From contig JAUXSK010000018.1 of the NCBI GenBank assembly GCA_030679995.1, positions 41,828-105,827 of the forward strand: 64,000 bases of DNA, given 5' to 3'. Below the pieces are notes generated by a model that saw only the letters and a program-made list of their open reading frames with translations, searched no databases and was not told the origin of the DNA. Numbering within the stretch: position 1 is the stretch's first letter; the number at the start of each line of letters is the position of its first letter. The DNA comes from Candidatus Moraniibacteriota bacterium (GTDB lineage: Bacteria; Patescibacteriota; Minisyncoccia; Moranbacterales; UBA2206). The position numbers were made by a program, and so were the translations under genes. This document shows positions 1 to 64,000 of the stretch, piece after piece.

Positions 1-6
1 CACTAT

Positions 7-1137
7 TTGGAATCATTTGAAATCGACGTTCCTATGGAAAACAGATTGGTCGGCAAGCTGTTTTTCGTGCCCTATGCTGCCAGAGATGACCTACGGAGAA
101 TTTTGAAACAGGCTTTGCTCGAAAACAGGCAAAGACTTGGTAACCTCACGCTGGGTCAATGGATTCAAGAGTTTGAAAAAACCTTCAACATCCACACTCG
201 GACAAAATCAGCTCCGGTTGAATTTGTTTCCCGCCATCCGCAAGCAATCCTACTCAATCCCATCGAAAGACGGAGACTAAAAGAAATCATCCATACTTAT
301 GACTATTTGCTGGTTTCAACCCTGCCAACCACCGAGCCTGAGCTTAGTGAAATGTTAGCCAATATGCCGGACACGGAAACATCCGAAAAACAAGACGGCT
401 CCGCAAGAGCAACCTACGCTCCGGAATCCTACAGAAAAAGCTTCTCTGGAAATTCGACATCCGCAGACACAGCAATCATTCCGCTAGACGAAATTTTGAA
501 ACAATTTCCCGAAATCGGCGAACAAATCATCACTTCCAACCGTATACAAATCCTGAGCTTTCCCGAACCGGCGCGCCCGTCCATCAAAAATTGGCTGGCT
601 GATTACACGTCCATCCTGGGCAACGAACCGCACGATTCCATAGCCCGGGGCAATTATTTGTTCCATGAAAAAAATACGCAGAACCTGAGTTCAACCAACA
701 GGAACAGATTGGCTTACATCCTGAAATCCTTCGATGAAAAAACCCCAATCACGATGGACAAGTCAAGCAAACAAATAATCTTCGACGATACGAACGAAAT
801 CCCGGAACCCAGAAAAAACGATCAGAATTCTCAAAACACTTCGACGCAAAAAACGCCAACCGCCAACTACGCGCCGCAAACCAACAAAATCAGCTTTTCT
901 TCCCCGCAGAAATTATCCTTTGAAAAAATAACACCCCCTGCCAAAACCGCCACCGTTCCGGCCAACCTTCCGACTGGAAACCTCGCCAGACCGGCACAAT
1001 TCGGAAATAACCAGCCCGGCAGGATGACCAACCAGCAACCCTACCGCATCACGCCGTCCGGCAGCCGGCAACAGATTGTCGATACGAAAGCGATGCCAAG
1101 AGTGTTGCCGAAGAATGTGGTAAACCTGCGCGATTAA
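7..1137 (+). CDS. Hypothetical protein with a Pro/Gln/Thr/Asn-rich low-complexity C-terminal half. The ORF opens at the window edge with TTG, so the true start may lie upstream or at the ATG at 34.
   Basis: Long uninterrupted ORF with coding-like composition and no recognisable catalytic motif. Confidence 0.4.
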   Translation: MESFEIDVPMENRLVGKLFFVPYAARDDLRRILKQALLENRQRLGNLTLGQWIQEFEKTFNIHTRTKSAPVEFVSRHPQAILLNPIERRRLKEIIHTYDYLLVSTLPTTEPELSEMLANMPDTETSEKQDGSARATYAPESYRKSFSGNSTSADTAIIPLDEILKQFPEIGEQIITSNRIQILSFPEPARPSIKNWLADYTSILGNEPHDSIARGNYLFHEKNTQNLSSTNRNRLAYILKSFDEKTPITMDKSSKQIIFDDTNEIPEPRKNDQNSQNTSTQKTPTANYAPQTNKISFSSPQKLSFEKITPPAKTATVPANLPTGNLARPAQFGNNQPGRMTNQQPYRITPSGSRQQIVDTKAMPRVLPKNVVNLRD

Positions 1138-1178
1138 ATTCAAAATCTAAAATTACAAATTCCAAATAAATCACAATG
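1138..1178. repeat. Left arm of the AT-rich palindromic intergenic repeat (copy R1). It ends in ...CCAAATAAATCACAATG, and that ATG is the start codon of the four-helix-bundle gene.
   Basis: Direct comparison with the full copies at 2020-2147 and 2835-2974 shows the shared AAATYCARAATYYAAAATTACAARYTCCAAATAAAT..CAATG left arm. Confidence 0.7.
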
Positions 1179-1538
1179 TCCGAAATCCAAAAAACAAAAC
1201 GATACGATTTAGAGGATAGAACGTTAGAGTTTGGAAAGAGAATTTTGAGATTAGCAAAGGCCTTGCCAAAAAACACAATAAATTTCAAGTTAATTGATCA
1301 ATTTGTCCGTTCCGGCACTTCAATGGGAGCAAACTACCGAGAAGCTAATGAAACTGAAACCAAAAAAGATTTTAAATTTAGAATGAGAATATGCAGAAAA
1401 GAAGGTAAAGAGACCATTTATTGGCTATATTTAATAGCCGAAGCTAATCCAGAATTTGAAGAAAGAATAAAACCACTTTTACAAGAAACGACTGAAATCG
1501 TAAAAATATTCGCCGCCATTCTTGTAAAATGTGAATGA
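1176..1538 (+). CDS. Four-helix-bundle protein of the 23S rRNA intervening-sequence protein family, nested between the two arms of repeat copy R1.
   Basis: 120 aa, all-helical and Lys/Glu-rich. The FGKRILRL...IDQFVRSGTSMGANYREA...YWLYLI pattern is typical of the family. Assignment is by recall, without an HMM search. Confidence 0.7.
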   Translation: MSEIQKTKRYDLEDRTLEFGKRILRLAKALPKNTINFKLIDQFVRSGTSMGANYREANETETKKDFKFRMRICRKEGKETIYWLYLIAEANPEFEERIKPLLQETTEIVKIFAAILVKCE

Positions 1539-1602
1539 TTTTGATGATTTTGAATTTAATATTTATTTGGAATTTGTAATTTTGTATTTGTAATTTAAAC
1601 AT
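1539..1602. repeat. Right arm of the palindromic repeat (copy R1), ending in TATG, which supplies the start codon of the downstream gene.
   Basis: ATTTATTTGGAATTTGTAATTTTGTATTTGTAATTTAAACATATG is the inverted complement of the left arm and matches the 3' ends of R2 and R3. Confidence 0.7.
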
Positions 1603-2019
1603 ATGGGTTTATTCAATGTTCCCCAATTCATCGACATCGAAGACAAGATTGTCGGACCGCTGACCGCCAAGCAATTGGGCTGGATGGGGGCGGCCGGAGT
1701 GATCCTTTTGGTGGCCTGGAGCATCCTGGACCTCACGGCATTCATCATCGCCGCTATCCTCACCAGCATCATTTTCGGCAGCCTGGCATTCTACCGTCCC
1801 AACGGACAGCCATTGGTCTATTTCATCTTTTCCGCCATCTCTTTCGCCTTCCGTCCTAAAATATATATCTGGAAAAGGGTGGCTGACAAGAGCGTACTCG
1901 GATTCACTCCCGCCCAAAAGACGAAAGCTGAAAAAAATGCTAAAATAAAGACATTGGCACCCAAGGAAGTTTCGGAACGGAAGATAGAAGATATTTCACA
2001 TTTATTGGACAGTAAATAA
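1603..2019 (+). CDS. PrgI/VirB3-like small two-TM T4SS component.
   Basis: The N-terminal NVPQFIDIEDKIVGPLTAKQL resembles the PrgI-family VP..I..E.K..G.LT.RQ motif, followed by two hydrophobic helices. It is ~138 aa and sits immediately upstream of virB4. Confidence 0.55.
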   Translation: MGLFNVPQFIDIEDKIVGPLTAKQLGWMGAAGVILLVAWSILDLTAFIIAAILTSIIFGSLAFYRPNGQPLVYFIFSAISFAFRPKIYIWKRVADKSVLGFTPAQKTKAEKNAKIKTLAPKEVSERKIEDISHLLDSK

Positions 2020-2147
2020 ATCCAAAAATTAAAATTACAAGTTCCAAATAAATTGCAATGGCCAAAATTCAAAATTGTTTTAAATTTTGAAAGTTGAGAT
2101 TTAGAATTTATTTGATATTTGTAATTTTGAATTTGTGATTTAAGTTT
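2020..2147. repeat. Full copy (R2) of the ~130-bp AT-rich palindromic intergenic element, filling the gap exactly from stop codon to start codon.
   Basis: The inverted arms AAAATTACAAGTTCCAAATAAATTGCAATG and ATTTATTTGATATTTGTAATTTT flank a central AAAATTCAAAATTGTTTTAAATTTTGAA palindrome. A 10-codon mini-ORF begins at the CAATG. Confidence 0.75.
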
Positions 2148-2834
2148 ATGGAATCATTGCACTCGGAAAAATTAGCCACCCAGACCAGCACCTCTGCTTC
2201 CCAGCAGTTTCTTGACGTGGCCGAAATCAAGGAAGGCGTCGTAGTGCTGAAAAACGGCTCTTTTCGGGCTGTCATAGCCGTATCGGCCATCAATTTCGAT
2301 TTGAAATCCACTGACGAACAGGAAGCGATCGTTGGACAATATCAAAACTTCCTCAATTCGCTGGATTTCCCGGTCCAAATCCTCATCAGTTCCCGCAAAC
2401 TCAACGTGGACAAATATATCGGTTTCATCGAAAAAAAGGAAAAACAACAGACCAACGAGCTCCTGAAACTGCAAATTTCAGAATACAAGAATTTTATCCA
2501 CCAGCTGGTTTCCGTTTCCAATATTATGGACAAGAATTTCTATATCGTTGTGCCATTTTCCCCGATTGAAAACCAAGAAAAGAGCTTTTTGAGCAATCTT
2601 TTCAATAGCCTCAATGCCAAAAAGAACATCCTGGAAAAAAGGGAGAATTTTGAAACCTACAAAAACCAGCTCTACCAACGGATCGACCACATTTCCGCCT
2701 CGCTGTCTGGCATCGGATTGCGTATCGCCCCGCTGGACACCCAGGAACTGGTCGAATTGCTCTACCAATCCTACAATCCGAACCTTTTCGCGGAAAGCAA
2801 GCTGGGAGATGTGAGCGCAATGGAACTCAAATAG
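2148..2834 (+). CDS. VirB4 N-terminal-domain-like protein, probably the detached N-terminal part of a Gram-positive-type VirB4.
   Basis: GVVVLKNGSFRAVIAVSAINFDLKSTDEQEAIVGQYQNFLNSLDFPVQILI resembles the N-terminal 'inf.L.s.eEq...f..fL..l.fp.Qi' segment of PrgJ/TraE-type VirB4 proteins. It has no TM segment and no Walker motifs. Confidence 0.45.
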   Translation: MESLHSEKLATQTSTSASQQFLDVAEIKEGVVVLKNGSFRAVIAVSAINFDLKSTDEQEAIVGQYQNFLNSLDFPVQILISSRKLNVDKYIGFIEKKEKQQTNELLKLQISEYKNFIHQLVSVSNIMDKNFYIVVPFSPIENQEKSFLSNLFNSLNAKKNILEKRENFETYKNQLYQRIDHISASLSGIGLRIAPLDTQELVELLYQSYNPNLFAESKLGDVSAMELK

Positions 2835-2974
2835 AAATCCAGAATCCAAAATTACAAGCTCCAAATAAATTACAATGTTCAAAATTAAAAAATTCAAAAC
2901 CGTTTTGAATTTTGAAAATTGTAATTTAAATTTTATTTGATATTTGTGATTTTGAATTTGTGATTTAAAATATT
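2835..2974. repeat. Full copy (R3) of the palindromic intergenic element, lying between the two virB4-like ORFs.
   Basis: Same arms and central palindrome as R2. It ends in TATTATG, which provides the start codon of the 604-aa virB4 ORF. Confidence 0.75.
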
Positions 2975-4789
2975 ATGGATTTATTCAACAAAAAAGGTAA
3001 AACCGAACAGGACCAGGTGATTCTTTCTGAGAAATATTACCAGGAAGGCGTCGCGAAACTGCAAGACCTGATCGCTCCGGCCGCCATAAAAATCCTACCC
3101 CAATCCATCCGGCTGGGGGAAACTTTGGCTAAAACGATTTTTGTCATCTCTTATCCGAGATATCTGCATAGTAATTGGTTTTCACCCATCATCAACATCG
3201 ATATGCCGATCGACATCTCGATGTTCGTACATCCCGTCGAAACTTATGACATCTTGAAAACCCTCAAAAAAAGCGCGACCCAGGTCCAATCGCAACTGCA
3301 CATCGAGCAGGAGAAAGGACTGATCCGCGACCCGACCCTGGAAACGGCCATCCAAGACATCGAGGAATTACGGGACAAACTCCAACAAGGTACGGAAAAA
3401 TTCTTCCGCTTCGGCCTATATATCACGGTTTACGGCCAAGATGAGAAAGATTTGGAAAAAGCCGCGAAAAACATCGAATCGATTTTGGAAGCCCAGCTGG
3501 TCTATGTGAAGCCGGCTATCTTCAAAACCGAACAAGGTTTCAATTCCACTATCCCGCTGGCCAATGATGAATTGAACATCGGAACCAATATGAATTCCGC
3601 CCCGCTTTCCACCACGTTTCCCTTCGTTTCTTCCAGCCTCTCCAATGACGAAGGCATCCTCTATGGCATCAACCGCCATAATAACAGCTTGATCTTATTC
3701 GACCGTTTCAAAATGGAAAACGGCAATATGGTGGTCTTCGCCAAATCCGGCGCGGGTAAAAGTTACACCGTCAAACTGGAAGTGCTGCGATCCCTAATGG
3801 TCGGCACCGATGTCATCATTATCGACCCGGAAAACGAATATAAACATTTGTGCGACACGGTAGGCGGATCTTTCGTCAAAATTTCTTTGAATTCCACCAA
3901 CCATCTCAACCCTTTCGATTTGCCGAAAATCGCCGAAGATGAGGATCCGGAAGACATTTTGCGCAACAACATCGCCAGCCTTCTGGGACTCCTGCATCTG
4001 ATGTTGGGCAACATCACTCCGGAAGAGGATTCCATCCTTGACCGCGCGGTGCACGAAACCTATGCCATCCGCGACATCACCGGACAAACCGATTTTAACA
4101 CCCTGGCCAAAGAAGCCTATCCGACTATGTCCGATCTTTACCAGGTTTTGCGCAATATGGAAGGAGCCGAAGATTTGGCCATCCGTTTGGAAAAATACAC
4201 GGAAGGGATTTTTGCCGGCTTTCTCAATAACACCACCAACATCAAAGTGGACAACGCGCTGGTAGTTTTCAATATCCGCGATATGGAAGAAGAATTGCGC
4301 CCCCTCGCTATGTATATCGTCTTGCAATTCATTTGGAACGAGATGCGCACCAATCTTAAAAAAAGGATCGTTCTGGTGGATGAGGCTTGGGTGATGATGA
4401 AATATGACGATGCCGCCTCATTCCTGTTCGGAATTGCGAAACGCTGCCGAAAATATTATACTGGACTCACGACGATCACCCAGGATGTGAACGATTTCCT
4501 TTCTTCGCGCTATGGCAAACCGATCGTGACCAACTCATCCATCCAGCTCCTGCTCAAGCAATCTCCTGCGGCTGTCGATATGATCGCGGAAACGTTCTAT
4601 TTGACCGACCAGGAAAAATTTCTGCTGCTTGAAAGCAATGTCGGAGAAGGGATTTTTTTCGCCGGCACCAAGCATGTGGCCATCAAAGTCATCGCTTCCT
4701 ACAGCGAAGACCAGATCATAACGACCGACCCGGCCCAAATGTTGGAAATCGAACAGGCTAAAAGGGAGTTTGATGATGAGGAAGAATAA
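2975..4789 (+). CDS. virB4: VirB4/TraC/PrgJ-family conjugative-transfer (T4SS) ATPase.
   Basis: Walker A MVVFAKSGAGKSYTVK (nt 3749-3763), Walker B RIVLVDEAWVMM, the ITQDVNDF motif and an N-proximal ISYPRYLHSNWFSPII segment all match VirB4-family signatures. Confidence 0.8.
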   Translation: MDLFNKKGKTEQDQVILSEKYYQEGVAKLQDLIAPAAIKILPQSIRLGETLAKTIFVISYPRYLHSNWFSPIINIDMPIDISMFVHPVETYDILKTLKKSATQVQSQLHIEQEKGLIRDPTLETAIQDIEELRDKLQQGTEKFFRFGLYITVYGQDEKDLEKAAKNIESILEAQLVYVKPAIFKTEQGFNSTIPLANDELNIGTNMNSAPLSTTFPFVSSSLSNDEGILYGINRHNNSLILFDRFKMENGNMVVFAKSGAGKSYTVKLEVLRSLMVGTDVIIIDPENEYKHLCDTVGGSFVKISLNSTNHLNPFDLPKIAEDEDPEDILRNNIASLLGLLHLMLGNITPEEDSILDRAVHETYAIRDITGQTDFNTLAKEAYPTMSDLYQVLRNMEGAEDLAIRLEKYTEGIFAGFLNNTTNIKVDNALVVFNIRDMEEELRPLAMYIVLQFIWNEMRTNLKKRIVLVDEAWVMMKYDDAASFLFGIAKRCRKYYTGLTTITQDVNDFLSSRYGKPIVTNSSIQLLLKQSPAAVDMIAETFYLTDQEKFLLLESNVGEGIFFAGTKHVAIKVIASYSEDQIITTDPAQMLEIEQAKREFDDEEE

Positions 4790-4943
4790 GTTTTTATGAT
4801 TTCAAGTTTCAATCTGCCAGCTGGTAGACCAAATTATTCCAAATCAAATCCAAAGATCAAATTAAAAAATAACTTTTGATATATAGGCTTTGAGCTTGAT
4901 TTGGAATAATTTGAGCCTTGAATAATTTGGATTTTAAAAAATT

Positions 4944-5471
4944 ATGTCCGACGAACAACAAAATCATGCGAATAACCTCAAAATGGCTCGCATCGGTTCT
5001 CTGAAAAATTCAGCCCAGAACATTAGAAAAAACGTCAAAGCCGCGGTTAATGTCGTTTCGCTTACGGCCTACCTCGAACCCTTTACGGACTGGCTGTTCG
5101 GCATCGCCCTTATCCTGGCCATCATCAAAGATATTTTTGATTTAGTCAACAACGCCCTTATTGCCGCTTTCGGCATCGGGATACCCCTGATCGTGGTTTT
5201 TACCGCCATCGTCTCACTCGCCATCGGATTCATAATGCTACTGACAGGCTCTTCCGGCAAAAGGAAAACCGCCAAGAAAATCGCCCAGGGCCTGCTCAAA
5301 CGATTTCTCCTGCTGGTTGGCGCCTCAGCAATCGAAGCGGTTCCCGCAATCAGCTTGTTGCCACTCGAATCACTCGTAGTCATCATCATATTTTGGCTGA
5401 CACTGGTTGAAAGGAAAAAAAACGCGGAAGCGCAAAAAGAACAAGCGGCAGCGATGGCCGCAGCCGCTTAA
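4944..5471 (+). CDS. Small multi-TM membrane protein, possibly a VirB6-like or accessory T4SS membrane component.
   Basis: Three to four hydrophobic helices, a basic N-terminus and an Ala-rich C-terminus. It follows virB4 on the same strand. Confidence 0.45.
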   Translation: MSDEQQNHANNLKMARIGSLKNSAQNIRKNVKAAVNVVSLTAYLEPFTDWLFGIALILAIIKDIFDLVNNALIAAFGIGIPLIVVFTAIVSLAIGFIMLLTGSSGKRKTAKKIAQGLLKRFLLLVGASAIEAVPAISLLPLESLVVIIIFWLTLVERKKNAEAQKEQAAAMAAAA

Positions 5472-5483
5472 AACAAAGTTTTT

Positions 5484-6143
5484 ATGGACACAAAACAAAA
5501 ATCCAGCCCCCTATCCCATTGGAGAACGGAATTGATCAGCTCCGCGATTGTTTTGTTGTGCTTGTTTTTAGCCGTTTATTTCCCAGCCCAAGGAACATTG
5601 CAACTTTTCAGTAACACACTATTCTTTCTCTTTTTATTGCCGGTCTTGTATATAAAAATTATTTTAAAGCAAAATTTGACTGATTTTGGCTTTAATACGC
5701 TAAATATATCTGCTGGTTTATTGTGGTCGCTTGCGATGTTAGCCTCTTCTTTCCTGATTATTTTTTTCTTAATGCATTTTTATAATTTTGAACAAAAATA
5801 TTTTCTTCCAACTTATCTAGCGCAAAATTTCTGGGTCTTTCTGTTCTATGAGCTGGTTCTGGCAAATTTCTTATTTTTTATACAAGGATTTTTCTTCAGG
5901 GGATTTGTTCTTTTTTCATTCGCGAAAAAATTGAATTTCTTCGCCCCCCTTATCCAATTTTTGATTTTCACATTGTTTCTCGCGGCTACAAATTCTATCA
6001 ATTGGAAGGCAGCTCCTTCCATAATACTATCCCTGACTGGCGGCATCGTGGCTTACAAAAGCAAATCATTCATCTATCCATATTTGACCAGTTTATTGTT
6101 TATGATTATCCTAGATGCCTATATAATTTATCTGTTCAAATAA
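5484..6143 (+). CDS. Phe-rich polytopic membrane protein, with at best a degenerate CPBP/Abi-like fold.
   Basis: About six TM helices. FIQGFFFRGF weakly recalls CPBP motif 1, but motifs 2 and 3 (the His residues) are absent. Confidence 0.4.
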   Translation: MDTKQKSSPLSHWRTELISSAIVLLCLFLAVYFPAQGTLQLFSNTLFFLFLLPVLYIKIILKQNLTDFGFNTLNISAGLLWSLAMLASSFLIIFFLMHFYNFEQKYFLPTYLAQNFWVFLFYELVLANFLFFIQGFFFRGFVLFSFAKKLNFFAPLIQFLIFTLFLAATNSINWKAAPSIILSLTGGIVAYKSKSFIYPYLTSLLFMIILDAYIIYLFK

Positions 6144-6149
6144 TTTTTT

Positions 6150-8822
6150 ATGAACATCCTACAAAAATCACTCGCTGCATCTCTTATTTCACTTATTATT
6201 TTCTCATCGGGAGCGCCGGCTATTCATGCCGATTCATTTTCGCTAGACCCGATTTCAGCAGCTGTTACCGATAAGGCTATGGGCGACATAATGGATTATT
6301 TCGGAATTAATCAGCAAGAGCTGAAAAACAATATCCAAACTATGAATGTTTCCCGCCAGAAAAAAATCCCGCCCCAAGTTTCCATCACTTTTACGCCGGC
6401 CAGCCCAGTGCCGGGAGAAAAAATAACCGCCACTGCCACTCCGACGTATTTTATGAATGATCCGTCCCAAATCTACTATACTTGGCTTCTGAAACGGTCC
6501 GGCAAAGATGGCGGCGCCGAAGATTACAAAGTCGCCGCTATGCGCATTATCGCCAGCGGTGATTTCGAGTATGAGCAGGAATCATATGCGGACGACGGTG
6601 AGAAAAGCGCGGGCGATTCCGATACTGGCGATTCTGATGGCTACTATGCCTTTTTCGGCGGCCAAGATCAGAAAGGCAAAAAGTCGCGATGTTTTGCCAA
6701 TGACATTTCTTCCGGCAATGATTATGAAATCACCTGCAAACACGCTTTCCCCACTAGTAGTCCGGGAGAAGTCGGCGACGGAGAATTCGGATTGGAAGAA
6801 GAAAAGTTTTGGCACACCGATCCAAAATCCAACGACACGGCCAACAGCGGGACTATGGATGAGGCTGCCGTGGTCGGACTCGGCAAAACCACTTTCAGTT
6901 GGATTTATGCCCCTGGTGATAAAGTCGGGGTCATCGTAGAGGGTATTTCGGTCGATCCGACCAGCTATGCCGATTCATCTTACAAAACGATGTGGGCTAT
7001 GCCCAAAAATACCGAGGACAATTGCAATAATGTCGATCTTGATTCATTGCCGGAAAACCGCACCGACACCCCTATCATAACTAAAATAGATTATACCGAC
7101 ACGGATACCGACGGCTATGAAGAATCTTATACTAAAGTCACCGCGACCACATCCTACAGTTATGCTACTGGTGATTATATCGTGAAAACCGGTGAATCTC
7201 CCGGCATCCAGATCCTAAAAACTACCAAAACTACGGTTACGACGCAAGATTGCATCTTGCCGCCGGCATCTTTGCTTGAACCATCCCCGGTTGAAATATG
7301 CGGCGATGCCACTACGCCAGCACACTGGCCAATTTCATCCTCGACTTCCAATCCTCGCTTCGTCACTGCCTCTGACGGATCCCTTGATTCAAGCACCGAT
7401 TTCAATAATTGTCTTGAGGATAATTTGGTCGACCCAGCACAAGGAACTTCCAATAAAAAATTGGATGTTTCACTTTCCTATTTGCCAGATACTCCGATGA
7501 ATGACCCTGCCGGAGATAATGCCGATGAGCTGGTTATCCAATCATCTATCTTGAACGCTGGAAATAAAGATTTTATCTATTACGATTGGAGCGTTTCCCT
7601 AGGCTCGTCCATTTCAGCCGATGATTGGATTGCGCTTGACGCCAACACCAAAAAACAAACCGGACTGGATCAGACCGCCGGAATCGGATTGAAATCATTA
7701 AAAATGAATTTGAATTTTGACAAACCGGAAGCGTTCTACGCCAAGATAACCTTGCGGGCAAAAGAAACTTCCTTTGAGAATTTGCAAAAAGAAGGCGTCG
7801 CCACCATCATAGTCCCTATTTACAATGCGCAAAACAAAATCGAGGTCTTCCCAACCAACGTTTCGGCCGACTTGGATATAACCCTCGATGTCGCACCCGA
7901 AGCCAAGCGTTGTGACAGCGGAATTGAAAAAACACTTTGCCCGATTGTAAAAAATGAGATCGTAGGATTAAAGACCGATATCGATCCAGATGATTATAAT
8001 TTAGTCTGGACGCTTAATGGAGAACCACTTTCATCGGCAAATCCGAACGCCGCTACGGCCTATTTCCCGGTACTGCAAGAAAAGGGAACCAAATACACGG
8101 TCAATTTAAACGCTTCCCATAAAACCTCCCAAGAAAAAATAACCCTCACGAAAACTTTTATAGTAGCGGATCCGGAAATCCATATATCCGCCGTCAATGA
8201 AAGCGCCGCCAACTCGACTTGCCTGCCGATCCTCCTGGGATATTATGTCGATCCGATAAATAAAAATCCTAATCCGGCGCCGGCAAGCGATGACTCTTTA
8301 TGGCCTGACTATAGCGAAGATTCTTTTGAAGCCTTGCAAGGCAAGGTAATCAAGTTAAAAACAACATCGAACGCGCTTTCTCCCAGCCAACCGTCTTGGA
8401 TTATCGACGGGGTAATCGTGACAACCGATAACGCGGCTTCCCTCGGCGCCACACTCAATGCCGACGGAACGCTCAGTTTTTCTGCCGATAAATCAACAGG
8501 CGCGACTTATTCGGTAGGCGTCGAAACGCTCTACACCCAAACTAATCTGGTCAAAAAAGCCCTGTATGGAAAATGGGGCATCCCCCTGACGGATTTCTAT
8601 GAAAAGCGCATCAGCAAATCAATTACGATCAAGGTAGCCGATCAGATCGATGTCAGCTCCGCCCTAGCCGCCCGAACGCAGGATAAAAAAATTCTAGCCA
8701 GCCTCTTTTCATCCATACCGGCCTATGTCAATTTCCTTTTCCGAATCATCCTTACTCTCATCTTAATCTTGTTTTCCACCGGATTGCTGTTTTCATTTTT
8801 TCCGAAACAAAACCAAGCCTAG
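6150..8822 (+). CDS. Large (890 aa) secreted surface protein with an N-terminal signal peptide and a C-terminal TM anchor. It is a putative T4SS-associated adhesin or surface factor.
   Basis: Signal-like MNILQKSLAASLISLIIFSSGAPAIHA, a Thr/Asp/Ser-rich body and a C-terminal hydrophobic helix ILTLILILFSTGLLFSFF. Confidence 0.55.
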   Translation: MNILQKSLAASLISLIIFSSGAPAIHADSFSLDPISAAVTDKAMGDIMDYFGINQQELKNNIQTMNVSRQKKIPPQVSITFTPASPVPGEKITATATPTYFMNDPSQIYYTWLLKRSGKDGGAEDYKVAAMRIIASGDFEYEQESYADDGEKSAGDSDTGDSDGYYAFFGGQDQKGKKSRCFANDISSGNDYEITCKHAFPTSSPGEVGDGEFGLEEEKFWHTDPKSNDTANSGTMDEAAVVGLGKTTFSWIYAPGDKVGVIVEGISVDPTSYADSSYKTMWAMPKNTEDNCNNVDLDSLPENRTDTPIITKIDYTDTDTDGYEESYTKVTATTSYSYATGDYIVKTGESPGIQILKTTKTTVTTQDCILPPASLLEPSPVEICGDATTPAHWPISSSTSNPRFVTASDGSLDSSTDFNNCLEDNLVDPAQGTSNKKLDVSLSYLPDTPMNDPAGDNADELVIQSSILNAGNKDFIYYDWSVSLGSSISADDWIALDANTKKQTGLDQTAGIGLKSLKMNLNFDKPEAFYAKITLRAKETSFENLQKEGVATIIVPIYNAQNKIEVFPTNVSADLDITLDVAPEAKRCDSGIEKTLCPIVKNEIVGLKTDIDPDDYNLVWTLNGEPLSSANPNAATAYFPVLQEKGTKYTVNLNASHKTSQEKITLTKTFIVADPEIHISAVNESAANSTCLPILLGYYVDPINKNPNPAPASDDSLWPDYSEDSFEALQGKVIKLKTTSNALSPSQPSWIIDGVIVTTDNAASLGATLNADGTLSFSADKSTGATYSVGVETLYTQTNLVKKALYGKWGIPLTDFYEKRISKSITIKVADQIDVSSALAARTQDKKILASLFSSIPAYVNFLFRIILTLILILFSTGLLFSFFPKQNQA

Positions 8823-8855
8823 ACTATATTTGCCAAAAATACTAATATATCAAAT

Positions 8856-9821
8856 ATGTATAAAAAATTAACCGCCCTTCTTTTAGCCGTATTTTGTCTT
8901 GCGCCGACCTTGGTGCTCGCAGGCGCCTTCGATTACAGGCCGATGGAAATGATTCCCGGCTTTGAAGCTGAAACCGTCGGCAATTTCTACACCTATATCG
9001 GAGCGGTCTATAAATTCGGCCTATGGACCGTAGGGATTTGCGCGATGTTTATGATCGGCATCGGCGGCTATATGTACATCATATCCGCCGGCAACAGTTC
9101 CAGTATGACCAAAGCAAAGGGAGTGATTATCGACGCTATCGCCGGTTTGATCCTGGCGCTGGTTTCCTTTCTGATCCTATACGAAATCAATCCTAATTTA
9201 GTCAAATTAGGCGGCAACGACATCGGCGGCAATACCGCTTTGACTGAAAAGATTATCACCTCAAAAACATTAACCAAGGGCTGTGAAAACTACGCCAATG
9301 ATTTTGAATCCGCTTCCGGAGGCGATAAAAACCTGAAATGCCTACTTATCGGCATCGCCAATGCGGAAAGCAATTGCAATCCTAGTGCGATCAGTAAACA
9401 TAACGCCTGCGGAATGATGCAAATCTTACCGGCAACTGCCGGGCAATCCTGTGAGGAACTGTTATCCAATCCGTCCGCCAGCATCCAAAAAGCCGCTTCG
9501 ATCATCGCTTCCTCCCGCAACAGTATTCCGTCATCTTCCGGCTTTTCACTGGGAACAAGTTATGCCCTCGCTAAAACTACGGTAAGCTATGGCGATTATA
9601 CCTATGACACCGGCAATGACGACTTGATCGCCGCTTATAACGCCGGCTCCGGAAAAATTGCCGCTACGCCGGGCAAAGCCGGTCCATTCGTAGTTTCAAC
9701 GGACTGCCCGAGCCCGACCACTCCCGCCTGGCAATGCCATATCAATCCGGGCGGATTTTCCGAAACCCAAAAATATGTTATGCGCGTCCAATCGTTCCAA
9801 GCGGCTTGCTTGGCTAAATAA
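8856..9821 (+). CDS. Secreted lytic transglycosylase (SLT domain, VirB1-like) with an N-terminal VirB2/TrbC-like hydrophobic hairpin.
   Basis: SLT catalytic signature AESNCNPSAISKHNACGMMQI (E-S...GLMQ type). The N-terminal signal peptide is followed by two hydrophobic helices separated by SAGNSSSMTKAKG. Confidence 0.6.
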   Translation: MYKKLTALLLAVFCLAPTLVLAGAFDYRPMEMIPGFEAETVGNFYTYIGAVYKFGLWTVGICAMFMIGIGGYMYIISAGNSSSMTKAKGVIIDAIAGLILALVSFLILYEINPNLVKLGGNDIGGNTALTEKIITSKTLTKGCENYANDFESASGGDKNLKCLLIGIANAESNCNPSAISKHNACGMMQILPATAGQSCEELLSNPSASIQKAASIIASSRNSIPSSSGFSLGTSYALAKTTVSYGDYTYDTGNDDLIAAYNAGSGKIAATPGKAGPFVVSTDCPSPTTPAWQCHINPGGFSETQKYVMRVQSFQAACLAK

Positions 9822-9836
9822 CCATCTTTCTATTTT

Positions 9837-10973
9837 ATGATCCTATCTAAAAAAATTTTTATATTTTCCTCAATCGCCCTAGTTATTGTCTTGATTCTCT
9901 GGGGAATCTACAGCCTGTCTTTTCGTAAGATTCCGGAACAGCTTGCCACCTTGAAAAGTCCAAGCCCATCATTATCGACGGCGTCCAAAAATGTTGCCGC
10001 AATTGAACCGCTCACCGATGAGGCTGTTTTATCACCCGCGCTTTCCCCGGACGGCGCATCCATCAGATATTATTCAAAAACCAATGGCAAGGCGTATGTA
10101 ATCAACCTTGCTGACCGCGATAAACGGGCTATTTCCGAGAAAGAATTGATCGGTTTATCCGACATAATCTGGTCGCCGGACAGATCCAAGGTTATTTCCG
10201 AGTTTTCAACCGCGACCGGCCGCTCCAAATTCTTTCTGTATGACTACGCACAAAACAAAGGCACGCAACTAAAAGACAATCTCGACACCGTCGTCTGGCA
10301 AAACAATGAAAAAATATTTTATAAATATTTCGACGCGAAAACCCAGACAAGAACCCTCAACTTCGCCAATCCGGACGGATCAAGCTGGCAGAAAATAACC
10401 GATTTGGCGATGAAGGATTTGCTTATCGCACCCATTCCGCGGACCAGTCTGGTTTCATTTTGGAACAAACCGGATGCTTTCACGGAAACCCTGATGCAAT
10501 CCTCGCCGGTTCTGGGCGGAGAAAGAAAAAACATTGTCAAAGGAAAATATGGAGCCGATTATCTCTGGAGCCAGGACGGCAATTCGCTTCTCGTGGGCAG
10601 TGTTGATGCCAAAGGCGGTTCAAAGCTGCAACTGGGCGTAACCAACAGCCTGGGCGGCGAATACCGGAATCTTGGCATTCCGACCCTTGTTTCTAAATGC
10701 ACCTGGTCAAAAAACAACAAAGCCATTTATTATGCTTTGCCTGGAGCGATTCCAACCGAAGCGATCTTGCCTAATGATTACTTAACCGACAAATTCCGTA
10801 CCAATGACACCTTTTGGAAAATCGATGTCGCTACGGGAGAAAAATCCCGCTTGGTAGATTTGGAAAACATAACTGCCGCCTATGATGCCGCCGACTTATT
10901 CCTGGATCCGGATGAAAGCCTGTTGTTTTTCACCAACAAGATCGATGGCAAGCTATATAAAATCACTCTCTGA
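9837..10973 (+). CDS. Membrane-anchored TolB-like (PD40) beta-propeller protein.
   Basis: N-terminal TM helix. Repeated SPDG/WSPD-type PD40 motifs (LSPDGASIRYYS, IWSPDRSKVISEF). Confidence 0.5.
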   Translation: MILSKKIFIFSSIALVIVLILWGIYSLSFRKIPEQLATLKSPSPSLSTASKNVAAIEPLTDEAVLSPALSPDGASIRYYSKTNGKAYVINLADRDKRAISEKELIGLSDIIWSPDRSKVISEFSTATGRSKFFLYDYAQNKGTQLKDNLDTVVWQNNEKIFYKYFDAKTQTRTLNFANPDGSSWQKITDLAMKDLLIAPIPRTSLVSFWNKPDAFTETLMQSSPVLGGERKNIVKGKYGADYLWSQDGNSLLVGSVDAKGGSKLQLGVTNSLGGEYRNLGIPTLVSKCTWSKNNKAIYYALPGAIPTEAILPNDYLTDKFRTNDTFWKIDVATGEKSRLVDLENITAAYDAADLFLDPDESLLFFTNKIDGKLYKITL

Positions 10974-12167
10974 CTACTTTATGCGCAATGTTGTCTTCCG
11001 CTCCGAGCTAGGCTCGGAGCTTTTTTTAATCCCAACAAAAAAACTCAGCCAAAACAAGACCGCCAAATCGTTCTTAAAATAAGTGGTATCAAAAATACCG
11101 TGCACCAATATGTAGATTATGATTGCGGCAGCTCCCCAATCAACCTCTTTTTTCCAACTGCCTGATAAATCCCTGAACCAGAGGACTAATATTGCCAAAA
11201 AGCCCACTAAGCCGGCTAGTCCGGCCTGCAACCAGAACGCCAAAAACAAATTGTGCGGCTGCGGCACCGCCCATTCCAGATAAGGCGGAAAATATTTTTG
11301 ATATTCCAAATATTTGTCCTGGAAATTTCCCGGACCGATGCCTAAAAAAGCGTTATCAACAATCATTTTTCCAGCTGAATTCCAAATCATCATACGCGAA
11401 GCCAAGGAAGATCGATCCTCCAATCGCACCAGACCATCAAATTTACTGGTGCCTATTTGGAAAAATATAATTATCCCCGCAACCAATCCCAGAAACAACG
11501 CGCTTTTCCATTTTTTCCAACCGTTTTCATTTAAAAAAACCAAACCGCCAGCCGCGACAAAAACCGCCAGCCAAGCGGCATATGAAAATGTCAGATATAA
11601 CGCGCTCAAAATAATCGGCAAGGAAATCGCGTAGAATGCTTTCCTTTTAGCGAAAAATGCGCCGCCTATGATAATAGCTGGCGCTAAAAACATCGCCAAA
11701 TAATTCGGGGAATTATAAAACGCTTTAAGTCTGCCGTCATATGTCATTTCACCCAGAAAAAAATAGACCAGCGCTACGCTCGCGACCAGCAAGGCCGAAA
11801 TATAAGTCGCTTCCAAAACAGCCCCGCTCTTTTCCCGCCGAGTCGCTTCAAGTGCGACAAAAGCGAAAACCATCGGAATGATAAACCAGCTTTTTATTAT
11901 ACCTAATCCGACCAAGACAGAGCCACCAAAAAGCGTTCCAAGCGCGAGTCCACCCATAATCATTACAATGGGTATGAAATATTTTTCATATCCTCTGAGC
12001 GCGATTTTGAAGGTCCTGCGCTCAATCACAAACCAGATCACCGCGACGGATGCCATCAATTCAAACATATTCGTAGGCACGCCTAGAAAAGAAATTTTCC
12101 ATAGGTACGCCGGCATCGCGACGATGGCCCAATAAATAAAATTTTCCAAGCTAAATGTTTTTTTCAT
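10974..12167 (-). CDS. O-antigen ligase / Wzy_C-domain polytopic membrane protein.
   Basis: Wzy_C signature ...MMIWNSAGKMIVDNAFLGIGPGNFQ, with more than 10 TM helices. Confidence 0.65.
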   Translation of the reverse strand: MKKTFSLENFIYWAIVAMPAYLWKISFLGVPTNMFELMASVAVIWFVIERRTFKIALRGYEKYFIPIVMIMGGLALGTLFGGSVLVGLGIIKSWFIIPMVFAFVALEATRREKSGAVLEATYISALLVASVALVYFFLGEMTYDGRLKAFYNSPNYLAMFLAPAIIIGGAFFAKRKAFYAISLPIILSALYLTFSYAAWLAVFVAAGGLVFLNENGWKKWKSALFLGLVAGIIIFFQIGTSKFDGLVRLEDRSSLASRMMIWNSAGKMIVDNAFLGIGPGNFQDKYLEYQKYFPPYLEWAVPQPHNLFLAFWLQAGLAGLVGFLAILVLWFRDLSGSWKKEVDWGAAAIIIYILVHGIFDTTYFKNDLAVLFWLSFFVGIKKSSEPSSERKTTLRIK

Positions 12168-13419
12168 CTGACAATTCTAAATTATTCCAACTTATGATAA
12201 TCAAGAAAAGGGCCAGGACTACCGGAGAATATATGGCGGTTTCCACTAGGGAATGCGCCGCAAAAATAACCAAACTGGCCAGACTGAAAAAAAACAAGCT
12301 TTCTTTTTTGCTTTTTTCCCAAAATCCGCGAAAAGTTGCCACTAAAATCCCTATCCACACCAGCGCGTTCAAGATTCCGGTTTCTACGGCTATATCCAAA
12401 TATGTATTGTGCGCGTATATCGGATCCCTATAGGTGGCAGTCGGCTTCACCTCCAGGGGATAATTACCTATGCCAACACCTGCCAACGGATTTTCCCTTA
12501 TCACATCCGTAGCTTTATACCACATTGCCAGTCGGCCCTGATTGGAACCCTCTTTGAGATCGAAACTTGAAATAAATCTTTGCGAGACCGGAGAAGGAAT
12601 CGCCACGACCGCCAGACCCAAGCCCAAAATCACCCCGACTGCGATTTTGGAGGGCCTATTTATCCTCCGCCAAGATAAAATTCCCATAAATACTAATCCG
12701 GCAGCCAAACCTAGATAGCCTCCGCGTGAAAAAGTCAGGATATCCGCCAAAAAAATCACACTAAAAGCGCTAATTGCAAGCCATCTCCGCCTTTTTTGCC
12801 TCAGTATCAACCCAAGAGCTAACGGAACCAACAAACCCAGATAAAAAGAAAACATATGCGGATCAGGGAAGAGCGAAGTCGCCCGCAAATAAGTTTGTCC
12901 GGCAATTCCAACGAGCCAACTGGGATTTTCCAGAACGGCCGCTCCGAAACTTTTGCCCAAAAAGGGCACTGTCATATGTTCAGCCCAAAAAACGTAGATC
13001 GCCTCCAGACCGAATACGAATTGCGCGACAAATTGGACCAGACCGATTAGCGCTATAACCGCCCCACTCAAAACCATCGCGTCCGCGATTCCAAGCAGTC
13101 TTTTTTTATTGGAAATCACTTGGCCGGCCACGAAATAGATTGGGAAGATTGAAAATAAAAAAAGCAATTTGCGCACCGACCAATCGGTGTTTTTAGCCGC
13201 GACAAGCGAAAAAATATTCAAAAACAAGAAGGAAGCCACCAGCCAGGACTGTACGCTGTTTTTTATCACGATATTTTTACTCTTCAATCCTTGTGCCAAC
13301 CAAACAGCGAAAAAGACCAGGATAAAAATCCGGATGGATGCTAGATCGACACCGGCCATCGGATTGATAGCCAGCTGGAAAGGGAGATATAAAACCAGCA
13401 GAACGAGAAAATTATACAT
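12151..13419 (-). CDS. Second O-antigen ligase / Wzy_C-domain membrane protein, a tandem paralogue of the preceding gene.
   Basis: RLAMWYKATDVIRENPLAGVGIGNYP signature. Polytopic. Confidence 0.65.
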   Translation of the reverse strand: MYNFLVLLVLYLPFQLAINPMAGVDLASIRIFILVFFAVWLAQGLKSKNIVIKNSVQSWLVASFLFLNIFSLVAAKNTDWSVRKLLFLFSIFPIYFVAGQVISNKKRLLGIADAMVLSGAVIALIGLVQFVAQFVFGLEAIYVFWAEHMTVPFLGKSFGAAVLENPSWLVGIAGQTYLRATSLFPDPHMFSFYLGLLVPLALGLILRQKRRRWLAISAFSVIFLADILTFSRGGYLGLAAGLVFMGILSWRRINRPSKIAVGVILGLGLAVVAIPSPVSQRFISSFDLKEGSNQGRLAMWYKATDVIRENPLAGVGIGNYPLEVKPTATYRDPIYAHNTYLDIAVETGILNALVWIGILVATFRGFWEKSKKESLFFFSLASLVIFAAHSLVETAIYSPVVLALFLIIISWNNLELSDEKNI

Positions 13420-13517
13420 CTTCTATGGAATTTTTCTTAAAAATCAAACTATTTGGATTTGCAAATCCTCTGTCATCAAAAACGCCGCGATCCGACTTGA
13501 AACCAAGCCGGACTTAT

Positions 13518-14381
13518 TTAGAATTTTACATTCTTAAAGTCCCGATATGCCCGCTGGATGACCAAGGCTGTTCCGTTTTTATTGAATTTTACATCCAGCC
13601 AATTTCCAATTTTTTTTGCTCCGACATAGCCGATTATCCAAGGCTTCATCCAAGTTTTTATATTTTTTTTAAAAAATACCAATCCGGAAATGACTGTCCA
13701 ATAAGCTTCATTCTCCGCGCATTTCCTATTTTTTTTAAGATGATAAATCCAGCTAGCCGAAACCATCACACTCCTAAAACCCGCTTTTCCAGCTCTGAAA
13801 CTTAAATCCACATCCCCCCAGCAGAGAAAAAAGTCCTCGTCAAACAACCCGACTTTTTTAAACACTCCCGCCTTCACCAGCATACCGCGGCCGGTTATGA
13901 ATTCCGATTCGTAAAAATCCTCCGTTTGGATTTTTTTTGCATATTCAAGGCCCATCTCAAACCAATTGATTTTTCCGCCCGAAAAACAAACGCTCGCAGC
14001 ATCGCCTTCAAAAATGATGGGACTGAGCAAGCCTATTTTTTCATCATGCCCAGCCACCTCGATAAGCCGGATCAAACAATCCTTATCGACTTCCGTAGCG
14101 CTATCCAATAGCAATACGTATTCCGCCATCCGCTCAAGGGAAAAACGGATTCCGATATTATTTCCGGCCGCACAACCGAGATTTTCCGCATTTTTAATGA
14201 AATTGGCCTTGGAAAAATTGGTTTTCGCCAATTCCAATGACCCGTCATTAGAATCATTGTCAACAAAAACGACCTCAAAATTCGGATAATTCAACTTGAA
14301 TACGCTCGTCAAACATTTTTGCACCGTCGCCTTGCTATTGTGGTTCAATATTACGATAAAAACCTTAGGATAATTCATCAT
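13518..14381 (-). CDS. Family 2 glycosyltransferase.
   Basis: N-terminal VFIVILNHNSKATVQKCLTSV...VVFVDNDSNDGS (GT-A fold, D.D motif). Confidence 0.7.
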   Translation of the reverse strand: MMNYPKVFIVILNHNSKATVQKCLTSVFKLNYPNFEVVFVDNDSNDGSLELAKTNFSKANFIKNAENLGCAAGNNIGIRFSLERMAEYVLLLDSATEVDKDCLIRLIEVAGHDEKIGLLSPIIFEGDAASVCFSGGKINWFEMGLEYAKKIQTEDFYESEFITGRGMLVKAGVFKKVGLFDEDFFLCWGDVDLSFRAGKAGFRSVMVSASWIYHLKKNRKCAENEAYWTVISGLVFFKKNIKTWMKPWIIGYVGAKKIGNWLDVKFNKNGTALVIQRAYRDFKNVKF

Positions 14382-15807
14382 ATTCTTGCACGCCTTTTTT
14401 ACTGATTAGACTGGTTATTTCGGACAAGCTGATCGTCTTGAAAATCCACAGTGACACGAAATAGACCGCGGAGCTTGCTATGGCCAAGATGAAAAAATTC
14501 AGTCCCGTCATCAATCGGAGACCGATCGCCATCAATCCTCCGGAAAAAACAACGCCTGAGAACTTTTCCATCCGCGGCACGTACTTCAGTTTCCTGGCGA
14601 CCAGCCCGGCCGTCAATACCACGACCGTGAATTCAGTGATCACAGAAATGCAAGCAGCGGCCATATATGAGAATTCCGGGATAAAAATAAGGTTTAGCCC
14701 CACATTGAGCAGCGCAGCCAAGCCCAGCATCCACATAAGTTTTTTTTGCAGATTACCCACAATCAACACCGTATTGAAAAATTGGCCGAAAAAAATAAAT
14801 GCCAGCGCAAAAACCAGGATCCGCAAGACCACGCCCGCCTCTGCGAATCCGGCCCCGCCAATCAATCTAATCACATCATCCGCCAGGAACAATGTGCCGA
14901 TGACCAGCGGCACGACCAATATCACGAAGACTTTGAACGTCTTATCGGCCACATCGACAAACCGGCCACGGTTCGCAAAAATACTATGTGCCATTATCGG
15001 CATAACCAAGCCAGCGATCATACCTGGGAAAAAAGTGATATTCTCCAAAACCTTATACGCGGCATTGTAAATCCCCACATCCGCGCTACTTTTCAAAACT
15101 GAGAGTAAAATGGTGTCCATCTTAAAATATACGAAGGTTACGATAGCGGCAATGCCCATCGGCGCCGATTCCTTCAAAAACGATTTCCAATAATCAAAGT
15201 CGAATCGCAAACGGATCCGCACATATTTCTTGGCCAAAAAATAGATGATGCCGAAATTGACCATCATATTCAAAAGCAAGGCGGAAATTATCCAGTTGAA
15301 GCCTAAATTGGCTCGCACCACCAATATGATCGTCACGACCTGCACGGCTTTGCCGGCCAATTCTCCGACCGCCACCCTGTCCATCGCCAGATTTTTTTGG
15401 AATACGCCGTTCAAGATCTGATAACCAGAAGAAAAAATGAATGAAGCGGCGGCGATCACTATCCCGATCTTGACATCGGCAGAATACGAAAAAAACCAAA
15501 CCACCAAAGGAGAAATGCCAAAAACAGCCACACTGGAAATCAGTCGGATAGAAAATATATTGCCTAAAATCCGCTCTTCATCCGCCCCCTCCCGAGAAAT
15601 TTCCCGCGTAGCGATATGATATAGGCCCAAATCAGAAATTGCCGCGAAAAAAGATAAAAACGCCAACACAGTGGCGTAATTTCCAAACCCTTCTTTACCA
15701 AGATATCTTGTGATAAAACCGATAGCAACCAAAGCAAGCGCCGTAGACAGCACTTTAGAAACGCTGCTCACAAAAACATTGTAAGCTATTTTTCTAGCAA
15801 CAGCCAT
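14365..15807 (-). CDS. Polysaccharide flippase (Wzx/MOP superfamily). The start is called at the internal Met MAVARKIAYNV rather than the longer ORF reaching 15933.
   Basis: About 12-14 TM helices. The N-terminal region resembles Wzx family proteins. The longer ORF would overlap jag by 50 nt. Confidence 0.6.
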   Translation of the reverse strand: MAVARKIAYNVFVSSVSKVLSTALALVAIGFITRYLGKEGFGNYATVLAFLSFFAAISDLGLYHIATREISREGADEERILGNIFSIRLISSVAVFGISPLVVWFFSYSADVKIGIVIAAASFIFSSGYQILNGVFQKNLAMDRVAVGELAGKAVQVVTIILVVRANLGFNWIISALLLNMMVNFGIIYFLAKKYVRIRLRFDFDYWKSFLKESAPMGIAAIVTFVYFKMDTILLSVLKSSADVGIYNAAYKVLENITFFPGMIAGLVMPIMAHSIFANRGRFVDVADKTFKVFVILVVPLVIGTLFLADDVIRLIGGAGFAEAGVVLRILVFALAFIFFGQFFNTVLIVGNLQKKLMWMLGLAALLNVGLNLIFIPEFSYMAAACISVITEFTVVVLTAGLVARKLKYVPRMEKFSGVVFSGGLMAIGLRLMTGLNFFILAIASSAVYFVSLWIFKTISLSEITSLISKKGVQEYDELS

Positions 15808-15883
15808 GTGCGAAATTTCAAATTTTAATTTAAAATCCCAATCTCGATTGAAATTTTTCTTAAAATATGAGTAATTTATGATT

Positions 15884-16381
15884 TTAAACTGTTTCCGCCG
15901 GCTTGATAACGACTTTCCTGTCATCTCCCTCACCGATGCTTTCGGTTATGACATCGGCATTTTTTGAAAGTTCCATATGCACCAGCCTGCGCTCATAGGG
16001 AGACATCGGACGGAGAACGATCGCTCTTTTTTCTTGGACCGCCTGCTGGGCCGTATTTTTCGCCAGCGTTACGATTGAAAAGCTCTTTTCTTTGCGATAA
16101 AAATTGACGTCCACTATGAAATGGATCCGTTCATCCGTCTTTTTCCGGATTAAAATCCTCGCTATATGCTGCAACGACTGGAGATTGACGCCATACTGCC
16201 CGATTAAAAAATTCGATTCTTCCGTTTTTATATTACAAATTATATTCTCCCTGACTATGCCGTCTTCCCCCTCTTCGGTTTCATGCGACATCTCTATTTC
16301 ACAAGAAAATCCCATCTTATCCAATAGCTCCGCCACAGATGACTTGATTATCTCATCCAGATTGCCCGGTTGTTTTTCCAT
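15884..16381 (-). CDS. jag: Jag/KhpB-like RNA-binding protein with KH and R3H domains.
   Basis: R3H-like ERRLVHMELSKNADVITESIGEG. Its position downstream of yidC matches the conserved rnpA-yidC-jag operon. Confidence 0.7.
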   Translation of the reverse strand: MEKQPGNLDEIIKSSVAELLDKMGFSCEIEMSHETEEGEDGIVRENIICNIKTEESNFLIGQYGVNLQSLQHIARILIRKKTDERIHFIVDVNFYRKEKSFSIVTLAKNTAQQAVQEKRAIVLRPMSPYERRLVHMELSKNADVITESIGEGDDRKVVIKPAETV

Positions 16382-16403
16382 ATATTTAAATTTATCTATT
16401 AGC

Positions 16404-17174
16404 TTATTTTGCCACGATAACAGCCACGGACGTCTCCTTTTTCTCCATATATCGCTGCTGCAAAATCATAAATACCGTTGAAACCAACCAATAGAGCGCC
16501 AGCCCGGCCGGGAATTTGATTCCGATAAAAAGCGTCAGCAACGGCCCAAGAAACAACATCTGTTTTGTCATCATCTCAGAAAAATCAGGCTCGCCCTGGA
16601 CTGCCGCCTTTATAGGCTGTTTGGCCATCATCATCTTCGTCTGTATGAATTGAGCTCCGGCAGCCAAGATGACCAACAGAATGTGCGGCAAGCTGCCTAA
16701 AGTGAGCCGGCTGAATTCGATAGCGGAGGCCAAATCCACGATGCCGACGAACATTTTATTGATTTGTCCCGGATTGGCGATGAAAGAGTATAATTCAGCC
16801 TGATTGATAATAAGCCCGGCTTGGGAAATATTGAACAAAACCCGGTAAATAGCGATTAAAAAAACCAATTGGGCTATCATCGGCAAGCACCCGGAGAATG
16901 GATTAGAGCCGCTTTCCTTGTATAATTCCATCATAGCCCGGCTTTGCTTTTCTTTGTCATTTTTATATTTACCCTGGATCGCCTTTATCTTAGGCTGCAA
17001 TTCTTGCATTTTTTTCTGCGATTCGATCTGCTTCTTGCTTAGCGGAAACAGCAAAAATTTAATCAATACCGTCAAAATGATGATAGCTACGCCAAAATCA
17101 GGAATTATATTGTAAATAAAAATCAGCAGGTTATAAATCGGATAATAAACGAATGTATCGAATAAAAATGACAT
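16404..17174 (-). CDS. yidC: Membrane protein insertase YidC (short, Gram-positive type).
   Basis: Polytopic protein with conserved YidC core segments. It is adjacent to rnpA. Confidence 0.85.
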   Translation of the reverse strand: MSFLFDTFVYYPIYNLLIFIYNIIPDFGVAIIILTVLIKFLLFPLSKKQIESQKKMQELQPKIKAIQGKYKNDKEKQSRAMMELYKESGSNPFSGCLPMIAQLVFLIAIYRVLFNISQAGLIINQAELYSFIANPGQINKMFVGIVDLASAIEFSRLTLGSLPHILLVILAAGAQFIQTKMMMAKQPIKAAVQGEPDFSEMMTKQMLFLGPLLTLFIGIKFPAGLALYWLVSTVFMILQQRYMEKKETSVAVIVAK

Positions 17175-17554
17175 TATTTTGTTTTTATTGAAGACTTGTC
17201 TTCTTTTATATTTGTTAGCAATTGTCCCAGCGCCAAAACCTCCATTATATTCTTCTTGAAATCGATGCTTCTGGTTTTTTCTTCTTCCCGCTTACGCGCC
17301 ATAATGACTATATCCAAGCCTTTTTTGATGTTTTTCAGTTCAGGCTGGATAATTCCCCGGATTTCTTTCTTAACCTGATTCCTTTCAATCGCTTTTTTTG
17401 AATATTTAAGACCCACCACTATCCCTATCCGCGTGTCCCGCGTGCCATTTTCCATAATTTTAATGGCAATATTCTTTGCAGAAACAAAAATCCCGAATTT
17501 CTGGACCTTTTCGTGATCTTTTTTTCTGGTTAGCCGGTTTTTGAATGGGAGCAT
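17174..17554 (-). CDS. rnpA: Ribonuclease P protein component.
   Basis: 126 aa and basic. The NRLTRKKDHEKVQKFG...RIGIVVGLKYSKKAIERNQVKKEIRGI pattern matches RnpA. It lies between rpmH and yidC. Confidence 0.8.
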   Translation of the reverse strand: MLPFKNRLTRKKDHEKVQKFGIFVSAKNIAIKIMENGTRDTRIGIVVGLKYSKKAIERNQVKKEIRGIIQPELKNIKKGLDIVIMARKREEEKTRSIDFKKNIMEVLALGQLLTNIKEDKSSIKTK

Positions 17555-17573
17555 TTTGAGAATCTTAGGCTAA

Positions 17574-17711
17574 TTAAGCCGTCGTAAGCCGTTTTCTGCC
17601 CTTAGTCCTTCTTCTTTTCAATACGGCTTGCCCGGTGGCGGTTTCATTTCTCTTGCGAAAACCATGCCTGTTTTTTCTTCTTGTGCTGGATGGTTGGTAT
17701 GTCTGGCTCAT
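17574..17711 (-). CDS. rpmH: 50S ribosomal protein L34. It is absent from the ORF track because it is shorter than 60 aa.
   Basis: My translation of the minus strand gives [45 protein letters not shown], a classic L34 sequence. It sits directly upstream of rnpA. Confidence 0.85.
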
Positions 17712-17714
17712 AAG

Positions 17715-18020
17715 ATTAGATTTTATATATATTATCCTTTAATTAGTCGCTATTGACTGATTCCAAGTTTATCAACTATCCCAGTTAAAGTCAACCTAAT
17801 AGCCCTTTTGCCAAGCATCAACCGATCCGATTACAGAGGCATCCGAAAAGCGCAGGCCCTTGATTTATTTATAATTTCATAATATACAGTAGTTAGGGTT
17901 TTTTTAGGACTTGCCAACAGCTTATCAACAGACTTATCCCCACTCTTTCCTTAGACATTCGATTTTCAGCGTGATATACTTCAGTTTACACAATTCTTAT
18001 TCTTAATCTTAACCTTCCAT
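17715..18020. promoter_or_regulatory. dnaA upstream region carrying DnaA-box-like 9-mers, a candidate oriC half and the dnaA promoter.
   Basis: TTATCAACT, TTATCAACA and TTATCCCCA variants of TTATCCACA. AT-rich, and located between the divergent rpmH and dnaA. Confidence 0.45.
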
Positions 18021-19397
18021 ATGACCAACGAGGAACTTTGGCGGGCCGCTTTAGGGGAAATAGAGCTTTCGATCTCGAAGGCGAACTTCATCACATGGTT
18101 TAAAAACACCTCCATCCTATCAAACAATGATGGTCGCGTCATAATCGGCGTTCCTAACGGATTTGCCAAAGAATGGCTTGAAAACAAATACAATCTCTAT
18201 ATACTCAAAGCTTTGCGAAATATCCAGCCCTCTATAAAAGAGGTTTCTTGCGCCATAGGTTCCGAAAAGGAAAACGCCTTCCGAGAAAACCAGGTCGATG
18301 CGATCATCCCTCCAAAAAGGGTCGTTTTTGAAAAGCCACCGGTCGAAAAAAACTTTCAAATAAGCCAAGAAAATAACCTAAATCCTAAGTATATCTTTGA
18401 GAATTTTATCGTCGGTTCTAGTAATGAGCTGGCTAGGGCGGCCTGCTATGCCGTATCGCAAAATTTGGGCCGTATTTATAATCCGCTTTTCATTTATGGC
18501 GGAGTGGGCTTGGGAAAAACCCATTTATTGCAATCTATCGGCAATGAAATTCTTAAAAAAAATCCTTCCAAGAAAGTAAAATATATCACCTCTGAGCGCT
18601 TCACTAATGAACTGATCGACTCTATCCGGACCCAAAAAATAAACGAATTCAAAGAACATTACCAGAAAATCGACCTTTTAATCATCGACGATGTGCAATT
18701 CCTGTCCGGTAAAGAAAAAACTCAGGAAGAGTTTTTCCATATCTTTAATTACCTGTACCAACTAAACAAACAGATAGTTTTAAGCAGTGACCGCGCACCG
18801 AAAGCTATTCCGACTTTGGAAGAAAGGCTTCGTTCACGCTTTGAAGGCGGGATGATCGCAGATGTTTCCAAAGCTGATTTTGAAACAAGAATGGCTATTT
18901 TAAGCAAAAAGGCGGTTGATGAAGGGTTGACAATTTCCACCACCGCCCTTGATTTTATCGCCCAAAATATCACCCACAACATCCGCGAATTGGAAGGCGC
19001 GCTGAATCGCGTCATCGTCTCGTCGCAACTTACCAACCGGGAACCCACCTTAGATTATGTTTCCGCCCTATTATCAGACATTATCGCCAGTGGCAAAAAA
19101 AAGGGCATAACCCATAAACACATCATCGACGCCGTGTCTTCTTTTTATGATATTGACACCGCTGATTTGATTATGAAGAATAGAAAAAAAGAGGTTGTAA
19201 AACCCCGACAAGTAGCAATGTACCTTATGCGTAGTGAACTCCAATATTCCTACCCGGGAATCGGCGAAAAATTAGGTGGCAGAGACCACACCACCGCTAT
19301 CCATGCTTATGATAAAATATCCAAAGAATTAGAGTTCAATAAAAAACTACTTGAGGACGTCGCTTCTATTAAGGAGCAACTTTACAATATATCCTGA
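18021..19397 (+). CDS. dnaA: Chromosomal replication initiator DnaA.
   Basis: AAA+ Walker A GGVGLGKTHLL, sensor motifs and a C-terminal DnaA-box-binding domain. Confidence 0.95.
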   Translation: MTNEELWRAALGEIELSISKANFITWFKNTSILSNNDGRVIIGVPNGFAKEWLENKYNLYILKALRNIQPSIKEVSCAIGSEKENAFRENQVDAIIPPKRVVFEKPPVEKNFQISQENNLNPKYIFENFIVGSSNELARAACYAVSQNLGRIYNPLFIYGGVGLGKTHLLQSIGNEILKKNPSKKVKYITSERFTNELIDSIRTQKINEFKEHYQKIDLLIIDDVQFLSGKEKTQEEFFHIFNYLYQLNKQIVLSSDRAPKAIPTLEERLRSRFEGGMIADVSKADFETRMAILSKKAVDEGLTISTTALDFIAQNITHNIRELEGALNRVIVSSQLTNREPTLDYVSALLSDIIASGKKKGITHKHIIDAVSSFYDIDTADLIMKNRKKEVVKPRQVAMYLMRSELQYSYPGIGEKLGGRDHTTAIHAYDKISKELEFNKKLLEDVASIKEQLYNIS

Positions 19398-19672
19398 TAA
19401 CTTGTGGATAAACTGTATCCCAACCATTATCTATCCCTGTGTATATCTTCTGAATTAACCATATCCGCTGTGTGCACCCAAAAATAAATAATCCAATGTC
19501 TTGACTTATTCCCCAGCTATGAAAATCAGTGATAAAATATCAACTTATCAAATTATCCACAGTAAATTTACTTTATCTTAGCCATAAATAAGACATATCC
19601 CCAGAAATCCAATCCCTATATAATAAACAATAAACTTATAAATATTTAAAGATAAATTATTATATTAATACT
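19398..19672. promoter_or_regulatory. dnaA-dnaN intergenic region containing perfect DnaA boxes, the probable oriC.
   Basis: TGTGGATAA at 19404-19412 (reverse orientation) and TTATCCACA at 19553-19561, plus several one-mismatch boxes. The region is very AT-rich. Confidence 0.55.
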
Positions 19673-20827
19673 ATGAAACTAACTTGTACCCAAGAAAATT
19701 TTAAAAAAGCTGTCTTTAATTCGGAACGGATGGTTTCCAGACAAAACACCTTACCGATTTTAAATAATATTTTATTTGAAACTGAAAACGGGGGATTGAA
19801 ACTTTCTGCCACAAATCTTGAAATTGGGGTTTCCGTCCAAATCGGGGCAAAAATAGAAGAAGAGGGGAAAATAACTATTCCGGCTAAATTAATCAGTAAT
19901 TTCGTTAATAATCTGCCAGCTGGGGAAAATATATCCCTGGAAGTGATAGATCAAAGCCTTAAAATAAAAAGCGGTTCATCCAAAGCTGTAATAAAAGGCT
20001 TGTCAGCAGAGGATTTTCCTTTAATACCGAAAAAACAAACGGATTTCATATTGAATATACCAAGCTTGAAATTAAAAAATATAATTTCCAAGGTTATTAC
20101 ATGCGTGGCTTTTAATGAAACACGCCAAGAATTGACCGGGGTGAATCTTGTTTTAAAGGAAAAAGAAATTTTATTTGCCGCTACGGACAGCTTCCGTTTG
20201 GTCGAAAGCAGTTTGAAACTGGAAGAAGTGAATGTAAGCAGTGTTTATAAAGAATTTTTAGAGAAAAAAAATACATTCATTATTCCGGCAAATACCTTTG
20301 TGGAATTGGCGCGGATAATATCATCGGATATTGAAAGTGATATTAAAATAGTTTTTGAGGAGGGGCAGGTATTTTTTGAAATAGACGGTACGGATGTGGT
20401 TTCCCGCCTGATTAACGGTAAATATCCGGATTATAAACATATCGTGCCGGTAGAATTCAAAACCCGGATAGTGGGTGAAAAAAACATTTTTCAAGGAGCG
20501 CTTAAAATGTCCAGCGTTTTTTCAAGCGGGAAGACTAATGAAGTGGTGCTTAAAATCGATGCTGAGGAAAATAAACTCCTGATCGAAGCTAGGAGCGTAG
20601 AAGTGGGTGAAAACTCTTCAGAGCTCACTGTGGACATCGTGGGGTCATCTCAAGAAGTAGTTTTTAATTCAAAATATTTATTGGACGGGATAAACACGGT
20701 TATGACTTCGAAAGTTGCTATTCTTATGAATAATGCTTCCTCGCCGGTAGCGATCAAGGAAATCGATGAAAAAACCGGAGAAGTTTTAGAAGGGTATGTT
20801 TATATTGTAATGCCGATAAAGAATTAA
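19673..20827 (+). CDS. dnaN: DNA polymerase III beta sliding clamp.
   Basis: About 384 aa with the three-domain clamp pattern, directly downstream of dnaA. Confidence 0.9.
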   Translation: MKLTCTQENFKKAVFNSERMVSRQNTLPILNNILFETENGGLKLSATNLEIGVSVQIGAKIEEEGKITIPAKLISNFVNNLPAGENISLEVIDQSLKIKSGSSKAVIKGLSAEDFPLIPKKQTDFILNIPSLKLKNIISKVITCVAFNETRQELTGVNLVLKEKEILFAATDSFRLVESSLKLEEVNVSSVYKEFLEKKNTFIIPANTFVELARIISSDIESDIKIVFEEGQVFFEIDGTDVVSRLINGKYPDYKHIVPVEFKTRIVGEKNIFQGALKMSSVFSSGKTNEVVLKIDAEENKLLIEARSVEVGENSSELTVDIVGSSQEVVFNSKYLLDGINTVMTSKVAILMNNASSPVAIKEIDEKTGEVLEGYVYIVMPIKN

Positions 20828-20914
20828 GCTCAGTTTTATCGCGATAAATCGTTGGGACGTCGCGGGGAATTAATTTCTCGGCAAATTGTCCCATAATAAA
20901 TCGAAGGTCATTTT

Positions 20915-21196
20915 TTGCAAATCAACCAGCTCTTTCGATTTGATGATGATCGCTATTTTTTCTTTCCACGAGGCGATGAGCATTTTGTTGTTGTTGATAT
21001 TCACTTCTGGGGAAAAGGTCATTTTGTCTTCCGGCAAAAGTGTTTGGTTATGTGCGAAGAATGTGGTGGTCAGTGGGTGTACTCAGGCTCGGGGGAGCAA
21101 ATGCAGTATCGGTTCTGTAAAAAATGCGGGGCGGAGGAGTTAGTGATCTATCCACTCGGTAAAAAAAGAATAGCATTATGTAGGAACCAAGTATGA
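20915..21196 (+). CDS. Small zinc-ribbon hypothetical protein.
   Basis: CEECGG...(17 aa)...CKKCGA, a C4 zinc-ribbon pattern. It was preferred over the overlapping 20886-21143 frame. Confidence 0.3.
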   Translation: MQINQLFRFDDDRYFFFPRGDEHFVVVDIHFWGKGHFVFRQKCLVMCEECGGQWVYSGSGEQMQYRFCKKCGAEELVIYPLGKKRIALCRNQV

Positions 21197-21279
21197 CCGC
21201 AAACCAAAAAAATAATTAAAGAAGGTGAAAAAGTTTAATTCACAAGGCGGAAACTCATCGAAATTCCCCGCCTTTTTAT

Positions 21280-21597
21280 TTGCTTAAAAGCCGGCTTTTG
21301 ATTATGCTGTATGATATGAAATCGCTTAAAAACTATTTGGTCAAAAGGGATGTTTTTCAACCCAAGACGCTGGATGACCAGACGGTTTTTTATGTTTTCC
21401 GCAAGGTTATCAAGGAGGAATTCGGCAATGTGGGCATTGAAAAGCTGATTCCGGATTATTACAAAAACAAGACGATATTCGTGAAATCAGACAGTTCGGC
21501 TTGGTCTTCGGAGATGTGGCTGCAAAAGGATCGGATCGTGCGCAAGATGAACGCCGAATTGGGCGAAGGATCGATTGAGAAAATCAAAGTCAAATAA
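21280..21597 (+). CDS. DUF721 (DciA-like) protein.
   Basis: IFVKSDSSAWSSEMWLQKDRIVRKMNAELGEGSIEKIKV matches the DUF721 core. It lies near dnaN as in many genomes. The start may be the internal Met at ~21313. Confidence 0.55.
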   Translation: MLKSRLLIMLYDMKSLKNYLVKRDVFQPKTLDDQTVFYVFRKVIKEEFGNVGIEKLIPDYYKNKTIFVKSDSSAWSSEMWLQKDRIVRKMNAELGEGSIEKIKVK

Positions 21598-21625
21598 AAA
21601 ACCTCGGATTTCCGAGGTTTTTTTG
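21598..21625. terminator. Bidirectional rho-independent terminator between the convergent DUF721 gene and the PBP1a gene.
   Basis: AAAAACCTCGGATTTCCGAGGTTTTTTT: a GC stem flanked by an A-run and a T-run. Confidence 0.7.
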
Positions 21626-21634
21626 CGAAGTCTA

Positions 21635-24166
21635 CTAGGGGGTTGAAACGATGTTGGTATGGATCGTGATGTTCGTGTTTTTGGATTTGTCATTTTTATC
21701 AACGGCGACGGCTTTGATTTCCAGGTCGGACGTCTTTTTGCTATCAGGCACGGAATAATCATAGCTTAAAGATGAACCGTTTTTAGAAGAGACTTCGTCA
21801 TCATCGACATATAAGGTTATTTTATCTATATCGAAAGCGGAAGAAGCCGAGACTTTGATTGTGACGGTGTCGGAAGTTATCGTCGCGCCATTGGAGGGTG
21901 AAGTTATTTTCACTTTCGGAGCGATGCTGGAAAAATCATCAGACTCGCATTTTTTGGTAGGTGCTGAATCATTGGAAAGGTTTTTATCTTTCTCGGCATA
22001 TTTCTGGACAGCCTTTTCCCAATTTTTAAATTGCGGATCATCTTCAGGGTCTTTAGGGGCATCTCCGCGCGGATCATCCTTTTTGACATACCATAAGATG
22101 GAATGGGCGGAGAAGAATTTTTTCTTAGTTTTGAGGCTGTCCGGGCAGGCATCGGTAGCTAGGCAGTAGTCGTCGTTTTTACCAGGTATCTCGCAGACCT
22201 CGATTTTTTCTTCCGTGTCAAGCTTGCCATTCAGAATCGGCTTGCCGGCATCTTCCGTTTCATATTTCGGAAATTGTTCCACATTATAGTTTTTCAAAGC
22301 GCCATCCATAAATTTCCGCCAGATCGGAGCGGCCACATAGATTCCGTCAGCCCCCTGGGCCATCGTGGAATTGTCATTGTTGCCAGCCCAGACACCAGCA
22401 ACAAGGGATGGCGTGTAACCCATTGCCCATCCGTCGCGCCATTCATTGGTGGTCCCGGTTTTGGCGGCTACGGGACGGTCAGTGAAATTGAACGGATTGT
22501 TGGTTCCGAAAACCGGAGCGCGCAAGGAATTGGTGGACATTACGTAATCAAGCATAGTCACATATTTTTCGTCGATGACTCTTTGGCCGGGGTCGCTTTG
22601 GTATTCTTCAAGAATTTTTCCGGATGAGTCGGTTATTTTCAAGATAGCGGTTTTGTCATGATGGACTCCGCCGGTAGCTAGGGATCCATAGGCATTCGTA
22701 TGGTCAAGCAAGGTCACTTCGCCGCCGCCCAATACCAAAGAGAGTCCGTAATCGAAGGATTTGTCCAAGGTGGTTATACCAAGCGCCTTGGCAGTCGTAA
22801 TGGAATCCTGGACTCCAGCCAGATAGAGCGTTTGGACAGCAGGAACGTTTAGGGACATCGCTAGCGCATCTTTCATTTGGAGCAGCCCGTGATTTTTCCC
22901 GTCATAATTTTTAGGGTTGTAGCTTTTTCCGGAATCGGTTGAAAAATCGGTGTCTACGTCCCACATTTGGGTTTCCGGAGTATAGCCTTTTTTAAAGGCC
23001 GTCAGATAGACATAGGGTTTGAAGGACGATCCGGGCTGGCGGTTACGGATAGTGACATTGACTTGTCCATCAATGGATTTGTCAAAATAATCCTTGCTGC
23101 CTACCATCGCCAGTATTTGTCCGGTACGCGGATCCATCGCGACCATTGCGGCATTTTCAGCCCCATATTTTTTCGTGTTGGATTCCGCGCCTTCTTTGAC
23201 AGCCTGTTCGGCTAATTGTTGTTTATCCCAATCAAGCGTGGTGTAGACCTTAAGGCCGCCTTGTTCCAATGCTTGCTGCCCATAAGTTTTTTCCAGATAT
23301 TCCTTGATGTACATTACGAAATGTGGCGCGGAAATATTTTCCGAAGACGGCCGTATTTTTGCCAATATATCGACTTCCTTGGCTGCGGCGGCTTGTTCCT
23401 GGGAGATGTAACCGAATTTTTCCATCTGGGTCAGCGCATACAGCTGTCTGCCTCGCAAGGCGTCGGCATTATTTCCATAAGGGGAATAATAGGATGGCGC
23501 TTGGGGCAGGGCGGCTAGAAGGGCGGCCTCATCAAGCGTGAGTTCTGAAGCATGTTTGCCGAAAAAAGTTTGCGCGGCCGCTTCGACGCCATAGGCATTG
23601 GAGCCGTAGGGGATTTCATTGAGGTACATCGCCAATATTTCATCCTTGGAAAATTTAAGCTCGATTTCGATGGCCAGAATCAACTCTTTGATTTTGCGGG
23701 AAAGTGACCTTTCATCGGTAAGGATGGAGTTTTTGACGAATTGCTGGGTAATCGTGGAGCCGCCCCGTCCGCCACCTCGGCGCAAGACGTTTGAAATTAC
23801 GGCATTGGCCAAACCTCGCACATCAAAACCCGGGTGGTGGTAAAAATTCTGGTCTTCCAGGGAAATGGTGGCGTATTTGATGGCATCCGGCATATCGGTG
23901 AATTGGATTTGGGTCCTTTTTTCTTCACCATGGATGTCGTAGAGCAGATGGTCGCCCGTGCGGTCGTAGATTTTAGTCGATTCCGTAACGACCCGTTTGC
24001 TGATTCCATTGGCGCTGGGCAAATCTTTGGCGAAATAGACGAAAATGCCCAAAATCATAAGCACGGAAAGGCCTGTCGCATAAGCGCTGATCCTACCAAA
24101 CATCCGCCAGCGGTTTTTGCTGGAGGTATTTTTGAAATTTCTTAAGGGAGAGAATATTTTGTCCAT
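21635..24166 (-). CDS. Class A penicillin-binding protein (PBP1a, transglycosylase plus transpeptidase) with a C-terminal Ig-like extension.
   Basis: GT51 motif EDQNFYHHPGFDVRG, SxxK transpeptidase motif SSFKPYVY, an N-terminal TM helix and a C-terminal beta-rich tail. Confidence 0.9.
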   Translation of the reverse strand: MDKIFSPLRNFKNTSSKNRWRMFGRISAYATGLSVLMILGIFVYFAKDLPSANGISKRVVTESTKIYDRTGDHLLYDIHGEEKRTQIQFTDMPDAIKYATISLEDQNFYHHPGFDVRGLANAVISNVLRRGGGRGGSTITQQFVKNSILTDERSLSRKIKELILAIEIELKFSKDEILAMYLNEIPYGSNAYGVEAAAQTFFGKHASELTLDEAALLAALPQAPSYYSPYGNNADALRGRQLYALTQMEKFGYISQEQAAAAKEVDILAKIRPSSENISAPHFVMYIKEYLEKTYGQQALEQGGLKVYTTLDWDKQQLAEQAVKEGAESNTKKYGAENAAMVAMDPRTGQILAMVGSKDYFDKSIDGQVNVTIRNRQPGSSFKPYVYLTAFKKGYTPETQMWDVDTDFSTDSGKSYNPKNYDGKNHGLLQMKDALAMSLNVPAVQTLYLAGVQDSITTAKALGITTLDKSFDYGLSLVLGGGEVTLLDHTNAYGSLATGGVHHDKTAILKITDSSGKILEEYQSDPGQRVIDEKYVTMLDYVMSTNSLRAPVFGTNNPFNFTDRPVAAKTGTTNEWRDGWAMGYTPSLVAGVWAGNNDNSTMAQGADGIYVAAPIWRKFMDGALKNYNVEQFPKYETEDAGKPILNGKLDTEEKIEVCEIPGKNDDYCLATDACPDSLKTKKKFFSAHSILWYVKKDDPRGDAPKDPEDDPQFKNWEKAVQKYAEKDKNLSNDSAPTKKCESDDFSSIAPKVKITSPSNGATITSDTVTIKVSASSAFDIDKITLYVDDDEVSSKNGSSLSYDYSVPDSKKTSDLEIKAVAVDKNDKSKNTNITIHTNIVSTP

Positions 24167-24244
24167 AAAATATTATATTTTAAAATACAGCCGAAAGAGG
24201 GTATTTACAGTCATCATCGGAATGCCGTGAAGTCAATTGGTATT

Positions 24245-26200
24245 CTACGATAATTCCGGGTTTTTATCAAGCTCGTCGGCGGGGCTGTTTTCGGATATTT
24301 GAAGTTTATAGCCATCCTTGATTTTATCCCAAATTTTCAAGGCATATCGTGACGGGGTTTTAATTTTAGCCGCGTCAAGAAAACCAAGCTTCGCGAGGGA
24401 GGTGATAGTTTCCAGATTGATGCCTAGATAGGCGTATTTTTCTTTGCCGATAGCTTTTAGCTTGTCCATCAGTAAAAGTTGCTCCAAATAGGCGGTGGCA
24501 TCGCTTCGCGTAAGGATTCCGGACTGCCCTGAAAAACCAGTAGCGCTGTTAAAGAGTCTCTTAACCGATCCGATAGCCGTTTTTAAGCGCAAGTCTACTT
24601 TTTTTTGAAAGTTTTTGTCCGTAATAATCCCAGCGTCCAGCTGGGCCTTTAAAATTTTATAGGCACTATCGTAGAAAGCGGATACACAATCTAAATAATC
24701 TCCGCCTCGCAGCCGGCAAACCATCGCTCGGACGTAATGTGGTATGGGTATCGAACGGGTGCCAAAAGCTTCAGTGGAGATGATGTCCTGCATATGCATC
24801 GCTCCTCCTTCCGCATAGATTCCTCTTCTGTCGCTATTGATGCGGTTGAATAATGTAAGCGGCAGGGCCTCCCTGTTTATTTTTTGAAAAATATGGGCGA
24901 TTTCATGTCCAAGCATAACGGAAATAACGGACTCGACCGTCCTTTTTTTATTTTCAGTGTGTCCCAATTCGTAGACTTTTCGTTTTTGATCAATGTTGTT
25001 CGTTTTAAATTCAGGTCCGGTTACGACTTGCCATTTGCCGTCTGGCGCAGGGTTTTCCCTGGATGGATCATATTCTAAACTTGGATAGACGCTTTTTTCC
25101 TTACAATTTTCCAATAACTCCTCGACCCAGGGGAGATATTGTTCAACGGACATTTTCGCATCGAGAATTTTTTTAGGATCCAGGCCTTTTTTTTGGATGT
25201 TTTCATTTGTGGATAAGGCATTTTCCAAATAAAGCTTTTCTATTTGATCGGCATACCCCTCGATTTCTTTACTGATCTGCTCCCTGTCTCCAGAAGCGTT
25301 GTATTCTTGGGAGGCGCCGTAAATGAATTTATCGAAACGGGCTAGTGTTTTTTCTGGATCGGAAAGTCCATAAAAAAGCTGGATGTCGTCCGGATGCTTT
25401 TTGGCGGGATGGGCTAGGGCGCTTTCTTCTTTTGAAATCGTTTCGTCGCCCAAAATGTCTGCCGTATTTTTGGCGGCTATTCCAAAAAAAACTTGGTTAG
25501 CGATCATTTCATTGACTCTTTTTTTGTAGAGAGTCAATATTTCGCGTAAACCTTCGTTCAGGCCTGAAGATGGCGTCGCGGGAGAACCGAGGCTGGCGAG
25601 TTTTTCCTTGAGAAAATGTTTAAAAATGCGTAGCTGGCTGATTTTTTTTAAAGAAATGTCCGGAGTCAATAGGATAGTGGCTCTTTCCGGCAAGGGCGTC
25701 TCGGGATTGATTCGCAGGCTTCCGTCAACCGCTTTTTGTCGGGAGAGCCTGAGAAAGAAATTATTATCGGAAAAGTTTATGGATCTTCCAAAAAGTTCGG
25801 CGACTTCCTTTGAGGAAACGGTTTTTTCATCAATCAATTGCCTGATAGCTTGGCGGTTTTTCAAGATGGAGGCTGTGACAGCTTGGATCGTTTCCCCGTC
25901 CAATTCTATCCCGGTAGTGGCGAAAAAGTCTTTGCGTCCCGCATCGGATAGGAAATATTCGGGATAGAAAGTATGGCTGACAGATACTAATTTGTAGATA
26001 GTCTCGAAATTTCCCCCTAGTTCATTTTCAAAATCCAGAAGCTCCGCGATTTCTTTTTTAGATAATTCTATTTTTGGCAACTCCCCAGACTCGATTTTCT
26101 CCAAATTTTCAATTTTTTGATCGACGCCAGCCGATGCGCGTTCCGGATACAGTCGAGTTGTTTTTTGGGTTTCAAAATTCATAAAGTCCGAACTAAACAC
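24245..26200 (-). CDS. Large HExxH zinc-metallopeptidase-like protein. It is a putative gluzincin, possibly a DUF1704/MATCAP-type carboxypeptidase.
   Basis: HEIAHIF, with a candidate third zinc-ligand Glu 27 residues later (YAEGGAMHMQ). The DUF1704 assignment is from memory and needs an HMM search. Confidence 0.45.
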   Translation of the reverse strand: MFSSDFMNFETQKTTRLYPERASAGVDQKIENLEKIESGELPKIELSKKEIAELLDFENELGGNFETIYKLVSVSHTFYPEYFLSDAGRKDFFATTGIELDGETIQAVTASILKNRQAIRQLIDEKTVSSKEVAELFGRSINFSDNNFFLRLSRQKAVDGSLRINPETPLPERATILLTPDISLKKISQLRIFKHFLKEKLASLGSPATPSSGLNEGLREILTLYKKRVNEMIANQVFFGIAAKNTADILGDETISKEESALAHPAKKHPDDIQLFYGLSDPEKTLARFDKFIYGASQEYNASGDREQISKEIEGYADQIEKLYLENALSTNENIQKKGLDPKKILDAKMSVEQYLPWVEELLENCKEKSVYPSLEYDPSRENPAPDGKWQVVTGPEFKTNNIDQKRKVYELGHTENKKRTVESVISVMLGHEIAHIFQKINREALPLTLFNRINSDRRGIYAEGGAMHMQDIISTEAFGTRSIPIPHYVRAMVCRLRGGDYLDCVSAFYDSAYKILKAQLDAGIITDKNFQKKVDLRLKTAIGSVKRLFNSATGFSGQSGILTRSDATAYLEQLLLMDKLKAIGKEKYAYLGINLETITSLAKLGFLDAAKIKTPSRYALKIWDKIKDGYKLQISENSPADELDKNPELS

Positions 26201-26294
26201 TAAGTAGTTTAATTATAGGACTATATTATGATTTTTCCAAAAAAAAATAAGCTTGCGAATAGCCCATTGATATTCCGGAGGAGAAGCGCCGGCT

Positions 26295-27239
26295 TTAAAC
26301 ATCCGCCAATCGTCCAAGTGATTGCAAAACGCTTTTTATGAAAACAGCGGAATTTTTCATTTTTTCCGAAGGAAAGCCGATCTGGTCATTCAATTCAAAA
26401 ACGAACGGTTCCGCCCCGTTTTGGACACCAAGATCGATAGAATAGACCGGACGGTTGAATTTTTCATCGATGCGCTCTTGTATTTTTTTCACCCTATCGA
26501 TGATGAATGCCGGGATATTTTCAAGGGGGACTTCTTTGATCGATCCGCCCTGGGCGACATTGGCCAGAAGCGATCCCTCCTTGGGCGCGCGTACATGACT
26601 CAAGACGATTTTGCCATCCGCGATCACTATGCGCAAATCATGGTGGCCATCGATAATCCCGGGGATTCCGCGGGAAGTATCGACAAATTCTTGAAGAATA
26701 TATTCGCGACCCTCTGGGATATCTGCTTGTTTTATTTTTTCCGCGCGATCAATCACGATCCCGTTGCCGCACATCCCGTTGGCGGGCTTGAGCACGACCA
26801 ACGCGGACGGAGAAAATGATTCCAGTTGCCGCAATAGTCCGGCCCTGTCTTTGATCTGGGAGCTTTTGGGCATAAAATCGCCGATAAATTCCTGAGTCGC
26901 ATTTTTATTGTTGCACAATCTTTTAAAATGGATATTATTCAAAGTTTTAGAGCCGGCATCTTCAGTCGGAAAAGACATCCCGCCGCTCCGATCGAAAACG
27001 GCATCCGCCTCGATGCTTTCCGTTTCCGGTTCAAAAAAAATTCCATTATAGCGATAGGCGTTATTGAAGACCAAAGGGCCTGTAGCGTCGGTTTTGCCGC
27101 TGGCGATATACATATCGAAGCCTTCAGCTAAGCCTTGTTTGAAAAAATCATGATAGACGCTCCTTTTCGCATCGAAAGTGGAGAAGGGATCCTTTTCCAT
27201 CTTACGCCTATGGAAATACATCACTATTTTTTTTCGCAT
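26295..27239 (-). CDS. ATP-grasp domain protein (amidoligase).
   Basis: LVVLKPANGMCGNGIVI and YILQEFVD...HHDLRIVIADGKIV are ATP-grasp core motifs. Confidence 0.6.
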   Translation of the reverse strand: MRKKIVMYFHRRKMEKDPFSTFDAKRSVYHDFFKQGLAEGFDMYIASGKTDATGPLVFNNAYRYNGIFFEPETESIEADAVFDRSGGMSFPTEDAGSKTLNNIHFKRLCNNKNATQEFIGDFMPKSSQIKDRAGLLRQLESFSPSALVVLKPANGMCGNGIVIDRAEKIKQADIPEGREYILQEFVDTSRGIPGIIDGHHDLRIVIADGKIVLSHVRAPKEGSLLANVAQGGSIKEVPLENIPAFIIDRVKKIQERIDEKFNRPVYSIDLGVQNGAEPFVFELNDQIGFPSEKMKNSAVFIKSVLQSLGRLADV

Positions 27240-28135
27240 ACGGTTAAATATTCAGCTAATTTTTTAATTTCAGGTGAAATATTGATATCCAGCGTGAGTG
27301 CCGGGCAACTGTTAACCTCGAATATCACAGGACTTCCGTCCGGCCGTTCGATGACATCTACGCCTGCGACCTGGATATGCGTCGTTCGGGCTGCCAAAAC
27401 AGCCTCTTTTTTGATACGGTTTCCGACTGTGGAAATATCGACAAATTCTTCAGTCGCCCCCAAATGCACGTTGTTCCGGAAAGCTTCTTTTTCAGAGCGG
27501 ATTTTTTTCTCAGTTACGGCCACTTTGCTTCCAGTCACAAGGATTCGATATTCAAAATCATTGGGGATGAATTCCTGCAGGAAGATTTCCTTGCGGTCAT
27601 CCTGACTGGATCTTTCCAGGATGATTTTTTCCAGCTCACTGATATTTTTGGCCAAAAAAACACCCGCCCCTTGCGAAGAGTTGCATTCTTTGACTACGAT
27701 CGGCAATTTCAGATATGTTACGGCATTGCGCAGGTGCTTTTTCGGATATGATCCGGCGAAATAAGTCTTGGGAATGGAAATCCCTGCCAACGCCAGGCGG
27801 AACATCTGGGTTATCTTGGCGGCATCGGATGCGTCCTTAGTTTGTTCATGGTAGCGGTCGATCAGATTGACTCCGGATTTTTTCGCTATGTGCGCCAGCA
27901 TATGGGCAACACCCCTGTTCCGGCCGACCTTTCTGATATAAATATTGTTCCAGGATGTCACCGGTTTCCCGCAAATCGACAATCCGACTTTGTTTTTTTC
28001 TATTTGAATTTCGGTCTCTTCTAGACTGGAAACGGAAAAATCCACTCCTTTCCGGGCGAGTTCGGCGCCGGTCAGGCGTAAAAATTTTTTCATTTTCGGT
28101 CCGGTCTTCTTCTTGTTTTTTAATATCAGCAACAT
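27224..28135 (-). CDS. RimK-family alpha-L-glutamate-ligase-like ATP-grasp enzyme.
   Basis: PIVVKECNSSQGAGVFL, LQEFIPNDFEYRILVTGSKV and GVDVIERPDGSPVIFEVNSCP are RimK-like motifs. Confidence 0.7.
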   Translation of the reverse strand: MLLILKNKKKTGPKMKKFLRLTGAELARKGVDFSVSSLEETEIQIEKNKVGLSICGKPVTSWNNIYIRKVGRNRGVAHMLAHIAKKSGVNLIDRYHEQTKDASDAAKITQMFRLALAGISIPKTYFAGSYPKKHLRNAVTYLKLPIVVKECNSSQGAGVFLAKNISELEKIILERSSQDDRKEIFLQEFIPNDFEYRILVTGSKVAVTEKKIRSEKEAFRNNVHLGATEEFVDISTVGNRIKKEAVLAARTTHIQVAGVDVIERPDGSPVIFEVNSCPALTLDINISPEIKKLAEYLTVCEKK

Positions 28136-28171
28136 AAGCGTTTTTAGTTACTTATTATAAAAACGGCTGGG

Positions 28172-29146
28172 TCAAATCTGTTTGTCATCGGAAACTGTCG
28201 TGTTTAATTTCAGGATGAAGTTTATGATGTCCTTGATGACATTCCTGGATTTGCCGTGAGTCGGGTTGTAATGGATATAGATGTCAGGCTTCCCGTTTAT
28301 TTCCAGGATTCCGAATGTCTGAGCGGCAGGATCCTCGGATATATTTTCGCAGATTATGTCGATGCCGGCAAGATAATAGCCGACCGCATCGGCGGCCTTG
28401 ACGCAAATGGAAATAATTTCTTTGTTGATCGAATCCGTGGCATCCCGGGTTTCCCCACCTTCAGCCAGGGAGGAACTTTTTTTGATAGAAACGGCTTCTT
28501 CGGCATCTAGGACGGAATCAAGCGAAAAACCTTGCTCGCGTAAAATTATTTCCAGCGCCCGGTCGATCGGAGTTTTTCGGCGGGTATGCTTCTGTTTTTT
28601 CTGGATGAGGGTGGCTATCGTGGATTTACCATCGCCGATGATTCTCGGCGGAATCATTTCCAGCGCCCCGATAACCTTTTTATCCAGTATGAGGATGCGG
28701 TATTCTTTGCCGAAGATCATTTCCTGGGCGATAAGCGATCTGAAATTCAAAATCTCTTTGATTATGACGGCTTTGGCCTCCTCTGCATTTTTTATGTAAG
28801 GGAAAATACCCTGGCTGTTTGAACCGGCGGAATCTTTGATGATTATGGGGAATTTTAGGTTGTTGAGTTTCTTTTCAACTTCTCCGGGTGTGAAATTTTT
28901 TCTGAAAAAAAAGACCGTAGTCGGCGTGGGAAGCGACTGGCGCCGGAGCAGCGTATAAGTCAGGTCCTTGTACGCCGTTGCGCCAGCGATGCTGATAAAG
29001 TTTTTGGCGATTCTGAATTTTCTTGTGATAAGAAAAGCCTTGCCACCTACGTGGATATAATAACAGCGCCTTTCCGGGATAACTTCTTCGAATGTCCCTC
29101 CCATTTCCTCGACGACTTTCCGGATCAATAAAGTGTTTTTTATCAT
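28172..29146 (-). CDS. ATP-grasp enzyme resembling the N-terminal ATP-grasp domain of cyanophycin synthetase and RimK.
   Basis: FPIIIKDSAGSNSQGIF, IIGDGKSTIATLI and GIDIICENISEDPAAQTFGILEINGKP motifs. Confidence 0.6.
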   Translation of the reverse strand: MIKNTLLIRKVVEEMGGTFEEVIPERRCYYIHVGGKAFLITRKFRIAKNFISIAGATAYKDLTYTLLRRQSLPTPTTVFFFRKNFTPGEVEKKLNNLKFPIIIKDSAGSNSQGIFPYIKNAEEAKAVIIKEILNFRSLIAQEMIFGKEYRILILDKKVIGALEMIPPRIIGDGKSTIATLIQKKQKHTRRKTPIDRALEIILREQGFSLDSVLDAEEAVSIKKSSSLAEGGETRDATDSINKEIISICVKAADAVGYYLAGIDIICENISEDPAAQTFGILEINGKPDIYIHYNPTHGKSRNVIKDIINFILKLNTTVSDDKQI

Positions 29147-30537
29147 TTTTTCACGTCGATTAAAAATTTGTTCAAATTTATCTTCCCGATAATCATCGGA
29201 TATTTCATATGCGATCGGTCGACCAAGGTTATTTTCGTGGGGATGGTTATCGTATCCATAGTGAATTCGATATTGATCATCGGACGGTAGGTGTAGCCAT
29301 TGGATGATTTTACAGGAATGGTGGAAACGATATCCGGAATATCCTTATAAATTTCCCAGCGCTCTTTTTTATCCAATTTCTTCAAATTTTCATAAGGCAT
29401 TTTTAATTTTTCAAATTCATCGATCGTTTTTTCAAAGCCCAGCGTTTTGGCCAGGCTGTCATCGATGGATGACCAGTCGGCGCCCGTGTCGATTTTAGCT
29501 TCCACTTCTATCGTCTTGCCGTCTTTTCCGACCAATTTGATTTTTTCCACGGTGCCGATGACTTTCCGGCCGGAAATTTCCTCGACTTCTTCCTCGATTT
29601 CTCCCCCGAATAGATCCATACCCATCCGCACTCCGCGGGCGATAGTTTTTATTTTGAGGCCGGAAACGCGCCTGAGCCTTTCGGCGAGGCCGGCCAGATT
29701 GGCGACTTGGATGGAAAGTCCCGGGCGGGCATTAAGCTCCAGGATGACTGGGCCGTGATTTTTATCGATAGCCACATCCACGCCTAGGAAGCCCAGATTG
29801 GAAATCTCTTGGGACTTCGAGGCCAGGAGCAGGATATCTTTCCAGTAGGGGATGCGGATGCCGCTGACGGGGAAATTCGTGCCGGGAATTTTTTCAATAA
29901 ATTTATTTTTCCCCTGGATAGCCGTCGTAGTCACTCCGGTGGCCATATCGATTCCGACGCCGACAGCGCCTTGTTGCAGGTTGGCTTTGCCTCCGGATTC
30001 CCGGGTGGGCAGGCGCAACATCGCCATCACTGGGACTTTATTGAAGACGATGACGCGGATATCCGGAATGCCCTTATATGAATAGGGTTTGAATAATTTC
30101 AGAAGCTGCAGGCGCTCTTCAAAAAATGCGATATCCGGCGTGTTGGACAGGGAAAATGAACCGTCCAAAATATTGCGGATGTGGCTGCGCAAATCTTCGA
30201 TAGTGATGAGCGAGCGGTCAGCCTTGACCCATGCGTCATCCCGCCCCTTCTTTTTTCCGTAAACCACGATGATGCCTTCGCCACCAAAACCGCGATTAGG
30301 CTTCAGAGCGAAACTTGAAGGAAGGGATTGCCAATCGAAATTTTCCAAATCTTCGATAGTTTTGATTTTGGCGATCAAGCTCGGCACGGCTATGCCGCTT
30401 TTTTTCAGGACTCGCTTGCTGAGTAACTTGTCGTCAGCCAGCCGTTTGGCCCGAAGCCGATTATACGGGCGAATGAACTCAAGATTTCTTGAGTTCATAC
30501 CGAGAAGCTTTTGGCTGTTTTTGAAAAATTCAAACAT
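29143..30537 (-). CDS. Fusion of an ATP-grasp ligase (alpha-L-glutamate-ligase-related) to a C-terminal retropepsin-like aspartyl-peptidase domain (Pfam 'Zn_protease').
   Basis: N-terminal FALKPNRGFGGEGIIVV...GKANLQQGAVGVGID...ILELNARPG, and C-terminal AKIDTGADWSSID (a DTGA aspartic-protease signature). Confidence 0.65.
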   Translation of the reverse strand: MFEFFKNSQKLLGMNSRNLEFIRPYNRLRAKRLADDKLLSKRVLKKSGIAVPSLIAKIKTIEDLENFDWQSLPSSFALKPNRGFGGEGIIVVYGKKKGRDDAWVKADRSLITIEDLRSHIRNILDGSFSLSNTPDIAFFEERLQLLKLFKPYSYKGIPDIRVIVFNKVPVMAMLRLPTRESGGKANLQQGAVGVGIDMATGVTTTAIQGKNKFIEKIPGTNFPVSGIRIPYWKDILLLASKSQEISNLGFLGVDVAIDKNHGPVILELNARPGLSIQVANLAGLAERLRRVSGLKIKTIARGVRMGMDLFGGEIEEEVEEISGRKVIGTVEKIKLVGKDGKTIEVEAKIDTGADWSSIDDSLAKTLGFEKTIDEFEKLKMPYENLKKLDKKERWEIYKDIPDIVSTIPVKSSNGYTYRPMINIEFTMDTITIPTKITLVDRSHMKYPMIIGKINLNKFLIDVKK

Positions 30538-30540
30538 CGG

Positions 30541-31200
30541 CTAGAGTTTTTTAATAATATCTTTGAAACGGATATATTCGCTCACCCGCAATCCGGTCCA
30601 GCGGCCGATCATAACATTAAAGGGTATGGTGAATAGGATGACCCAGGGATAGGCGACCAAGAGTTTTATCAATGCTCCCCAACTGGCGATATAAAAGCCT
30701 GCTACGGAAATGACCAGGGTTTCAAACGCCAAGATGAGCGCGGTCTTATTGCCTTTTTCAATTTGCACGGCGACGAATTTTTCTACCAGCGTGATCATAA
30801 TCAAAATAGGGAAAATTGAAACGGAAGCCAGTCCGGTCCTGCGCAGGTTGCCGCCGAAAACAAGCAACAATAGGATTAAAACGGCAACGACGGTCAACAT
30901 TATGGCGACACGGGGAAGGTAGAGGAGCCGGAAGGGCTTGAGGATGAAGCGCATCAGCATCCCGATGAAAATGACCGCTAAAAAAATCGCCACGCCATAA
31001 CGCAATCCGTTAGTAGCCAGGAAGGCGAAGGTGATGATAAGGGGCGTGTAGATGCCAAAAGCTTTGATACCGACGACTTGGCGCAAGAAAGCGATCAAAG
31101 TCGCGATAATCGGCAACATCAGGATTAAGATGATCGTTTCAAAAGGCACGCCTTCGATAAGGAAAAAACGGATTATGGGGCTGATGTTCAAGTCCATCAA
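30541..31200 (-). CDS. 7TM membrane protein, first gene of the ATP-grasp cassette. It may be related to the 7TM modules linked to RimK-like ligases.
   Basis: Seven predicted hydrophobic helices in 219 aa. It is spaced 4 nt from the next gene on the same strand. Confidence 0.5.
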   Translation of the reverse strand: MMDLNISPIIRFFLIEGVPFETIILILMLPIIATLIAFLRQVVGIKAFGIYTPLIITFAFLATNGLRYGVAIFLAVIFIGMLMRFILKPFRLLYLPRVAIMLTVVAVLILLLLVFGGNLRRTGLASVSIFPILIMITLVEKFVAVQIEKGNKTALILAFETLVISVAGFYIASWGALIKLLVAYPWVILFTIPFNVMIGRWTGLRVSEYIRFKDIIKKL

Positions 31201-31287
31201 GTTTTTAAGTTTTTAAGTTTTTAATTTTTTAAATGATGTTCGGAGAACATCATTGCTGAAATTAAAAATCAAAAATTCGTTTAAAAA
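31201..31287. repeat. AT-rich intergenic element with (GTTTTTAA)x3 direct repeats and a palindrome.
   Basis: AAGTTTTTAAGTTTTTAAGTTTTTAATTTTTTAAATGATGTTCGGAGAACATCATT...AAAAATTAAAAATT. Confidence 0.5.
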
Positions 31288-31806
31288 TTAAAAATTGTTA
31301 ACTTTCCGGCTGTTTATGTGGCAAATGGCGATCGCTAAGGCGTCAGCCGTATCATCCGGCTTAGGCACGGCTTTCAGGCCTAAAATGCTTTTAACCATCA
31401 GCTGGACCTGCTTCTTTTCCGCTTTGCCGTAGCCTGTGACGGCTTGCTTCACTTGCAGTGGCGTGTAGCTAGCTATCTTGACACCTTTTTGCTCTAGTGT
31501 CAAGAGGATGCCGCCTCTGGATTGCCCGACACTGATGATAGTCTTTTTATTTTTGAAAAAGAATAGCTGTTCCACGGCCGCTTCGCGGGGATGGTATTTT
31601 TCAATGATATTGACAAGATCTTCGGATATCTCAGCCAAGCGGTTTTCCTCTGAATTGTTTTTGGGGGTGGAAATATGCCCGAAAGCCACCGGAACAAGAA
31701 TTCCGGCATTTTCTTCAATAATAGCCCAGCCGACCGTCGCCGTGCCTGGATCTATGCCCAAAACGCGTAACGGATGGCTTATGATTTGTTTTTTAGCTCC
31801 CCCCAT
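31288..31806 (-). CDS. ruvC: Holliday junction resolvase RuvC.
   Basis: LGIDPGTATVGWAII N-terminal RNase H-fold motif, 172 aa. Confidence 0.85.
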   Translation of the reverse strand: MGGAKKQIISHPLRVLGIDPGTATVGWAIIEENAGILVPVAFGHISTPKNNSEENRLAEISEDLVNIIEKYHPREAAVEQLFFFKNKKTIISVGQSRGGILLTLEQKGVKIASYTPLQVKQAVTGYGKAEKKQVQLMVKSILGLKAVPKPDDTADALAIAICHINSRKVNNF

Positions 31807-31811
31807 TTTTA

Positions 31812-32534
31812 TTATTCCAAGTTATCAAAAATTTCTTGGACATCATCTTGGTCGTCCAAGGTTTCCAAAAGTTTTTCATAATCAAGTTGGTCATCGGCTG
31901 AAAGGGTGGTTTTTTGCAAGGAAATATAGGATAAACCGGCATCCTCTATCTTGAGGCCGGCCTTCTCCAAATTTTCTTGTACGGTTTTCAAATTTTCCGG
32001 TGCCGTATAGACGGTCAAGATGTTGTCCGAGTAGGCGGTGTCTTCCGCTCCGGCATCGATGGCCTTTTCTTCCAATTCGTAGGGATCAGCACCTTCGGCA
32101 AGGGCTAAATTGATGTTGCCGACTTTTTTGAAATTCCACATCACGCTGCCCATTTCGCCAAGCTTTCCGCCGTTTTTAGTGAAGATGCTCTTGATTTCGC
32201 TGACAGTGCGGTTCCTATTGTCGGTGGCGGTCTTGATTAACATCATAACGTTGCCCGGCCCCATACCTTCATAAGTTATCTCGACGATTTCCGTGCCGTC
32301 CTTAAGCTCGCCGGTACCTTTCTTGATAGCGCGCTCGATGTTTTCCCGCGGCATATTATCCAAGCGCGCCCGGTCGATCGTCAGCCGTAATTGGAAATTG
32401 GTTTCCTGGCTGCCGCCTCCATCGCGCGCGGCGATCGTGATCATCGTAGCGTGTTTGGTAAAAACCTTGCCTTTCTTGGCGTCATTCAATCCCTTTTTAT
32501 GTTTTATTCCGGCCCAATGCGAATGTCCTGACAT
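31812..32534 (-). CDS. yebC: YebC/PmpR-family transcriptional regulator.
   Basis: N-terminal MSGHSHWAGIKHKKG signature. Confidence 0.9.
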   Translation of the reverse strand: MSGHSHWAGIKHKKGLNDAKKGKVFTKHATMITIAARDGGGSQETNFQLRLTIDRARLDNMPRENIERAIKKGTGELKDGTEIVEITYEGMGPGNVMMLIKTATDNRNRTVSEIKSIFTKNGGKLGEMGSVMWNFKKVGNINLALAEGADPYELEEKAIDAGAEDTAYSDNILTVYTAPENLKTVQENLEKAGLKIEDAGLSYISLQKTTLSADDQLDYEKLLETLDDQDDVQEIFDNLE

Positions 32535-32615
32535 ATATTTATCTTAAGATTTAATAGACCGCGAGCGAGACATTTATAATACAATGGTAGCACCCTGAAA
32601 TTTTAATTTCAAGAA

Positions 32616-33359
32616 TCATTGGATTTCCTTACCGTTATTCCAGGCCATTTCAAAAAGCGGACGGATGGAGGCGGCGAGTTCTTCCGATTCGATGACTACG
32701 ATGAAAGGCTTGTCTTCAAGGGAGGTGATGGCAAGCTTGTTTTCGCATAAAGAAAAATCCATATTAAAAGCGAGTATTTCAGGCAAATAGCGCGCTTGCT
32801 GGCCGTTCGCGGAAAGTTGTCTGGCGGCTTGCAATTCAAAGGGGCTGTTCGGAACCAGATGCTTGCCTTTGACTGATATGAGTTTTTTGTGGTAATCATG
32901 CAACCATTTCTCAAGAGAACCTGGAAAATATTTATCGATTTTTTCATAGGAGGATATAAAAAAAGCTTCCGAGGCGAGATTGAAAGATTCATAAACTTTC
33001 CAGATGCCCTCTTTGGTTTCATGGTAGGTTATTTTCGGCCGTTTTGTGCCTTTGTTGTGCAGGGTCCGGAAAATCGGAAGCATTTCGGAAAAATTTTTAG
33101 CGGTGTCTTTGAGTTGGAATAAAATAAGGGAGGGATCCGTAGCCTGGAAGACACTGATTTTTTTCCCGGGCAGTTCGCTGGCATAACCGCGCTTGATCAA
33201 ACCTTCCAAAATCACATAGATAATCGAGCGTTTCAATTTCGTAGCCTTGGCAATTTCCGTGACAGTGCCTTGGCTCAACTCCAAAAGCGCCAAATATACT
33301 TCGGCCTCTTTTTGGGTGAATCCCGTTTGTTCCAATAAATTTAGCAGGCCTTGATCCAT
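32616..33359 (-). CDS. TrmB-family HTH transcriptional regulator.
   Basis: N-terminal winged helix TQKEAEVYLALLELSQGTVTEIAKATKLKRSIIYVILEGL. It is a paralogue of the gene at 63115-63864. Confidence 0.6.
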   Translation of the reverse strand: MDQGLLNLLEQTGFTQKEAEVYLALLELSQGTVTEIAKATKLKRSIIYVILEGLIKRGYASELPGKKISVFQATDPSLILFQLKDTAKNFSEMLPIFRTLHNKGTKRPKITYHETKEGIWKVYESFNLASEAFFISSYEKIDKYFPGSLEKWLHDYHKKLISVKGKHLVPNSPFELQAARQLSANGQQARYLPEILAFNMDFSLCENKLAITSLEDKPFIVVIESEELAASIRPLFEMAWNNGKEIQ

Positions 33360-33545
33360 ATAAAGAGCGTAACATAAGGGTATATTTTGTCAATATTTTT
33401 GATAAAAAAATAATAAACTGCCAATTTTAAGCCAAAAATAGGTTAATATTAAAACTAAACCATTGATAAATTAATAATTTTGCATTAACATTAAGCGTTG
33501 TTTTAATGGAAAGTTGTTTAAAAATTAAACACAGAGGACGCAATT

Positions 33546-33764
33546 ATGTCGAAGCTAGAAAAATATCGAAAGTACGTGAATATATTGCCAGTCGTAGCGG
33601 CAGCAATTATAGTCGCGGTATGTTGCAAAAGAATTTGGTTGGACGGATCTAGTCCTATGCCAAGTATCTTGGATGTAGTGGAATTGCTTTTTGCCGGGTG
33701 TTGTTGTATAGGCTGGTTTTATCTTTTGGAAAAACTGAATCCTATTGAAGAGGAAATAAAATGA
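33546..33764 (+). CDS. Small two-TM membrane protein.
   Basis: AGAGGA Shine-Dalgarno 7 nt upstream. The ATGA overlap with the next ORF suggests translational coupling. Confidence 0.35.
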   Translation: MSKLEKYRKYVNILPVVAAAIIVAVCCKRIWLDGSSPMPSILDVVELLFAGCCCIGWFYLLEKLNPIEEEIK

Positions 33765-34165
33765 AAAAATTTCTGGCGAGTTTATGGCAGGAAATAGGCA
33801 AGCCAATATTGATTGGAAGTTTAGCACTATTGCTAATCGGAGGCTTGATAACTCATTGTGAGCCGGAAATATCAAAAGAGGAACAAATCAGGCATCAGCT
33901 GAAATATTTTCAAGGCAAGACCTATGACTTGGCGGAAAATGAGCCAGGGGAAAAGTTTTTTTTCCAAGTCGAATTGCAAGAAATTGCGGAGCTTAAGATG
34001 AAACAGATTCTTGTGCGGAGAGCGAGTGATGATATGCTATTTTGCGCCCTAGCTCTGATTGACGCGAAATTCAAAGCGGGCGCGGAAGTAAAATATATGT
34101 TTTTCAGAGGAAGAAAAAACTCTTTCGGTCTTCTTAATGAGTTTGCGGTCGCCATCCCTAAATGA
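33761..34165 (+). CDS. Hypothetical exported or membrane-anchored protein.
   Basis: N-terminal hydrophobic segment. It is coupled to the upstream small ORF. Confidence 0.35.
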   Translation: MKKFLASLWQEIGKPILIGSLALLLIGGLITHCEPEISKEEQIRHQLKYFQGKTYDLAENEPGEKFFFQVELQEIAELKMKQILVRRASDDMLFCALALIDAKFKAGAEVKYMFFRGRKNSFGLLNEFAVAIPK

Positions 34166-34227
34166 TGGCGAGAGAAGGCTTGTTCAAAAGGCCCCGATCC
34201 TGAAGCAGGAGCGGGGCCGTTGATTTT

Positions 34228-36222
34228 TTATAAGGCCAGGGTGATTTTGTTTAGAAAAGAACTTATTTTTATATTCAGGTTTTCCAGCAATGTGATAGCC
34301 CAGTGTTTGCGCGCGGGAAAATTTTCAAAAGCATAATCGGGTTGCAAGCGCGGGTTTTCCCCGGCGAAGGCTTGGGCGGTGCTGATGTGAAGGCCGAAAT
34401 TGATGAAGGAAAACCTGGTTTTTTGTCTGTTTTCCCAATCGGGCGAAGGCGATGATTGGCCGAGATCCTTCGCGGTTTCCGGAGTGGGAAGAATTTCTTC
34501 TTGGATTTTTTCTTCGACGATTCCAGTCGCCGTATTATTTTCCGCGGGAGTCGCCAAGGGGCTTGGCTCTTTTTCGGCCGGCGTTATGACGGCTGGGATG
34601 TTCCATTTCCAGCCGGACTTGGTTTTTACATAGGTCGCGCCTTCGGCGACGGATTTCTTTTTGTCGCCATAGCTGACGTGCGAAGCGGTTTTACCGTTCG
34701 GATAGCGCAGTTCTATTTTTCCTTTGGTATTCGGCAAAGTGAATTTCGAAACGGCATAGGTGATTTTGGCGGCTTTACCGTCTTTTATGAAAAAATCTTC
34801 CGTAATCGGATGATTGGATAATGTCTTTGTTCCGCTGGCGATGCTCCAATTTTTAAGGTTGATTTTCTTTTTAGTGTTATTTTTAATATTCAAAAATTCC
34901 GCGCCGGTATCGGCTCCGTCCGGATTAGGCGAGAGGCTGATTATTTTGACATCCAGCTTGGGAAATTTTTCCACTTCGATTTTGAAAGTGTCGATTTTGT
35001 CCTCGCTGCCATCAGAAACTTTTAGCGTCACTTTATATTCGCCGGTCTTTTCATATTTGTGGCGGGTTTTTTGCAAATAACTCTTGTGTCCGTCGCCGAA
35101 ATCCCAAGTATATTTCAAATTATCTTTATCTTTATCAGAGCCTTTGGCGGAAAATTCGGCATAAGTATTCACATAAACTTTTTCCGGAACTTCATCTTTG
35201 ACTTGGGGAAAGTTGTTGAAAATATTTTCCGCGCCCGGTGTTAAAAATTTACTCCAGCGCCAATTTTTTCCGTCGAAGTTGTAGGAAATATTTTGTTTAG
35301 CGCTTTTGTAATCGATCGTGGAAATTGTTTTTCCATCCGGGGAATAAAGCGTGACCGATTCCGAACCGGAATTGTTCAGGGCGAACTTGAAATCCTTTTT
35401 ATGAATTACAAGATAGCTTTGTGATTCTAAAGATGTGTTTTTGGGAAAAACATACTTTCCGCTCTTGGAGGCATCATGCAATATCCAGCCGGAAAGATCG
35501 ATTGGCAGTTCTTCCGGATTGTATAATTCGATGAATTCTTCACCGTCGGTTGAGGGATAGGGAAGCAGCTCGTTCAGAGTCAGTTTTTCTGAGTATGCTT
35601 CAGATTCTTCGGGCGGTGAGGTGACCTCCACATCTTGACCGGTAAAATTTTCTATTCCAGGGGTTCCATTATTAACGTAGCTTTCTTGCCAAATATCGTC
35701 GTCTAAATCGAATTCCAAGGTTTTTTTATTTCCATTGGCCCCCATCGTTTTGTCATAAGAAGTGCCAGCCGACCATGTCTTGCAACGATCAAAACTGATT
35801 TTTATTCCAGCCTGTGTATTATTTAGATTTAAGACCGAATCTGATAATGTTCCTGCATAATCAGGATGATCATTTATAAAATCATTTTTATTATCCGCGA
35901 TTATAACATATTCTTTCGAGGCCATATTTAAATCAGAATCAAACGTATGGCAGGTGTTTTTTAATTTTCCGTTAGCATCGCGTTCTTCTTTTTCATCGAT
36001 AAGCCCTAATGAATTTTTCGGAATATTTATTTTCGAACCGGACGCGTTAAAAATTTCAATCCATTCCCTCCCGGTATCGCTGCCATCAAGGTCGTACATT
36101 ATTTCGGTGATAATCAGATCGGCAGAAATTTCATCGGCGGAAAGTTTTTCTGAAAGAATAAAAAACCCTGTCAATAAACAGGGTAAAAAAGCGGCCAGAT
36201 AGATTTTGCGTTTGTTTTTCAC
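34228..36222 (-). CDS. Secreted protein with three lamin-tail domains (LTD) and a PKD domain.
   Basis: LIITEIMYDLDGSDTGREWIEIFN, LNELLPYPSTDGEEFIELYNPEELPIDLSGW and IISLSPNPDGADTGAEFLNIKN are LTD motifs. YTWDFGDGH...YKVTLKVSDG is a PKD domain. An N-terminal signal peptide is present. Confidence 0.6.
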   Translation of the reverse strand: MKNKRKIYLAAFLPCLLTGFFILSEKLSADEISADLIITEIMYDLDGSDTGREWIEIFNASGSKINIPKNSLGLIDEKEERDANGKLKNTCHTFDSDLNMASKEYVIIADNKNDFINDHPDYAGTLSDSVLNLNNTQAGIKISFDRCKTWSAGTSYDKTMGANGNKKTLEFDLDDDIWQESYVNNGTPGIENFTGQDVEVTSPPEESEAYSEKLTLNELLPYPSTDGEEFIELYNPEELPIDLSGWILHDASKSGKYVFPKNTSLESQSYLVIHKKDFKFALNNSGSESVTLYSPDGKTISTIDYKSAKQNISYNFDGKNWRWSKFLTPGAENIFNNFPQVKDEVPEKVYVNTYAEFSAKGSDKDKDNLKYTWDFGDGHKSYLQKTRHKYEKTGEYKVTLKVSDGSEDKIDTFKIEVEKFPKLDVKIISLSPNPDGADTGAEFLNIKNNTKKKINLKNWSIASGTKTLSNHPITEDFFIKDGKAAKITYAVSKFTLPNTKGKIELRYPNGKTASHVSYGDKKKSVAEGATYVKTKSGWKWNIPAVITPAEKEPSPLATPAENNTATGIVEEKIQEEILPTPETAKDLGQSSPSPDWENRQKTRFSFINFGLHISTAQAFAGENPRLQPDYAFENFPARKHWAITLLENLNIKISSFLNKITLAL

Positions 36223-36261
36223 CCGGATTGGTTGTTTTTTTGTTCAAGATCGATAATCGGA

Positions 36262-36864
36262 CTATTTGGCGGTCTTTTTTTCAAGCGCGGTCCTGATCGC
36301 TTCGGCTTCCGTTCTGGCTTTTGCGTCCCCGGTTTGTTTTTCGCTTGATTTTTCCAGATTCATAATGATATTTTTCAAAGCATACGGGTCGGCTACTTTT
36401 TCAAAAAGGAATTTTTCCTGTTCGGCCGCAGTCTGGATTTGGACATCGCCGTAATTAAGGAAAGTCGGAATAATGCCCAGGACCTCGGCGGAAACATCTT
36501 GGATCTTGTCCAGTTCGACTTCGCTGACCTCGCGCGAAAAAAGTCCGCGCTGGGTGATATTGACGATTCTTTTGCTGGTTATGATCCAAACATCGAAATA
36601 GTAATCGATCCAAACCAGGAAAAACATAATCCAGATCAGCATCGCGAAAAGGCTTTCAAAAAAAACAAGCAGTCGCTGATAATCCGCGTCCGCCAGGATG
36701 GGGAAAAGGGCTGGCAAAATAGCATAGCTGCCGAACAATAGCAGGAGCATCGTGAAAATCAAAAATAAATTTTGCAGGATATTGAACCAATGCCGGTGGA
36801 TAACGGTGATCATTTCTTCATCTTCCCGCTTATCGGAAAAATGATATGGATTTGAATTAAGCAT
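36262..36864 (-). CDS. Membrane protein with a bacterial PH-like (bPH_2/DUF304-type) domain.
   Basis: Two N-terminal TM helices, then WIITSKRIVNITQRGLFSREVSEVELDKIQDV...YGDVQIQTAAE. Confidence 0.5.
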   Translation of the reverse strand: MLNSNPYHFSDKREDEEMITVIHRHWFNILQNLFLIFTMLLLLFGSYAILPALFPILADADYQRLLVFFESLFAMLIWIMFFLVWIDYYFDVWIITSKRIVNITQRGLFSREVSEVELDKIQDVSAEVLGIIPTFLNYGDVQIQTAAEQEKFLFEKVADPYALKNIIMNLEKSSEKQTGDAKARTEAEAIRTALEKKTAK

Positions 36865-36873
36865 ACGTTTCGG

Positions 36874-37098
36874 TTAGAAGGTTAGTTTATAAAATAATGA
36901 ATTCCAGTCAATCGAGAAAAACAGCAGGAGATTGGAGAACAAAAGTCCGGCAGACACGGCTATGAACAGGAGCAGGACGATGGTTTTTATTTCCGAAGCC
37001 GTGGAATATTTGACCAGATGATATGCGATAAAAAGAGAAGCGAGCGTGTATATGGACACCAGGATCAGATATAGGATCAAGACAAAGAGAGAAAACAT
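36874..37098 (-). CDS. Small two-TM membrane protein.
   Basis: 74 aa, entirely hydrophobic, upstream of the PH-domain gene on the same strand. Confidence 0.3.
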   Translation of the reverse strand: MFSLFVLILYLILVSIYTLASLFIAYHLVKYSTASEIKTIVLLLFIAVSAGLLFSNLLLFFSIDWNSLFYKLTF

Positions 37099-37106
37099 CG
37101 TGTTAG

Positions 37107-38195
37107 TCAGATTAATTTGTTAGCGTTTGAATATTTTATGCCCAGGTGGTTGTAGGCGTGCTCGGTCACCATGCGGCCGCGCGGAGTCCTGGTCATAAAG
37201 CCGATTTGCAAGAGATAGGGTTCGTAGACATCCTCGATCGTCTTTATTTCTTCGCTGGTTGCCGCGGCGATCGTGCTCAGGCCGACCGGTCCGCCGTTGA
37301 ATTTTTCGATAATGGTGCGCAAGATGTGGCGGTCGGCCGGTTCCAACCCGATCGGGTCGACGTCGATCATTTCCAGGGCTTCCTGCGCGATGGCGCTGTC
37401 CACGAATGGGTGGTTTTTGATCTGTGAAAAGTCGCGTACGCGTTTCAAAAGCCGGTTGGCGACGCGCGGGGTTTGGCGGGCGCAACTGGCGATTTTGGCT
37501 AGTCCGGTGTCGTGGATATCCACGCCTAGGATCCGGCTGGATCTTTTGATGATATCCTTCACTTCCTCGTTTCCATAGAATTCCAACCGGTAGGTAGCGC
37601 CGAAACGGTTACGCAACGGATTGGTGAGTGATCCAAGTTTGGTCGTGGCGCCGATAAGGGTGAATTTAGGCAGATCCAACTGGATGGTGCGGGCCGAGGG
37701 GCCTTTGCCGATGATGATATCCAATTTGAAATCTTCCATCGCCGGATAGAGGATTTCTTCGATGGATTTATTGAGCCGGTGGATTTCATCGATAAATAGG
37801 ATATCGCCATCTTGCAAATTAGTCAGGATCGAACCGAAATCGCCGACGCGCTCGATGGCCGGGCCGGAAGTGGTCTTAATGTTGACGCCCATTTCTTTGG
37901 CGATGATGTTGGCCAGAGTCGTTTTGCCTAGTCCAGCCGGGCCGTATAGCAGGATGTGTTCGATAGGCTCTTTACGTTTTTTGGCGGCGCGAAGCAGGAA
38001 ATCCAGATTTTTTTTGACTTTCTCCTGGCCGATATATTCGGAAAAACTCTGGGGACGCAAGGTGTTATCCAGATTATTGTCTTCAACGGTTGCTTTCGGC
38101 TGGGTAGCGGAGGCCAGATCATTGAATTGTTCGGATGAATCGACTAACACAAGTAGTTTTAAATTTTCAATTTTAAATTTAAAATGAAATCCCAA
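37107..38195 (-). CDS. ruvB: Holliday junction helicase RuvB. Its N-terminal ~25 codons are encoded by AT-rich repeat sequence, so the true start may be further downstream.
   Basis: Walker [15 protein letters not shown], Walker [11 protein letters not shown] and sensor motifs. Confidence 0.9.
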
Positions 38196-38285
38196 ATGTT
38201 TAAATTTTTAAACATTCAGCATTTAAAATTGATTTAAAATTTCAAATTTATAAATTTAAAATTATAGGCTTTAGCCTCATTGTAG
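38150..38285. repeat. AT-rich repeat/palindrome element related to the intergenic repeat family.
   Basis: TTTTAAATTTTCAATTTTAAATTTAAAATGAAATCCCAAATGTTTAAATTTTTAAACAT... containing the perfect palindrome ATGTTTAAATTTTTAAACAT. Confidence 0.5.
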
Positions 38286-38291
38286 CATTGC

Positions 38292-38320
38292 TTGACAAAA
38301 AATAAAAGGTGTGCTAAGAT
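38292..38320 (+). promoter_or_regulatory. Near-consensus sigma70-type promoter driving the orphan plus-strand transcript.
   Basis: TTGACA (38292-38297), a 17-nt spacer, then TGcTAAGAT extended -10 (38312-38320). Confidence 0.55.
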
Positions 38321-38326
38321 GCCTAG

Positions 38327-38558
38327 TCATATGATTTTGGCTGAAAAACGCCTTTCGTATGGCTAGCAGTAAGCTGTAGGCAATTGGTGATTTCTATCTT
38401 TTGTCATCAATTTTGGGAACTTTTTATCAAGATATGGGCGGATTGGTGCAAGCTGGGCCGTGCCTCGATACTGTTCCTTCCCCGAGGGCCTAGCTCTTGG
38501 GACTTGCCTGCAGATTACTGATTGATAGAGAAAAACTCGGTTCATACCGGGTTTTTTG
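38327..38558 (+). ncRNA. Candidate ~230-nt small RNA of unknown identity, with its own promoter and intrinsic terminator and no plus-strand ORF.
   Basis: Bounded by the promoter above and a terminator ACTCGGTTCATACCGGGTTTTTTG (38534-38557). It is GC-richer than its surroundings and contains GGGCGGATTGGTGCAAGCTGGGCCGTGCCTCG...CCCCGAGGGCCTAGCTC pairing potential. It lacks the 5' GGGG / 3' CCA tmRNA signatures and the RNase P P4 motifs. Confidence 0.3.
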
Positions 38559-38577
38559 TTTGGATAAAAAAGAAAAG

Positions 38578-38612
38578 GCGGGAGCTCCAGTGTGATGGAA
38601 TTCCCGCCCGGG
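38578..38612 (-). terminator. Rho-independent terminator of the GGDEF gene.
   Basis: The minus strand reads GGGCGGGAATTCCATCACACTGGAGCTCCCGCC followed by TTTTCTTTTTT. Confidence 0.55.
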
Positions 38613-38618
38613 CAAAAG

Positions 38619-39794
38619 TTATTTCTTATGGCAAGGCCGCAACAATACCCTTATCTCATAATCAAGAGTGAGAACTCTGTTTCTGAGAAAGGAAGCGCAT
38701 TCGTCGATTTCTGAGATTTCTGATATTTCAACTAGAAAATCATCATGTGATGCGGTTATGTCGCAAGTCTGTAATAGGCCATATTTTTTAATTATCAGCC
38801 GGTACAGTTCGCTTGAAACATCGGTTCGCAGGCGGTTTATTCGCCTTGCTTCATGTAAACGGATGGCGGATTCCTGGTCCGTCGTTCCGCGTGTTATCAG
38901 CAAGGCCTGCAAATTATTCGCGGGACAGGCTGATTCCCAGAGTTTTTCCTTGAGGATTATTTTCCTGTGGGTGACTAAGTCACCGGAAATATCCTCCACC
39001 ATTCCCATCAGGGTGTCTCCCAAGGCTTTTTTCGAAAAAGCCTTGTTTTTGTCGCACGTTTGCAAGAATGAAACAAGGATATCCCAAAAAATGCATTCCC
39101 CAGCCGTAACGGACGGGGTGAAATGGAACTTTCCTGATGAGCGTTCCGCTTTTTCTAGCAGGCACTGGCCATATTCGCCAAGTCGATTATTCGTTTCCGG
39201 ATTATGGAAGTCCAAATCAGGAAAGGAAATCTTCGAGACTTCGGAAATAACCAGGTCTCTTAAGACGAGATACATCGGACAGTAGGTCGGTTCATCAATC
39301 GCGCAAGGAATTATTTCATCAACGCTGCCGGTGCTTCTTCTGACCAGCACATCGAATTCATCTCCACCTGCCCGGTCGATTTCCAGGATCAGCGAATGCT
39401 TTTCGCAAAAGTCCCGGATTGTCTGGTTATGGAGAGCTCCGGCAACCAGATCCAGCAGGGCATCACCTAATCGATGGCTGCCGACATCGTTGACCGTTTT
39501 CAGTCCATCCAGATCGAAACGGATCTTAGCGACCCGTTTCAGTCGGGTTTTGATTTCGGCTATCGGCTGGCCGCTAAAAAGAGTTAGGATAAAAATATTG
39601 CGAATCTCGTTTTTTATCCAAGCTCCGCCCTCGTGGAAGCCATGCTTGGCTGCCAACTTCTCGTAATTTGGGGGAGAACAAGTCTCCTTATCGTCATTTG
39701 GTGTCGCCACCCTACTTATCAATTCTTGTAATTCGCTTTCCATAGTCATACGTCGATTCTCCTGTCGAATTTTAAGATTGATGCTTAAGTCCAC
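38619..39794 (-). CDS. GGDEF-domain diguanylate cyclase (catalytic motif intact, no I-site) with a C-terminal extension of unknown function.
   Basis: FDLDGLKTVNDVGSHRLGDALL...RAGGDEFDVLV follows the canonical D.D..K..ND..GH..GD..L...R.GGDEF order. GGDEF lies at nt 39354-39368. Confidence 0.7.
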   Translation of the reverse strand: MDLSINLKIRQENRRMTMESELQELISRVATPNDDKETCSPPNYEKLAAKHGFHEGGAWIKNEIRNIFILTLFSGQPIAEIKTRLKRVAKIRFDLDGLKTVNDVGSHRLGDALLDLVAGALHNQTIRDFCEKHSLILEIDRAGGDEFDVLVRRSTGSVDEIIPCAIDEPTYCPMYLVLRDLVISEVSKISFPDLDFHNPETNNRLGEYGQCLLEKAERSSGKFHFTPSVTAGECIFWDILVSFLQTCDKNKAFSKKALGDTLMGMVEDISGDLVTHRKIILKEKLWESACPANNLQALLITRGTTDQESAIRLHEARRINRLRTDVSSELYRLIIKKYGLLQTCDITASHDDFLVEISEISEIDECASFLRNRVLTLDYEIRVLLRPCHKK

Positions 39795-39876
39795 CTAGTT
39801 GACAGCCAAAGCGCGGTGTCTGGTGTCCAAATAGGTGGACTTAATTTTTTTAAAGAAACTGGGTCGGTAAAGGATG

Positions 39877-42800
39877 TCACAGGTCAGTCACCCGTTCGAT
39901 TTCTTCGATGGTAGTTTCACCCTCCAAGACTTTCAATACGCCGTCTTGGGCCATCGTCAACATTCCGTTTTCCATAGCCTTGTCGGCCAATTCAGAAGTG
40001 ATGGCGCCTTGGGTAATAAGGGCTTGGATGTCTTTATCGACAATAAACACTTCACTGATGGTGGTGCGGCCTTTGTAGCCGAGGTAATTGCATTTTTCAC
40101 AGCCTTTGGGTTTGCAGATTTTTTCAATCGGCGGGATTTCCACGCCGGATTTCGGTGAAATCGTTTTGATAACCATAGTGATTTTTTCTTTTTCTTCGAG
40201 TGTCGGAATGGTTTTTTCTTTGCAGTCGCACAATTTGCGCACCAGGCGTTGTGCCATAAAAGCGTTTACGCCGGAAGCGATATCGGAAGGCGAGACGTCC
40301 ATATTGAGCATCCTCTGGACCGCTCCAGCCGCGTTGTTGGTGTGGATGGTAGAAAGGACCAAATGTCCGGTCAGCGCGGCTTGCACGGCGACTTCGGCGG
40401 TCTCGTTGTCGCGGATTTCACCGATCATCATAATGTCAGGATTCTGGCGCAAGAGCGAACGCAGGGCGGTCGGAAAAGTATAACCCTCTTTGTCGTTCAC
40501 GGGAGTTTGCAGCAGACCTTCGATTTGGTACTCGATCGGATCTTCTACGGTGATGATTTTCACTTCGGGTTTATTGAGGATATTCAAGAGACTGTAGAGG
40601 GTAGTGGTTTTGCCGGAACCGGTCGGACCGGTATTTAGGAAAACCCCGTTTGGCTTGGAAATTTCGTGCAAGATTTTTTTCTTGTTCTGTTCGCGGATGC
40701 CGAGCTTGTTGATGTCCAATTCTTGCGAAGCCTTGCTTAAAAGCCGCATTACTACGGTTTCCCCGTAGCCGCCGAGAATGATGGAGATACGCACGTCGAC
40801 CGATCTTTCCTTGACATCGGCAATCTCATCGGCGAAGCGGATTGAAAAACGGCTGTCGACGACGCCTTCGCGCACTTGGGATTTGACGCCGCTCAGGATT
40901 TTTATTTCACCGAGGATGGCCGGATATTCATTGAGCGGCAATGCCACGACGGTTTGCAGGATGCCGTCGATGCGGAACCGGAATTTCACATCGTTTCGTC
41001 CTGGCTCGATGTGGATGTCGCCGACCCCGAGCAATGAGGCGGCTGCGAAGATGATTTTGTTGATATCGGGGACTTTGGCGAGGTAGATGGCGGCTTGGAG
41101 TTTTTTGAAATCGGCGATGTTTTCTTGGGCTTTGGCAAAAGATTCCTCGTCGACCAGGATATTGCGGCCGAGCGATTGGGACATCAGCTTTTCATAGACG
41201 CCTTCCAAGAAATCACCTTCGCCCGTGACACGCTTCACTTCGTCGATGGAGGTTATGCCGCCCAAAGCTTTCAAAATTCCGTCTTGCAACATCGTGATCA
41301 TTCCGGCCTCCAGCGCGGCCACGGTCAATTCCGTTTCTCCAGCCAGATTGAGAATCAGGCTTTCCAAATCCTCATTGAGGGTGAGCACTTCAAAGATGCC
41401 GATGCGTCCCTTATAACCGAGATTATTGCATTTGGGGCAACCCTTCGGCCGGTAGAGCTTGGTGATCTCTTTGGGTACCTCGACTTTGGCTTTGGGGGAT
41501 ATGATGGATAATATTTTTTTGATGGAAGCGAGTGATTCTTTGGCTGGCACATATTCCTCCTTGCAATCGCACAATTTGCGCACTAATCTTTGGCCGATAA
41601 TCGCATTGACAGCGGGAACGATCAGCGAGGGCTTCACGCCCATCTCGATGAGGCGGGGGATGGTCCCGATGGCGTTGTTGGTATGGATGGTGGAAAGGAC
41701 CAAATGTCCGGTCAGCGCCGAGTTGACGGCGATGTCGGCTGTTTCTTCATCGCGGATTTCTCCCACTAGGATGACGTCCGGATCCTGCCTGACGATGGCG
41801 CGCAAACCGTTGGCGAAAGTGTAGCCACGGGATCTTTCAATCTGGGTCTGGGAAATGCCGGCGACTTCATATTCGATCGGATCTTCGATGGTGATGATTT
41901 TCGTTTCCGGATCGTTGAGTTTGTTGATGAAAGAATAGAGAGTGGTGGTTTTACCGGAGCCGGTCGGACCGGTCGTGAGAATCATACCGTTAGGCGCGGA
42001 AATCTGTTTTTGCAACTCCTCATAGGCCAGGCCTTGCAGTCCCAGACTTTCCACATTGACCTGGATGGAGGAGGGATCAAGAAGGCGCATAACCACACTT
42101 TCTCCGAAACTGCCTGGAATGATGGAAACGCGGATAGCGATTTTTTTAGCTTCGATGTTCACTTCGAAATTACCATCCTGGGCGATGTCGCGCAGGTTGA
42201 TTTTCATGCCCGACATCATTTTTATCCTGGAGATGATGGTTTTGAAGATATTCAGAGGCAAAAAAGCCACGTCATGCAAGACGCCGTCGATCCGGTAGCG
42301 CAGACGGAATTCTTTTTCCTGCGGTTCGATGTGGATATCGCTTGCGCCAAGTTTATAGGCGCCGCCCATGACGATATTCAGGACTTGGGTAGTCGGTAAC
42401 TCGTTAATCCGTTGTTTCAGGGTGATGAGGTCTTTCAGATATTCATCGAATTTTTCCAAATCGTCCCCGGTGAGGTTGACGCTTAGCTGGGAAAGGATGT
42501 CGGTGAAAACGATCTTTTTATATTTCTCTAGGACTTTATCCATATTATAGCGGGAAATCACGAAAATCTGCGTATCCCAACCCCTGGTTTCAGAAAGATT
42601 TTTCAAGTATCCGACAGTTTTCAATTGTATCGGATCAGGCGAGACTATCGTAGCTTTCTTGCCGATTTTCTGGATGATGGCGATATCATAGAGCCTTGCA
42701 TCTTCCTCGGATAGCAACTTCAGGCTTTCAGTGCTGATCGGGACGAGATTGGTGTCAAGATATGGCAGTCCGAGCGCCGCCGCGAAAGCTGCCGCCTGCT

Positions 42801-42912
42801 CTTCTTCGGATTGGTGGCGTAAATTGGACAGGACTTTGGCGGTGTCAGTTTCTTTTTGAGAAGCTCCGACAGTTCCCAAGGATGATGAGCGGTCCCTTAA
42901 TATTTTTATCAT
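39877..42912 (-). CDS. pilB: Covalently fused tandem GspE/PilB-family secretion ATPase with N1-N2-CTD-N2-CTD architecture.
   Basis: Two complete modules. Each has Walker A GPTGSGKTT (nt ~41944-41973 and ~40601-40633), Asp box, Walker B (DPDVILVGEIRDEETA and NPDIMMIGEIRDNETA), His box LTGHLVLSTIHTNNA and a tetracysteine CDCK...C(P/E)KCN. A GspE_N-like N1 domain lies in the first ~150 aa. Confidence 0.85.
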   Translation of the reverse strand: MIKILRDRSSSLGTVGASQKETDTAKVLSNLRHQSEEEQAAAFAAALGLPYLDTNLVPISTESLKLLSEEDARLYDIAIIQKIGKKATIVSPDPIQLKTVGYLKNLSETRGWDTQIFVISRYNMDKVLEKYKKIVFTDILSQLSVNLTGDDLEKFDEYLKDLITLKQRINELPTTQVLNIVMGGAYKLGASDIHIEPQEKEFRLRYRIDGVLHDVAFLPLNIFKTIISRIKMMSGMKINLRDIAQDGNFEVNIEAKKIAIRVSIIPGSFGESVVMRLLDPSSIQVNVESLGLQGLAYEELQKQISAPNGMILTTGPTGSGKTTTLYSFINKLNDPETKIITIEDPIEYEVAGISQTQIERSRGYTFANGLRAIVRQDPDVILVGEIRDEETADIAVNSALTGHLVLSTIHTNNAIGTIPRLIEMGVKPSLIVPAVNAIIGQRLVRKLCDCKEEYVPAKESLASIKKILSIISPKAKVEVPKEITKLYRPKGCPKCNNLGYKGRIGIFEVLTLNEDLESLILNLAGETELTVAALEAGMITMLQDGILKALGGITSIDEVKRVTGEGDFLEGVYEKLMSQSLGRNILVDEESFAKAQENIADFKKLQAAIYLAKVPDINKIIFAAASLLGVGDIHIEPGRNDVKFRFRIDGILQTVVALPLNEYPAILGEIKILSGVKSQVREGVVDSRFSIRFADEIADVKERSVDVRISIILGGYGETVVMRLLSKASQELDINKLGIREQNKKKILHEISKPNGVFLNTGPTGSGKTTTLYSLLNILNKPEVKIITVEDPIEYQIEGLLQTPVNDKEGYTFPTALRSLLRQNPDIMMIGEIRDNETAEVAVQAALTGHLVLSTIHTNNAAGAVQRMLNMDVSPSDIASGVNAFMAQRLVRKLCDCKEKTIPTLEEKEKITMVIKTISPKSGVEIPPIEKICKPKGCEKCNYLGYKGRTTISEVFIVDKDIQALITQGAITSELADKAMENGMLTMAQDGVLKVLEGETTIEEIERVTDL

Positions 42913-42984
42913 AAAGATACGGACTCAATTTTGTTTATTTTACTTCATTTTACTTCATTTCGCGCTATCCTACAAATTGCAAGC

Positions 42985-43010
42985 TCAAAAAAACTCCCAT
43001 AATGGGAGTT
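42985..43010 (-). terminator. Rho-independent terminator downstream of the nrnA-like gene.
   Basis: The minus strand reads AAACTCCCATTATGGGAGTTTTTTTGAG. Confidence 0.6.
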
Positions 43011-43075
43011 TATCCGGAGTGATATTTTTCAAAGCTGGTTTCTGGTCCGGTTTCCAGTGTCGGATCAAGAAAAAA

Positions 43076-44356
43076 TCAATGGCTGATTTCTTTTATTTTC
43101 TTAGCGATCGATTCTCCAGCCTCAGCTATGTTGGCCATAGTTAGGTGTATCTCCAATGTGTCGCGCTTGAGCGTGCCGTTGAAAAACTGATTGATTCTTT
43201 TTAGCAATTCTTGGTCGGATGATTTCAAATCAGCTACGGTCGAAAGGGAAGTATCATTATAGAGAGCCATAAAAATTTTACCATCACTGTAGTTTTCCTG
43301 CAATTTCTCCAAAATCAGCGCGATATCGGTTTGGTTGGAACGGCTTTGCACGAAATCTTCCACACTGATGATTGTCCAAACCAATTTAGTCTGTTCATCC
43401 AGATTGAGATTTGACATGGCGCGCCCCCAAAGTTTCAGGATATGCAAAGGCTGGGTTTTGTACAGCCAGCGGATGATAGTCTGCTGGTCGGCTTTTTTGT
43501 CCATCAGGGCGGCGGCGGCCAAGAGGGATCGCGGAGTGGTGTTTTTCTTCTGGAAACTTTCCGTGGCGCTGATGATACCGGTCAGAAGACAGTCGGCGAT
43601 AGCCTTGTCGATCAGGTTCACATCCATATCATTGAAGGCGGCGCTTAGGATTTCGCTGCAAGATGAAGCGGTGGTATCGACCAGGTTGATTTGGCCGAAA
43701 TTGTCATTGTCGCTGCGGTGGTCGATATTGACGATCGGGACTTCGAAAAACAGATCCGGATTATTCTCATATATCTTGCCGAGCCGTTCCAAGTCCGGGC
43801 TGTCCAAAACAACGATCAGGTCATATTTGAATTTGGCCAGGATGAAAGAGAAATCACGCGGATTGAGCGCGCCTTTCTCAGGCGTCAGATAAATATTCAA
43901 TTTATCGGCTGTTTTTTCCGTGCGGATATCCCGGATCTTATTGTAGGCCGTGTCGAATGACAGTACGAAGTCGCGGGCGCCGGAAATTTCCGTGAGGATC
44001 CCCTCCGGCTTAGGCAGGAAATCATATTTGGCGGAGAGGTGGTTGGAAAAGGCGATCGTAGCCCGGACGCCTTTTTTTTGCAGAAAAAAATAGAGCGCCC
44101 AAGCGCTGCCGACCGCATCTCCGCTGGGATTTTCCGGAATCAAAACCAGTACATCTTGGGATTTGTCTATGAATTGCTTGAATTGTTCCTGGGGTGACAG
44201 TGTCATAAGTTGATAGTTATTTTTAAGCAGTATTACAAGATAACAGGATAAAAAGCGCGTGTCAAATAAAGCCCTCTTTTCTTTTTGGCGGATTACCGCT
44301 AACATATGTATGTTATGGAAAAAGAATTTATCACTGGAAATTTCAAAGAAACGCAA
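43076..44356 (-). CDS. nrnA: DHH/DHHA1-family phosphoesterase (NrnA-like nanoRNase / pAp phosphatase).
   Basis: DHH-family layout with VNIDHRSDNDNFG (a DHR variant of the DHH motif) and a C-terminal DHHA1-like GGGH region. Confidence 0.6.
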   Translation of the reverse strand: MRFFEISSDKFFFHNIHMLAVIRQKEKRALFDTRFLSCYLVILLKNNYQLMTLSPQEQFKQFIDKSQDVLVLIPENPSGDAVGSAWALYFFLQKKGVRATIAFSNHLSAKYDFLPKPEGILTEISGARDFVLSFDTAYNKIRDIRTEKTADKLNIYLTPEKGALNPRDFSFILAKFKYDLIVVLDSPDLERLGKIYENNPDLFFEVPIVNIDHRSDNDNFGQINLVDTTASSCSEILSAAFNDMDVNLIDKAIADCLLTGIISATESFQKKNTTPRSLLAAAALMDKKADQQTIIRWLYKTQPLHILKLWGRAMSNLNLDEQTKLVWTIISVEDFVQSRSNQTDIALILEKLQENYSDGKIFMALYNDTSLSTVADLKSSDQELLKRINQFFNGTLKRDTLEIHLTMANIAEAGESIAKKIKEISH

Positions 44357-44854
44357 AAATTAGGCAAGTCCCTGGCTTTAGAGATTGGAAACGAGCTCCA
44401 AGGTCCAGCCTTGTCTTCAATAGCGCGATCTCAAAGTCCGATTCTGGAAGGCGCCTTCGTGTTTTGTCTGGAAGGCGATTTGGGCGCCGGAAAAACCACG
44501 TTCACGCAGGGGGTATTGAAAGGATTGGGAGCTGAGGGGCCATACACGAGCCCGACCTTTCTCATAATGAAAGAATATAATTTGCAAGATACAAAATACA
44601 AGAAACAAGAAACAAAAAAATTCAAAATTCAAAATTCAAAATTCAAAATTCGGAACATATATCATATTGACGCGTATCGGGTTGGAGCTGAAGATGTTTT
44701 GAGTCTAGGCTGGGAAGAGATGATCGCCGATCCGAAAAACGTCGTAATCGTGGAATGGCCGGAAAAAATCGCACGGATATTACCGGAAAATTCAATCAGG
44801 ATAAAATTTGAGTGGCTGGATGAGAATCAGAGGAAAATAACCTTTGGAAAATAA
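44306..44854 (+). CDS. tsaE: tRNA threonylcarbamoyladenosine biosynthesis ATPase TsaE (YjeE), carrying an in-frame ~20-aa Lys-rich insertion derived from a repeat element.
   Basis: Walker A LEGDLGAGKTTFTQG, then SPTFLIMKEY and IYHIDAYRV. The insertion NLQDTKYKKQETKKFKIQNSKFKIRN lies between the conserved Y and H. The start may be at 44315. Confidence 0.75.
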   Translation: MYVMEKEFITGNFKETQKLGKSLALEIGNELQGPALSSIARSQSPILEGAFVFCLEGDLGAGKTTFTQGVLKGLGAEGPYTSPTFLIMKEYNLQDTKYKKQETKKFKIQNSKFKIRNIYHIDAYRVGAEDVLSLGWEEMIADPKNVVIVEWPEKIARILPENSIRIKFEWLDENQRKITFGK

Positions 44855-44886
44855 AAAATCTTACCGTTGCGGTAAGATTTTTTTAA
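44855..44886. terminator. Bidirectional terminator between tsaE and the CDF transporter gene.
   Basis: AAAAAATCTTACCGTTGCGGTAAGATTTTTTT. Confidence 0.7.
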
Positions 44887-44889
44887 GTG

Positions 44890-45894
44890 TTAATTTATTT
44901 CGATATCCACGTGGATCACTTCTGGAAACTTTTTCTGGATCCTTTTCTCGATGGCGTCGATCTTGCTGCCGATGAGGCGCGGTACGCGATCGATGTAGTC
45001 TGCGCAAAAACGTACAAAGCCGGCATAATCGTCCTTGATATCATCGAATTCATCTTTGAGCGCCCCGTTTCGGTACATCGCTTTCATCAGGGCCGGTCCA
45101 TGGAATTCAACTTCGCATTTGATGCGGTATTTTCTGAAGTCTAGGGTGGAGGATTTGAAATCGATGACCTTTTCAACGGCTGGCTCGGCCTCAAGGATTT
45201 TGATGATATGTTCTTGCATATCTTCCGGCATAGATTTTTCCAACAGGTATTCCCGATTTTTAGCGATTAGGATGATGGCGACAACCGCCAGGAGGATGCC
45301 GATGAAGATGGAACCAATCGCATCCCAATAATGCTGGCCGGTCAGATAGGTCAGGACGATGCTGGCAATCGCGATTAGGATACCTAAAACCGCCACTCCG
45401 TCTTCATAGAGGACGGCGATAGAGGACGGATCGCCCTGGCGCAGCGATTGCGCCAGGCTTTGGTTTTTGATTTTGATGGCGCGAAAAGCGATGATGAAGG
45501 TAAAACTTTCAATGATGAGTGAAAGGATAAGGATAGCGAATATGGCAGGTGAAATATGCACCTCGGCGGTTTGGCGCAAATCGCTGATGCCTTTGTAGAT
45601 GGTCACGCCGGCGCCCAGAAAGAAAATCCCGCAAGCCGAAATGAGCGCCCAGAAAAACCTTTCATGGCCGTAGCCATAGGAGAATTTCCGGGTGGCTTTT
45701 TTGGAAGACCTCTTGATGCCGACCATCAGCAACGCCTGGTTGCTGGTATCGGCCAAGCTGTGGATGCCTTCGGAAAAAAGCGCGCTGGATCCAGAAAGGG
45801 AAAAGCCTGCGAACTTGAGAATCGTGACCAGAAGATTGCCGCCCAGGGCGGATGCGACCGGCCAAAAACCGGAGGTTTTGTCAGTAGGTATCAT
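44890..45894 (-). CDS. Cation diffusion facilitator (CDF) family metal efflux transporter.
   Basis: Six TM helices and CDF signature HSLADTSNQALLMVGIKRSSKKATRKFSYGYGHERFF. Confidence 0.8.
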   Translation of the reverse strand: MIPTDKTSGFWPVASALGGNLLVTILKFAGFSLSGSSALFSEGIHSLADTSNQALLMVGIKRSSKKATRKFSYGYGHERFFWALISACGIFFLGAGVTIYKGISDLRQTAEVHISPAIFAILILSLIIESFTFIIAFRAIKIKNQSLAQSLRQGDPSSIAVLYEDGVAVLGILIAIASIVLTYLTGQHYWDAIGSIFIGILLAVVAIILIAKNREYLLEKSMPEDMQEHIIKILEAEPAVEKVIDFKSSTLDFRKYRIKCEVEFHGPALMKAMYRNGALKDEFDDIKDDYAGFVRFCADYIDRVPRLIGSKIDAIEKRIQKKFPEVIHVDIEIN

Positions 45895-46124
45895 TGAATA
45901 AAGATAAGATTACGCTTGATAGTATAACGCAAAAACCCGGAACAAGGAAGCTTTGTAAGACTTGTCACGATAGGAGTAGGCTTGGCTGATCTGCGAAAGG
46001 GCGGACTGTTTGTTTTAAAAGCTTCCATCCAAAGCCGCTATTTTTAAAAATAATGATTTTGGAAAAAGCGGGAATCGTCTGAGCGTTACAAGTCGATTCC
46101 CGTTTTAATGAAGTCCGGGTTAAT

Positions 46125-46367
46125 CTAAGGGACTTTTTCCATATTATACCCCCAGTGTTTAAAGGGTAGATTCAATTCGGCCATCCTCAGACCCAAGGGG
46201 GAATTAAATCGAATGGAGAGGATCAATTCTCCTTTTTCTCCAAGTCTGGCAAATAATTCCAAATTTTCTCCCCCAGTCTCTTGTGAAAATTCGGCCATCT
46301 CGGACTTTATTTCTTCAAACGCGATTTTGGCCTGCCCAGACAGCAATATTCTGGAAAGATTAAGCAT
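46125..46367 (-). CDS. Small hypothetical protein (80 aa).
   Basis: Strong SD AAGGAGGG 5 nt upstream of the ATG, and a stem-loop terminator CGGGAATCG...CGATTCCCG immediately downstream. Confidence 0.4.
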   Translation of the reverse strand: MLNLSRILLSGQAKIAFEEIKSEMAEFSQETGGENLELFARLGEKGELILSIRFNSPLGLRMAELNLPFKHWGYNMEKVP

Positions 46368-46892
46368 TTCACCCTCCTTTTTCAGCGTGATTGGTATTTT
46401 TTAAAATACAGCCCTTTATTTTTTTAGGGTATGATATTGTAGCTCTATAATAATAAATTAGCAAGCGACTGGAAATGTTCGCAGAATATCCTAAAAATTT
46501 TCCAACCAAAAAAACCGCCACGATTCCACTCAACAGATCTAAGAGAAGGATTTTGATTTGCCCGGCGGAACAGTGTCGGCTTTCTAAATGGATTGAGCTA
46601 TAGGGTACTTAATATATTGCAATTGCCATAATTTAAGTATGCTTAAATTTGCAGCTTTGGGAGGGCTTTCAGTACAATTTTATATTTTTTCAAAAATTTC
46701 CATTTGGTTGTTATCATGGATATTTCCGCATTTGAAATTTTAATGTGCTCCTGCTGAACCCATCATTCTTGCATCAAATGACGAGTTTGGTAAGAAAAAA
46801 ATCCAAATGGGACATAGTAATACGGATATCTTATCTTTGATTTAAGCTATGCTATAATAGGATAATGAAATTAAACATTTAAAATCAAAACA

Positions 46893-47648
46893 ATGCGAAA
46901 AACCAAAATATTCCTGCTCTTGCTGGGCGTGCTGGCGCTGGCCGGCTGCTCGCAGGAGGAAGTGAGGCAAAATACGGTGGACAGTCCGGTTTTGAATCCG
47001 GCGGCCAATACCCAACAGATGCTGGATCTGAAAAACCAGGCCCAGCAAAATATCCAAGGATCGGTCGATAAGGAAAACGCAAGATTAAATAATACGCTTA
47101 ATGAAAACAATATGAATGATGTGGCAAACGCACTAGGGGAAAACGCAGCGCTGGTCAAAAACTATCCGCTGGCTGTAATTAAAACCAGCCTGGGAGATAT
47201 CAAAGTTAAGTTCAATGGCGACAAGACGCCGGTGACAGTGGGTAATTTTCTGAAATTGGCACAGGCCGGTTTTTACAATGACACGAAATTCCATCGGGTC
47301 ATCAAAGGCTTTATGATCCAAGGCGGCGATCCGAATTCCAAAAAAGATAACGTTTCCACTTGGGGAACGGGCGGACCAAATTATCGTTTCAATGACGAAT
47401 TGTCGGGACAGGAGAAATATCCGCAAGGCACATTGGCAATGGCTAATGCCGGACCGGATACCAACGGGTCGCAATTTTTCATCGTGACGGCCAGCCCCGA
47501 GGCGCCGTTGCCGCCGAGTTACACCGTTTTCGGTTCCGTCGTGTCCGGCTTGGATGTGGCGCTCAAGATCGAGAACGTCAAAACCGGAACCAATGACCGG
47601 CCGGCGGAGGATGTGGTGATCAAGGGTGTTGAATTGTTGGAGAAATAA
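46893..47648 (+). CDS. Cyclophilin-type peptidyl-prolyl cis-trans isomerase, a lipoprotein.
   Basis: Lipobox LLLLGVLALAGC. The cyclophilin core FHRVIKGFMIQGGDP...GTLAMANAGPDTNGSQFFI. Confidence 0.85.
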   Translation: MRKTKIFLLLLGVLALAGCSQEEVRQNTVDSPVLNPAANTQQMLDLKNQAQQNIQGSVDKENARLNNTLNENNMNDVANALGENAALVKNYPLAVIKTSLGDIKVKFNGDKTPVTVGNFLKLAQAGFYNDTKFHRVIKGFMIQGGDPNSKKDNVSTWGTGGPNYRFNDELSGQEKYPQGTLAMANAGPDTNGSQFFIVTASPEAPLPPSYTVFGSVVSGLDVALKIENVKTGTNDRPAEDVVIKGVELLEK

Positions 47649-47662
47649 GAAACTTTGTTTTC

Positions 47663-47697
47663 AAAAAAAAGCCTGCTCAAAAAGCAGGCTTTTTTGA
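47663..47697 (+). terminator. Rho-independent terminator after the PPIase gene.
   Basis: AAAAAAAAGCCTGCTCAAAAAGCAGGCTTTTTT. Confidence 0.75.
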
Positions 47698-47762
47698 TAG
47701 TAAAAATTTCAATGGGTAGAAAATAATTTGTAATATCCAGATCTTCTAGATATACTTGGTAT

Positions 47763-50465
47763 ATGAGTGAGAAATCAAAAAAACTGGTCGTCATCGACGG
47801 CAACGCGATCATCCACCGCTCGTTCCATGCTTTGCCGCCGCTTTCGACCAAATCGGGCGAGTTGGTGAACGCGGTCTATGGGTTCGCTTCGACCTTGCTT
47901 TCCGTTATTGAGAAATTCCATCCGGACTATATTTTGGCGACTTTCGATTTGGCGGCACCGACTTTTCGCCATACGGAATATGCGGAATATAAGGCGACGC
48001 GGACCAAGGCGCCGGACGAATTGTACGCGCAGATTGATCGGGTCAAGGAATTGGTGCGGGCGTTCAATATTCCGATTTATGAGAAAGAAGGGTTTGAGGC
48101 GGATGATGTGATCGGGACAGTGGTGAAGCAATCGGAAAAATTGGATGCGGGCATTGAAAACATCATCGTGACGGGCGATTTGGATACTTTGCAGTTAGTG
48201 ACAGAGAAAACGAAAGTTTATGCTTTGCGCCGCGGCATTACGGACACGGTTCTATATGGCGCGCCGGAAGTAATGGAACGTTTCGGATTGCGGCCGGATC
48301 AGATGATCGATTACAAAAGCTTGCGGGGAGACGCGTCGGACAATATTCCCGGTGTCAAAGGCATCGGCGAAAAAACCGCTACGGACCTTTTGCAAAAATA
48401 CGACACTGTGGAAAAAGTCTATGAAAACATCGCCGAGATCAAAGGCGCCGTGAAAGACAAGTTGGAAAAGGACAAGGCCCAGGCTTTCAAAAGCAAATGG
48501 CTGGCGACGATCGTTTTGGACGCGCCGGTTAAGCTGGAATTGGATAAAGCCATTACGCGAGAATTCGACCGGCCGACGATCGTGAAGCTTTTCCAGGAAT
48601 TGAATTTTTTTTCACTTATAAAAAGACTCCCGCAGGCCGATGCGAATCTACGAACGGAATCCGAATCTACGAACGGAAATGACGGGGTGAAGGATTTCAA
48701 GTTTGAATTGATCAAGGAAGATAAATTGGATGATTTCATCAAGCTTTTGGGCGGTCAATCTGAAGTGGCTTTCGCCCTATCGACGCGAGGCGGGGAGAAA
48801 TATTTTTCCAGCACGATCAAGGGTGTGGCATTTTGTTACAAGACCGGCCGAGCGGGTTATGTCGAATATTCAGAAAATAATTTTGCAAAACTGAAAAATA
48901 TTTTTGAAAATGGAAGTGTCCGGAAAACAGGCTATGATTTGAAATATGACTTGGAGGTCTTGGAAAAATACGGAATCGGTTTGCGGGGCATCGATTGGGA
49001 TGTGATGATTTCCGCGTATGTTTTGAATCCGGGCGGAAAAGTCGGGCTGGAAGATATCGTCCTGGAGGAATTGGGGGAAGAGCTGGAGCCGGCTGAAAAG
49101 AAAGGCCAATTGGGACTGGAAATCGAATCGATGGATGAGGTGGCGCAAAAGATGTGCCGGCGGGCGGATTACATTTTCAAATTGAAAAACATCTATCAGC
49201 AGAAAATCCAGGAAATCAGCGGCCAACAAAAAGGCGAGCACAATCTGAAAAATGTCTTTACGAAAATCGAAATGCCCCTAGTCGGAATTTTAGCCAAAAT
49301 TGAAATGAACGGCATCCGGCTGAACGAGGTTATTTTTGCGGGCATTTCCGTGACAATCAGCAAGCGGATTGAAAGCTTGGAAAAAAGCATCTATGGGCTG
49401 GCCGGCACGGATTTCAATATCAATTCGCCCAGGCAAGTGGCGGAAATCCTGTTTGAAACGTTGAAAATCCCGGCGGACAATATCAAGAAATTGAAAACCG
49501 GCTATTCCACGGCGTCTTCCGAATTGGAGAAATTGCGCGGGGAGCATAAAATCATCGAGAAAATCGAGGAATATCGGGAAATTTTCAAGCTGAAAACGAC
49601 CTATCTTGACACGCTTCCGAAATTGGCGGATGAAAATTCCCGCATCCACACGACATTCAACCAGGCGGTGGCCGCCACCGGCCGGCTTTCTTCATCCGAT
49701 CCGAACTTGCAGAATATCCCAATCCGGACGGATGTCGGGCAATTGTTGCGCACGGCTTTCGAAGCGGAAAAGGGTTTCCGGCTGGTGAGCGTCGACTATT
49801 CCCAGATCGATTTGCGGGTGGTGGCGCATATGTCAGGCGATAAAAATATGATTGAGGCCTTTACCAAAGGCGAAGACATCCATCGCACGACAGCTTCGAT
49901 CATCAACGGCGTTTCTTTTTCGCAGGTGACCGAAAAGATGCGAAGCAAAGCCAAGGCCTTGAATTTCGGCATCATCTATGGGATGGGTGTGTTCGGCTTC
50001 GCCGCTTCGGCTGGCATCGGACGGGAAGAGGCCAGGAAATTCATCGCGGAATATATGGAAAAATTTTCCGGCGTGGCGGAATATATGCGGAAAACCAAAG
50101 AAGAAGCCAAGAAAAACCTGTTTGTGGAAACGCAACTGGGGCGTCGGCGCTATATCCCGGAAATAAACTCCGCCAATTTCCAAGTGCAAAGCGGAGCCGA
50201 AAGGATGGCGATCAATATGCCGATCCAGGGCATGGCGGCGGACATTATGAAATTGGCGATGATCGAAGCGGAGGAATTGGTGGCGGAATATGCCGGCCAA
50301 GTCCGCACGGTCTTGCAGATACACGATGAACTTCTGTTTGAAGTCAAGGAAGAAATCGCGGAGGATTTTATGCGGAAAATAAAAACCGTAATGGAAAATG
50401 TCTACAAGCTCAAAGTCCCATTGGTAGTGGATGTGAAGGCTGGGGATAATTGGGGGGAGATGTGA
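47763..50465 (+). CDS. polA: DNA polymerase I with 5'-3' exonuclease, 3'-5' exonuclease-like and polymerase domains.
   Basis: N-terminal LVVIDGNAIIHRSFHA (FEN domain). C-terminal RRRYIPEINS...KLAMI and QIHDELLFEV polymerase motifs. Confidence 0.95.
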   Translation: MSEKSKKLVVIDGNAIIHRSFHALPPLSTKSGELVNAVYGFASTLLSVIEKFHPDYILATFDLAAPTFRHTEYAEYKATRTKAPDELYAQIDRVKELVRAFNIPIYEKEGFEADDVIGTVVKQSEKLDAGIENIIVTGDLDTLQLVTEKTKVYALRRGITDTVLYGAPEVMERFGLRPDQMIDYKSLRGDASDNIPGVKGIGEKTATDLLQKYDTVEKVYENIAEIKGAVKDKLEKDKAQAFKSKWLATIVLDAPVKLELDKAITREFDRPTIVKLFQELNFFSLIKRLPQADANLRTESESTNGNDGVKDFKFELIKEDKLDDFIKLLGGQSEVAFALSTRGGEKYFSSTIKGVAFCYKTGRAGYVEYSENNFAKLKNIFENGSVRKTGYDLKYDLEVLEKYGIGLRGIDWDVMISAYVLNPGGKVGLEDIVLEELGEELEPAEKKGQLGLEIESMDEVAQKMCRRADYIFKLKNIYQQKIQEISGQQKGEHNLKNVFTKIEMPLVGILAKIEMNGIRLNEVIFAGISVTISKRIESLEKSIYGLAGTDFNINSPRQVAEILFETLKIPADNIKKLKTGYSTASSELEKLRGEHKIIEKIEEYREIFKLKTTYLDTLPKLADENSRIHTTFNQAVAATGRLSSSDPNLQNIPIRTDVGQLLRTAFEAEKGFRLVSVDYSQIDLRVVAHMSGDKNMIEAFTKGEDIHRTTASIINGVSFSQVTEKMRSKAKALNFGIIYGMGVFGFAASAGIGREEARKFIAEYMEKFSGVAEYMRKTKEEAKKNLFVETQLGRRRYIPEINSANFQVQSGAERMAINMPIQGMAADIMKLAMIEAEELVAEYAGQVRTVLQIHDELLFEVKEEIAEDFMRKIKTVMENVYKLKVPLVVDVKAGDNWGEM

Positions 50466-50493
50466 GTCGCAATAAGAGTGATAAATTTCAGGA

Positions 50494-51390
50494 ATGATAA
50501 ATAAAAATATGTATGAGGGAGAAACAATCAAAAAGGACCAGATTGGCAACGGGAACGAGGTCGTATCGCCCGGAACCGCGGACGGACGCTGGAAGAAAAA
50601 AGAAGAATCGATAAAGTCATTCCGTCCGACTGGCAATATAATCGCGGACGCGAAAGCCTATTATGATTTGATCGGATTGAGGTATACCGGAAGCCACATC
50701 GGCGAATTATTTGAAAACAATGATGCGAAGGGTATGGCTGATCAGCTTCGATATTCCATTGGCGTAGAAGAAAAAAGTGGGTTTGAGGATATCGACCATT
50801 ATTTCGATGTGAGCCGGCAGGTTATGCAAGGTATCGTGGATGCGTATGAGGCGCAAGAGGAGAAGGAATTCAGTGTGGAAGCGGTTTCTCGTGATGAGTG
50901 GGAGAGGTTCAAACGGTTGAGACTGGAGGCTTTGAAAAAATATCCCCAAGCTTTCGGGGCTTCATACGAAGAAGAATCCGCTAAGTCGGATGAATATTGG
51001 CAGAAGAAAATAGCCGATTTCCATAAGAAAGAATCTTCTTTCTCGGTTTCGAGGATGTTTGCGGCCAAAGACAAAAATAGTAAAGAACTGATCGGTATGG
51101 GCGGATTTTTCAGAAAGGCTCCTGCGGCGGTTATGATTTCGGAGCTCTATGTCAAAAAAGAATTCCAAGGCAAGGGCGTAGGAGAATCTCTATTGAGAAA
51201 TATCATACAAGAGGCGGAAAAAGACGGACGATTCTCCCAGATTGAGCTGATAGTCAGCAAGGGTCAGAAGGAGGCGATAGGACTGTATGAAAAACTCGGT
51301 TTTAGGGTGGCCGGACAGGCAGGGGATGAAACGACCACTTTGAAAGACAGTCTTTTGATGGTCAGGCAGTTGGACAAAGTCGCCGAATAA
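50494..51390 (+). CDS. Protein with a C-terminal GNAT N-acetyltransferase domain and an N-terminal region of unknown function.
   Basis: GNAT motif A ELYVKKEFQGKGVGESLL and motif B EAIGLYEKLGFRV. The true start may be internal. Confidence 0.5.
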   Translation: MINKNMYEGETIKKDQIGNGNEVVSPGTADGRWKKKEESIKSFRPTGNIIADAKAYYDLIGLRYTGSHIGELFENNDAKGMADQLRYSIGVEEKSGFEDIDHYFDVSRQVMQGIVDAYEAQEEKEFSVEAVSRDEWERFKRLRLEALKKYPQAFGASYEEESAKSDEYWQKKIADFHKKESSFSVSRMFAAKDKNSKELIGMGGFFRKAPAAVMISELYVKKEFQGKGVGESLLRNIIQEAEKDGRFSQIELIVSKGQKEAIGLYEKLGFRVAGQAGDETTTLKDSLLMVRQLDKVAE

Positions 51391-51533
51391 ATTTTTATCT
51401 AATACGGAAGGGGCCGTTTCAGGCTCCTTTTTTTGATGGGTGGCCGGTTTTTTTGAGAGTCGTGAATTGGATGCGCAGGCGGTTTTTTTAAAAAATCTTT
51501 ATGCGACCCGGAATAAACGGCCATCAGTTGGAT

Positions 51534-51568
51534 TGACAATCGAATATGTTTGTGCTAAAATTTCTTGA
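51534..51568 (+). promoter_or_regulatory. Near-consensus sigma70 promoter upstream of the small ORF at 51644.
   Basis: TTGACA, a 17-nt spacer, then TGcTAAAAT. Confidence 0.5.
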
Positions 51569-51643
51569 TTACGAAGTGGTTTTTTAAAAAAGCTCGCCAT
51601 AATTTGGCGGAAAGAATAATTTTACTTAATAAGAGGTGTCCGT

Positions 51644-51949
51644 ATGTCAGAGGAAAGCTTGCGCTGGTTCAAGGCCAAAAGGACAAATGGTAATTGTAGC
51701 AAACCAGACAGAGATGCGGGCTTGTCCCAGTCTTGCATAAACGGAGCGGTAATGAGTAGGCAGATGAGTAAGAGCGCCGAAAGACGCTTGGCGAAGATAA
51801 AGAATCAGGGATTGTATGAAGGCTGTACGGTCCAGATGAGCAACACGGGCAAGTTGCGTGAAATTAAAAGCATCACTCATGATGGCAGAATATTGATGAA
51901 AGGTGCCGAACGGGTTTGCAGTCCCAGCGATTGCACGCTGGTTAAGTGA
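51644..51949 (+). CDS. Hypothetical small Cys-rich protein.
   Basis: Good SD AAGAGG 7 nt upstream, plus the promoter above. Confidence 0.35.
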   Translation: MSEESLRWFKAKRTNGNCSKPDRDAGLSQSCINGAVMSRQMSKSAERRLAKIKNQGLYEGCTVQMSNTGKLREIKSITHDGRILMKGAERVCSPSDCTLVK

Positions 51950-52074
51950 TATTATAAAGAGGGTAAAGGGGCTTGTGTAATTCTACGAAGCCCCTTTAAA
52001 AATGCTCGCTTTATTTTTTATAAAAAAATCACTATACTCGATACAACGTTAATTATCCCCCTAAGATCGAATTT

Positions 52075-52944
52075 ATGCCGGAATTGCCTGAGGTCCAGAC
52101 GGTCGTCTCGGATCTGAATGAAAAAATCAAAGGCGACACCATCGTCGATTTTTGGAGTGGGTGGCCGAAAGCGATCAAGGGAAAGTCCTTGGCTTTGTTC
52201 ACGAAAGAAATCGCGGAGCGGAAAATCTTGGGCGCGCGCCGGATCGGGAAAAACATCTTCATCGATCTGTCGGGTGGGAAAACTTTATATTTGCATTTGA
52301 AAATGACAGGACACTTACTGGTAAAAGTTCAAAATCCAAAATCCAAAGCCGAGGATTATTTCGCGGACAGGGTCAATCAATATATCAGGCACAGCTGGAC
52401 GTTAAAAACTAAAAACCATAAACTAAAAACCATTGAGTTTTCGGATATGCGGAAGTTCGCCAAGATCGTTTTGGATGATACGGACAGAATCGCCCAGTTG
52501 CCGGAAATCGAAGCGTTGGGGGTTGACGCGATGGATCCTGAATTCACTTGGCAAAAATTCGATGAAATCCTGGATAAGAAAAAAAACGCGCCCATCGGGA
52601 TCCTGCTGATGGATCAGTCTTTGATCGCCGGTATCGGCAACATCTATCGCAGTGAAATTCTTTTTGAAGCCGGCATCTTGCCGACTAGAAAAGCGGCGGA
52701 TATCGCAAGGGAGGAAAGGAAAAAACTCTTTCGCTCGATCGGGAAAATTTTGCGGAAAGCCGTCAAATTGCGGGGAACTTCCGATTCCGATTACCGTGAC
52801 ACCTCGGGAGCGCCGGGCGGTTACCAGAAGGTTTTGCAAGTCTATCGCAAAGCTGGTGAAAAATGTCAAAGATGTGATACAATAATCAAGCGGGCGGTTT
52901 TGGGGCAGAGAAGCGTTTTTTATTGCCCGGACTGCCAGAAGTGA
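52075..52944 (+). CDS. mutM: Formamidopyrimidine-DNA glycosylase (Fpg/MutM).
   Basis: N-terminal MPELPEVQT catalytic Pro2/Glu3, an H2TH region and a C-terminal zinc finger CQRCDTII...YYCPDCQ. Confidence 0.85.
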   Translation: MPELPEVQTVVSDLNEKIKGDTIVDFWSGWPKAIKGKSLALFTKEIAERKILGARRIGKNIFIDLSGGKTLYLHLKMTGHLLVKVQNPKSKAEDYFADRVNQYIRHSWTLKTKNHKLKTIEFSDMRKFAKIVLDDTDRIAQLPEIEALGVDAMDPEFTWQKFDEILDKKKNAPIGILLMDQSLIAGIGNIYRSEILFEAGILPTRKAADIAREERKKLFRSIGKILRKAVKLRGTSDSDYRDTSGAPGGYQKVLQVYRKAGEKCQRCDTIIKRAVLGQRSVFYCPDCQK

Positions 52945-52995
52945 ATGAGGTTTAAAAAAGCTGGAATTGTAATTTTTTAAATAAAAACAACGAGT

Positions 52996-54147
52996 ATGAA
53001 ACAAAAAGCCATTATCGCCATCATTGCGATAATCATCGTGGGCGGAGGATTTTATTTTTTCTCAGGCCCGGAGAAATCCACCAAGCAGATCGATTTGGAT
53101 ACGAAGGAGAAATCGCAGAGCTATCCGATTGTCAATGACGGACCGGTCAGTCCGGTTTCCGGACTTTCTTGTGAAAATTGGAACCGGCGGGCAGTGGCGG
53201 TTATGCAACCAGCCGATGTCCAGGCTCGGCCGGCTGCCGGATTTTCCGAGGCGGATATGGTGATCGAGATGCCGGCCTATACCGGATCGGTAACCCGTCT
53301 GATGGGAGTTTATATCTGCAACATCCCGGAGGAAATCGGCGCTATCAGGAGCTCCCGGCATGATTATATCGCCCTGGCTAAGGGGTTGGATGCGATTTTC
53401 ATCCATTGGGGAGGTTCGCATTTCGCTTTGGATCTATTGAAAGATAAAATTATCGACAGCTATGATTGTATGACCGGATCGTATTGCGAGCGCTGGGCGG
53501 TGAGCGGGAAGATGCGCTTGGAGGACACCGGGCACATCACGAAAGCGAACGTGCTCAAGATGATCGAGAATTTCAAATATCGCACGGAAAACAAATTTGC
53601 CGGTTATGCGCATCAGGGCGAGGCACCGCTGGACCAACGGCCGGAGAAAGGCCATTTGCGGGTATCCTTCAAAGATCCATATGACGTTTCATTTGATTAT
53701 GATAAGCAGACGAATACGTATTTGAGGACTTGGAATGACGAAGCGGACACTGATCGCAACAATAAACAAAGGATAGCGCCGAAAAACGTGGTTGTCCTGA
53801 CGGCCCAGTCGGAGCAGATCACATTGGATCAGAATTATGTCGGACAAGGTTTGCAGGATCCTTGGAAAAATGTCGAGGAAATCAAGAAAACCGGAGTCGA
53901 GAGTATCAGCGGCCGCTACAATAATATGCAGATCGGGGATCCATGGTATGATTCGGTCGATTCCGGCGAAGCGCATTATTATATGAATGGTCAGGAAGTG
54001 ATCGGCACTTGGAAAAAAGATAAATCGAGTTTGGATAGCAAGTTGTTTTTCTATGATCAATCCGGTCAAGAAATAAAATTCGTACCTGGACAAATCTGGG
54101 TGGATATATTGCAGCCAGGGCAGGTGTTGCGTTGGACGGTCGACTAA
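52996..54147 (+). CDS. DUF3048 (YerB-like) membrane-anchored protein.
   Basis: N-terminal TM helix. RPAAGFSEADMVIEMPAYTGSVTRLMGVY resembles the DUF3048 N-domain. Confidence 0.55.
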   Translation: MKQKAIIAIIAIIIVGGGFYFFSGPEKSTKQIDLDTKEKSQSYPIVNDGPVSPVSGLSCENWNRRAVAVMQPADVQARPAAGFSEADMVIEMPAYTGSVTRLMGVYICNIPEEIGAIRSSRHDYIALAKGLDAIFIHWGGSHFALDLLKDKIIDSYDCMTGSYCERWAVSGKMRLEDTGHITKANVLKMIENFKYRTENKFAGYAHQGEAPLDQRPEKGHLRVSFKDPYDVSFDYDKQTNTYLRTWNDEADTDRNNKQRIAPKNVVVLTAQSEQITLDQNYVGQGLQDPWKNVEEIKKTGVESISGRYNNMQIGDPWYDSVDSGEAHYYMNGQEVIGTWKKDKSSLDSKLFFYDQSGQEIKFVPGQIWVDILQPGQVLRWTVD

Positions 54148-54154
54148 AAAACTT

Positions 54155-54187
54155 CAAAAAATCCCCTGGAAAGGGGATTTTTTTTAT
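54155..54187 (+). terminator. Rho-independent terminator after the DUF3048 gene.
   Basis: AAAAAATCCCCTGGAAAGGGGATTTTTTTT. Confidence 0.75.
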
Positions 54188-54212
54188 CCTAGGGATATGC
54201 TAGAATGGTTCT

Positions 54213-55181
54213 ATGATACTTTTTCTTTATGGCGAGGATCCATTCCGATCCCGTCAAAAATTAGCGGAAATAAAAAAAAGATTCCTGGTTTCCGACGCGT
54301 CCGGATCGGGACTGTCTATTTTCAATTGGACGGAAAAAAATTCCAAATATCGGTTGTTGGACGTGCTGGGCACTTCCAATCTTTTGGCGCCCAAAAGATT
54401 GGTTATCGTGCGGGATATGCTGGAAGTGGCGACGGACAGTGAGAAAGACGAGTTGATCGCTTATCTGAAAAAATATGAAAAACAGATCCAGGCCGATCAG
54501 GATTTGGTGGTTATTTTTTGGGAAGACGGCCAGCCGAAGAAAAACGGCAAATTATATAAAGCGCTCTTTAAGATAGCCAAATCCCAGAATTTTGAAAGAT
54601 TGTCCGGAGGCAAATTGGACCAGTGGCTTGCGCAACGGATAAAAGAGTTGGATCCGACCGGCGGTATTTCGGGGGCGGCTTTGGAAAAGCTGATCCTATT
54701 CGCAGGCAGCGATACGGATTATTTGGATAAGGAATTGCAAAAACTCGTCAATTTTGCCGACGGACGGATTATCCAGGCGGATGATGTGGAGCTTCTGGTG
54801 CGGGCGAATTCGGATGCCAATATCTTTGATACGATCGATGCGTTAAGCGCGAATAATAAAAAAAAAGCTTTGCGCCTGGTGCAGGAGCATCTTAAAAAAG
54901 GCGACGATCCTTTCTATGTTTTTTCGATGTATGTCTACCAATTCAGGAATATTTTGAAAGTGGCCGATTTGGATGGACAATATCACGGCAATGATTATGC
55001 GATCGCCAAGGCCAGCGGTTTGCATCCTTTCGTGGTGAAAAAAAGTCTGAGCCAAGTGCGGAATTTTCCTATGCCGAAGCTCAAGGAGATTTATCAGAAA
55101 TTAAGCGATTTGGACACCCGGATCAAAACCGGCCAAATCGATATCCGGGTGGCGCTGGATAAGTTTATTGTGGAATTGTAA
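54213..55181 (+). CDS. holA: DNA polymerase III delta subunit.
   Basis: N-terminal MILFLYGEDPFRSRQKLAEIKKRF. Length and helical C-terminus are typical. Confidence 0.75.
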   Translation: MILFLYGEDPFRSRQKLAEIKKRFLVSDASGSGLSIFNWTEKNSKYRLLDVLGTSNLLAPKRLVIVRDMLEVATDSEKDELIAYLKKYEKQIQADQDLVVIFWEDGQPKKNGKLYKALFKIAKSQNFERLSGGKLDQWLAQRIKELDPTGGISGAALEKLILFAGSDTDYLDKELQKLVNFADGRIIQADDVELLVRANSDANIFDTIDALSANNKKKALRLVQEHLKKGDDPFYVFSMYVYQFRNILKVADLDGQYHGNDYAIAKASGLHPFVVKKSLSQVRNFPMPKLKEIYQKLSDLDTRIKTGQIDIRVALDKFIVEL

Positions 55182-55406
55182 TTGCAATGCGTTACTTTCT
55201 TTTGGCAGCAAAAGAAAGTAACCAAAAAAAACTGCCGGCACCGGGCTTGTGCTGTCTAGATTCTCAGCTTACTCGCTAAAATTCCCGAAAAGGCTAAAAA
55301 AGATTGTTAGCAGGTAATTTTTTAACGCTCATGCGCTGAAATTTACCTGCCGGCCGGTAGGCGGGGAAACGCACTACGCCAAGGTGCGGAATATTTTTTA
55401 AACAAA

Positions 55407-55432
55407 CAAAAAACACCTTTCGGTGTTTTTTA
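55407..55432. terminator. Bidirectional terminator serving rpsT on the minus strand.
   Basis: AAAAAACACCTTTCGGTGTTTTTT. Confidence 0.7.
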
Positions 55433-55444
55433 AGTTTGTGAAGA

Positions 55445-55717
55445 TTATTTCTTGATTGCGATCGCTTTGACTTTCTTGTTGAGTCTGGATTTCTTGCGGG
55501 CGGCCGTATTTTTACTGATAACTTCTTTCTGGGCAGCCTTATCAAGTGATTGGAAAGCTTTTTTGGCCCATTCTTGGGCTGTCTTGGCGTCATTTTTGGC
55601 TATGGCTTCGGTAGCTTTTTTGATAGCGCTCCGGAAAAGACCCTTAATCCGCTTGTTTATCTCGGTCTTCCTGTCGGTGACGCGCATGTATTTCTTGGCT
55701 GATGCTTTGATTGGCAT
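55445..55717 (-). CDS. rpsT: 30S ribosomal protein S20.
   Basis: MPIKASAKKYMRVTDRKTEINKRIKGLFRSAIKKA is a classic S20 N-terminus. Confidence 0.85.
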   Translation of the reverse strand: MPIKASAKKYMRVTDRKTEINKRIKGLFRSAIKKATEAIAKNDAKTAQEWAKKAFQSLDKAAQKEVISKNTAARKKSRLNKKVKAIAIKK

Positions 55718-55832
55718 ATTGTTTTCTTAAGTTAATTCCTTTTAGTTACCTAGTATTTTTAGCACAGTCTGGGAATTTATGCAAGGATTTATTGGAAAAA
55801 CCGCGCGGAGATGTTAGAATGGCAACATACAT

Positions 55833-56405
55833 ATGATAGCTAAGATCAAAGGTAAAATAGAATACAGCAAGGATCGGTTCGTAGTGGTGGATGTCAACGG
55901 CGTGGGTTATAAAGTCCATTTGACGAGCTATGCGCTGGGTAAGATCGCCGGGATGGAACAGGTCGATTTTTTCGTGCATACGTCCGTCCGGGAAGACGCT
56001 CTTGATCTATTTGGCTTTCTGACTTTGGAGGAATTGGATATGTTTGAACTTTTGATTTCCATCTCAGGTATCGGACCCAAAGCCGGCTTGGGCATCCTTT
56101 CCATCGCTACGCCTAAAACCATCAAAACCGCTATTTTGAACGAGGATTCTTCCATCCTGACCAAAGTGTCGGGAGTGGGTAAAAAAACCGCTGAGAGGGT
56201 CATTTTAGAGCTCAGGAACAAGGTGGCCGACCTGGCAGTCGGAGAGAAGGAAGAAGCGGTCTCTGATTCTGACGCGATCGAAGCTTTGATTTCGATGGGA
56301 TATTCCGTGACCGAGGCGCGCGACGCCTTGAAATTGGTGCCGAAGGATATTGCGGATATCGGCCAAAGGGTCAGTGCGGCTTTAAGGAGTTTGGGCAAAA
56401 AATAA
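55833..56405 (+). CDS. ruvA: Holliday junction DNA helicase RuvA.
   Basis: MIAKIKGKIEYSKDRFVVVDVNGVGYKVHLT OB-fold N-terminus, plus two HhH motifs. Confidence 0.9.
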   Translation: MIAKIKGKIEYSKDRFVVVDVNGVGYKVHLTSYALGKIAGMEQVDFFVHTSVREDALDLFGFLTLEELDMFELLISISGIGPKAGLGILSIATPKTIKTAILNEDSSILTKVSGVGKKTAERVILELRNKVADLAVGEKEEAVSDSDAIEALISMGYSVTEARDALKLVPKDIADIGQRVSAALRSLGKK

Positions 56406-56431
56406 AATAAACCATAAGAACCAATCATATT

Positions 56432-57409
56432 ATGCGGGATAACAAAAGCAGTTTCATAGCCAAGAACTCCCCGGATGGAGGATTTTTGCAATCGGATTGG
56501 TGGAAAAATTTCCAATCGGCGGTCGGCAGGAAAAATCTGAATATCAAAGGCGAGACATTTTGGAACAATATTTTCGAACACAAACTGCCTATCGTCGGTA
56601 AATATTTTTATATTCCGCGCGGTAACATATTCAAGATCAAAGATAAAAATGTCAAGAACTATTTTGACAATCTGATCGGTTTGGCCAGGGATAATGGCGC
56701 TGGCTGGATACGGATCGAGCCGGCCTCGCAGGAGGTCCTTGAATTGACCCGTAAAAATGTAAGTTTGCCGATCATAAAAACCCCGCACGAGATGCAACCG
56801 AGAGAGCTTTTTATTATTGATTGCGCCAAGAGCGAGGCGGAGTTATTGGCGGCGATGAAGCCGAAAACGCGCTATAATATCAGGTTGGCGGAGAAAAAAA
56901 ACGTCAAAGTCATCGTTTCCAACCGCAAGGAATGCATAGATAGTTTTTGCGATTTGGTGGAAATCACAAGCAAACGGCAAGGGATAACTCCGCATCCGAG
57001 AAATTATTATCAGAAAATGTTCGAAGTTGTCCCGAGTGAAAATATTAAGCTATACTGTGCGGAATTCGAAGGGGAGATAATAGCCGCCAATATAGTCATA
57101 TTTTTCGGAAATACCGTCACTTATCTGCACGGAGCTTCCGACGATCGGTTCCGCAATGTGATGGCGCCCTATCTTTTGCAATGGAGGCAAATCCAGGATG
57201 CGAAAAAGGCCGGCGCGGTCGGCTATGATTTTGGCGGAGTAAAAACGCAAACGGAGGATAATAATTGGGCGGGTATCACCCGGTTTAAATTTGGTTTTTC
57301 ACCGGCGACCAAGGTCAGCGAATTTCCCGGCAATTACGATATCATCCTGAACCCCTTTAAATACCAGGCCTACAGGCTGATCCGGAAAATAAAAAGTTTT
57401 TTGCGGTAA
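56432..57409 (+). CDS. FemAB-family peptidoglycan interpeptide aminoacyltransferase.
   Basis: KSEAELLAAMKPKTRYNIRLAEKKNVKV and GAVGYDFGGV match FemAB motifs. Confidence 0.65.
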   Translation: MRDNKSSFIAKNSPDGGFLQSDWWKNFQSAVGRKNLNIKGETFWNNIFEHKLPIVGKYFYIPRGNIFKIKDKNVKNYFDNLIGLARDNGAGWIRIEPASQEVLELTRKNVSLPIIKTPHEMQPRELFIIDCAKSEAELLAAMKPKTRYNIRLAEKKNVKVIVSNRKECIDSFCDLVEITSKRQGITPHPRNYYQKMFEVVPSENIKLYCAEFEGEIIAANIVIFFGNTVTYLHGASDDRFRNVMAPYLLQWRQIQDAKKAGAVGYDFGGVKTQTEDNNWAGITRFKFGFSPATKVSEFPGNYDIILNPFKYQAYRLIRKIKSFLR

Positions 57410-57532
57410 ACTGAAGACGTATGGATCAACTCTCCTGCAGGGGGGTTGATTTTTTATATCCGGGATGGTATAGTGCAAAACTCCCGTTCTTTCATTAAAT
57501 TTAAAATCAATCGGCAAAAGGAGGTGGTTTAG

Positions 57533-58183
57533 GTGGTTGCAATCGTCAGGAGGGGCTGGGTAGATGTCGATGTCTTCAAGTTTGCCCGTAAGAATGATAA
57601 ACCTTGGACGCTTTTGGCTTTGAGATACGCCAAGTTATATTTCCAGGGGATGTATCGCAAGGACGGCCGGGATGCTTTCGTGCATGCGTACAAAGTCGCC
57701 CAAATCTTGATTTACTTCGGTGTTTGGGATGACGAGGTCATAGCTGCGGGTATTTTGCATGATATCCTGGAAGACGTATCTTATGCGGCTTTGGATGTTT
57801 TGAGTCAAGTTTTTCCGCAAAGAACGGTCTCGCTGGTTGTCATTGTGACAAAATTCGAAGGGGTTATATTAGCTGAGTATTTCCATAATATCAGCCTTAA
57901 TCCTTTCACTGTCCTGATCAAGTTGGCAGACAGGTTACATAACTTGCGCAATATGATCAAAAATCTGGATAAGAAACATTGTTTCAATCTGGAAAAGCTT
58001 CGCGAGCAATCACAGGAGACGAACGATTTCGTTGTCCGCCTGCCGTATGCGGCGATTGTCCGTGAGAAAACCAAGGCATCAGGATGCCCGCCGGAATATT
58101 TTTCCGCTATGGCGGCTATGGCAGGTGAATTGCGTGAAGCGGTCCATCTGGCTAAAGTTATTTTGGCTGGGCTGGTCATCTGA
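57533..58183 (+). CDS. HD-domain protein resembling the RelA/SpoT-type (p)ppGpp hydrolase domain (a small alarmone hydrolase-like protein).
   Basis: HAYKVAQILIYFGVWDDEVIAAGILHDILEDV matches the H...A..L.....D...I.AALLHDvvED HD motif. There is no synthetase domain. Confidence 0.55.
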   Translation: MVAIVRRGWVDVDVFKFARKNDKPWTLLALRYAKLYFQGMYRKDGRDAFVHAYKVAQILIYFGVWDDEVIAAGILHDILEDVSYAALDVLSQVFPQRTVSLVVIVTKFEGVILAEYFHNISLNPFTVLIKLADRLHNLRNMIKNLDKKHCFNLEKLREQSQETNDFVVRLPYAAIVREKTKASGCPPEYFSAMAAMAGELREAVHLAKVILAGLVI

Positions 58184-58238
58184 GGGGGTCTGCTTGCATT
58201 TCGCAACCGGACCCTTTTTCTATGTTATAATTCAAAAT

Positions 58239-59573
58239 ATGAAAAGATTGGTTCCGCAAAAATTGAAAAATATTTATCATCTATTCCAAGCCATCTTGGC
58301 GAATATTCGGTATGGCTTTCCGACTAGGAAGATGAAAACCATCGGCATCACCGGCACGGACGGCAAAACTACGACCTGTCAGATGGTAGCTAAGATTTTG
58401 GAAGAGGCTGGTAAGAAAGTGGCGATGGCTTCCACCATAAATTTCCGCATCAACGGCGAGGAAGAAAAAAACCTTTCCCACTTCACGACTTTGTCGGCTT
58501 TCGCGGTGCAGAAATTCGCGAGGCGGGCGGTGGACGCGGGCTGTGAATATCTGGTTTTGGAAACTTCTTCGCATTCACTCGATCAATACCGGGTGTGGGG
58601 AGTGGATTATAAAACGGCGGTCATTACTAACGTGACGCGCGAGCATTTGGACTATCACCAGACGATGGAAAAATACCGCCAAGCCAAGGCGAGGCTTTTT
58701 AAAAAAGTCCAAGTAGCAATCGTGAATCTGGATATGGAAAAACCGGAGGAATATTTCGACCGTGGCGCGGGTAACATTTTGGGATATGGCTTGAAAATCC
58801 AAAATCCAAAATTACAAATTTCAAATAAATGCAAAATTCAAAATCAAAAATTCAAAACCGTCATTGCTCAAAATATTGAATTAGGAATTGATAAATCAGC
58901 TTTTTCAGTCGGTGATCAAAAGTTTATTTTAAATTTGATCGGGGATTTCAATATTGAAAACGCGCTGGCGGCTATCAGCGTCGGGGTTTCGGAAAATATC
59001 GATCTGGCGACTTGCGCCAGGGCCTTGGAGAAAATCACCGGCGTGCCGGGACGGATGGAATATGTGCCGAATGGCAGGGGATTGAATATTCTGGTGGATT
59101 TCGCTTTGACGCCGATCGCTCTGGAAAAACTATACTCGGTGCTTTTGAAAATAAAAAAACCGGAAGCGCGGATCATTGCGGTTTTTGGATCGTGCGGGGA
59201 ACGCGATCGCGGCAAGCGGCCGATTATGGGCGCAGTCGTTTCCAAATATGCTGATTTCGTGATTGTGACCGATGACGAGCCTTATCATGAAAATCCAGTC
59301 CAGATAATAAATGAAATATTTTATGGCGTTATCGGACAGAGGATGGCAGACGAGATCCCGAATCAAGATCCAAACAAAAAAATAGAAGGTGAAAATTGCT
59401 GGAGAATAACGGGCAGAAGGGAAGCGATCAGAAAGGCTTTGGAAATAGCCAAACCCGAGGATATTATCGCCGTCACCGGCATGGGAGCGGAAGAATCGAT
59501 GATAGTGGGGGATGAAAAAATCCCGTGGAACGACCGGCAGGTGATTTTGGAGGAGTTAAAAAAGATAAAATAA
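58239..59573 (+). CDS. murE: Mur ligase family protein (MurE-like UDP-MurNAc-tripeptide ligase) with an in-frame ~24-aa repeat-derived insertion.
   Basis: GITGTDGKTTT P-loop and the VLETSSHSL...VITNVTREHLDYH central domain. The start is called at MKRLVPQKL rather than the ORF-track start at 58032, which overlaps the upstream gene. The insertion LKIQNPKLQISNKCKIQNQKFKTV lies at nt ~58792-58863. Confidence 0.8.
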   Translation: MKRLVPQKLKNIYHLFQAILANIRYGFPTRKMKTIGITGTDGKTTTCQMVAKILEEAGKKVAMASTINFRINGEEEKNLSHFTTLSAFAVQKFARRAVDAGCEYLVLETSSHSLDQYRVWGVDYKTAVITNVTREHLDYHQTMEKYRQAKARLFKKVQVAIVNLDMEKPEEYFDRGAGNILGYGLKIQNPKLQISNKCKIQNQKFKTVIAQNIELGIDKSAFSVGDQKFILNLIGDFNIENALAAISVGVSENIDLATCARALEKITGVPGRMEYVPNGRGLNILVDFALTPIALEKLYSVLLKIKKPEARIIAVFGSCGERDRGKRPIMGAVVSKYADFVIVTDDEPYHENPVQIINEIFYGVIGQRMADEIPNQDPNKKIEGENCWRITGRREAIRKALEIAKPEDIIAVTGMGAEESMIVGDEKIPWNDRQVILEELKKIK

Positions 59574-59598
59574 AAAATCCCTCACGGGATTTTTTTGA
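59574..59598. terminator. Bidirectional terminator between murE and the PAP2-like gene.
   Basis: AAAAAATCCCTCACGGGATTTTTTT. Confidence 0.75.
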
Positions 59599-59614
59599 TG
59601 GGTCGGTTTAGGAA

Positions 59615-60064
59615 CTAAAGGACGGCGATAAGGAAAACGGTCAGGGCGAAGCCGAGGATACCGCCGGCCAGGGCTTCGGACGGTTTGTGACCCATCCTTT
59701 CTTTGAGGCGCGGATAGTCCGCTTCGGCTGCTCCGATTTTGTGGACGATCATATTGATGTAACGGCTGTGTTCGCCCATATAGACGCGCAGCCGGGTGGC
59801 GTCGTCGATAATCAAAATAGCCAGAGTAATCGCGATGGCGAAAGCCCCGGAAGTGAGGCCTTCGAAATAGCCGACCGAAGTCACCAGGGAGGCCATCAAT
59901 GCGGAGTGGACGCTCGGCATATGGCCATAGGTCATTCCGTGACTCAGGGTGTATTTGAAATCCCGGTTATGCCGGAAGTAGAAAATGACGAATTTCAGGA
60001 TTCTGACCAGGGCCAGGACGATGAGCGGAATAAGGACGACATAATAGGCGGACAAGTTTCCCAT
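59615..60064 (-). CDS. Divergent PAP2 (DUF212) family membrane protein.
   Basis: YGHMPSVHSALMASLVTSVGY and DDATRLRVYMGEHS match the acid-phosphatase/haloperoxidase-related divergent PAP2 family. Confidence 0.7.
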   Translation of the reverse strand: MGNLSAYYVVLIPLIVLALVRILKFVIFYFRHNRDFKYTLSHGMTYGHMPSVHSALMASLVTSVGYFEGLTSGAFAIAITLAILIIDDATRLRVYMGEHSRYINMIVHKIGAAEADYPRLKERMGHKPSEALAGGILGFALTVFLIAVL

Positions 60065-60332
60065 AATATATTTATTAGGATATTAACTGTCTGAATTATA
60101 GCACATCCGCTTGACGGATATGCTATCTGGATATATAGTGGGGATATGTCGAATATGTCACAAAGAAATTTCTGGTTTTATTTTTACGGCTTTAGTCAGA
60201 GGTCGTTTCTTTGTGGATTTTAGGGAATAGTCAAAAATCACAAGAAAACGACCTCTGAAGAAGGCCGTTTTTTATTTCGGTTTTTTGTCAAATCAATGGC
60301 ACAATGTGCTAAAACTAAAGAGAGGAGATATT

Positions 60333-60512
60333 ATGTCCGGTCAAGAAGCTTGCAGTAAAAAAAATGATGCTGGCGTGCAGAGTCACGAGCAGCACGAAGA
60401 AAATGGAAGGAGCAAGGTACAAAGTTATCCGACAGCGGTGTTGGATAGCTGTGGGAAACCAACCGGCAGAATCGTGCAGGTGGTTCCCGGCGTCAATGAT
60501 GCCGATTTTTAA
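60333..60512 (+). CDS. Small hypothetical protein (59 aa).
   Basis: Strong SD AGAGGAGA 6 nt upstream of the ATG at 60333. Confidence 0.3.
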   Translation: MSGQEACSKKNDAGVQSHEQHEENGRSKVQSYPTAVLDSCGKPTGRIVQVVPGVNDADF

Positions 60513-60626
60513 AAAACTGCCCTTTAGGGTCAAAGGTGGCGTTGGGAGAATTTTCTCTTGGCGCCGCTTTTATTTTTCCCCGAAAAATGCTAAAATACTG
60601 ATATTAATTACTTAAGTGAAAACATT

Positions 60627-61178
60627 ATGGGAAGCGGATTGATATTATTAATCGTCTTGGCGGTGGCTGCCTTGTGGGTGGTCGCGGTCTATAACGGCCT
60701 GATCAAACTGAAGAATCGGGTGGACGAAGCCTGGAGCGATATCGACGTGCAATTAAAGAGGCGCTATGACCTGATTCCGAACTTGATCAATACGGTCAAA
60801 GGCTATGCGGCGCACGAGAAAGAAGTATTTGAAAAAGTAACTGCCGCGCGTACCATGGCGATGAATGCTGGATCAACCCAGGAAAAAGCAGAGGCTGAAA
60901 ATATGCTAACGGGAACCTTGAAGAGCTTGTTTGCCGTTTCGGAAGCCTATCCTGATTTGAAAGCTAATCAAAACTTTTTGGAATTGCAACGGGAACTGAC
61001 GGACACTGAAGACAAAATCCAGGCTTCGCGCCGTTTTTACAACGGCAATGCCCGGGATTTCAATATTAAAATCGAAGTTTTCCCGAACAATCTGATTGCT
61101 GGGATGTTGCATTTCACCAAACGGGAATTCTTTGAGGCTGGCGAAGGCGAGAAGGAAAACGTGAAAGTCGAATTCTAG
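60627..61178 (+). CDS. lemA: LemA-family membrane protein.
   Basis: N-terminal TM helix plus WSDIDVQLKRRYDLIPNL...EAYPDLKANQNF...RRFYN. Confidence 0.85.
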   Translation: MGSGLILLIVLAVAALWVVAVYNGLIKLKNRVDEAWSDIDVQLKRRYDLIPNLINTVKGYAAHEKEVFEKVTAARTMAMNAGSTQEKAEAENMLTGTLKSLFAVSEAYPDLKANQNFLELQRELTDTEDKIQASRRFYNGNARDFNIKIEVFPNNLIAGMLHFTKREFFEAGEGEKENVKVEF

Positions 61179-61213
61179 CCCCCTTGATTGATGCTGATTT
61201 TTCCTATTTGTGA

Positions 61214-61242
61214 CAAAAAACCGCCCGCGGGCGGTTTTTTTG
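61214..61242 (+). terminator. Rho-independent terminator after lemA, overlapped by the TGTGCTATAAT extended -10 of htpX.
   Basis: AAAAAACCGCCCGCGGGCGGTTTTTTTGTGCTATAAT. Confidence 0.75.
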
Positions 61243-61286
61243 TGCTATAATCCAAAAAGAACCATAAAAATAAGCTAAAAAGACAA

Positions 61287-62186
61287 ATGGCAACTATCTA
61301 TACGCAAGCGGACAAAAATACGCGCCTGACCTGGCTATATATCACCGGTTTTCTGGTTTTCGTAATCGGGGTGGGTTATGTTTTCGCGGGAGCGATGCGC
61401 AACAGCCTGATTCTCTATATCGCGGTGGCTTTTTCCATCGGGATGAGTTTCGTTTCCTATTGGTGGAGCGACAAGATCGTTTTGGCGATGAGCAACGCCA
61501 AGGAAGTGACGCACGACAATGCCCGCGAGATCTACCATTTGGTTGAAAACTTGTGCATCACCGCCGGCTTGCCGGTGCCGAAAATATACATCATCCAAGA
61601 CAGCGCGCCCAACGCTTTCGCGACCGGACGCGATCCGGAACATGGGGTGATTTGTCTGACGACCGGCATCATCGCAAAATTAGAAAAAGCCGAGTTGGAA
61701 GGCGTCATTGCCCATGAATTGTCGCATATCGGCAATCGGGACATTCTGCTTTCGACAGTCGTGGTCGTGTTGGTGGGTTTTGTCACGTTGTTGGCCGACT
61801 GGTTCCGCAATTGGACGTTTTGGGGTGGCGGCCGCAGTCGCGATAATAATAATGAAGGTGGCGGACAATTACAACTTATCTTGTTCATCCTGGCGATCGT
61901 GCTTTCCATTTTGGCTCCGATCGCTGCTATCCTGATGCAAATGGCGATTTCCCGGAAAAGGGAATTTCTGGCCGATGCTTCCGCGGCCCTGCTGACGCGC
62001 TATCCGGACGGACTGGCACGCGCCTTGGAAAAAATTTCCGCCGACCAAGAACCGCTCGAAGCCGCCAATCGGGCCACGGCACACTTGTATATCACCAATC
62101 CCTTCAAGGGGAAAAAAGTCTCTTCGTTATTTATGACCCATCCTTCAATAGAAGCGAGGGTCAAGGCTTTGCGGAATATGCGATAA
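61287..62186 (+). CDS. htpX: Zinc metalloprotease HtpX (M48 family).
   Basis: Two N-terminal TM helices, HELSHIGNRD (HExxH) and a downstream conserved Glu. Confidence 0.85.
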   Translation: MATIYTQADKNTRLTWLYITGFLVFVIGVGYVFAGAMRNSLILYIAVAFSIGMSFVSYWWSDKIVLAMSNAKEVTHDNAREIYHLVENLCITAGLPVPKIYIIQDSAPNAFATGRDPEHGVICLTTGIIAKLEKAELEGVIAHELSHIGNRDILLSTVVVVLVGFVTLLADWFRNWTFWGGGRSRDNNNEGGGQLQLILFILAIVLSILAPIAAILMQMAISRKREFLADASAALLTRYPDGLARALEKISADQEPLEAANRATAHLYITNPFKGKKVSSLFMTHPSIEARVKALRNMR

Positions 62187-62352
62187 TCAGCGGATAATAA
62201 GCGATAAAAAATATGGAAGGAGAAAGATTCAAAAAGAACTCAAATAATCAAAAGTATTTTTTTTGTGCATGATAACGTGTTGAAAAGTTTTTTAGGGATA
62301 AAAAAAGAAGGACAAGCGCGCTGGCTTGTCCTTTAGCTTGTTGTAATGAATA

Positions 62353-62913
62353 TCACTTGCGATCTACCACATAAAATGGGTAGTAGTATCCAAGTCCTTG
62401 CTCTAAATAAGTTTTCTTCAATAATTCTACTCCCTCCCAATTTTGCAGATACTCATACTCGGGATGGAGGTTGAAGAAATCGCTTATTATCTTTTGAGGT
62501 ATGACCATATGATACACGGGAAACATAATGAAGGCGCCAAGCAGAAACGCGAGTCCAAAGTGCGTTATTATTTCTATATTATTCAATGGATTTATGTTTT
62601 GGGCGTCTATTCCAATAAATATTTGCAAGGTTGCCCATACAAAAGGAAATAAACACACACCAATTCGCATAATAGAATAAATAAGATTCTTCTCGGATGT
62701 TTTTATTCCATTAATTACTGATAGCACATCATGCTTTTTTTGTGTCTGAATATTTTCTTGCTGCTCCTTTTCTTGTTTCTTGGTCTCGGCGTTTTCTTTT
62801 TGGCGCCGTTCCAATTCTTCCTGTTGGATCACTTCGCCGTTGCAAAGAAGCAGATATTCTTTTCCGCAATCGCAGATAAATTGTTTGTGTACGCTTGTAA
62901 ATAATAATTTCAC
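62353..62913 (-). CDS. Hypothetical protein with an N-terminal Cys-pair zinc-ribbon-like motif and C-terminal TM helices.
   Basis: CDCGKEYLLLCNG. A terminator hairpin GGACAAGCCAGCGCGCTTGTCC lies downstream on the minus strand. Confidence 0.35.
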   Translation of the reverse strand: MKLLFTSVHKQFICDCGKEYLLLCNGEVIQQEELERRQKENAETKKQEKEQQENIQTQKKHDVLSVINGIKTSEKNLIYSIMRIGVCLFPFVWATLQIFIGIDAQNINPLNNIEIITHFGLAFLLGAFIMFPVYHMVIPQKIISDFFNLHPEYEYLQNWEGVELLKKTYLEQGLGYYYPFYVVDRK

Positions 62914-63114
62914 GGCAATCCTCCCCGAAGGTTATTTTTATTTTGATGAATGAATTGTTAAAGGATGCTTCATTATACAAATAGTAAAAATTATGGCAAA
63001 TATTTCGGGGATAATGTTGATATTTTCCCTTAGTGTAGCTGTTCATTTCTTACAATCTTTGATTATATGACGAAAAAAGTTGACACTTTTTTAAAATGAC
63101 GATAATATATTTCT

Positions 63115-63864
63115 ATGGATAAATTAAGAGAAAAATTGATTGGCTTGGATTTGTCCGATAGGGAAACCGATGTTTATCTGGCTGTTTTGGTTTTTGGAAA
63201 AGGTACGGTTTCCGATATCGCGCGCAAAGCGAAAATCAAAAGGACGACCGTTTACGAATACATTGAAAGTTTATTGGAAAAAGGATTGATATATAAGACC
63301 GCCGAAAAAAAGCGCATATTCTATTGCGTTGAAAATCCGGAAAAGATAGTCAAAATGTTGGAGAATATAAAGAAGGCGATCGATGAGAAAAAGCAGAGAG
63401 CGGAAAAAATAATTCCTGATTTGCAGTCTTTGTATTCCGCTTCTTTTAATAAGCCTGTGATCAGTTTTTATGAAGGAAAACAGGGAATCAGGAGAATATA
63501 TGAAGAGATGGCTGATACCCACAAGGATGTTTATTCGATTTTTTCTCCGACCAGTTTTTTCAAACTGTTTTCTTTCCGGGAAAACCACGAGTTGTTGATG
63601 AAATTATATGAAAATGGCGGGATGATGTATAATCTGGTTGAAAAATCGGACAAAGCTGTTGAGCGGTTGAAACGCAAGGAATATGACGGTTTCGTGAAAA
63701 ACAAGTTATTGCCGGAAGGATTCAAATTTGAAACCGATTTGTTGATCGTCGGCGATACGGTGGCTATGGTTTCCTTCAAAAATTTGGTAGGCGTAATCAT
63801 CAAAGATAAGGCAATCGCGGATTTGCAAAAAAACATTTTTAATTTGCTTTGGAAAAATAAATAA
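63115..63864 (+). CDS. TrmB-family HTH transcriptional regulator, a paralogue of the gene at 32616-33359.
   Basis: DRETDVYLAVLVFGKGTVSDIARKAKIKRTTVYEYIESLLEKGLI winged helix. Confidence 0.6.
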   Translation: MDKLREKLIGLDLSDRETDVYLAVLVFGKGTVSDIARKAKIKRTTVYEYIESLLEKGLIYKTAEKKRIFYCVENPEKIVKMLENIKKAIDEKKQRAEKIIPDLQSLYSASFNKPVISFYEGKQGIRRIYEEMADTHKDVYSIFSPTSFFKLFSFRENHELLMKLYENGGMMYNLVEKSDKAVERLKRKEYDGFVKNKLLPEGFKFETDLLIVGDTVAMVSFKNLVGVIIKDKAIADLQKNIFNLLWKNK

Positions 63865-63879
63865 TATCCTATGCAATTC

Positions 63880-64000
63880 AAGCTTCCCAAAAACAACGAC
63901 CGTTACCAATGGACGCTCCATTCCATCGAGAAGATGAAATTCTATGGTTTGAGCGAACAAAAAATCCTGGGTGTCATCAAGCGGCCCCAGCGCAAAGAGG
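63880..64000 (+). CDS. 5' fragment of an ORF that continues beyond the window.
   Basis: ORF MQFKLPKNNDRYQWTLHSIEKMKFYGLSEQKILGVIKRPQRKE runs to the window end. Confidence 0.2.

Follow-up and report, generated by a model that had tools for sequence, protein, structure and literature searches.

A cluster of six co-oriented genes on the minus strand of a contig from a bacterium with a tiny genome, Candidatus Moranbacteria (24245-31200 of the window, i.e., the whole stretch of 64,000 nucleotides that was analysed), has in our judgement an even chance of encoding a membrane-associated system that builds tails or polymers from amino acids independently of the ribosome and trims the product, as a modular version of RloABC/RimBK. 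We arrived at this explanation because the characterised homologues RimK, RimB, and RloA perform such chemistry, because the peptidase family represented in the cluster recurs beside amino-acid ligases in separate lineages, and because the best fold match of this peptidase is the C-terminal tail carboxypeptidase MATCAP. In the light of the present analysis the reading of synthesis and trimming is plausible, while a specificity for Glu would be an extrapolation from RimK, RimB, and RloA, to which the identity is 24-31%. The six minus-strand ORFs of a first-pass annotation are all present in the window, and profile searches bear out its domain assignments except that of PF08014/DUF1704 for the HExxH protein. 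What had been described as a six-gene cassette indeed recurs in its gene order; it is, however, built of a conserved two-gene core and a variable, recombining accessory block in which the HExxH gene is optional.

All features described in the following are located on the minus strand. The first core gene (30541..31197) encodes a 7TM_transglut protein (PF14402), which with the ATG at 31197 as its most likely start comprises 218 aa. The second core gene (29143-30537) encodes a fusion of an ATPgrasp_ST and a Zn_protease/RimB-like domain, in which the ligase domain AG1 (approximately aa 1-310; 29608..30537; PF14397, TIGR02291) is joined by the Glu-rich linker GGEIEEEVEEISG (aa 311-323; 29569..29607) to a retropepsin domain (29143..29568; PF05618). 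These are followed by three accessory ligases, namely AG2 (28172..29146), an ATP-grasp similar to the CphA G-domain (TIGR02068), AG3 (27224..28135), a RimK-family ATP-grasp, and AG4 (26295..27239), a divergent ATP-grasp with weak GSH-S_ATP/RimK similarity, and finally by the HExxH gene (24245..26182, with the ORF reaching to 26200), the product of which is a predicted cytoplasmic gluzincin with HEIAH and a Glu. Its most likely start is the ATG at 26182, since this agrees with the NCBI protein MDP1833847.1 and with the start of homologues; the protein would accordingly comprise 645 aa instead of the 651 aa given before, while the HExxH motif and the Glu 27 residues past its second His were found as described. 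The two core genes are 3 nt apart, the fusion gene and AG2 overlap by 4 nt, AG2 and AG3 are separated by 36 nt, AG3 and AG4 overlap by 16 nt, and 112 nt lie between AG4 and the HExxH gene, which corrects the earlier description as 4-nt overlaps or gaps throughout. The 112-nt gap 5' of the HExxH gene contains the promoter-like site with the top score of the region (26212..26240; TTGGAA-17-TATAAT; 10/12 matches), which is a match only to a consensus that may not be that of the host bacteria. A precursor-peptide ORF, for which a search had been suggested, does not fit into any of the intergenic gaps of the cassette, and within the window neither a genome-encoded poly-Glu target or precursor peptide nor rpsF was found.

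That such ligases pair with retropepsins and 7TM proteins, as stated in the first-pass annotation, is documented for RloABC and RimBK (PMC12239564, PMC11957791). With the RloABC operon of Pseudomonas aeruginosa (Lormand et al. 2025, PMC12239564) the core shares three modules, i.e., a RloC-type ATP-grasp (PF14397/TIGR02291), a RloB-type 7TM protein (PF14402), and a RimB/RloA-type retropepsin (PF05618). The 7TM protein matches PF14402 with 109 bits (profile positions 58-247) and the RloB model NF052267 with 88 bits (cut-off 900) in the C-terminal part alone (positions 313-507), and it is predicted to be a polytopic RloB-type 7TM module lacking the inactive-transglutaminase domain. The best 120 of its 1720 homologues are all approximately 218 aa long (72-100% identity), its dN/dS compared to the related locus L002 is 0.08, and a PDB fold search with its AF2 model (pLDDT 74) revealed no informative match and no hint of a role in export, anchoring, or sensing. 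The AG1 ligase domain, with 233 bits to PF14397, 297 bits to TIGR02291 ("alpha-L-glutamate ligase-like"; cut-off 314), and an E-x-N Mg site in the form LELN at aa 266, is assigned by its profile matches to the RloC-type ATP-grasp ligases; it is strongly conserved (dN/dS 0.017), and almost all of the top 120 among more than 6296 AG1 homologues (68-100% identity) contain both domains. The C-terminal part of the fusion is a predicted cytoplasmic retropepsin domain of the RimB/RloA type, which matches PF05618 with 42 bits (cut-off 27), retains DTGA at aa 350 (29479-29490), and carries no signal peptide, and for which the NCBIfam models RloA3, RloA, and RimB score far under their cut-offs. The linker is kept in 12/12 aligned loci with conservative substitutions only (core consensus GGE[IV]EEx[VL]ExxSG). 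Glu-rich sequences are cleavage targets of the RimB and RloA proteases (PMC11957791, PMC12239564), and we infer that the linker might serve as an autoprocessing or pseudosubstrate site.

Compared to RloABC, the 7TM protein of the cassette has no periplasmic inactive-transglutaminase domain, its retropepsin is fused C-terminally to a cytoplasmic ligase via the Glu-rich linker instead of carrying a signal peptide, one to three ATP-grasp ligases and, in part of the loci, a GNAT or a MATCAP-like peptidase are added, and the NCBIfam models for RloA and RloB score far under their cut-offs. The host is furthermore a candidate-phyla-radiation bacterium; 96% of the RloB matches are found in Proteobacteria (PMC12239564). 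In Pseudomonas, protease and ligase are opposed genetically as deletion of rloB or rloC suppresses the loss of the RloA proteases (PMC12239564), implying that the ligase and the 7TM protein make something that the protease must remove. RimK makes poly-alpha-Glu and tails RpsF (PMC11957791), and poly-Glu is cleaved by both RimB and RloA (PMC11957791, PMC12239564). The RimK/RimB pair and the RimBK hybrid (Pseudomonas fluorescens; Desulfotalea psychrophila; PMC11957791) resemble the cassette in combining an ATP-grasp alpha-L-glutamate ligase with a poly-Glu-cleaving retropepsin. However, in RimBK the protease is located N-terminal to a RimK-type ligase, while in the cassette it is located C-terminal to a RloC-type ligase, and the Rim systems contain neither a 7TM partner nor a zinc carboxypeptidase.

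The HExxH protein carries HEIAH at aa 426-430 (24893-24907), the third ligand E458 within AEGGA (24800-24814), and an invariant Y565, so that the set H-E-H-E-Y is retained. It is matched by none of the Pfam and NCBIfam models, PF08014 included, and HMM and profile comparisons with the PDB were likewise without a match; its proposed membership in PF08014/DUF1704 could not be upheld, as only 2/73 relatives match this model, at sub-threshold scores. In the fold search MATCAP was the best match (13% identity), followed by M32 carboxypeptidases, and the peptidase has the HExxxH/xEG-type motifs in common with MATCAP. The protein is thus a predicted gluzincin with a carboxypeptidase fold resembling those of MATCAP and M32, from a family that lacks annotation, and its predicted similarity to MATCAP is at the level of the fold only: the protein is approximately twice as long, an extra helical half of approximately 330 aa bringing it nearer to the size of M32/DUF885 proteins, and it shows the canonical HExxH spacing. 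To M32 (Taq-type) carboxypeptidases and DUF885 proteins there is no match at the sequence level; M32 enzymes are broad-specificity housekeeping carboxypeptidases, and we know of no link between them and ligase operons. MATCAP (TMCP; KIAA0895L, Pfam PF08014, formerly DUF1704) is a human tubulin-trimming enzyme, which together with TTL/TTLL ligases modifies tubulin tails reversibly in eukaryotes. By our own count, the peptidase is linked to amino-acid ligases in approximately 14 of 20 informative loci. These neighbours include canonical RimB and RimK as well as a RimB::ATP-grasp hybrid in Saccharibacteria, a CofE-like gamma-glutamyl ligase (L015), and a lone ATP-grasp (L009). The HExxH gene is missing from many otherwise complete cassettes (L025-L027) and stands alone in approximately six loci. 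Solitary homologues in several loci neighbour unrelated genes (sigma factor, ABC transporter, AlaRS, Fic); these absences and solitary loci, together with the possible promoter of its own, indicate that its coupling to the cassette is facultative.

The closest solved fold of the peptidase, that of a tubulin tail carboxypeptidase, also suits a reversible C-terminal tailing of one defined protein (ribosomal protein S6, FtsZ, or an envelope enzyme, for example) in the sense of a "tail code". This protein-acceptor sub-case of the preferred explanation, in which the ligases would add Glu or other residues and the retropepsin and the MATCAP-like carboxypeptidase would reverse the modification, agrees with the tailing of RpsF by RimK and the removal of this tail by RimB (PMC11957791), with the RimB-RimK genes beside the saccharibacterial relatives, and with a weak TTL-family match of AG3 (24 bits). 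We nevertheless regard it as unlikely, since there is no candidate target in or near the cassette, since both the 7TM protein and the genetics of RloBC suggest a membrane- or envelope-directed rather than a ribosomal product, and since one protein target has no obvious need of up to four ligases that differ among close relatives.

The same order of genes was met in no fewer than 12 independent genomes or contigs, and all genes are under purifying selection with dN/dS values (0.017-0.29) well below 1, showing that the arrangement is more than chance. The 7TM/ligase-retropepsin core is widespread in Moranbacteria/Parcubacteria, with the synteny yebC-ruvC-7TM-AG1-...-PBP1A at 61-98% identity in at least 12 loci. 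In relatives the number of accessory ligases ranges from one to three, drawn from six or more groups, and GNAT and HExxH genes may be present or absent; with two to four ligases in total, these relatives show that four ligases in a row, considered unusually elaborate before, are not exceptional in this lineage. The variable block (24200..29528) contains the retropepsin domain, AG2, AG3, AG4, and the HExxH gene. Compared to L002, the flanks are 81-97% identical and the block 46-81% (mostly 46-77%), and the DNA identity falls from approximately 90% to 61% at 29528, i.e., inside the fusion gene. The dS values are 1.2-2.5 in the block versus 0.37-0.47 in the 7TM gene and the AG1 ligase domain and 0.89 in PBP1. 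Compared to L001, the retropepsin domain alone falls to 43-51% against a background of approximately 80-86%. The dS of the retropepsin domain is 1.2-1.8 versus 0.4-1.0 in adjacent genes. In L025, retropepsin and AG2 are closer to the window than the flanks are. These patterns show sharp recombination breakpoints, one of them within the fusion gene, and the swapping of proteases and accessory ligases together as a block fits matched ligase/protease specificities.

In every syntenic locus the cassette lies directly 5' of a class A PBP (PBP1A) gene, and no strong terminator was found before the end of this gene. This position brings up a modification of peptidoglycan precursors, in which the stand-alone ATP-grasps would work on the stem peptide in the cytoplasm and supply it with amino acids of the side chain or the cross-bridge, comparable to the ATP-grasp D-aspartate ligase of enterococci. 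The HExxH enzyme would then act as a carboxypeptidase on stem peptides, and a link to lipid-II handling would be made by the 7TM protein. FemAB and Mur-ligase genes a few genes 3' of PBP1A in L027 speak for it, and variation among close relatives, as seen in the accessory ligases, is also a known trait of cross-bridge chemistry. Moreover, Pseudomonas rlo mutants are affected in cell shape and have beta-lactam and hypo-osmotic phenotypes, and in Vibrio the rlo operon responds to a regulator of cell-wall integrity (PMC12239564). Against this, the best HMM matches of the ligases are to the RimK, RloC, and CphA-G/Ngg clades with Ddl-type matches of 18-33 bits only, the PBP gene is inverted in L014, the saccharibacterial peptidase homologues are not found beside cell-wall genes, and the adjacency may be inherited gene order near oriC within one lineage rather than a functional link. 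Taken together, an action on peptidoglycan precursors appears improbable.

The four ATP-grasps are ancient paralogues that belong to different subfamilies, a possibility already raised in the first-pass annotation: pairwise BLAST gives no more than 28% identity over 82 residues, with values of up to 33% in short fragments (42 residues or fewer). All retain the E-x-N Mg motif (LEIN at aa 281 in AG2, FEVN at aa 272 in AG3, and FELN at aa 281 in AG4). Matches to the core-metabolic families Ddl, PurK, and CPS, which had been named as a possible refutation, are far weaker than those to RimK, RloC, and CphA-G and far under the curated cut-offs. AG3 matches PF08443 (RimK) with 89 bits and differs from RimK itself in reaching 95 bits for TIGR00768 (cut-off 143) and in the absence of a Rimk_N match; its orthogroup is restricted to the window, L001, L002, and L011/L031. 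AG4 matches PF02955 (GSH-S_ATP) with 34 bits and PF08443 with 30 bits, and its orthogroup occurs in nine loci, some of these without the HExxH gene. AG2 can be aligned with the G domain, an ATP-grasp, of CphA (TIGR02068, 175 bits, model positions 212-473) and with the C-terminal ATP-grasps of GshAB and Ngg (TIGR03103, 92 bits); it also matches NF002688 with 129 bits, and all these scores are far under the equivalog cut-offs. It is classified by sequence as a stand-alone ATP-grasp of the cyanophycin-synthetase G-domain/Ngg/GshAB-C clade, without the N or M domain. The ligases CphA, Ngg, and GshAB have in common that they extend a short peptide or a polymer by an amino acid at its C-terminal carboxylate, and the Ngg operon (TIGR03103-03105) includes a peptidase. 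The AG2 orthogroup is found in eight loci, with AG2-GNAT-HExxH triads in L004, L008/L028, and L013, which parallel the GNAT-ATP-grasp fusion of Ngg.

These triads, the clade of AG2, the CofE-like neighbour in L015, and the promoter-like site of the HExxH gene could alternatively mean that the accessory block makes a small molecule separately from the 7TM/AG1 core, i.e., a short di- or oligopeptide akin to N-acetylglutaminylglutamine amide and N-acetylated in some lineages, or a gamma-glutamyl cofactor tail, which the HExxH peptidase would recycle. We consider such an osmolyte or cofactor quite unlikely, as the window contains neither a GNAT nor an amidotransferase, as the equivalog scores are low, and as the accessory genes always have the core on one side and PBP1A on the other and recombine with the retropepsin domain of the core. 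A chance neighbourhood, in a compact genome, of unrelated ligases and a housekeeping peptidase with general functions, as the solitary homologues of the HExxH protein and its absence from many cassettes could indicate, is very unlikely given the recurrence of this peptidase family with ATP-grasp, CofE, or retropepsin genes in distant classes and differing gene orders, the swapping of protease and ligase genes as one block, and the tight or overlapping gene junctions.

In the favoured tailing and trimming system, the core ligase would act at the cytoplasmic face of the membrane and put acidic, Glu-type residues on a carboxylate acceptor; candidates for this acceptor are a free peptide as it grows, the C-terminus of a protein, or a precursor of the envelope. 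Other residues would be contributed by the accessory ligases, which would prime, extend, or cap the chain, and the GNAT may acetylate it in some relatives. The fused retropepsin would cut endolytically in Glu-rich stretches, and the MATCAP-like enzyme would take residues off the C-terminus singly. In combination, these activities would set the length and the amount of an anionic peptide, which may be relevant to the envelope or to the osmotic balance of these bacteria.

The six-gene minus-strand cassette that the first-pass annotation had placed at 24245-31200 was borne out with minor coordinate corrections, as database records and homologue alignments put the start of the 7TM gene at 31197 and that of the HExxH gene at an ATG at 26182, giving a product of 645 aa. 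All six genes lie closely spaced on the minus strand. The cassette opens with a 218-aa 7TM protein (30541-31197; 7TM_transglut PF14402, 109 bits) and AG1 (29143-30537), a 464-aa fusion of an ATPgrasp_ST ligase domain and a C-terminal retropepsin. The ligase domain scores 233 bits with the Pfam model PF14397 (cut-off 31) and 297 bits with the NCBIfam model TIGR02291 'alpha-L-glutamate ligase-like', narrowly missing the hypothetical-equivalog cut-off of 314, and the retropepsin (aa 327-461, DTGA at aa 350) matches PF05618 (Zn_protease/RimB-like) with 42 bits (cut-off 27); by way of this domain AG1 is expected to form a dimer. Three accessory ATP-grasp ligases follow: AG2 (28172-29146), which aligns best with the ATP-grasp (G) domain of cyanophycin synthetase (175 bits over model positions 212-473) and also resembles Ngg and GshAB C-terminal ligases in NCBIfam; AG3 (27224-28135), a member of the RimK family (PF08443, 89 bits); and AG4 (26295-27239), a divergent ATP-grasp with weak GSH-S_ATP/RimK matches. 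The HExxH gene (24245-26182) encodes a protein with the motif HEIAH followed by AEGGA and with no match in Pfam or in NCBIfam, a library that should include DUF1704-type models. Four cassette genes carry the locus tags Q8L11_02850-02865 and the others neighbouring entries; in the database AG2, AG4 and the HExxH protein go by the label 'hypothetical'. The E-x-N magnesium motif is present in all four ligases, which by pairwise BLAST share at most 28% identity over 82 residues (33% in fragments of up to 42 residues), and judged by these alignments the four are old paralogues from different subfamilies, recent duplication being excluded. An assignment to core metabolic families, which the first-pass annotation had named as grounds for abandoning its reading, was rejected: matches to Ddl, PurK and carbamoyl-phosphate synthase are marginal, scoring 15-35 bits where the cut-offs run to hundreds of bits, and these grounds therefore fall away.

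The cassette is preceded by ruvC, yebC and a gene for a TrmB-type regulator and followed by a class A PBP gene, DciA (21280-21597, plus strand), dnaN (19673-20827, plus) and then dnaA (18021-19397, plus), with rnpA (17174-17554) and yidC (16404-17174) on the opposite, minus strand. This downstream gene order with dnaN and dnaA therefore places the cassette ~5-12 kb from oriC, and the cumulative GC-skew minimum at ~18-20 kb agrees with an origin neighbourhood at 16404-21597. A gene at window positions 34228-36222 (minus) encodes a 664-aa protein with a PKD domain and three lamin-tail domains; in the window it precedes the TrmB-type regulator gene and yebC, and in the related loci L025-L027 yebC is its immediate downstream neighbour. 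A 1011-aa protein with a tandem pair of T2SSE (type II/IV secretion ATPase) domains (757 bits) is encoded in the window at 39877-42912 (minus), and L025-L027 have the same gene upstream of the cassette region. Window positions 1-10973 carry a type-IV-secretion/conjugation-like gene set that includes a VirB4/TraG-like ATPase (2975-4789) and an SLT lytic transglycosylase (8856-9821); large proteins without Pfam match are encoded at 6150-8822 and 9837-10973.

The window proteins were used in phmmer and BLAST searches that covered 36 related loci, complemented by gene calls on further contigs; a wider metagenome scan added only nine loci, several of them duplicates. The related loci share throughout the order yebC-ruvC-7TM-AG1/retropepsin-[variable genes]-PBP1A, and the genes between AG1 and PBP1A differ. 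The window, L001 and L002 share the set AG2-AG3-AG4-HExxH, L008/L028 have AG2-GNAT-HExxH-AG4, L013 has AG2-GNAT-HExxH, L011/L031 have AG3-AG4-HExxH, and L012, L017 and L030 carry an AG4-like ligase and one of another group, then HExxH; three ligases without HExxH are found in L025 and L027 and a single ligase without HExxH in L026. Clustering resolved the accessory ligases into at least six orthogroups. The GNAT acetyltransferase (154-166 aa) between AG2 and the HExxH gene was seen at L004 (1003-1503), L008 (9470-9934) and L013 (9285-9749). The core is highly conserved: among the best 120 homologues of each, AG1 is 68-100% identical, with both domains in nearly all, and the 7TM protein (~218 aa) 72-100% identical, and in comparison with L002 the AG1 ligase domain and the 7TM protein have dN/dS values of 0.017 and 0.08, respectively.

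The variable genes together with the retropepsin domain form a block (24200-29528) with a history of its own. Sliding DNA identity to L002 is 79-97%, mostly ~90-97%, across the 7TM gene and the AG1 ligase domain, falls abruptly to ~61% at 29528, past a conserved linker and ahead of DTGA, lies at 46-81% (mostly 46-77%) over AG2, AG3, AG4 and the HExxH gene and recovers to 81-91% across the PBP gene. In the same comparison, dS amounts to 0.37-0.47 for the two core parts, 7TM and AG1 ligase domain, to 0.89 for PBP1A and to 1.2-2.5 for the block, and every dN/dS value stays under 0.3. Set against the lower flanks, the dS of the block points to a deeper ancestry, which indicates recombinational replacement rather than simple decay. 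The breakpoints are sharp, one at ~29528 inside the AG1 gene and the other at ~24050-24200 near the HExxH/PBP1A boundary. Against L001 only the retropepsin domain (~300 bp) is replaced, at 43-51% identity against a background of ~80-86%, and in L025 the retropepsin and AG2 resemble the window more closely than do the flanking genes. Protease and accessory ligase genes are thus swapped in modules, and one of the breakpoints coincides with a domain boundary within a gene. The linker between the two AG1 domains, the Glu-rich GGEIEEEVEEISG (29569-29607, AG1 aa 311-323), is conserved with conservative substitutions only in 12 of 12 aligned loci, and the retropepsin directly downstream of it is highly variable between loci. 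As RimB (PMC11957791) and RloA (PMC12239564) cleave Glu-rich sequences, the linker was flagged as a candidate site of self-cleavage (autoprocessing) or, alternatively, a putative pseudosubstrate.

A word-indexed search with the HExxH protein retrieved six relatives only; a profile search of 1.84 billion representatives recovered 453 clusters, mostly of 590-650 aa. None of the residues H426, E427, H430, E458 and Y565 varies among 123 full-length members, as would be expected if these proteins were active gluzincins that use a transition-state Tyr. The third-ligand Glu always lies within xExGA across the family, and at the same aligned position the zinc motif reads HExxH in 76 and HExxxH (mostly HE[IV]EGH) in 72 of 148 members; it is unusual for members of one family to differ by an indel of one residue in the spacing of the zinc-binding His pair. 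An HExxxH followed by an EEG motif is the hallmark of MATCAP/TMCP, the tubulin tail carboxypeptidases, and DPP III is the classical HExxxH enzyme (PMC10499314). The AF2 model of the window protein is good (pLDDT 78, pTM 0.76) and is predicted to contain a MATCAP-like gluzincin catalytic fold; Foldseek of this model against the PDB returned nothing, and phmmer and hmmsearch against PDB sequences (7- and 123-sequence profiles) gave noise only and did not recover MATCAP. The suggested DUF1704 assignment did not hold: the window protein has no match to PF08014 at E<=0.01 or E<=1, and 2 of 73 relatives match it below threshold (best E-value 1.9e-4). Since HMMER sees no relationship and the PF08014 matches are confined to these two, we assign the protein to a new family outside PF08014, with a predicted MATCAP-like carboxypeptidase fold; the literature searched contained no account of DUF1704/QEGLA in bacteria. 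In species-representative genomes, 15 of 17 loci with the HExxH gene bear Patescibacteria-type labels (Moranbacteria, Parcubacteria, Peribacteria or Saccharibacteria), while the records of the remaining two, L011 (CAYQPQ010000008.1) and L018 (CAYUKQ010000012.1), bear the labels Bdellovibrionales and Gammaproteobacteria. L011 shows complete synteny of the Moranbacteria type; its record is probably misbinned or mislabelled.

Distant members of this peptidase family also lie beside ligases elsewhere. In the Saccharibacteria-type loci L022 (8999-12149), L024 (8876-12386) and L036 (1708-5472) they adjoin a canonical RimB and a RimK with Rimk_N and RimK domains (178-201 bits), and in L023 (1-3926) a RimB::ATP-grasp hybrid and RimK; no description of this arrangement of three genes was found in the Rim literature consulted. 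At L015 the neighbour is a CofE-like gamma-glutamyl ligase and at L009 a lone ATP-grasp, and at about six loci a ligase-type partner is absent. The association is frequent, crosses class boundaries and is not obligatory. Domain identities, conservation, modularity and genomic linkage of the cassette are direct observations.

Among described systems, the cassette comes closest in its modules to the RloABC operon of Pseudomonas aeruginosa, whose retropepsins are secreted and cut Glu-rich peptides and in which deletion of rloB or rloC suppresses the defects of a triple protease mutant, properties known from this species alone; RloB is 96% proteobacterial according to the authors (PMC12239564). 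The same three modules are present in the window, including a RloC-type cytoplasmic ATP-grasp. However, the 7TM protein consists of the 7TM module only and lacks the periplasmic inactive transglutaminase domain of RloB (model NF052267 aligns over positions 313-507, its C-terminal 7TM part, with 88 bits against a cut-off of 900), and whereas RloA is secreted and stands alone, the window retropepsin is fused C-terminally to a cytoplasmic ligase without a signal peptide (RloA models score 30-44 bits, cut-offs 210-280). With both the transglutaminase domain and the secreted protease missing, the system is a variant of RloABC and not a member. The retropepsin shares with RimB the D-T/S-G-A motif and the PF05618 match; at 24 bits with NF052261 (cut-off 200) it is no RimB equivalog, and RimBK hybrids differ in their opposite domain order and RimK-type ligase (PMC11957791). 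AG3 lies below the RimK equivalog models (TIGR00768, 95 bits, cut-off 143; NF007764, 62 bits, cut-off 331) and lacks Rimk_N, while AG2, corresponding to the G domain, departs from the three-domain N-G-M architecture of CphA1 (TIGR02068 cut-off 850), and no Mur-ligase-like M domain was found in the cassette with Pfam or NCBIfam. The literature searched contained no account of RimK-type systems, or of the present system, in Patescibacteria. The intergenic gaps measure 3, 36, 78, 87 and 112 nt, the last only 56 nt in L002, so that a conserved small ORF cannot fit, and the precursor-peptide ORF for which the first-pass annotation advised a search finds no place in the gaps. A graspetide maturase system was rejected on the same absence of a conserved precursor ORF and on a TIGR04187 score of only 21 bits (AG3), and a reading of the variable block as anti-phage defence was set aside, none of the six proteins matching PADLOC at E<=0.01. 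The best promoter-like site lies at 26212-26240 in the 112-nt gap ahead of the HExxH gene, a candidate by consensus match; the sole strong terminator-like hairpin on the minus strand follows the PBP gene.

The proposal that the cassette adds and trims amino-acid tails is partly supported and can be sharpened: the core is conserved, the accessory block is a mosaic, and the peptidase family with the predicted MATCAP fold stands outside PF08014. For its chemistry, acceptor, product and the role of the 7TM protein, we infer, with belief and doubt evenly balanced, a membrane-associated system at the cytoplasmic face that makes an acidic peptide and shortens it again. In this scheme AG1 would polymerise or tail, the accessory ligases would diversify the chain, the retropepsin would cut it endolytically and the MATCAP-like enzyme would trim it from its C-terminus. 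A 'tail code' written on a specific protein is an unlikely alternative: within the window an acidic C-terminal tail (…FDDEEE) occurs solely in the VirB4/TraG-like ATPase at 2975-4789, which is probably irrelevant as a substrate, and no S6-like ORF was found in the window with E. coli S6 as the query. Modification of peptidoglycan stem peptides, which would tie the cassette to the adjoining PBP1A, is no more probable. A small-molecule osmolyte or a cofactor tail as the product is rather improbable; at L015 a homologue of the CofE-like F420-0:gamma-glutamyl ligase (8976-9695, 123 bits) precedes the HExxH gene, and to our knowledge this bacterial group is not expected to make F420. Mere adjacency of the genes, for which the loci with no ligase-type partner might speak, is very improbable next to a linkage that recurs across classes.

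Beyond the preferred synthesis and trimming of an acidic peptide, the accessory block might be a combinatorial, recombination-shuffled 'tail code' toolkit in ultra-small episymbiotic bacteria, in which ligase sets would write lineage-specific C-terminal tails on a protein or envelope acceptor and the co-exchanged retropepsin and MATCAP-like carboxypeptidase would erase them; such a prokaryotic counterpart, possibly the evolutionary source, of the TTL/TTLL-MATCAP tubulin-tail cycle is a long shot. The interest of the locus is moderate to high, because its natural variants may reveal the Rlo-type product and because a MATCAP-like family is linked to glutamate-type ligases. This candidate-phyla-radiation bacterium possesses a compact, cytoplasmically fused Rlo-type version that is among the most conserved genes at the locus, and its natural variants, which differ in their ligases and in whether the peptidase is present, provide a comparative panel for finding this product. 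Moreover, proteins now labelled 'hypothetical' receive a testable annotation, and a previously unannotated peptidase family of ~450 clusters is defined that occurs almost only in bacteria of the candidate phyla radiation and is repeatedly linked to glutamate-type ligases, a linkage relevant to the bacterial roots of tubulin tailing and trimming in eukaryotes.

Follow-up and report, generated by a model that had tools for sequence, protein, structure and literature searches.

A putative zinc peptidase, probably a remote relative of MATCAP/DUF1704, is encoded beside ATP-grasp ligases in Patescibacteria

An unannotated gene of an uncultured Candidatus Moranbacteria organism, located in the 64,000-nucleotide stretch of DNA analysed here (hereafter the window), codes for a protein which appears, at the level of remote homology, to belong to a strongly diverged branch of the MATCAP/DUF1704 superfamily, as suggested by consensus sequence matches and a predicted structure. 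It is probably a cytoplasmic gluzincin-type zinc (carboxy)peptidase which would trim or recycle the products of the ligases encoded next to it; its peptidase activity, the exo- or endo-type of the cleavage and the identity of the substrate are predictions throughout. The coordinates of the gene, its motifs and its neighbors are given in Table 1.

The ORF is real and can be read from a GTG codon, while the true start is probably the ATG coding for M7, given that M7 is nearly invariant across the family (76-homologue alignment) and that a length of 645 aa is also found in the NCBI protein MDP1833847.1 (P0158), clustered at 90% identity with fragment P0035, whose sequence agrees 100% with that of the window protein. 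No signal peptide and no transmembrane segment are visible in the N-terminal sequence. The sigma-70-like promoter-like site in the 95-nt gap upstream of the ORF agrees with the consensus at 10 of 12 positions and is a consensus match alone; with such a site 5′ of the ORF, the gene may have its own promoter besides the operon and could also be transcribed separately. Clustered at 50% identity, the family falls into about 450 groups, which come almost exclusively from Patescibacteria and are named merely “hypothetical protein”, with a typical size of about 600–650 aa including an extra N-terminal domain of about 200 aa. The conserved residues of this domain are R21, E58 and G88 (76-homologue alignment), and it is modeled with a pLDDT of about 88–95 across aa 30–200 in the full-length model, the overall pLDDT of which is 78.

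Table 1 Features of the peptidase gene and its neighborhood (positions within the window).
Feature	Position	Strand	Basis
Intrinsic-terminator-like hairpin, strong, 12-bp stem then T run, end of the gene row	21596..21623	-	Sequence pattern
Class A penicillin-binding protein, 843 aa, directly downstream of the peptidase gene	21635..24166	-	Translation
Putative MATCAP-like zinc peptidase ORF	24245..26200	-	651 aa from GTG; ATG at 26182 gives 645 aa
Predicted MATCAP/DUF1704-like gluzincin catalytic domain, aa 205-640	24281..25588	-	AF2 model, Foldseek, consensus matches
Y571 codon, YLEQ motif	24488..24490	-	Invariant Tyr; inside the second PF08014/TIGR02421-matching stretch
AEGGA motif with E464, predicted third zinc ligand	24800..24814 (E464 codon 24809-24811)	-	Conservation
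HEIAH zinc-binding/catalytic motif, H432 E433 H436 (aa 432-436)	24893..24907	-	76 sequences: invariant H432/E433/H436
Family-specific N-terminal domain, mostly helical, aa 7-204	25589..26182	-	Outside the PF08014-matching region
Promoter-like site TTGGAA-17-TATAAT, directly upstream of the peptidase ORF	26212..26240	-	Consensus match alone
ATP-grasp ligase 4, GSH-S_ATP/RimK-like, immediate upstream neighbor	26295..27239	-	GSH-S_ATP E=2.4e-8, RimK E=4.2e-7
ATP-grasp ligase 3, RimK-like alpha-L-glutamate-ligase type	27224..28135	-	RimK E=3.5e-25; TIGR00768 94.9 bits (cut-off 143.4)
ATP-grasp ligase 2, like the cyanophycin synthetase ATP-grasp part	28172..29146	-	TIGR02068 E=1.9e-51
RloC-like ATP-grasp (ATPgrasp_ST/TIGR02291) fused to RimB/RloA-like retropepsin	29143..30537	-	PF14397 E=5.3e-69; PF05618 E=1.1e-10
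7TM membrane protein, RloB C-terminal 7TM part alone	30541..31200	-	PF14402 E=4.1e-31; NF052267 positions 313-507 of 508

The sequence HEIAHIF is located at aa 432–438, and E464 lies further on in YAEGGAMHMQ, with a gap of 27 residues between H436 and E464. Residues H432, E433, H436, E464 and Y571 are invariant in the alignment of 76 homologues (mean column identity 19%) and Q439, N442 and G466 are at least 90% conserved, the invariance of the catalytic residues arguing that HEIAH is not a chance HExxH. In the predicted structure, strands 390–395, 402–404 and 409–413 are followed by helix 422–444, carrying H432, E433 and H436, and helix 462–479 begins near E464; the AF2 model of aa 205–640 has a pLDDT of 93.5 and a pTM of 0.91. 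The modeled order of sheet, HExxH helix and Glu helix is the gluzincin arrangement (MEROPS clan MA, subclan E), with E464 placed at the helix start 31 residues past E433 (32 in the HExxxH relatives). This is what the initial annotation had read from HEIAHIF and the Glu 27 residues downstream, and both the invariant residues and the modeled layout bear it out. Across the family, the third-ligand motif is [AS]E[GA]GA, 32–33 residues past the first His, and the zinc-motif position is occupied by HExxxH in 72 of 147 members (mostly HEIEGH) and by HExxH in the other 75.

The initial annotation had also suggested kinship with DUF1704/MATCAP and had named hmmscan against PF08014 and TIGR02421 as the check. 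PF08014, formerly DUF1704, now has the Pfam name MATCAP and a gathering threshold of 27 bits, the curated cut-off of TIGR02421 being 338.65 bits. The hmmscan search of the window protein against Pfam and NCBIfam gave no relevant match, with neither PF08014 nor TIGR02421 reported even at E ≤ 1, so that no curated threshold would place the protein in DUF1704. Over the 76 members PF08014 is the best Pfam family, yet it is matched by 3 of the 76 alone at E ≤ 1 (best E = 1.9e-4). The majority consensus of the family, which is an artificial sequence, matched PF08014 with a best E value of 2.6e-6 and 27.1 bits (cut-off 27), and further consensus sequences matched it with E values of 3.8e-5, 2.8e-5 and 2.7e-4; TIGR02421 was the top NCBIfam match of the consensus (E of about 1e-5, 24.5–25.1 bits against the cut-off given above). 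These two top matches fall in two collinear stretches, the first running from the beta-sheet via HExxxH to the Glu ligand and the second covering the RLFR...YLEQ region. The PF08014 matches span profile positions of about 111–343 of 365, beginning at consensus position of about 319, which corresponds to profile position 111.

Reversed and shuffled consensus controls gave no match to PF08014 or TIGR02421. No PF08014 match was obtained with the cluster-1, cluster-2, HExxH-only and even-half consensus sequences, indicating that the sequence signal depends on the HExxxH-type members. Searches of PDB sequences with profiles A1, A2 and A4, the last one representing the catalytic domains of HExxxH-only members, returned noise in which MATCAP was not found, as did phmmer; a protein search with the 76-sequence profile yielded 6 proteins, none annotated with PF08014, and a tblastn search of plasmids with the catalytic-domain consensus gave no match. 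Four other families, namely M48, Zn_peptidase_2, eCIS_core (DUF4157) and BSP, were considered and rejected, each being matched by at most 3 of the 76 members at E values of 0.002 or higher and having no structural support.

When the model of aa 205–640 was compared with 350,542 PDB chains using Foldseek, ranks 1 and 2 were taken by human apo MATCAP (7z5g) with a probability of 0.97, although as an absolute score this match is weak (E = 0.057, TM 0.34–0.44, rmsd 12 Å, about 12% identity). The next-best probability was 0.18, and no other metallopeptidase exceeded 0.16 (0.11–0.16 for M1 and M2 peptidases); the full-length model retrieved helical-repeat and membrane-protein noise alone. It is very unlikely, in our estimation, that the protein is an ordinary HExxH zincin with no kinship to MATCAP, with the MATCAP signals arising by chance from the zinc motif and helical content: such an origin would agree with the lack of a direct HMM match, with the weak matches of a few members to the four rejected families and with a Foldseek E-value above 0.01, but it is at odds with collinear PF08014/TIGR02421 matches extending beyond the motif over two stretches, with the negative controls, with MATCAP being the sole high-probability PDB entry and with the rare HExxxH variant common to MATCAP and the family. 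The proposed kinship with DUF1704/MATCAP is retained here as a remote one, to which the consensus matches, the Foldseek probability and the HExxxH members point, and is given up as membership by a curated threshold.

The gene stands at the end of an ATP-grasp ligase operon, as the initial annotation had it; the genes immediately upstream of it, which share its strand, code for four ATP-grasp proteins and a 7TM protein (26295–31200). The RloC-like fusion protein scores 297.3 bits with TIGR02291, just short of the cut-off of 314.2, and its retropepsin domain, matched by PF05618 over aa 327–461 with 41.9 bits (cut-off 27), carries the active-site motif DTGA (“KIDTGADW” in the translation). The match of ligase 2 to TIGR02068 covers profile positions 212–473 of 862 and is well under the whole-protein cut-off, and all NCBIfam matches of ligase 4 are far under theirs. 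The 7TM protein has no RloB transglutaminase-like domain. With ATP-grasp proteins of the TIGR02291/RimK type, a PF05618 retropepsin and a 7TM_transglut protein located together, the cassette is of the Rlo/Rim type. The gene rpsF, coding for S6, was searched for in the window and not found, and neither was a gene-encoded poly-acidic candidate substrate next to the operon. The sole acidic-tailed ORF in the window is at 2975–4789, far from the operon.

Related loci were gathered with a 7-sequence alignment, and in most of those examined the peptidase gene lies beside ATP-grasp ligases. The order 7TM, RloC-retropepsin, ATP-grasp(s), peptidase gene is found in L002–4, L007–10, L013 and L021, while in the Saccharibacteria loci L018–20 the peptidase gene is followed by a retropepsin and a RimK-like gene. 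An ATP-grasp gene is adjacent to the peptidase gene or one gene away from it in L005, L014 and L022, and a CofE-type gamma-glutamyl ligase adjoins it in L011. About a quarter of the informative loci (L001, L006, L012, L016, L017 and L024) have no ligase neighbor. The pairing of ligase genes with that of the putative peptidase, pointed out in the initial annotation, is real and conserved across phyla.

The gene for the class A penicillin-binding protein (PBP), whose orthologue in L002 contains Transgly and Transpeptidase domains (Pfam), comes directly after the peptidase gene and on its strand both in the window and in L002–4, L007, L009 and L013; in L010 it is on the opposite strand. This arrangement, together with the M23 peptidase adjoining the gene in L012 and the link of rlo mutants to cell shape, hypo-osmotic lysis and cell-wall antibiotic sensitivity (PMC12239564), would fit a role in the cell wall, in which stem peptides of peptidoglycan, or its precursors, would be extended by the ligases and trimmed or recycled by the zinc peptidase. 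Such a role is very unlikely, however, as PBP adjacency is confined to Moranbacteria/Parcubacteria-like loci and absent in the loci of Saccharibacteria, Beckwithbacteria and Peribacteria, the peptidase lacks a signal peptide, and the substrate of the RloA and RimB retropepsins is not stem peptides but the poly-glutamate produced by RimK-type ligases (PMC12239564).

Due to its place beside a row of peptide-ligase genes, the peptidase probably trims tails or polymers that those ligases make. In the mechanism proposed here, H432 and H436 of HExxH and E464 of AEGGA would hold zinc, E433 would activate water, and Y571 would help to stabilise the transition state, as in other gluzincins. The RloC-type fusion and the three further ATP-grasp proteins probably build acidic Glu/Asp-rich peptide tails or polymers, which the peptidase would trim from the C-terminus, as MATCAP/TMCP do on acidic tubulin tails, while the retropepsin fused to the RloC-type ligase would cut internally. 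A rather unlikely alternative is a MATCAP-like endo- or oligopeptidase that degrades, in a cyanophycinase-like manner and with no trimming of protein tails, a free polymer or oligopeptide which the four ligases make for storage or as an osmolyte. In line with it are the resemblance of ligase 2 to the cyanophycin synthetase ATP-grasp module and the presence of four ligases of different kinds, which suggests that the product is a free hetero-oligomer or polymer. A tailed protein that could serve as substrate is not seen in the window, and free poly-alpha-glutamate has been weighed as a substrate of the Rlo system, glutamate being a possible osmolyte (PMC12239564). Against this, the relatives that have been characterised, MATCAP/TMCP, act as carboxypeptidases on protein tails (PMC10499314), and in the Saccharibacteria loci the gene is paired with a RimB-RimK-type module, the known target of which is the C-terminus of ribosomal protein S6 (PMC12239564).

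The reading as a divergent MATCAP-like peptidase that trims ligase products identifies a sizeable unannotated family as a probable far-flung branch of the MATCAP superfamily. MATCAP was recognised as an enzyme as late as 2022, and we know of no biochemical function for its bacterial relatives (DUF1704/QEGLA). The pairing of an ATP-grasp ligase with a peptidase is in itself already known, having been established for RimK/RimB; the conserved linkage to RimK/RloC-type ligases and retropepsins leads to a concrete hypothesis, open to test, on what the family and the little-understood Rlo system do, namely that acidic tails or polymers are built by the ligases and removed by two different peptidases. 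The tubulin code, with its ligase/carboxypeptidase logic, would thereby gain a possible precedent in prokaryotes. More speculatively, and in our opinion doubtful, ATP-grasp and MATCAP-like proteins, in the gamma-proteobacterial QEGLA/GshB-like pairs as well as in Patescibacteria, may form an ancient bacterial tail-writing and tail-erasing module, by which amino acids are reversibly added to and removed from the C-terminus of a protein or peptide, as a prokaryotic antecedent of the TTL/TTLL-MATCAP tubulin cycle.

Among known systems, dipeptidyl peptidase III (MEROPS M49) gave no sequence or fold match to the window protein in the searches made here and differs in Glu ligand spacing and domain architecture. 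Pentapeptide HExxH variants also exist in M49. What it has in common is that it is a zinc peptidase family in which an HExxxH-type motif occurs in place of HExxH (PMC10499314).

The MATCAP/TMCP enzymes (KIAA0895L, KIAA0895), eukaryotic tubulin carboxypeptidases which take C-terminal Tyr and Glu off acidic tails, are gluzincins as well; MATCAP has HExxxH plus an “EEG” third ligand, and the catalytic and third-ligand Glu residues are E281/E316 in MATCAP and E329/E364 in TMCP2 (PMC10499314). Shared with the Patescibacteria family are the metal motif on one helix, the Glu ligand in E-x-G about 31–35 residues on, the atypical HExxxH, present in half of the family, and the company of ATP-grasp amino-acid ligases, which are TTL/TTLL in eukaryotes and RimK/RloC-like in the window. 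Unlike MATCAP, the window protein reads HExxH (HEIAH) in place of the PF08014-type HExxxH, adds the N-terminal domain, is under the Pfam threshold and undetectable by profile-to-sequence search, and is a bacterial protein of predicted activity with no tubulin substrate.

The QEGLA motif proteins (TIGR02421) have a similar Glu-Gly-x-Ala-like ligand motif, and in Photobacterium damselae low salt induces the gene of such a canonical protein 27-fold and, together with it, the “GshB” ATP-grasp gene next to it 38-fold (PMC10308900), the immediate upstream neighbor in the window being likewise an ATP-grasp of the GSH-S_ATP type. They differ in the length of the model (368 positions versus the 600–650 aa of the family), in taxonomy (gamma-proteobacteria versus CPR) and in the motif itself, QEGLA versus [AS]E[GA]GA, the alignment register between the two being assumed.

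A parallel in gene content exists with the Pseudomonas systems Rim (RimA-RimB-RimK) and Rlo (RloA-RloB-RloC), which, like the window, combine an ATP-grasp ligase of the TIGR02291/RimK type, a retropepsin-like aspartic peptidase (PF05618) and a 7TM_transglut membrane protein into ligase-plus-peptidase cassettes acting on glutamate-rich substrates, as is predicted for the window. Compared with Rlo, the window retropepsin is fused to a cytoplasmic ligase whereas RloA is secreted, and the 7TM protein is devoid of the transglutaminase-like part. No metallopeptidase has been described in the Pseudomonas Rim and Rlo systems, to which the window cassette adds three more ATP-grasp ligases and the putative MATCAP-like metallopeptidase.

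The ATG at position 26182 (M7) is probably the true start of the peptidase gene, since M7 is nearly invariant in the family, i.e. the window protein and its homologues, and the related MDP1833847.1, a "hypothetical protein [Candidatus Moranbacteria bacterium]" encoded on a 196-kb MAG contig, is 645 aa long. The latter belongs to the 90%-identity cluster of P0035, a 335-aa NCBI fragment with 100% identity to the window protein. No hydrophobic segment was seen in the sequence of the N-terminus, so the protein is probably cytoplasmic. Its first ~200 residues are confidently modelled by AlphaFold as a mostly helical domain with conserved R21, E58 and G88, which is specific to the family and for which a role in substrate recognition is a reasonable guess. 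As the matches to PF08014 (Pfam "MATCAP", formerly DUF1704) start at about residue 320, corresponding to profile position 111, the MATCAP-like domain is placed at roughly aa 205–640.

The HEIAHIF motif read in the initial annotation is present at aa 432–438 of the ORF translation, and 27 residues lie between H436 and E464, the glutamate of YAEGGAMHMQ. A word-indexed protein search found only six relatives of the window protein, and a profile built from these six and searched against 1.84 billion representative proteins had 453 matches at E ≤ 0.001, 213 of them with E ≤ 1e-30; most of the matched proteins are 590–650 aa long. In an alignment of 76 sequences with a mean column identity of 19%, G88, H432, E433, H436, E464 and Y571 are invariant, while Q439, N442, G466, R548, E573 and Q574 are at least 90% conserved. 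The AlphaFold models contain a three-stranded sheet (390–413) followed by the HExxH helix (422–444), and E464 opens the next long helix (462–479). The gluzincin arrangement proposed earlier is borne out by the invariant H432/E433/H436/E464 and these modelled elements, and it is of the classical type according to the models. At the same alignment position HExxH occurs in 75 sequences and HExxxH, mostly HEIEGH, in 72, with both forms found within each major clade of the family (P0001–P0155), which implies repeated one-residue indels inside the predicted metal-binding motif.

The hmmscan suggested in the initial annotation gave no match of the window protein to PF08014 or TIGR02421 (the bacterial QEGLA model of NCBIfam), even at E ≤ 1. 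MATCAP was not found among PDB sequences by any family profile, and the Pfam threshold was reached by no natural family member examined. When the 76 members were scanned against Pfam one by one, PF08014 gave the best E-value (1.9e-4) and, with only 3 of the 76 matching, was tied for most members among Pfam families. The majority consensus of the family matches PF08014 with E = 2.6e-6 (27.1 bits versus a gathering threshold of 27), its positions 319–436 aligning to profile positions 111–211, a stretch which covers the pre-sheet helix, the sheet and HEIEGH and terminates at the Glu ligand. For the clade to which the window protein belongs, the consensus matches at 3.8e-5, best over positions 516–600 (profile 259–343), the RLFR...YLEQ region harboring the invariant Tyr; the HExxxH-only consensus matches at 2.8e-5 and one half-sample consensus at 2.7e-4. 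TIGR02421 is the top NCBIfam match of the consensus (~1e-5), and control sequences, namely one reversed and two shuffled consensuses, did not match PF08014. No match to PF08014 came from the other half-sample, the HExxH-only consensus or the clade consensuses of clusters 1 and 2, so the consensus-level signal is modest, and it is the sequences of the HExxxH type that carry it. An HExxxH motif followed by a Glu ligand within "EEG" has been reported as an unusual hallmark of the eukaryotic tubulin carboxypeptidases MATCAP/TMCP (PMC10499314), to which the 72 HExxxH sequences bear a likeness at the zinc-motif position.

The domain model of aa 205–640, built on 78 sequences, has a pLDDT of 93.5 and a pTM of 0.91. 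A Foldseek search of 350,542 PDB chains with this model placed two chains of human apo MATCAP, 7z5g A and C, at the head of the list (probability 0.97); the alignment spans 370 columns versus a 332-residue target, and the target-normalised TM is 0.42–0.44. All other matches, M1 and M2 gluzincins included, have a probability of at most 0.18. The 7z5g match is weak in absolute terms (E = 0.057, rmsd 12 Å), a differing lobe orientation being one possible cause, and Foldseek with the full-length model (pLDDT 78) gave no relevant match. One main rival explanation is that the resemblance to MATCAP arose by chance. The suspected DUF1704/MATCAP relationship did fail in the direct HMM tests of the protein, but four lines, i.e. 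the member scan, consensus scans, structure and zinc motif, point to the MATCAP/DUF1704 superfamily and to no other. The family described here is a divergent MATCAP-like clade with an extra N-terminal domain and a zinc motif toggling between HExxH and HExxxH. All source names found for it are "hypothetical protein"; among the papers searched, none mentions MATCAP together with ATP-grasp, and "DUF1704" and "QEGLA" each occur in a single unrelated one.

As noted initially, ATP-grasp genes do adjoin the peptidase gene. Together with a 7TM gene they precede it on its own strand, separated by short gaps or overlapping slightly (window 26295–31200).

Peptidase gene and neighbouring features in the window
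Feature	Position	Strand	Remarks
7TM protein	30541-31200	-	matches only C-terminal 7TM part of RloB
RloC-type ATP-grasp fused to RimB/RloA-like retropepsin	29143-30537	-	TIGR02291 297 bits vs cut-off 314; DTGA motif
Cyanophycin-synthetase-like ATP-grasp	28172-29146	-	
RimK-like ATP-grasp	27224-28135	-	
GSH-S/RimK-like ATP-grasp	26295-27239	-	
Promoter-like site	26240-26212	-	upstream of peptidase gene
Peptidase ORF	24245-26200	-	single ORF, 651 aa from GTG
Class A PBP gene	21635-24166	-	directly downstream of peptidase gene
Strong terminator-like hairpin	21623-21596	-	closes gene row

Given the promoter-like site, independent transcription of the peptidase gene is also possible. The fusion puts ligase and endopeptidase on one cytoplasmic polypeptide; in Pseudomonas, by contrast, RloA stands alone and is secreted. 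As retropepsins work as dimers, their fusion to a ligase implies a dimeric ligase-protease.

The region at ~17600–20900 looks like a replication origin region (dnaA-dnaN), judging from ORF lengths, position and GC skew. A 458-aa ORF (18021–19397, +) is followed by a 384-aa ORF (19673–20827, +) equal in length to the DNA polymerase III beta gene at the same position in L002, the closest relative contig (peptidase 82% identical), and a 93-aa ORF (20915–21196) is as long as the DciA-domain gene at that place; the cumulative GC skew minimum is at 18–20 kb. In L002 a glutamate dehydrogenase gene (8820–10055) lies between dnaN and the DciA-like gene, whereas the corresponding interval of the window (~20830–21630) is too short to hold such a gene. 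The 604-aa ORF at 2975–4789 (+), with the tail ...REFDDEEE, is the only long ORF of the window with an acidic C-terminus of such kind.

A 7TM gene, the RloC-retropepsin, one or more ATP-grasp genes and the peptidase gene follow one another in this sequence in Moranbacteria, Parcubacteria and other Patescibacteria (L002-4, L007-10, L013) and in the Beckwithbacteria locus L021, and in Saccharibacteria (L018-20) the peptidase is followed by a retropepsin and a RimK-like ligase. An ATP-grasp gene adjoins the family gene in L005 and L014 and is one gene away in L022; the upstream neighbour in L011 is a CofE-type gamma-glutamyl ligase, the fold of which differs from ATP-grasp. No ligase neighbour was found in L001, L006, L012, L016, L017 and L024. 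In about three quarters of the informative loci, which span several phyla and operon architectures, a ligase is thus the immediate neighbour or separated by a single gene. This recurrence argues for functional coupling of peptidase and ligases, and Rlo/RimK-like ligase cassettes are a conserved setting of the family.

Several loci show features of their own. In L011 the MATCAP-like gene is flanked by the CofE-type F420-0:gamma-glutamyl ligase homologue (7204–7923, +) and a dihydrofolate reductase (9838–10377, -), which hints at gamma-glutamyl (folate-like?) chemistry in this lineage. The homologue in L013, from Moranbacteria GW2011_GWE2_36_40, is split into two overlapping ORFs (8007–9059 and 9046–9864), being either a frameshift/pseudogene or an assembly error. 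In the Peribacteria-like L001 (4493–6268) and L012 (9935–11689), a fused ABC exporter (ABC_membrane + ABC_tran) follows, with an M23 peptidase upstream in L012. L024 (6001–8535) encodes an 844-aa variant, P0075, with ~200 extra N-terminal residues, followed by a Peptidase_M24 (methionine-aminopeptidase-like) gene with no ATP-grasp nearby.

In many Patescibacteria loci a class A PBP gene comes immediately after the cassette, on the same strand in the window, L002, L003, L004, L007, L009 and L013, and on the opposite strand in L010. This conserved neighbour prompts another main rival explanation, in which the peptidase acts on peptidoglycan peptides; a peptidoglycan link of the rlo operon was put forward as speculation in the work on Pseudomonas Rlo (PMC12239564), and the PBP synteny may bear on it.

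RimK-type ligases attach alpha-linked glutamates, RimB and RloA retropepsins cut poly-glutamate, and the Rlo system has been linked to cell shape and to tolerance of hypo-osmotic conditions (PMC12239564), while MATCAP/TMCP enzymes take C-terminal Tyr and Glu off acidic tubulin tails (PMC10499314). Due to these precedents and one from Photobacterium damselae, together with the fold class, conserved catalytic residues and gene linkage, which are what is directly observed here, the best-supported reading is a cytoplasmic zinc peptidase trimming or recycling acidic tails or polymers made by the co-encoded ligases; we infer the peptidase activity, its exo- or endo-specificity and its substrate. The ligases would build such tails or polymers, and the predicted peptidase would trim or recycle their products, probably from the C-terminus, complementing the endo-acting retropepsin. 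The remaining main rival has the peptidase degrading free polymer or oligopeptide. For trimming or recycling of ligase products, the Photobacterium damselae precedent consists of the canonical QEGLA gene RS17025 and the GshB-annotated RS17020, neighbouring locus tags upregulated 27-fold and 38-fold, respectively, at low salinity (PMC10308900), a pair which mirrors the GSH-S-type ligase and MATCAP-like peptidase of the window.

Follow-up and report, generated by a model that had tools for sequence, protein, structure and literature searches.

A probable new family of stand-alone structured RNA beside ruvB in Moranbacteria and other Parcubacteria

Relation to described structured RNAs

Orphan structured non-coding RNAs of bacteria, such as the raiA motif RNA, OLE, Bacteroidales-1 and Chloroflexi-1, are encoded by stand-alone genes with their own promoter and terminator and are each confined to one lineage. 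They have multi-helix folds backed by covariation, in which unpaired nucleotides are highly conserved; they lack coding potential and are not followed by any one gene consistently. The same features recur in the locus described here, which lies on the plus strand of the window, that is, the whole 64-kb stretch of DNA that was analysed. It differs from these four RNAs in its Parcubacteria (CPR) host, in its synteny with ruvB and a pilB-like gene and in having no match in Rfam 15.

The 6S RNA (ssrS) is alike in size, in its strong promoter, in a long closing stem with a terminal arm and apparently in being present as one copy per locus. It has an open bubble where the present RNA has central hairpins backed by covariation, and no 6S model matched. 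Domain IV of the SRP RNA (4.5S RNA) resembles the distal part of the long arm P3 (Table 1) in its succession of an asymmetric loop, a helix, a small internal loop, a 3-bp helix and a tetraloop, but here GGAA/AGCA is absent, the tetraloop is variable and takes large insertions, the arms P2 and P4 are extra and no SRP model matched. The likeness to Y RNA or Ro-type RNAs and to sequestering RNAs of the CsrB type would be one of concept only, namely the proposed display of loops to a protein, whereas the GGA motifs, the Ro-binding helix and the tRNA-like module are all absent here.

A search of the whole window with the 4227 covariance models of Rfam 15 at gathering thresholds yielded no matches, and ARAGORN found no tRNA or tmRNA in it. 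At E≤10, a search of the 601 nt at positions 38100-38700 yielded only weak unrelated matches, mostly over the terminator, and a search of 16 related loci at E≤1 gave nothing relevant. Neither the locus nor the 16 relatives had a relevant Rfam match to the 6S, SRP, RNase P, tmRNA, riboswitch or ribozyme families. The first-pass annotation, which had recognised no hallmarks of tmRNA, RNase P RNA or SRP RNA and had proposed an Rfam scan, agrees with these results. In the literature on non-coding RNAs of CPR, Patescibacteria and Parcubacteria we found no description of this RNA, nor of any lineage-specific non-coding RNA for CPR/Patescibacteria. The family thus appears not to have been described before.

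It is extremely improbable that the RNA is a highly diverged RNase P RNA, SRP RNA or tmRNA missed by the standard models. RNase P RNAs of CPR bacteria may fall below the Rfam thresholds and need manual refolding (PMC8172020), and the distal P3 arm shares, by eye, the loop-stem-loop-tetraloop layout of SRP domain IV. However, the diverged RNase P RNAs of circularised CPR genomes could still be picked up with RF00010 once the thresholds were lowered and had kept RNase P features (PMC8172020), whereas the RF00010, RF00011, SRP and tmRNA models gave no match here at E≤10 with permissive filters, and neither did ARAGORN. Inspection by eye found no P4-type motifs (GGAAAGUCC, ACAGAA), no SRP GGAA/AGCA and no tRNA-like end. 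Moreover, the core of ~160 nt falls short of the size of a bacterial RNase P RNA, and an insertion of 118 nt at the P3 apex is hard to square with the SRP tetraloop.

Gene boundaries, non-coding character and downstream DNA

The locus very probably represents a genuine new stand-alone gene for a structured non-coding RNA. The first-pass annotation had described an orphan promoter-to-terminator unit encoding a ~230-nt candidate sRNA; the sequence signals delimit a transcript of ~235 nt, from ~38325 to 38561 on the plus strand, with a fold that is backed by covariation. The size of the RNA is ~160-235 nt, that of the core ~160 nt. We infer the transcript itself from these signals and their conservation. 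At the level of sequence analysis, the gene boundaries, the conservation, the strand, the secondary structure, the non-coding character and the absence from Rfam 15 can be regarded as established. The coordinates of all features are listed in Table 1.

Table 1. Features of the RNA gene and its surroundings, in window coordinates
Feature	Coordinates	Strand	Basis or remark
ruvB, divergent from the RNA promoter (context)	37107..38150 or 38195, by start codon	-	Pfam RuvB_N, AAA_lid_4, RuvB_C
-35 hexamer TTGACA	38292..38297	+	TTGAC[AT] kept in 72/72 related loci
Extended -10, TGcTAAGAT (TG 38312-38313, TAAGAT 38315-38320)	38312..38320	+	TGnTAnnnT kept in relatives
Inferred transcription start, conserved 5' AGUCAU	38325..38326	+	5-6 nt past the -10
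P0, 5' hairpin, GUCAUAUGA/UCGUAUGGC and inner GGC/GCC stem	38326..38363	+	MFE fold
P1, closing helix, 5' strand GCAGUAAGCUGUAGGCAA	38366..38383	+	Pairs with 38504-38521; 10/16 pairs compensatory
P2, hairpin with loop UUCUAUCUUUU (38392-38402)	38384..38410	+	5/8 pairs covary; 98-99.7% of cells paired
P3, long arm	38415..38478	+	RNAalifold and refined pair counts
P4, hairpin with YCCUAR-type loop (CCUA 38489-38492)	38481..38501	+	8/8 pairs compensatory
P1, closing helix, 3' strand UUGCCUGCAGAUUACUGA	38504..38521	+	Pairs with 38366-38383
Intrinsic terminator: A-run, stem 38536-38541/38546-38551, U-run 38552-38561	38531..38561	+	Sequence and MFE fold
Terminator hairpin of the minus-strand gene 38619-39794 (context)	38578..38612	-	GGGCGGGAAU...UCCCGCC then UUUUCUUUUUU, read from sequence

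The near-perfect sigma70 promoter reported in the first-pass annotation is present as stated, with a spacer of 17 nt between the -35 and -10 elements. It is the best match in the region 36000-41000 and the only one there that has 10 of 12 consensus positions together with an extended -10. Weaker promoter-like sites are not enriched in this region (10 as compared with 6.5±2.8 expected), and with such sites nearby the match by itself is weak proof of a promoter. The real evidence is conservation, since the same promoter architecture was found in all 72 related loci with enough flanking sequence among the matches listed. AGUCAU is the most frequent leader start among the relatives. The segment had also been called GC-rich, which holds in a relative sense only: its GC content is ~45%, and it stands out because the adjoining spacer has 27-30%.

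The segment shows no sign of coding for a protein. Among the matches listed, 82 aligned sequences gave codon-phase entropies of 0.737, 0.739 and 0.753, without three-base periodicity; the best frame was open in only 34 of the 82, and the alignment contains 1-nt indels. A small protein-coding gene is ruled out by the flat phase entropies and the lack of a consistently open frame, and a protein-like substitution pattern, named in the first-pass annotation as an outcome that would speak against an RNA gene, was not observed. The same annotation had stated that no plus-strand ORF exceeds 10 codons, which is correct for ATG starts and incorrect for TTG starts: the window contains TTG-initiated ORFs of 45, 30 and 32 aa on the plus strand, which are not conserved and lack codon periodicity.

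The intrinsic terminator is likewise present at the end of the segment and is drawn as a 12-bp hairpin in the MFE fold. It was not listed by a simple pattern scanner, probably because A/U pairs absorb the T-run. In close relatives it is kept by compensatory changes, CUCGGU/ACCGGG in the window corresponding to CCCGG/CCGGG in the relative L153. Among the matches listed, 47 of 78 relatives have a hairpin followed by a U-run no more than 75 nt from the core, and in the other 31 none was found over that distance. The next gene of the window is on the opposite strand, as had been noted, and has a terminator hairpin of its own.

Many of the relatives without a terminator have a Shine-Dalgarno site and a small ORF downstream on the same strand, and in those genomes the RNA might serve as a leader. 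An ORF preceded by a Shine-Dalgarno site occurs within 260 nt downstream in 44 of the 75 loci with enough downstream sequence, among the matches listed, and a small same-strand ORF follows the RNA in ~40% of the relatives. In many loci these ORFs start 25-130 nt past the RNA; they are often small and signal-peptide- or membrane-like in sequence, they are heterogeneous rather than members of one family, and several are probably not real genes. Immediately 3' of the RNA, the DNA is a hot spot for variable genes, including GIY-YIG, DUF559, Peptidase_M23 and GGDEF-like genes.

Under a second explanation, the RNA would be a cis-regulatory leader, that is, a riboswitch or a processed 5' UTR, whose downstream gene was lost or displaced in the lineage of the window. 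The 31 relatives without a nearby terminator and the 44 loci with a downstream ORF would fit this explanation, and the three-way junction of the core, whose junction and loop nucleotides are conserved, is reminiscent of riboswitches. Against it, the terminator follows directly after the RNA in the window and in the 47 relatives mentioned, the next gene of the window is convergent and the downstream ORFs elsewhere are heterogeneous. The RNA is the conserved unit and the region downstream of it is variable; an unsystematic look noticed no alternative pairing of terminator and antiterminator. We therefore consider a leader improbable, and in the window itself, where a terminator and then a convergent gene follow, the segment is not the 5' UTR of a mis-called gene, the outcome against which the first-pass annotation had cautioned.

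Distribution, synteny and covariation

The nearest homologues of the window's RuvB come from MAGs of Moranbacteria/Parcubacteria (CPR), the closest being 98% identical (P0001, locus L001). All relatives fetched with RuvB share a gene order in which a pilB-like tandem T2SSE ATPase is followed by a variable stretch, the RNA, and ruvB onward; beyond ruvB there are genes for a 74-aa membrane peptide, a bPH_2 protein and an LTD/PKD protein. The RNA is encoded on the strand opposite to ruvB, back-to-back with it and convergent with the pilB-like ATPase gene. BLASTN matched the RNA in all of these relatives at 77-96% identity, and every Moranbacteria-like locus has a homologue upstream of ruvB. In a species-level GTDB scan seeded with RuvB, the RNA was found in every locus with a RuvB identity of at least 67% (L014-L032).

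We built a covariance model (R1) from 24 sequences, which gave a single match in the window, at 165.7 bits. A pattern scan of metagenome contigs yielded at least 120 stretches. Among the matches listed there were 80 loci, each with exactly one model match of 120-177 bits, and ruvB was divergent and at most 700 nt upstream in 70 of them. For 7 of the other 10 listed loci, the contig ends too near the RNA to tell the position of ruvB. In the metagenome loci listed, the pilB-like gene is convergent and lies between -1 nt (an overlap) and 3.3 kb downstream; where it is close to the RNA, the next gene is convergent. Overall, homologues were found in more than 100 related loci, nearly always at the position adjacent to ruvB. 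Beyond what had been claimed in the first-pass annotation, the RNA is hence a conserved family across Parcubacteria that is syntenic with ruvB.

More distant homologues were recovered at the syntenic site with model R1. In Parcubacteria, matches in the same place and on the same strand scored 60 (L029), 41 (L040), 27 (L066), 25 (L035), 24 (L069, Nealsonbacteria), 22 (L033) and 16 bits (L042). In these homologues P1 is GC-rich and directly followed by a U-run, P3 retains the AG…GG / CCUC internal loop, the P4 arm is kept with a UUCCUAA-type loop, and P2 with its loop is absent or different. Since the distant homologues keep P1, P3 and P4 but not P2, the universal core consists of P1, P3 and P4, and P2 with its invariant loop is an addition of the Moranbacteria-type group. 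The RNA family is inherited vertically in Moranbacteria and other Parcubacteria (CPR).

The pattern of inheritance also bears on the explanation that the RNA is a catalyst, such as a ribozyme that cleaves itself, or part of a defence system or mobile element. The invariant internal-loop nucleotides within a multi-helix junction and the variable insertion spot just downstream, with its GIY-YIG, DUF559, Peptidase_M23 and GGDEF-like genes, would be in line with such an origin. Yet none of the ribozyme families in Rfam matches, the RNA is passed on vertically in a single copy, with synteny that extends over long distances, a scan of a viral contig collection found no copies of it, and no enzyme gene is conserved beside it. 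We regard this explanation as very improbable.

The segment folds with a minimum free energy of -86.8 kcal/mol, as compared with -62.9±4.3 kcal/mol for shuffled sequences (z = -5.57), and none of 200 shuffles was as stable, in line with the extensive internal complementarity seen in the first-pass annotation. A covariation analysis across related genomes, which had also been proposed there, strongly supports the structure. For this analysis, 24 sequences gathered through synteny were aligned independently with MAFFT, and the alignment was the basis for RNAalifold and for pair counts. RNAalifold yielded 48 pairs, 31 of which had double compensatory changes, and the structure was refined to 54 pairs in the helices P1-P4. 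In the refined structure 94.7% of the cells were paired, compared with 40-46% in the controls, and 35 of the 54 pairs had changed on both sides. The covariation score was 0.397, against 0.08-0.11 in slid controls in which the 3' partners had been moved by 1 to 3 columns, and none of 500 shuffles attained any of the observed pairing or covariation measures.

An extended set of 82 distinct sequences, drawn from synteny and from the metagenomes among the matches listed, gave 96.0% paired cells and double changes in 34 of 53 pairs. This alignment was fitted to the covariance model, and its metagenome members were chosen by a pattern in which the P2 loop and P3 motifs were required. The invariance of these elements in alignment A4 is therefore partly built in; the synteny-collected alignment A3 is the unbiased set. 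Near-universal G·U pairs (in 24/24, 23/24 and 22/24 sequences) would turn into C·A mismatches if the other strand were the one that folds, which indicates that the folded strand is the one transcribed from the promoter.

The overall layout is a 5' hairpin, P0, followed by a closing helix P1 of ~17 bp that encloses the arms P2, P3 and P4. The leader ends of P0 are paired (AGUCAU with AUGRCU) in 53 of 79 relatives among the matches listed, and its interior is variable, with an expansion of ~70 nt in one subgroup. P3 is built of GGGAAC/GUUCCU, AUC/GAU, an internal loop, a distal helix and an apical tetraloop GCAA (38448-38451). The internal loop consists of AAGAUAU (38429-38435) opposite UC (38465-38466) and barely varies from the family form AAGAYAU/UC. 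The apex alternates between GCAA, UUCG and other sequences and takes insertions of 17 to 118 nt; for P0 and the P3 apex together, insertions of 17 to 126 nt are tolerated. The pyrimidine-rich P2 loop UUCUAUCUUUU (11 nt) is almost invariant within the Moranbacteria-type group. The helices covary freely, while the P2, P3-internal and P4 loops stay fixed over RuvB identities of 67-98%.

We also considered contacts among the loops. In the window, UAUCUU of the P2 loop and AAGAUA of the P3 internal loop could form a pseudoknot of 6 bp. It is not supported, because the P3 loop becomes CAGACAU or CAGAUUC in relatives while the P2 loop stays fixed, so that the pairs break without compensation; invariant loops, for their part, carry no covariation signal. 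Apart from extensions of helices, a mutual-information scan of alignment A4 showed no covarying pairs that were non-nested. Inspection by eye led us to reject base pairs between the 5' GCUAGC and CCUAGC of the P4 loop, which are lost in sequences of the L022 and L025 types. Readings of the P3 internal loop as a K-turn, an 11-nt tetraloop receptor (UAUGG/CCUAAG) or a loop E were rejected in the same way, as strand order and partner nucleotides misfit.

The 6S RNA is the one widespread bacterial housekeeping RNA that often goes undetected in small or divergent genomes, and the fold allows a 6S origin or function to be weighed. A functional analogue of 6S RNA, or a very divergent 6S RNA, would bind the RNA polymerase holoenzyme, and the -10-like loops (UAUCUU and UAACUU, i.e. 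TAnnnT) would mimic promoter DNA. The size of ~160-235 nt, the strong housekeeping-type promoter and the succession of a closing stem, a central domain and a long terminal arm recall 6S RNA, and we found no literature that names both 6S RNA and the candidate phyla radiation. However, the Rfam 6S and 6S-Flavo models gave no match to the 601-nt target even at E≤10. The hairpins P2 (5/8 pairs) and P4 (8/8 pairs) show compensatory changes where 6S RNA has an open bubble, and the distant homologues are essentially devoid of the 5' strand of such a bubble, all of which makes a 6S RNA decidedly improbable.

Possible function of the RNA

The RNA has the general hallmarks of a stand-alone non-coding RNA, namely a promoter, terminators, covariation and strand-specific G·U pairs. 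Our preferred reading, which is plausible but tentative, is that it belongs to a new family and works in trans as a loop-presenting scaffold for a conserved partner. The near-consensus housekeeping promoter with its extended -10 would start the RNA at ~38325, and the intrinsic terminator would end the transcript at ~38561. Made abundantly and acting in trans, the RNA would form a rigid scaffold from which three unpaired elements that hardly vary are offered to a single conserved macromolecule, most probably a protein. These elements are the loop UUCUAUCUUUU of P2, the asymmetric internal loop AAGAYAU/UC of P3 and the YCCUAR loop of P4. On this view the RNA may be a component of an RNP or may sequester its partner; that the scaffold is a protein-binding one of either kind is a possibility that we hold with a little more reserve. 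The scaffold is suggested by the combination of helices that covary, a P0 and a P3 apex that accept insertions and loops that are fixed, which is the usual pattern of a recognition surface. High expression, action in trans and a protein partner are proposed on this reading.

The conserved neighbours, that is, ruvB, the gene for the 74-aa protein with two transmembrane segments, the bPH_2 gene and the gene for the pilB-like ATPase, encode no recognisable RNA-binding domain. The 74-aa gene after ruvB was considered as a source of the RNA-binding partner and rejected, its product being a two-TM membrane peptide. Loops that do not vary would be explained just as well by tertiary contacts or by base pairing to an RNA target that is itself conserved. 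Because P2 and its loop are missing in the most distant homologues, the P2 loop is not a universal functional element of the family, an observation that also counts against the scaffold.

Pairing with mRNAs would make the RNA a trans-acting base-pairing sRNA, with the pyrimidine-rich loops UUCUAUCUUUU and YCCUAR and the CCUC/UUCCUUCCCC stretches as seeds. Their targets would be purine-rich stretches of mRNAs, such as those around ribosome-binding sites, and the pairing would change how these mRNAs are translated or how stable they are. In favour of this, the gene is served by a promoter and a Rho-independent terminator of its own, and its conserved elements are single-stranded, C/U-rich and placed in hairpin loops; C/U-rich loops recall the seed loops of Gram-positive sRNAs such as RsaE. 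On the other hand, the 64-kb window contains 6 sites complementary to the loop, including the locus itself, as compared with 2.5±1.7 expected, which is no clear enrichment. An 11-nt loop that is fixed over RuvB identities of 67-98% is unusual for an mRNA seed, because targets drift, and the RNA is far larger and more elaborately structured than is typical of such sRNAs. We consider a base-pairing sRNA rather unlikely.

Returning to the scaffold, a more far-reaching proposal, which we offer as a speculative possibility, is that the RNA is a subunit or regulator of a previously unrecognised housekeeping RNP specific to Parcubacteria (CPR), for example a functional replacement of 6S RNA or an RNA that works together with a protein specific to CPR. 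On this proposal, a single copy would have persisted beside ruvB since before Moranbacteria, Nealsonbacteria and related lineages split.

A new orphan RNA is unsurprising in itself; this one is well supported and widespread in a major lineage that is poorly understood. CPR/Patescibacteria account for a large share of bacterial diversity and have tiny genomes with few recognisable regulators. With its consensus promoter, loops that do not vary and over 100 variants in nature, this conserved single-copy RNA is a ready target for structural and biochemical work, its covariance model can be used by annotators in CPR genome pipelines, and its fixed position provides a useful genomic landmark. If the RNA is indeed a component of a housekeeping RNP or a substitute for 6S RNA, it would supply a missing piece in the control of core processes in these episymbionts.

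Gene content beside the RNA

The tandem-T2SSE protein encoded downstream of and convergent with the RNA, a single polypeptide with two PilB-type ATPase domains, is conserved beside the RNA across the CPR genomes examined. Over the entire window (positions 1-64000), ARAGORN detected no tRNA or tmRNA, and no Rfam family reached its gathering threshold. The DNA from the 3' end of the RNA to the pilB-like gene, here and at the equivalent position in relatives, constitutes a variable spot. In the window it holds a GGDEF-like gene of 391 aa, for which the Pfam match is weak and below the cut-off (E = 4.5e-4), and L001, the locus of the closest RuvB relative, has a matching gene call of 373 aa. In other relatives, this spot is occupied by GIY-YIG, DUF559 or Peptidase_M23 genes or by small ORFs of signal-peptide or membrane type, and in many genomes it is empty, such that the RNA terminator lies 22-70 nt from the pilB stop codon.

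Coordinates of features in the window and in homologous loci of relatives
Feature	Locus	Position	Strand
Tandem-T2SSE protein, 1011 aa	window	39877-42912	-
Variable spot	window	38562-39876	
Vestigial tandem repeat	window	38517-38528	
RNA with distant promoter	L031	~1189-1881	-
58-aa ORF (public gene call) over RNA promoter and RNA 5' half	L002	2272-2448	-
53-aa ORF (public gene call) over RNA promoter and RNA 5' half	L003	2287-2448	-
Long hairpin insertion in RNA	L014	~1683-1810	-
Long hairpin insertion in RNA	L015	~1663-1790	-
Long hairpin insertion in RNA	L035	~1600-1790	-
Long hairpin insertion in RNA	L033	~1780-1880	-

Repeats and a motif 3' of the RNA

At 14 loci (L120, L156, L123, L128, L018, L019, L135, L004, L015, L102, L011, L147, L158 and L114), short tandem repeats directly follow the 3' end of the RNA and precede the next ORF. 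The unit is about 7-8 nt long and differs between genomes: CAUGAAA/CAUGGAA (four copies), CACUGAUU (three to four copies, with the palindrome AUUUCACGUGAAAU), CGCGGAU (three to four copies) and AAGUCUA (five copies). The AAGUCUA/UCUAA units resemble the UCUA loop motif of the RNA itself, and the window retains a mere vestige of such a repeat, ACUGAUUGAUAG. Immediately 5' of the Shine-Dalgarno sequence of small ORFs located after the RNA (L018, L019, L102, L011, L125, L110, L144 and L027), we observed the motif UUUUUUGACAA. It includes TTGACA, but the available space is too short for a -10 element.

The divergent promoter region

In L005 and L009/L010, only 20 nt separate the -35 box of the RNA from the ruvB start codon, so that the promoter of ruvB has to overlap either that of the RNA or the RNA's 5' portion on the other strand. 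Expression of ruvB and the RNA could be coupled through divergent overlapping promoters. In L031, about 530 nt lie between the RNA core and the consensus promoter close to ruvB, and the long extra sequence that separates them may represent an insertion or a further RNA. The small ORFs called in L002 and L003 are almost certainly spurious predictions atop the ncRNA gene.

Hairpin insertions within the RNA

The long hairpin insertions in four of the homologous loci share similar GC-rich ends (CCCGCAC…GUGCGGG, CCCCGCACC…GGUGCGGGG and CCCCGUUAGAAAC…GUUUCUAACGGGG) and are found at different sites, namely the 5' strand of P3, the apex of P3 and the P2 position. Their appearance is that of expansion segments or of a small mobile palindromic element, and they mark the parts of the RNA that tolerate insertions.
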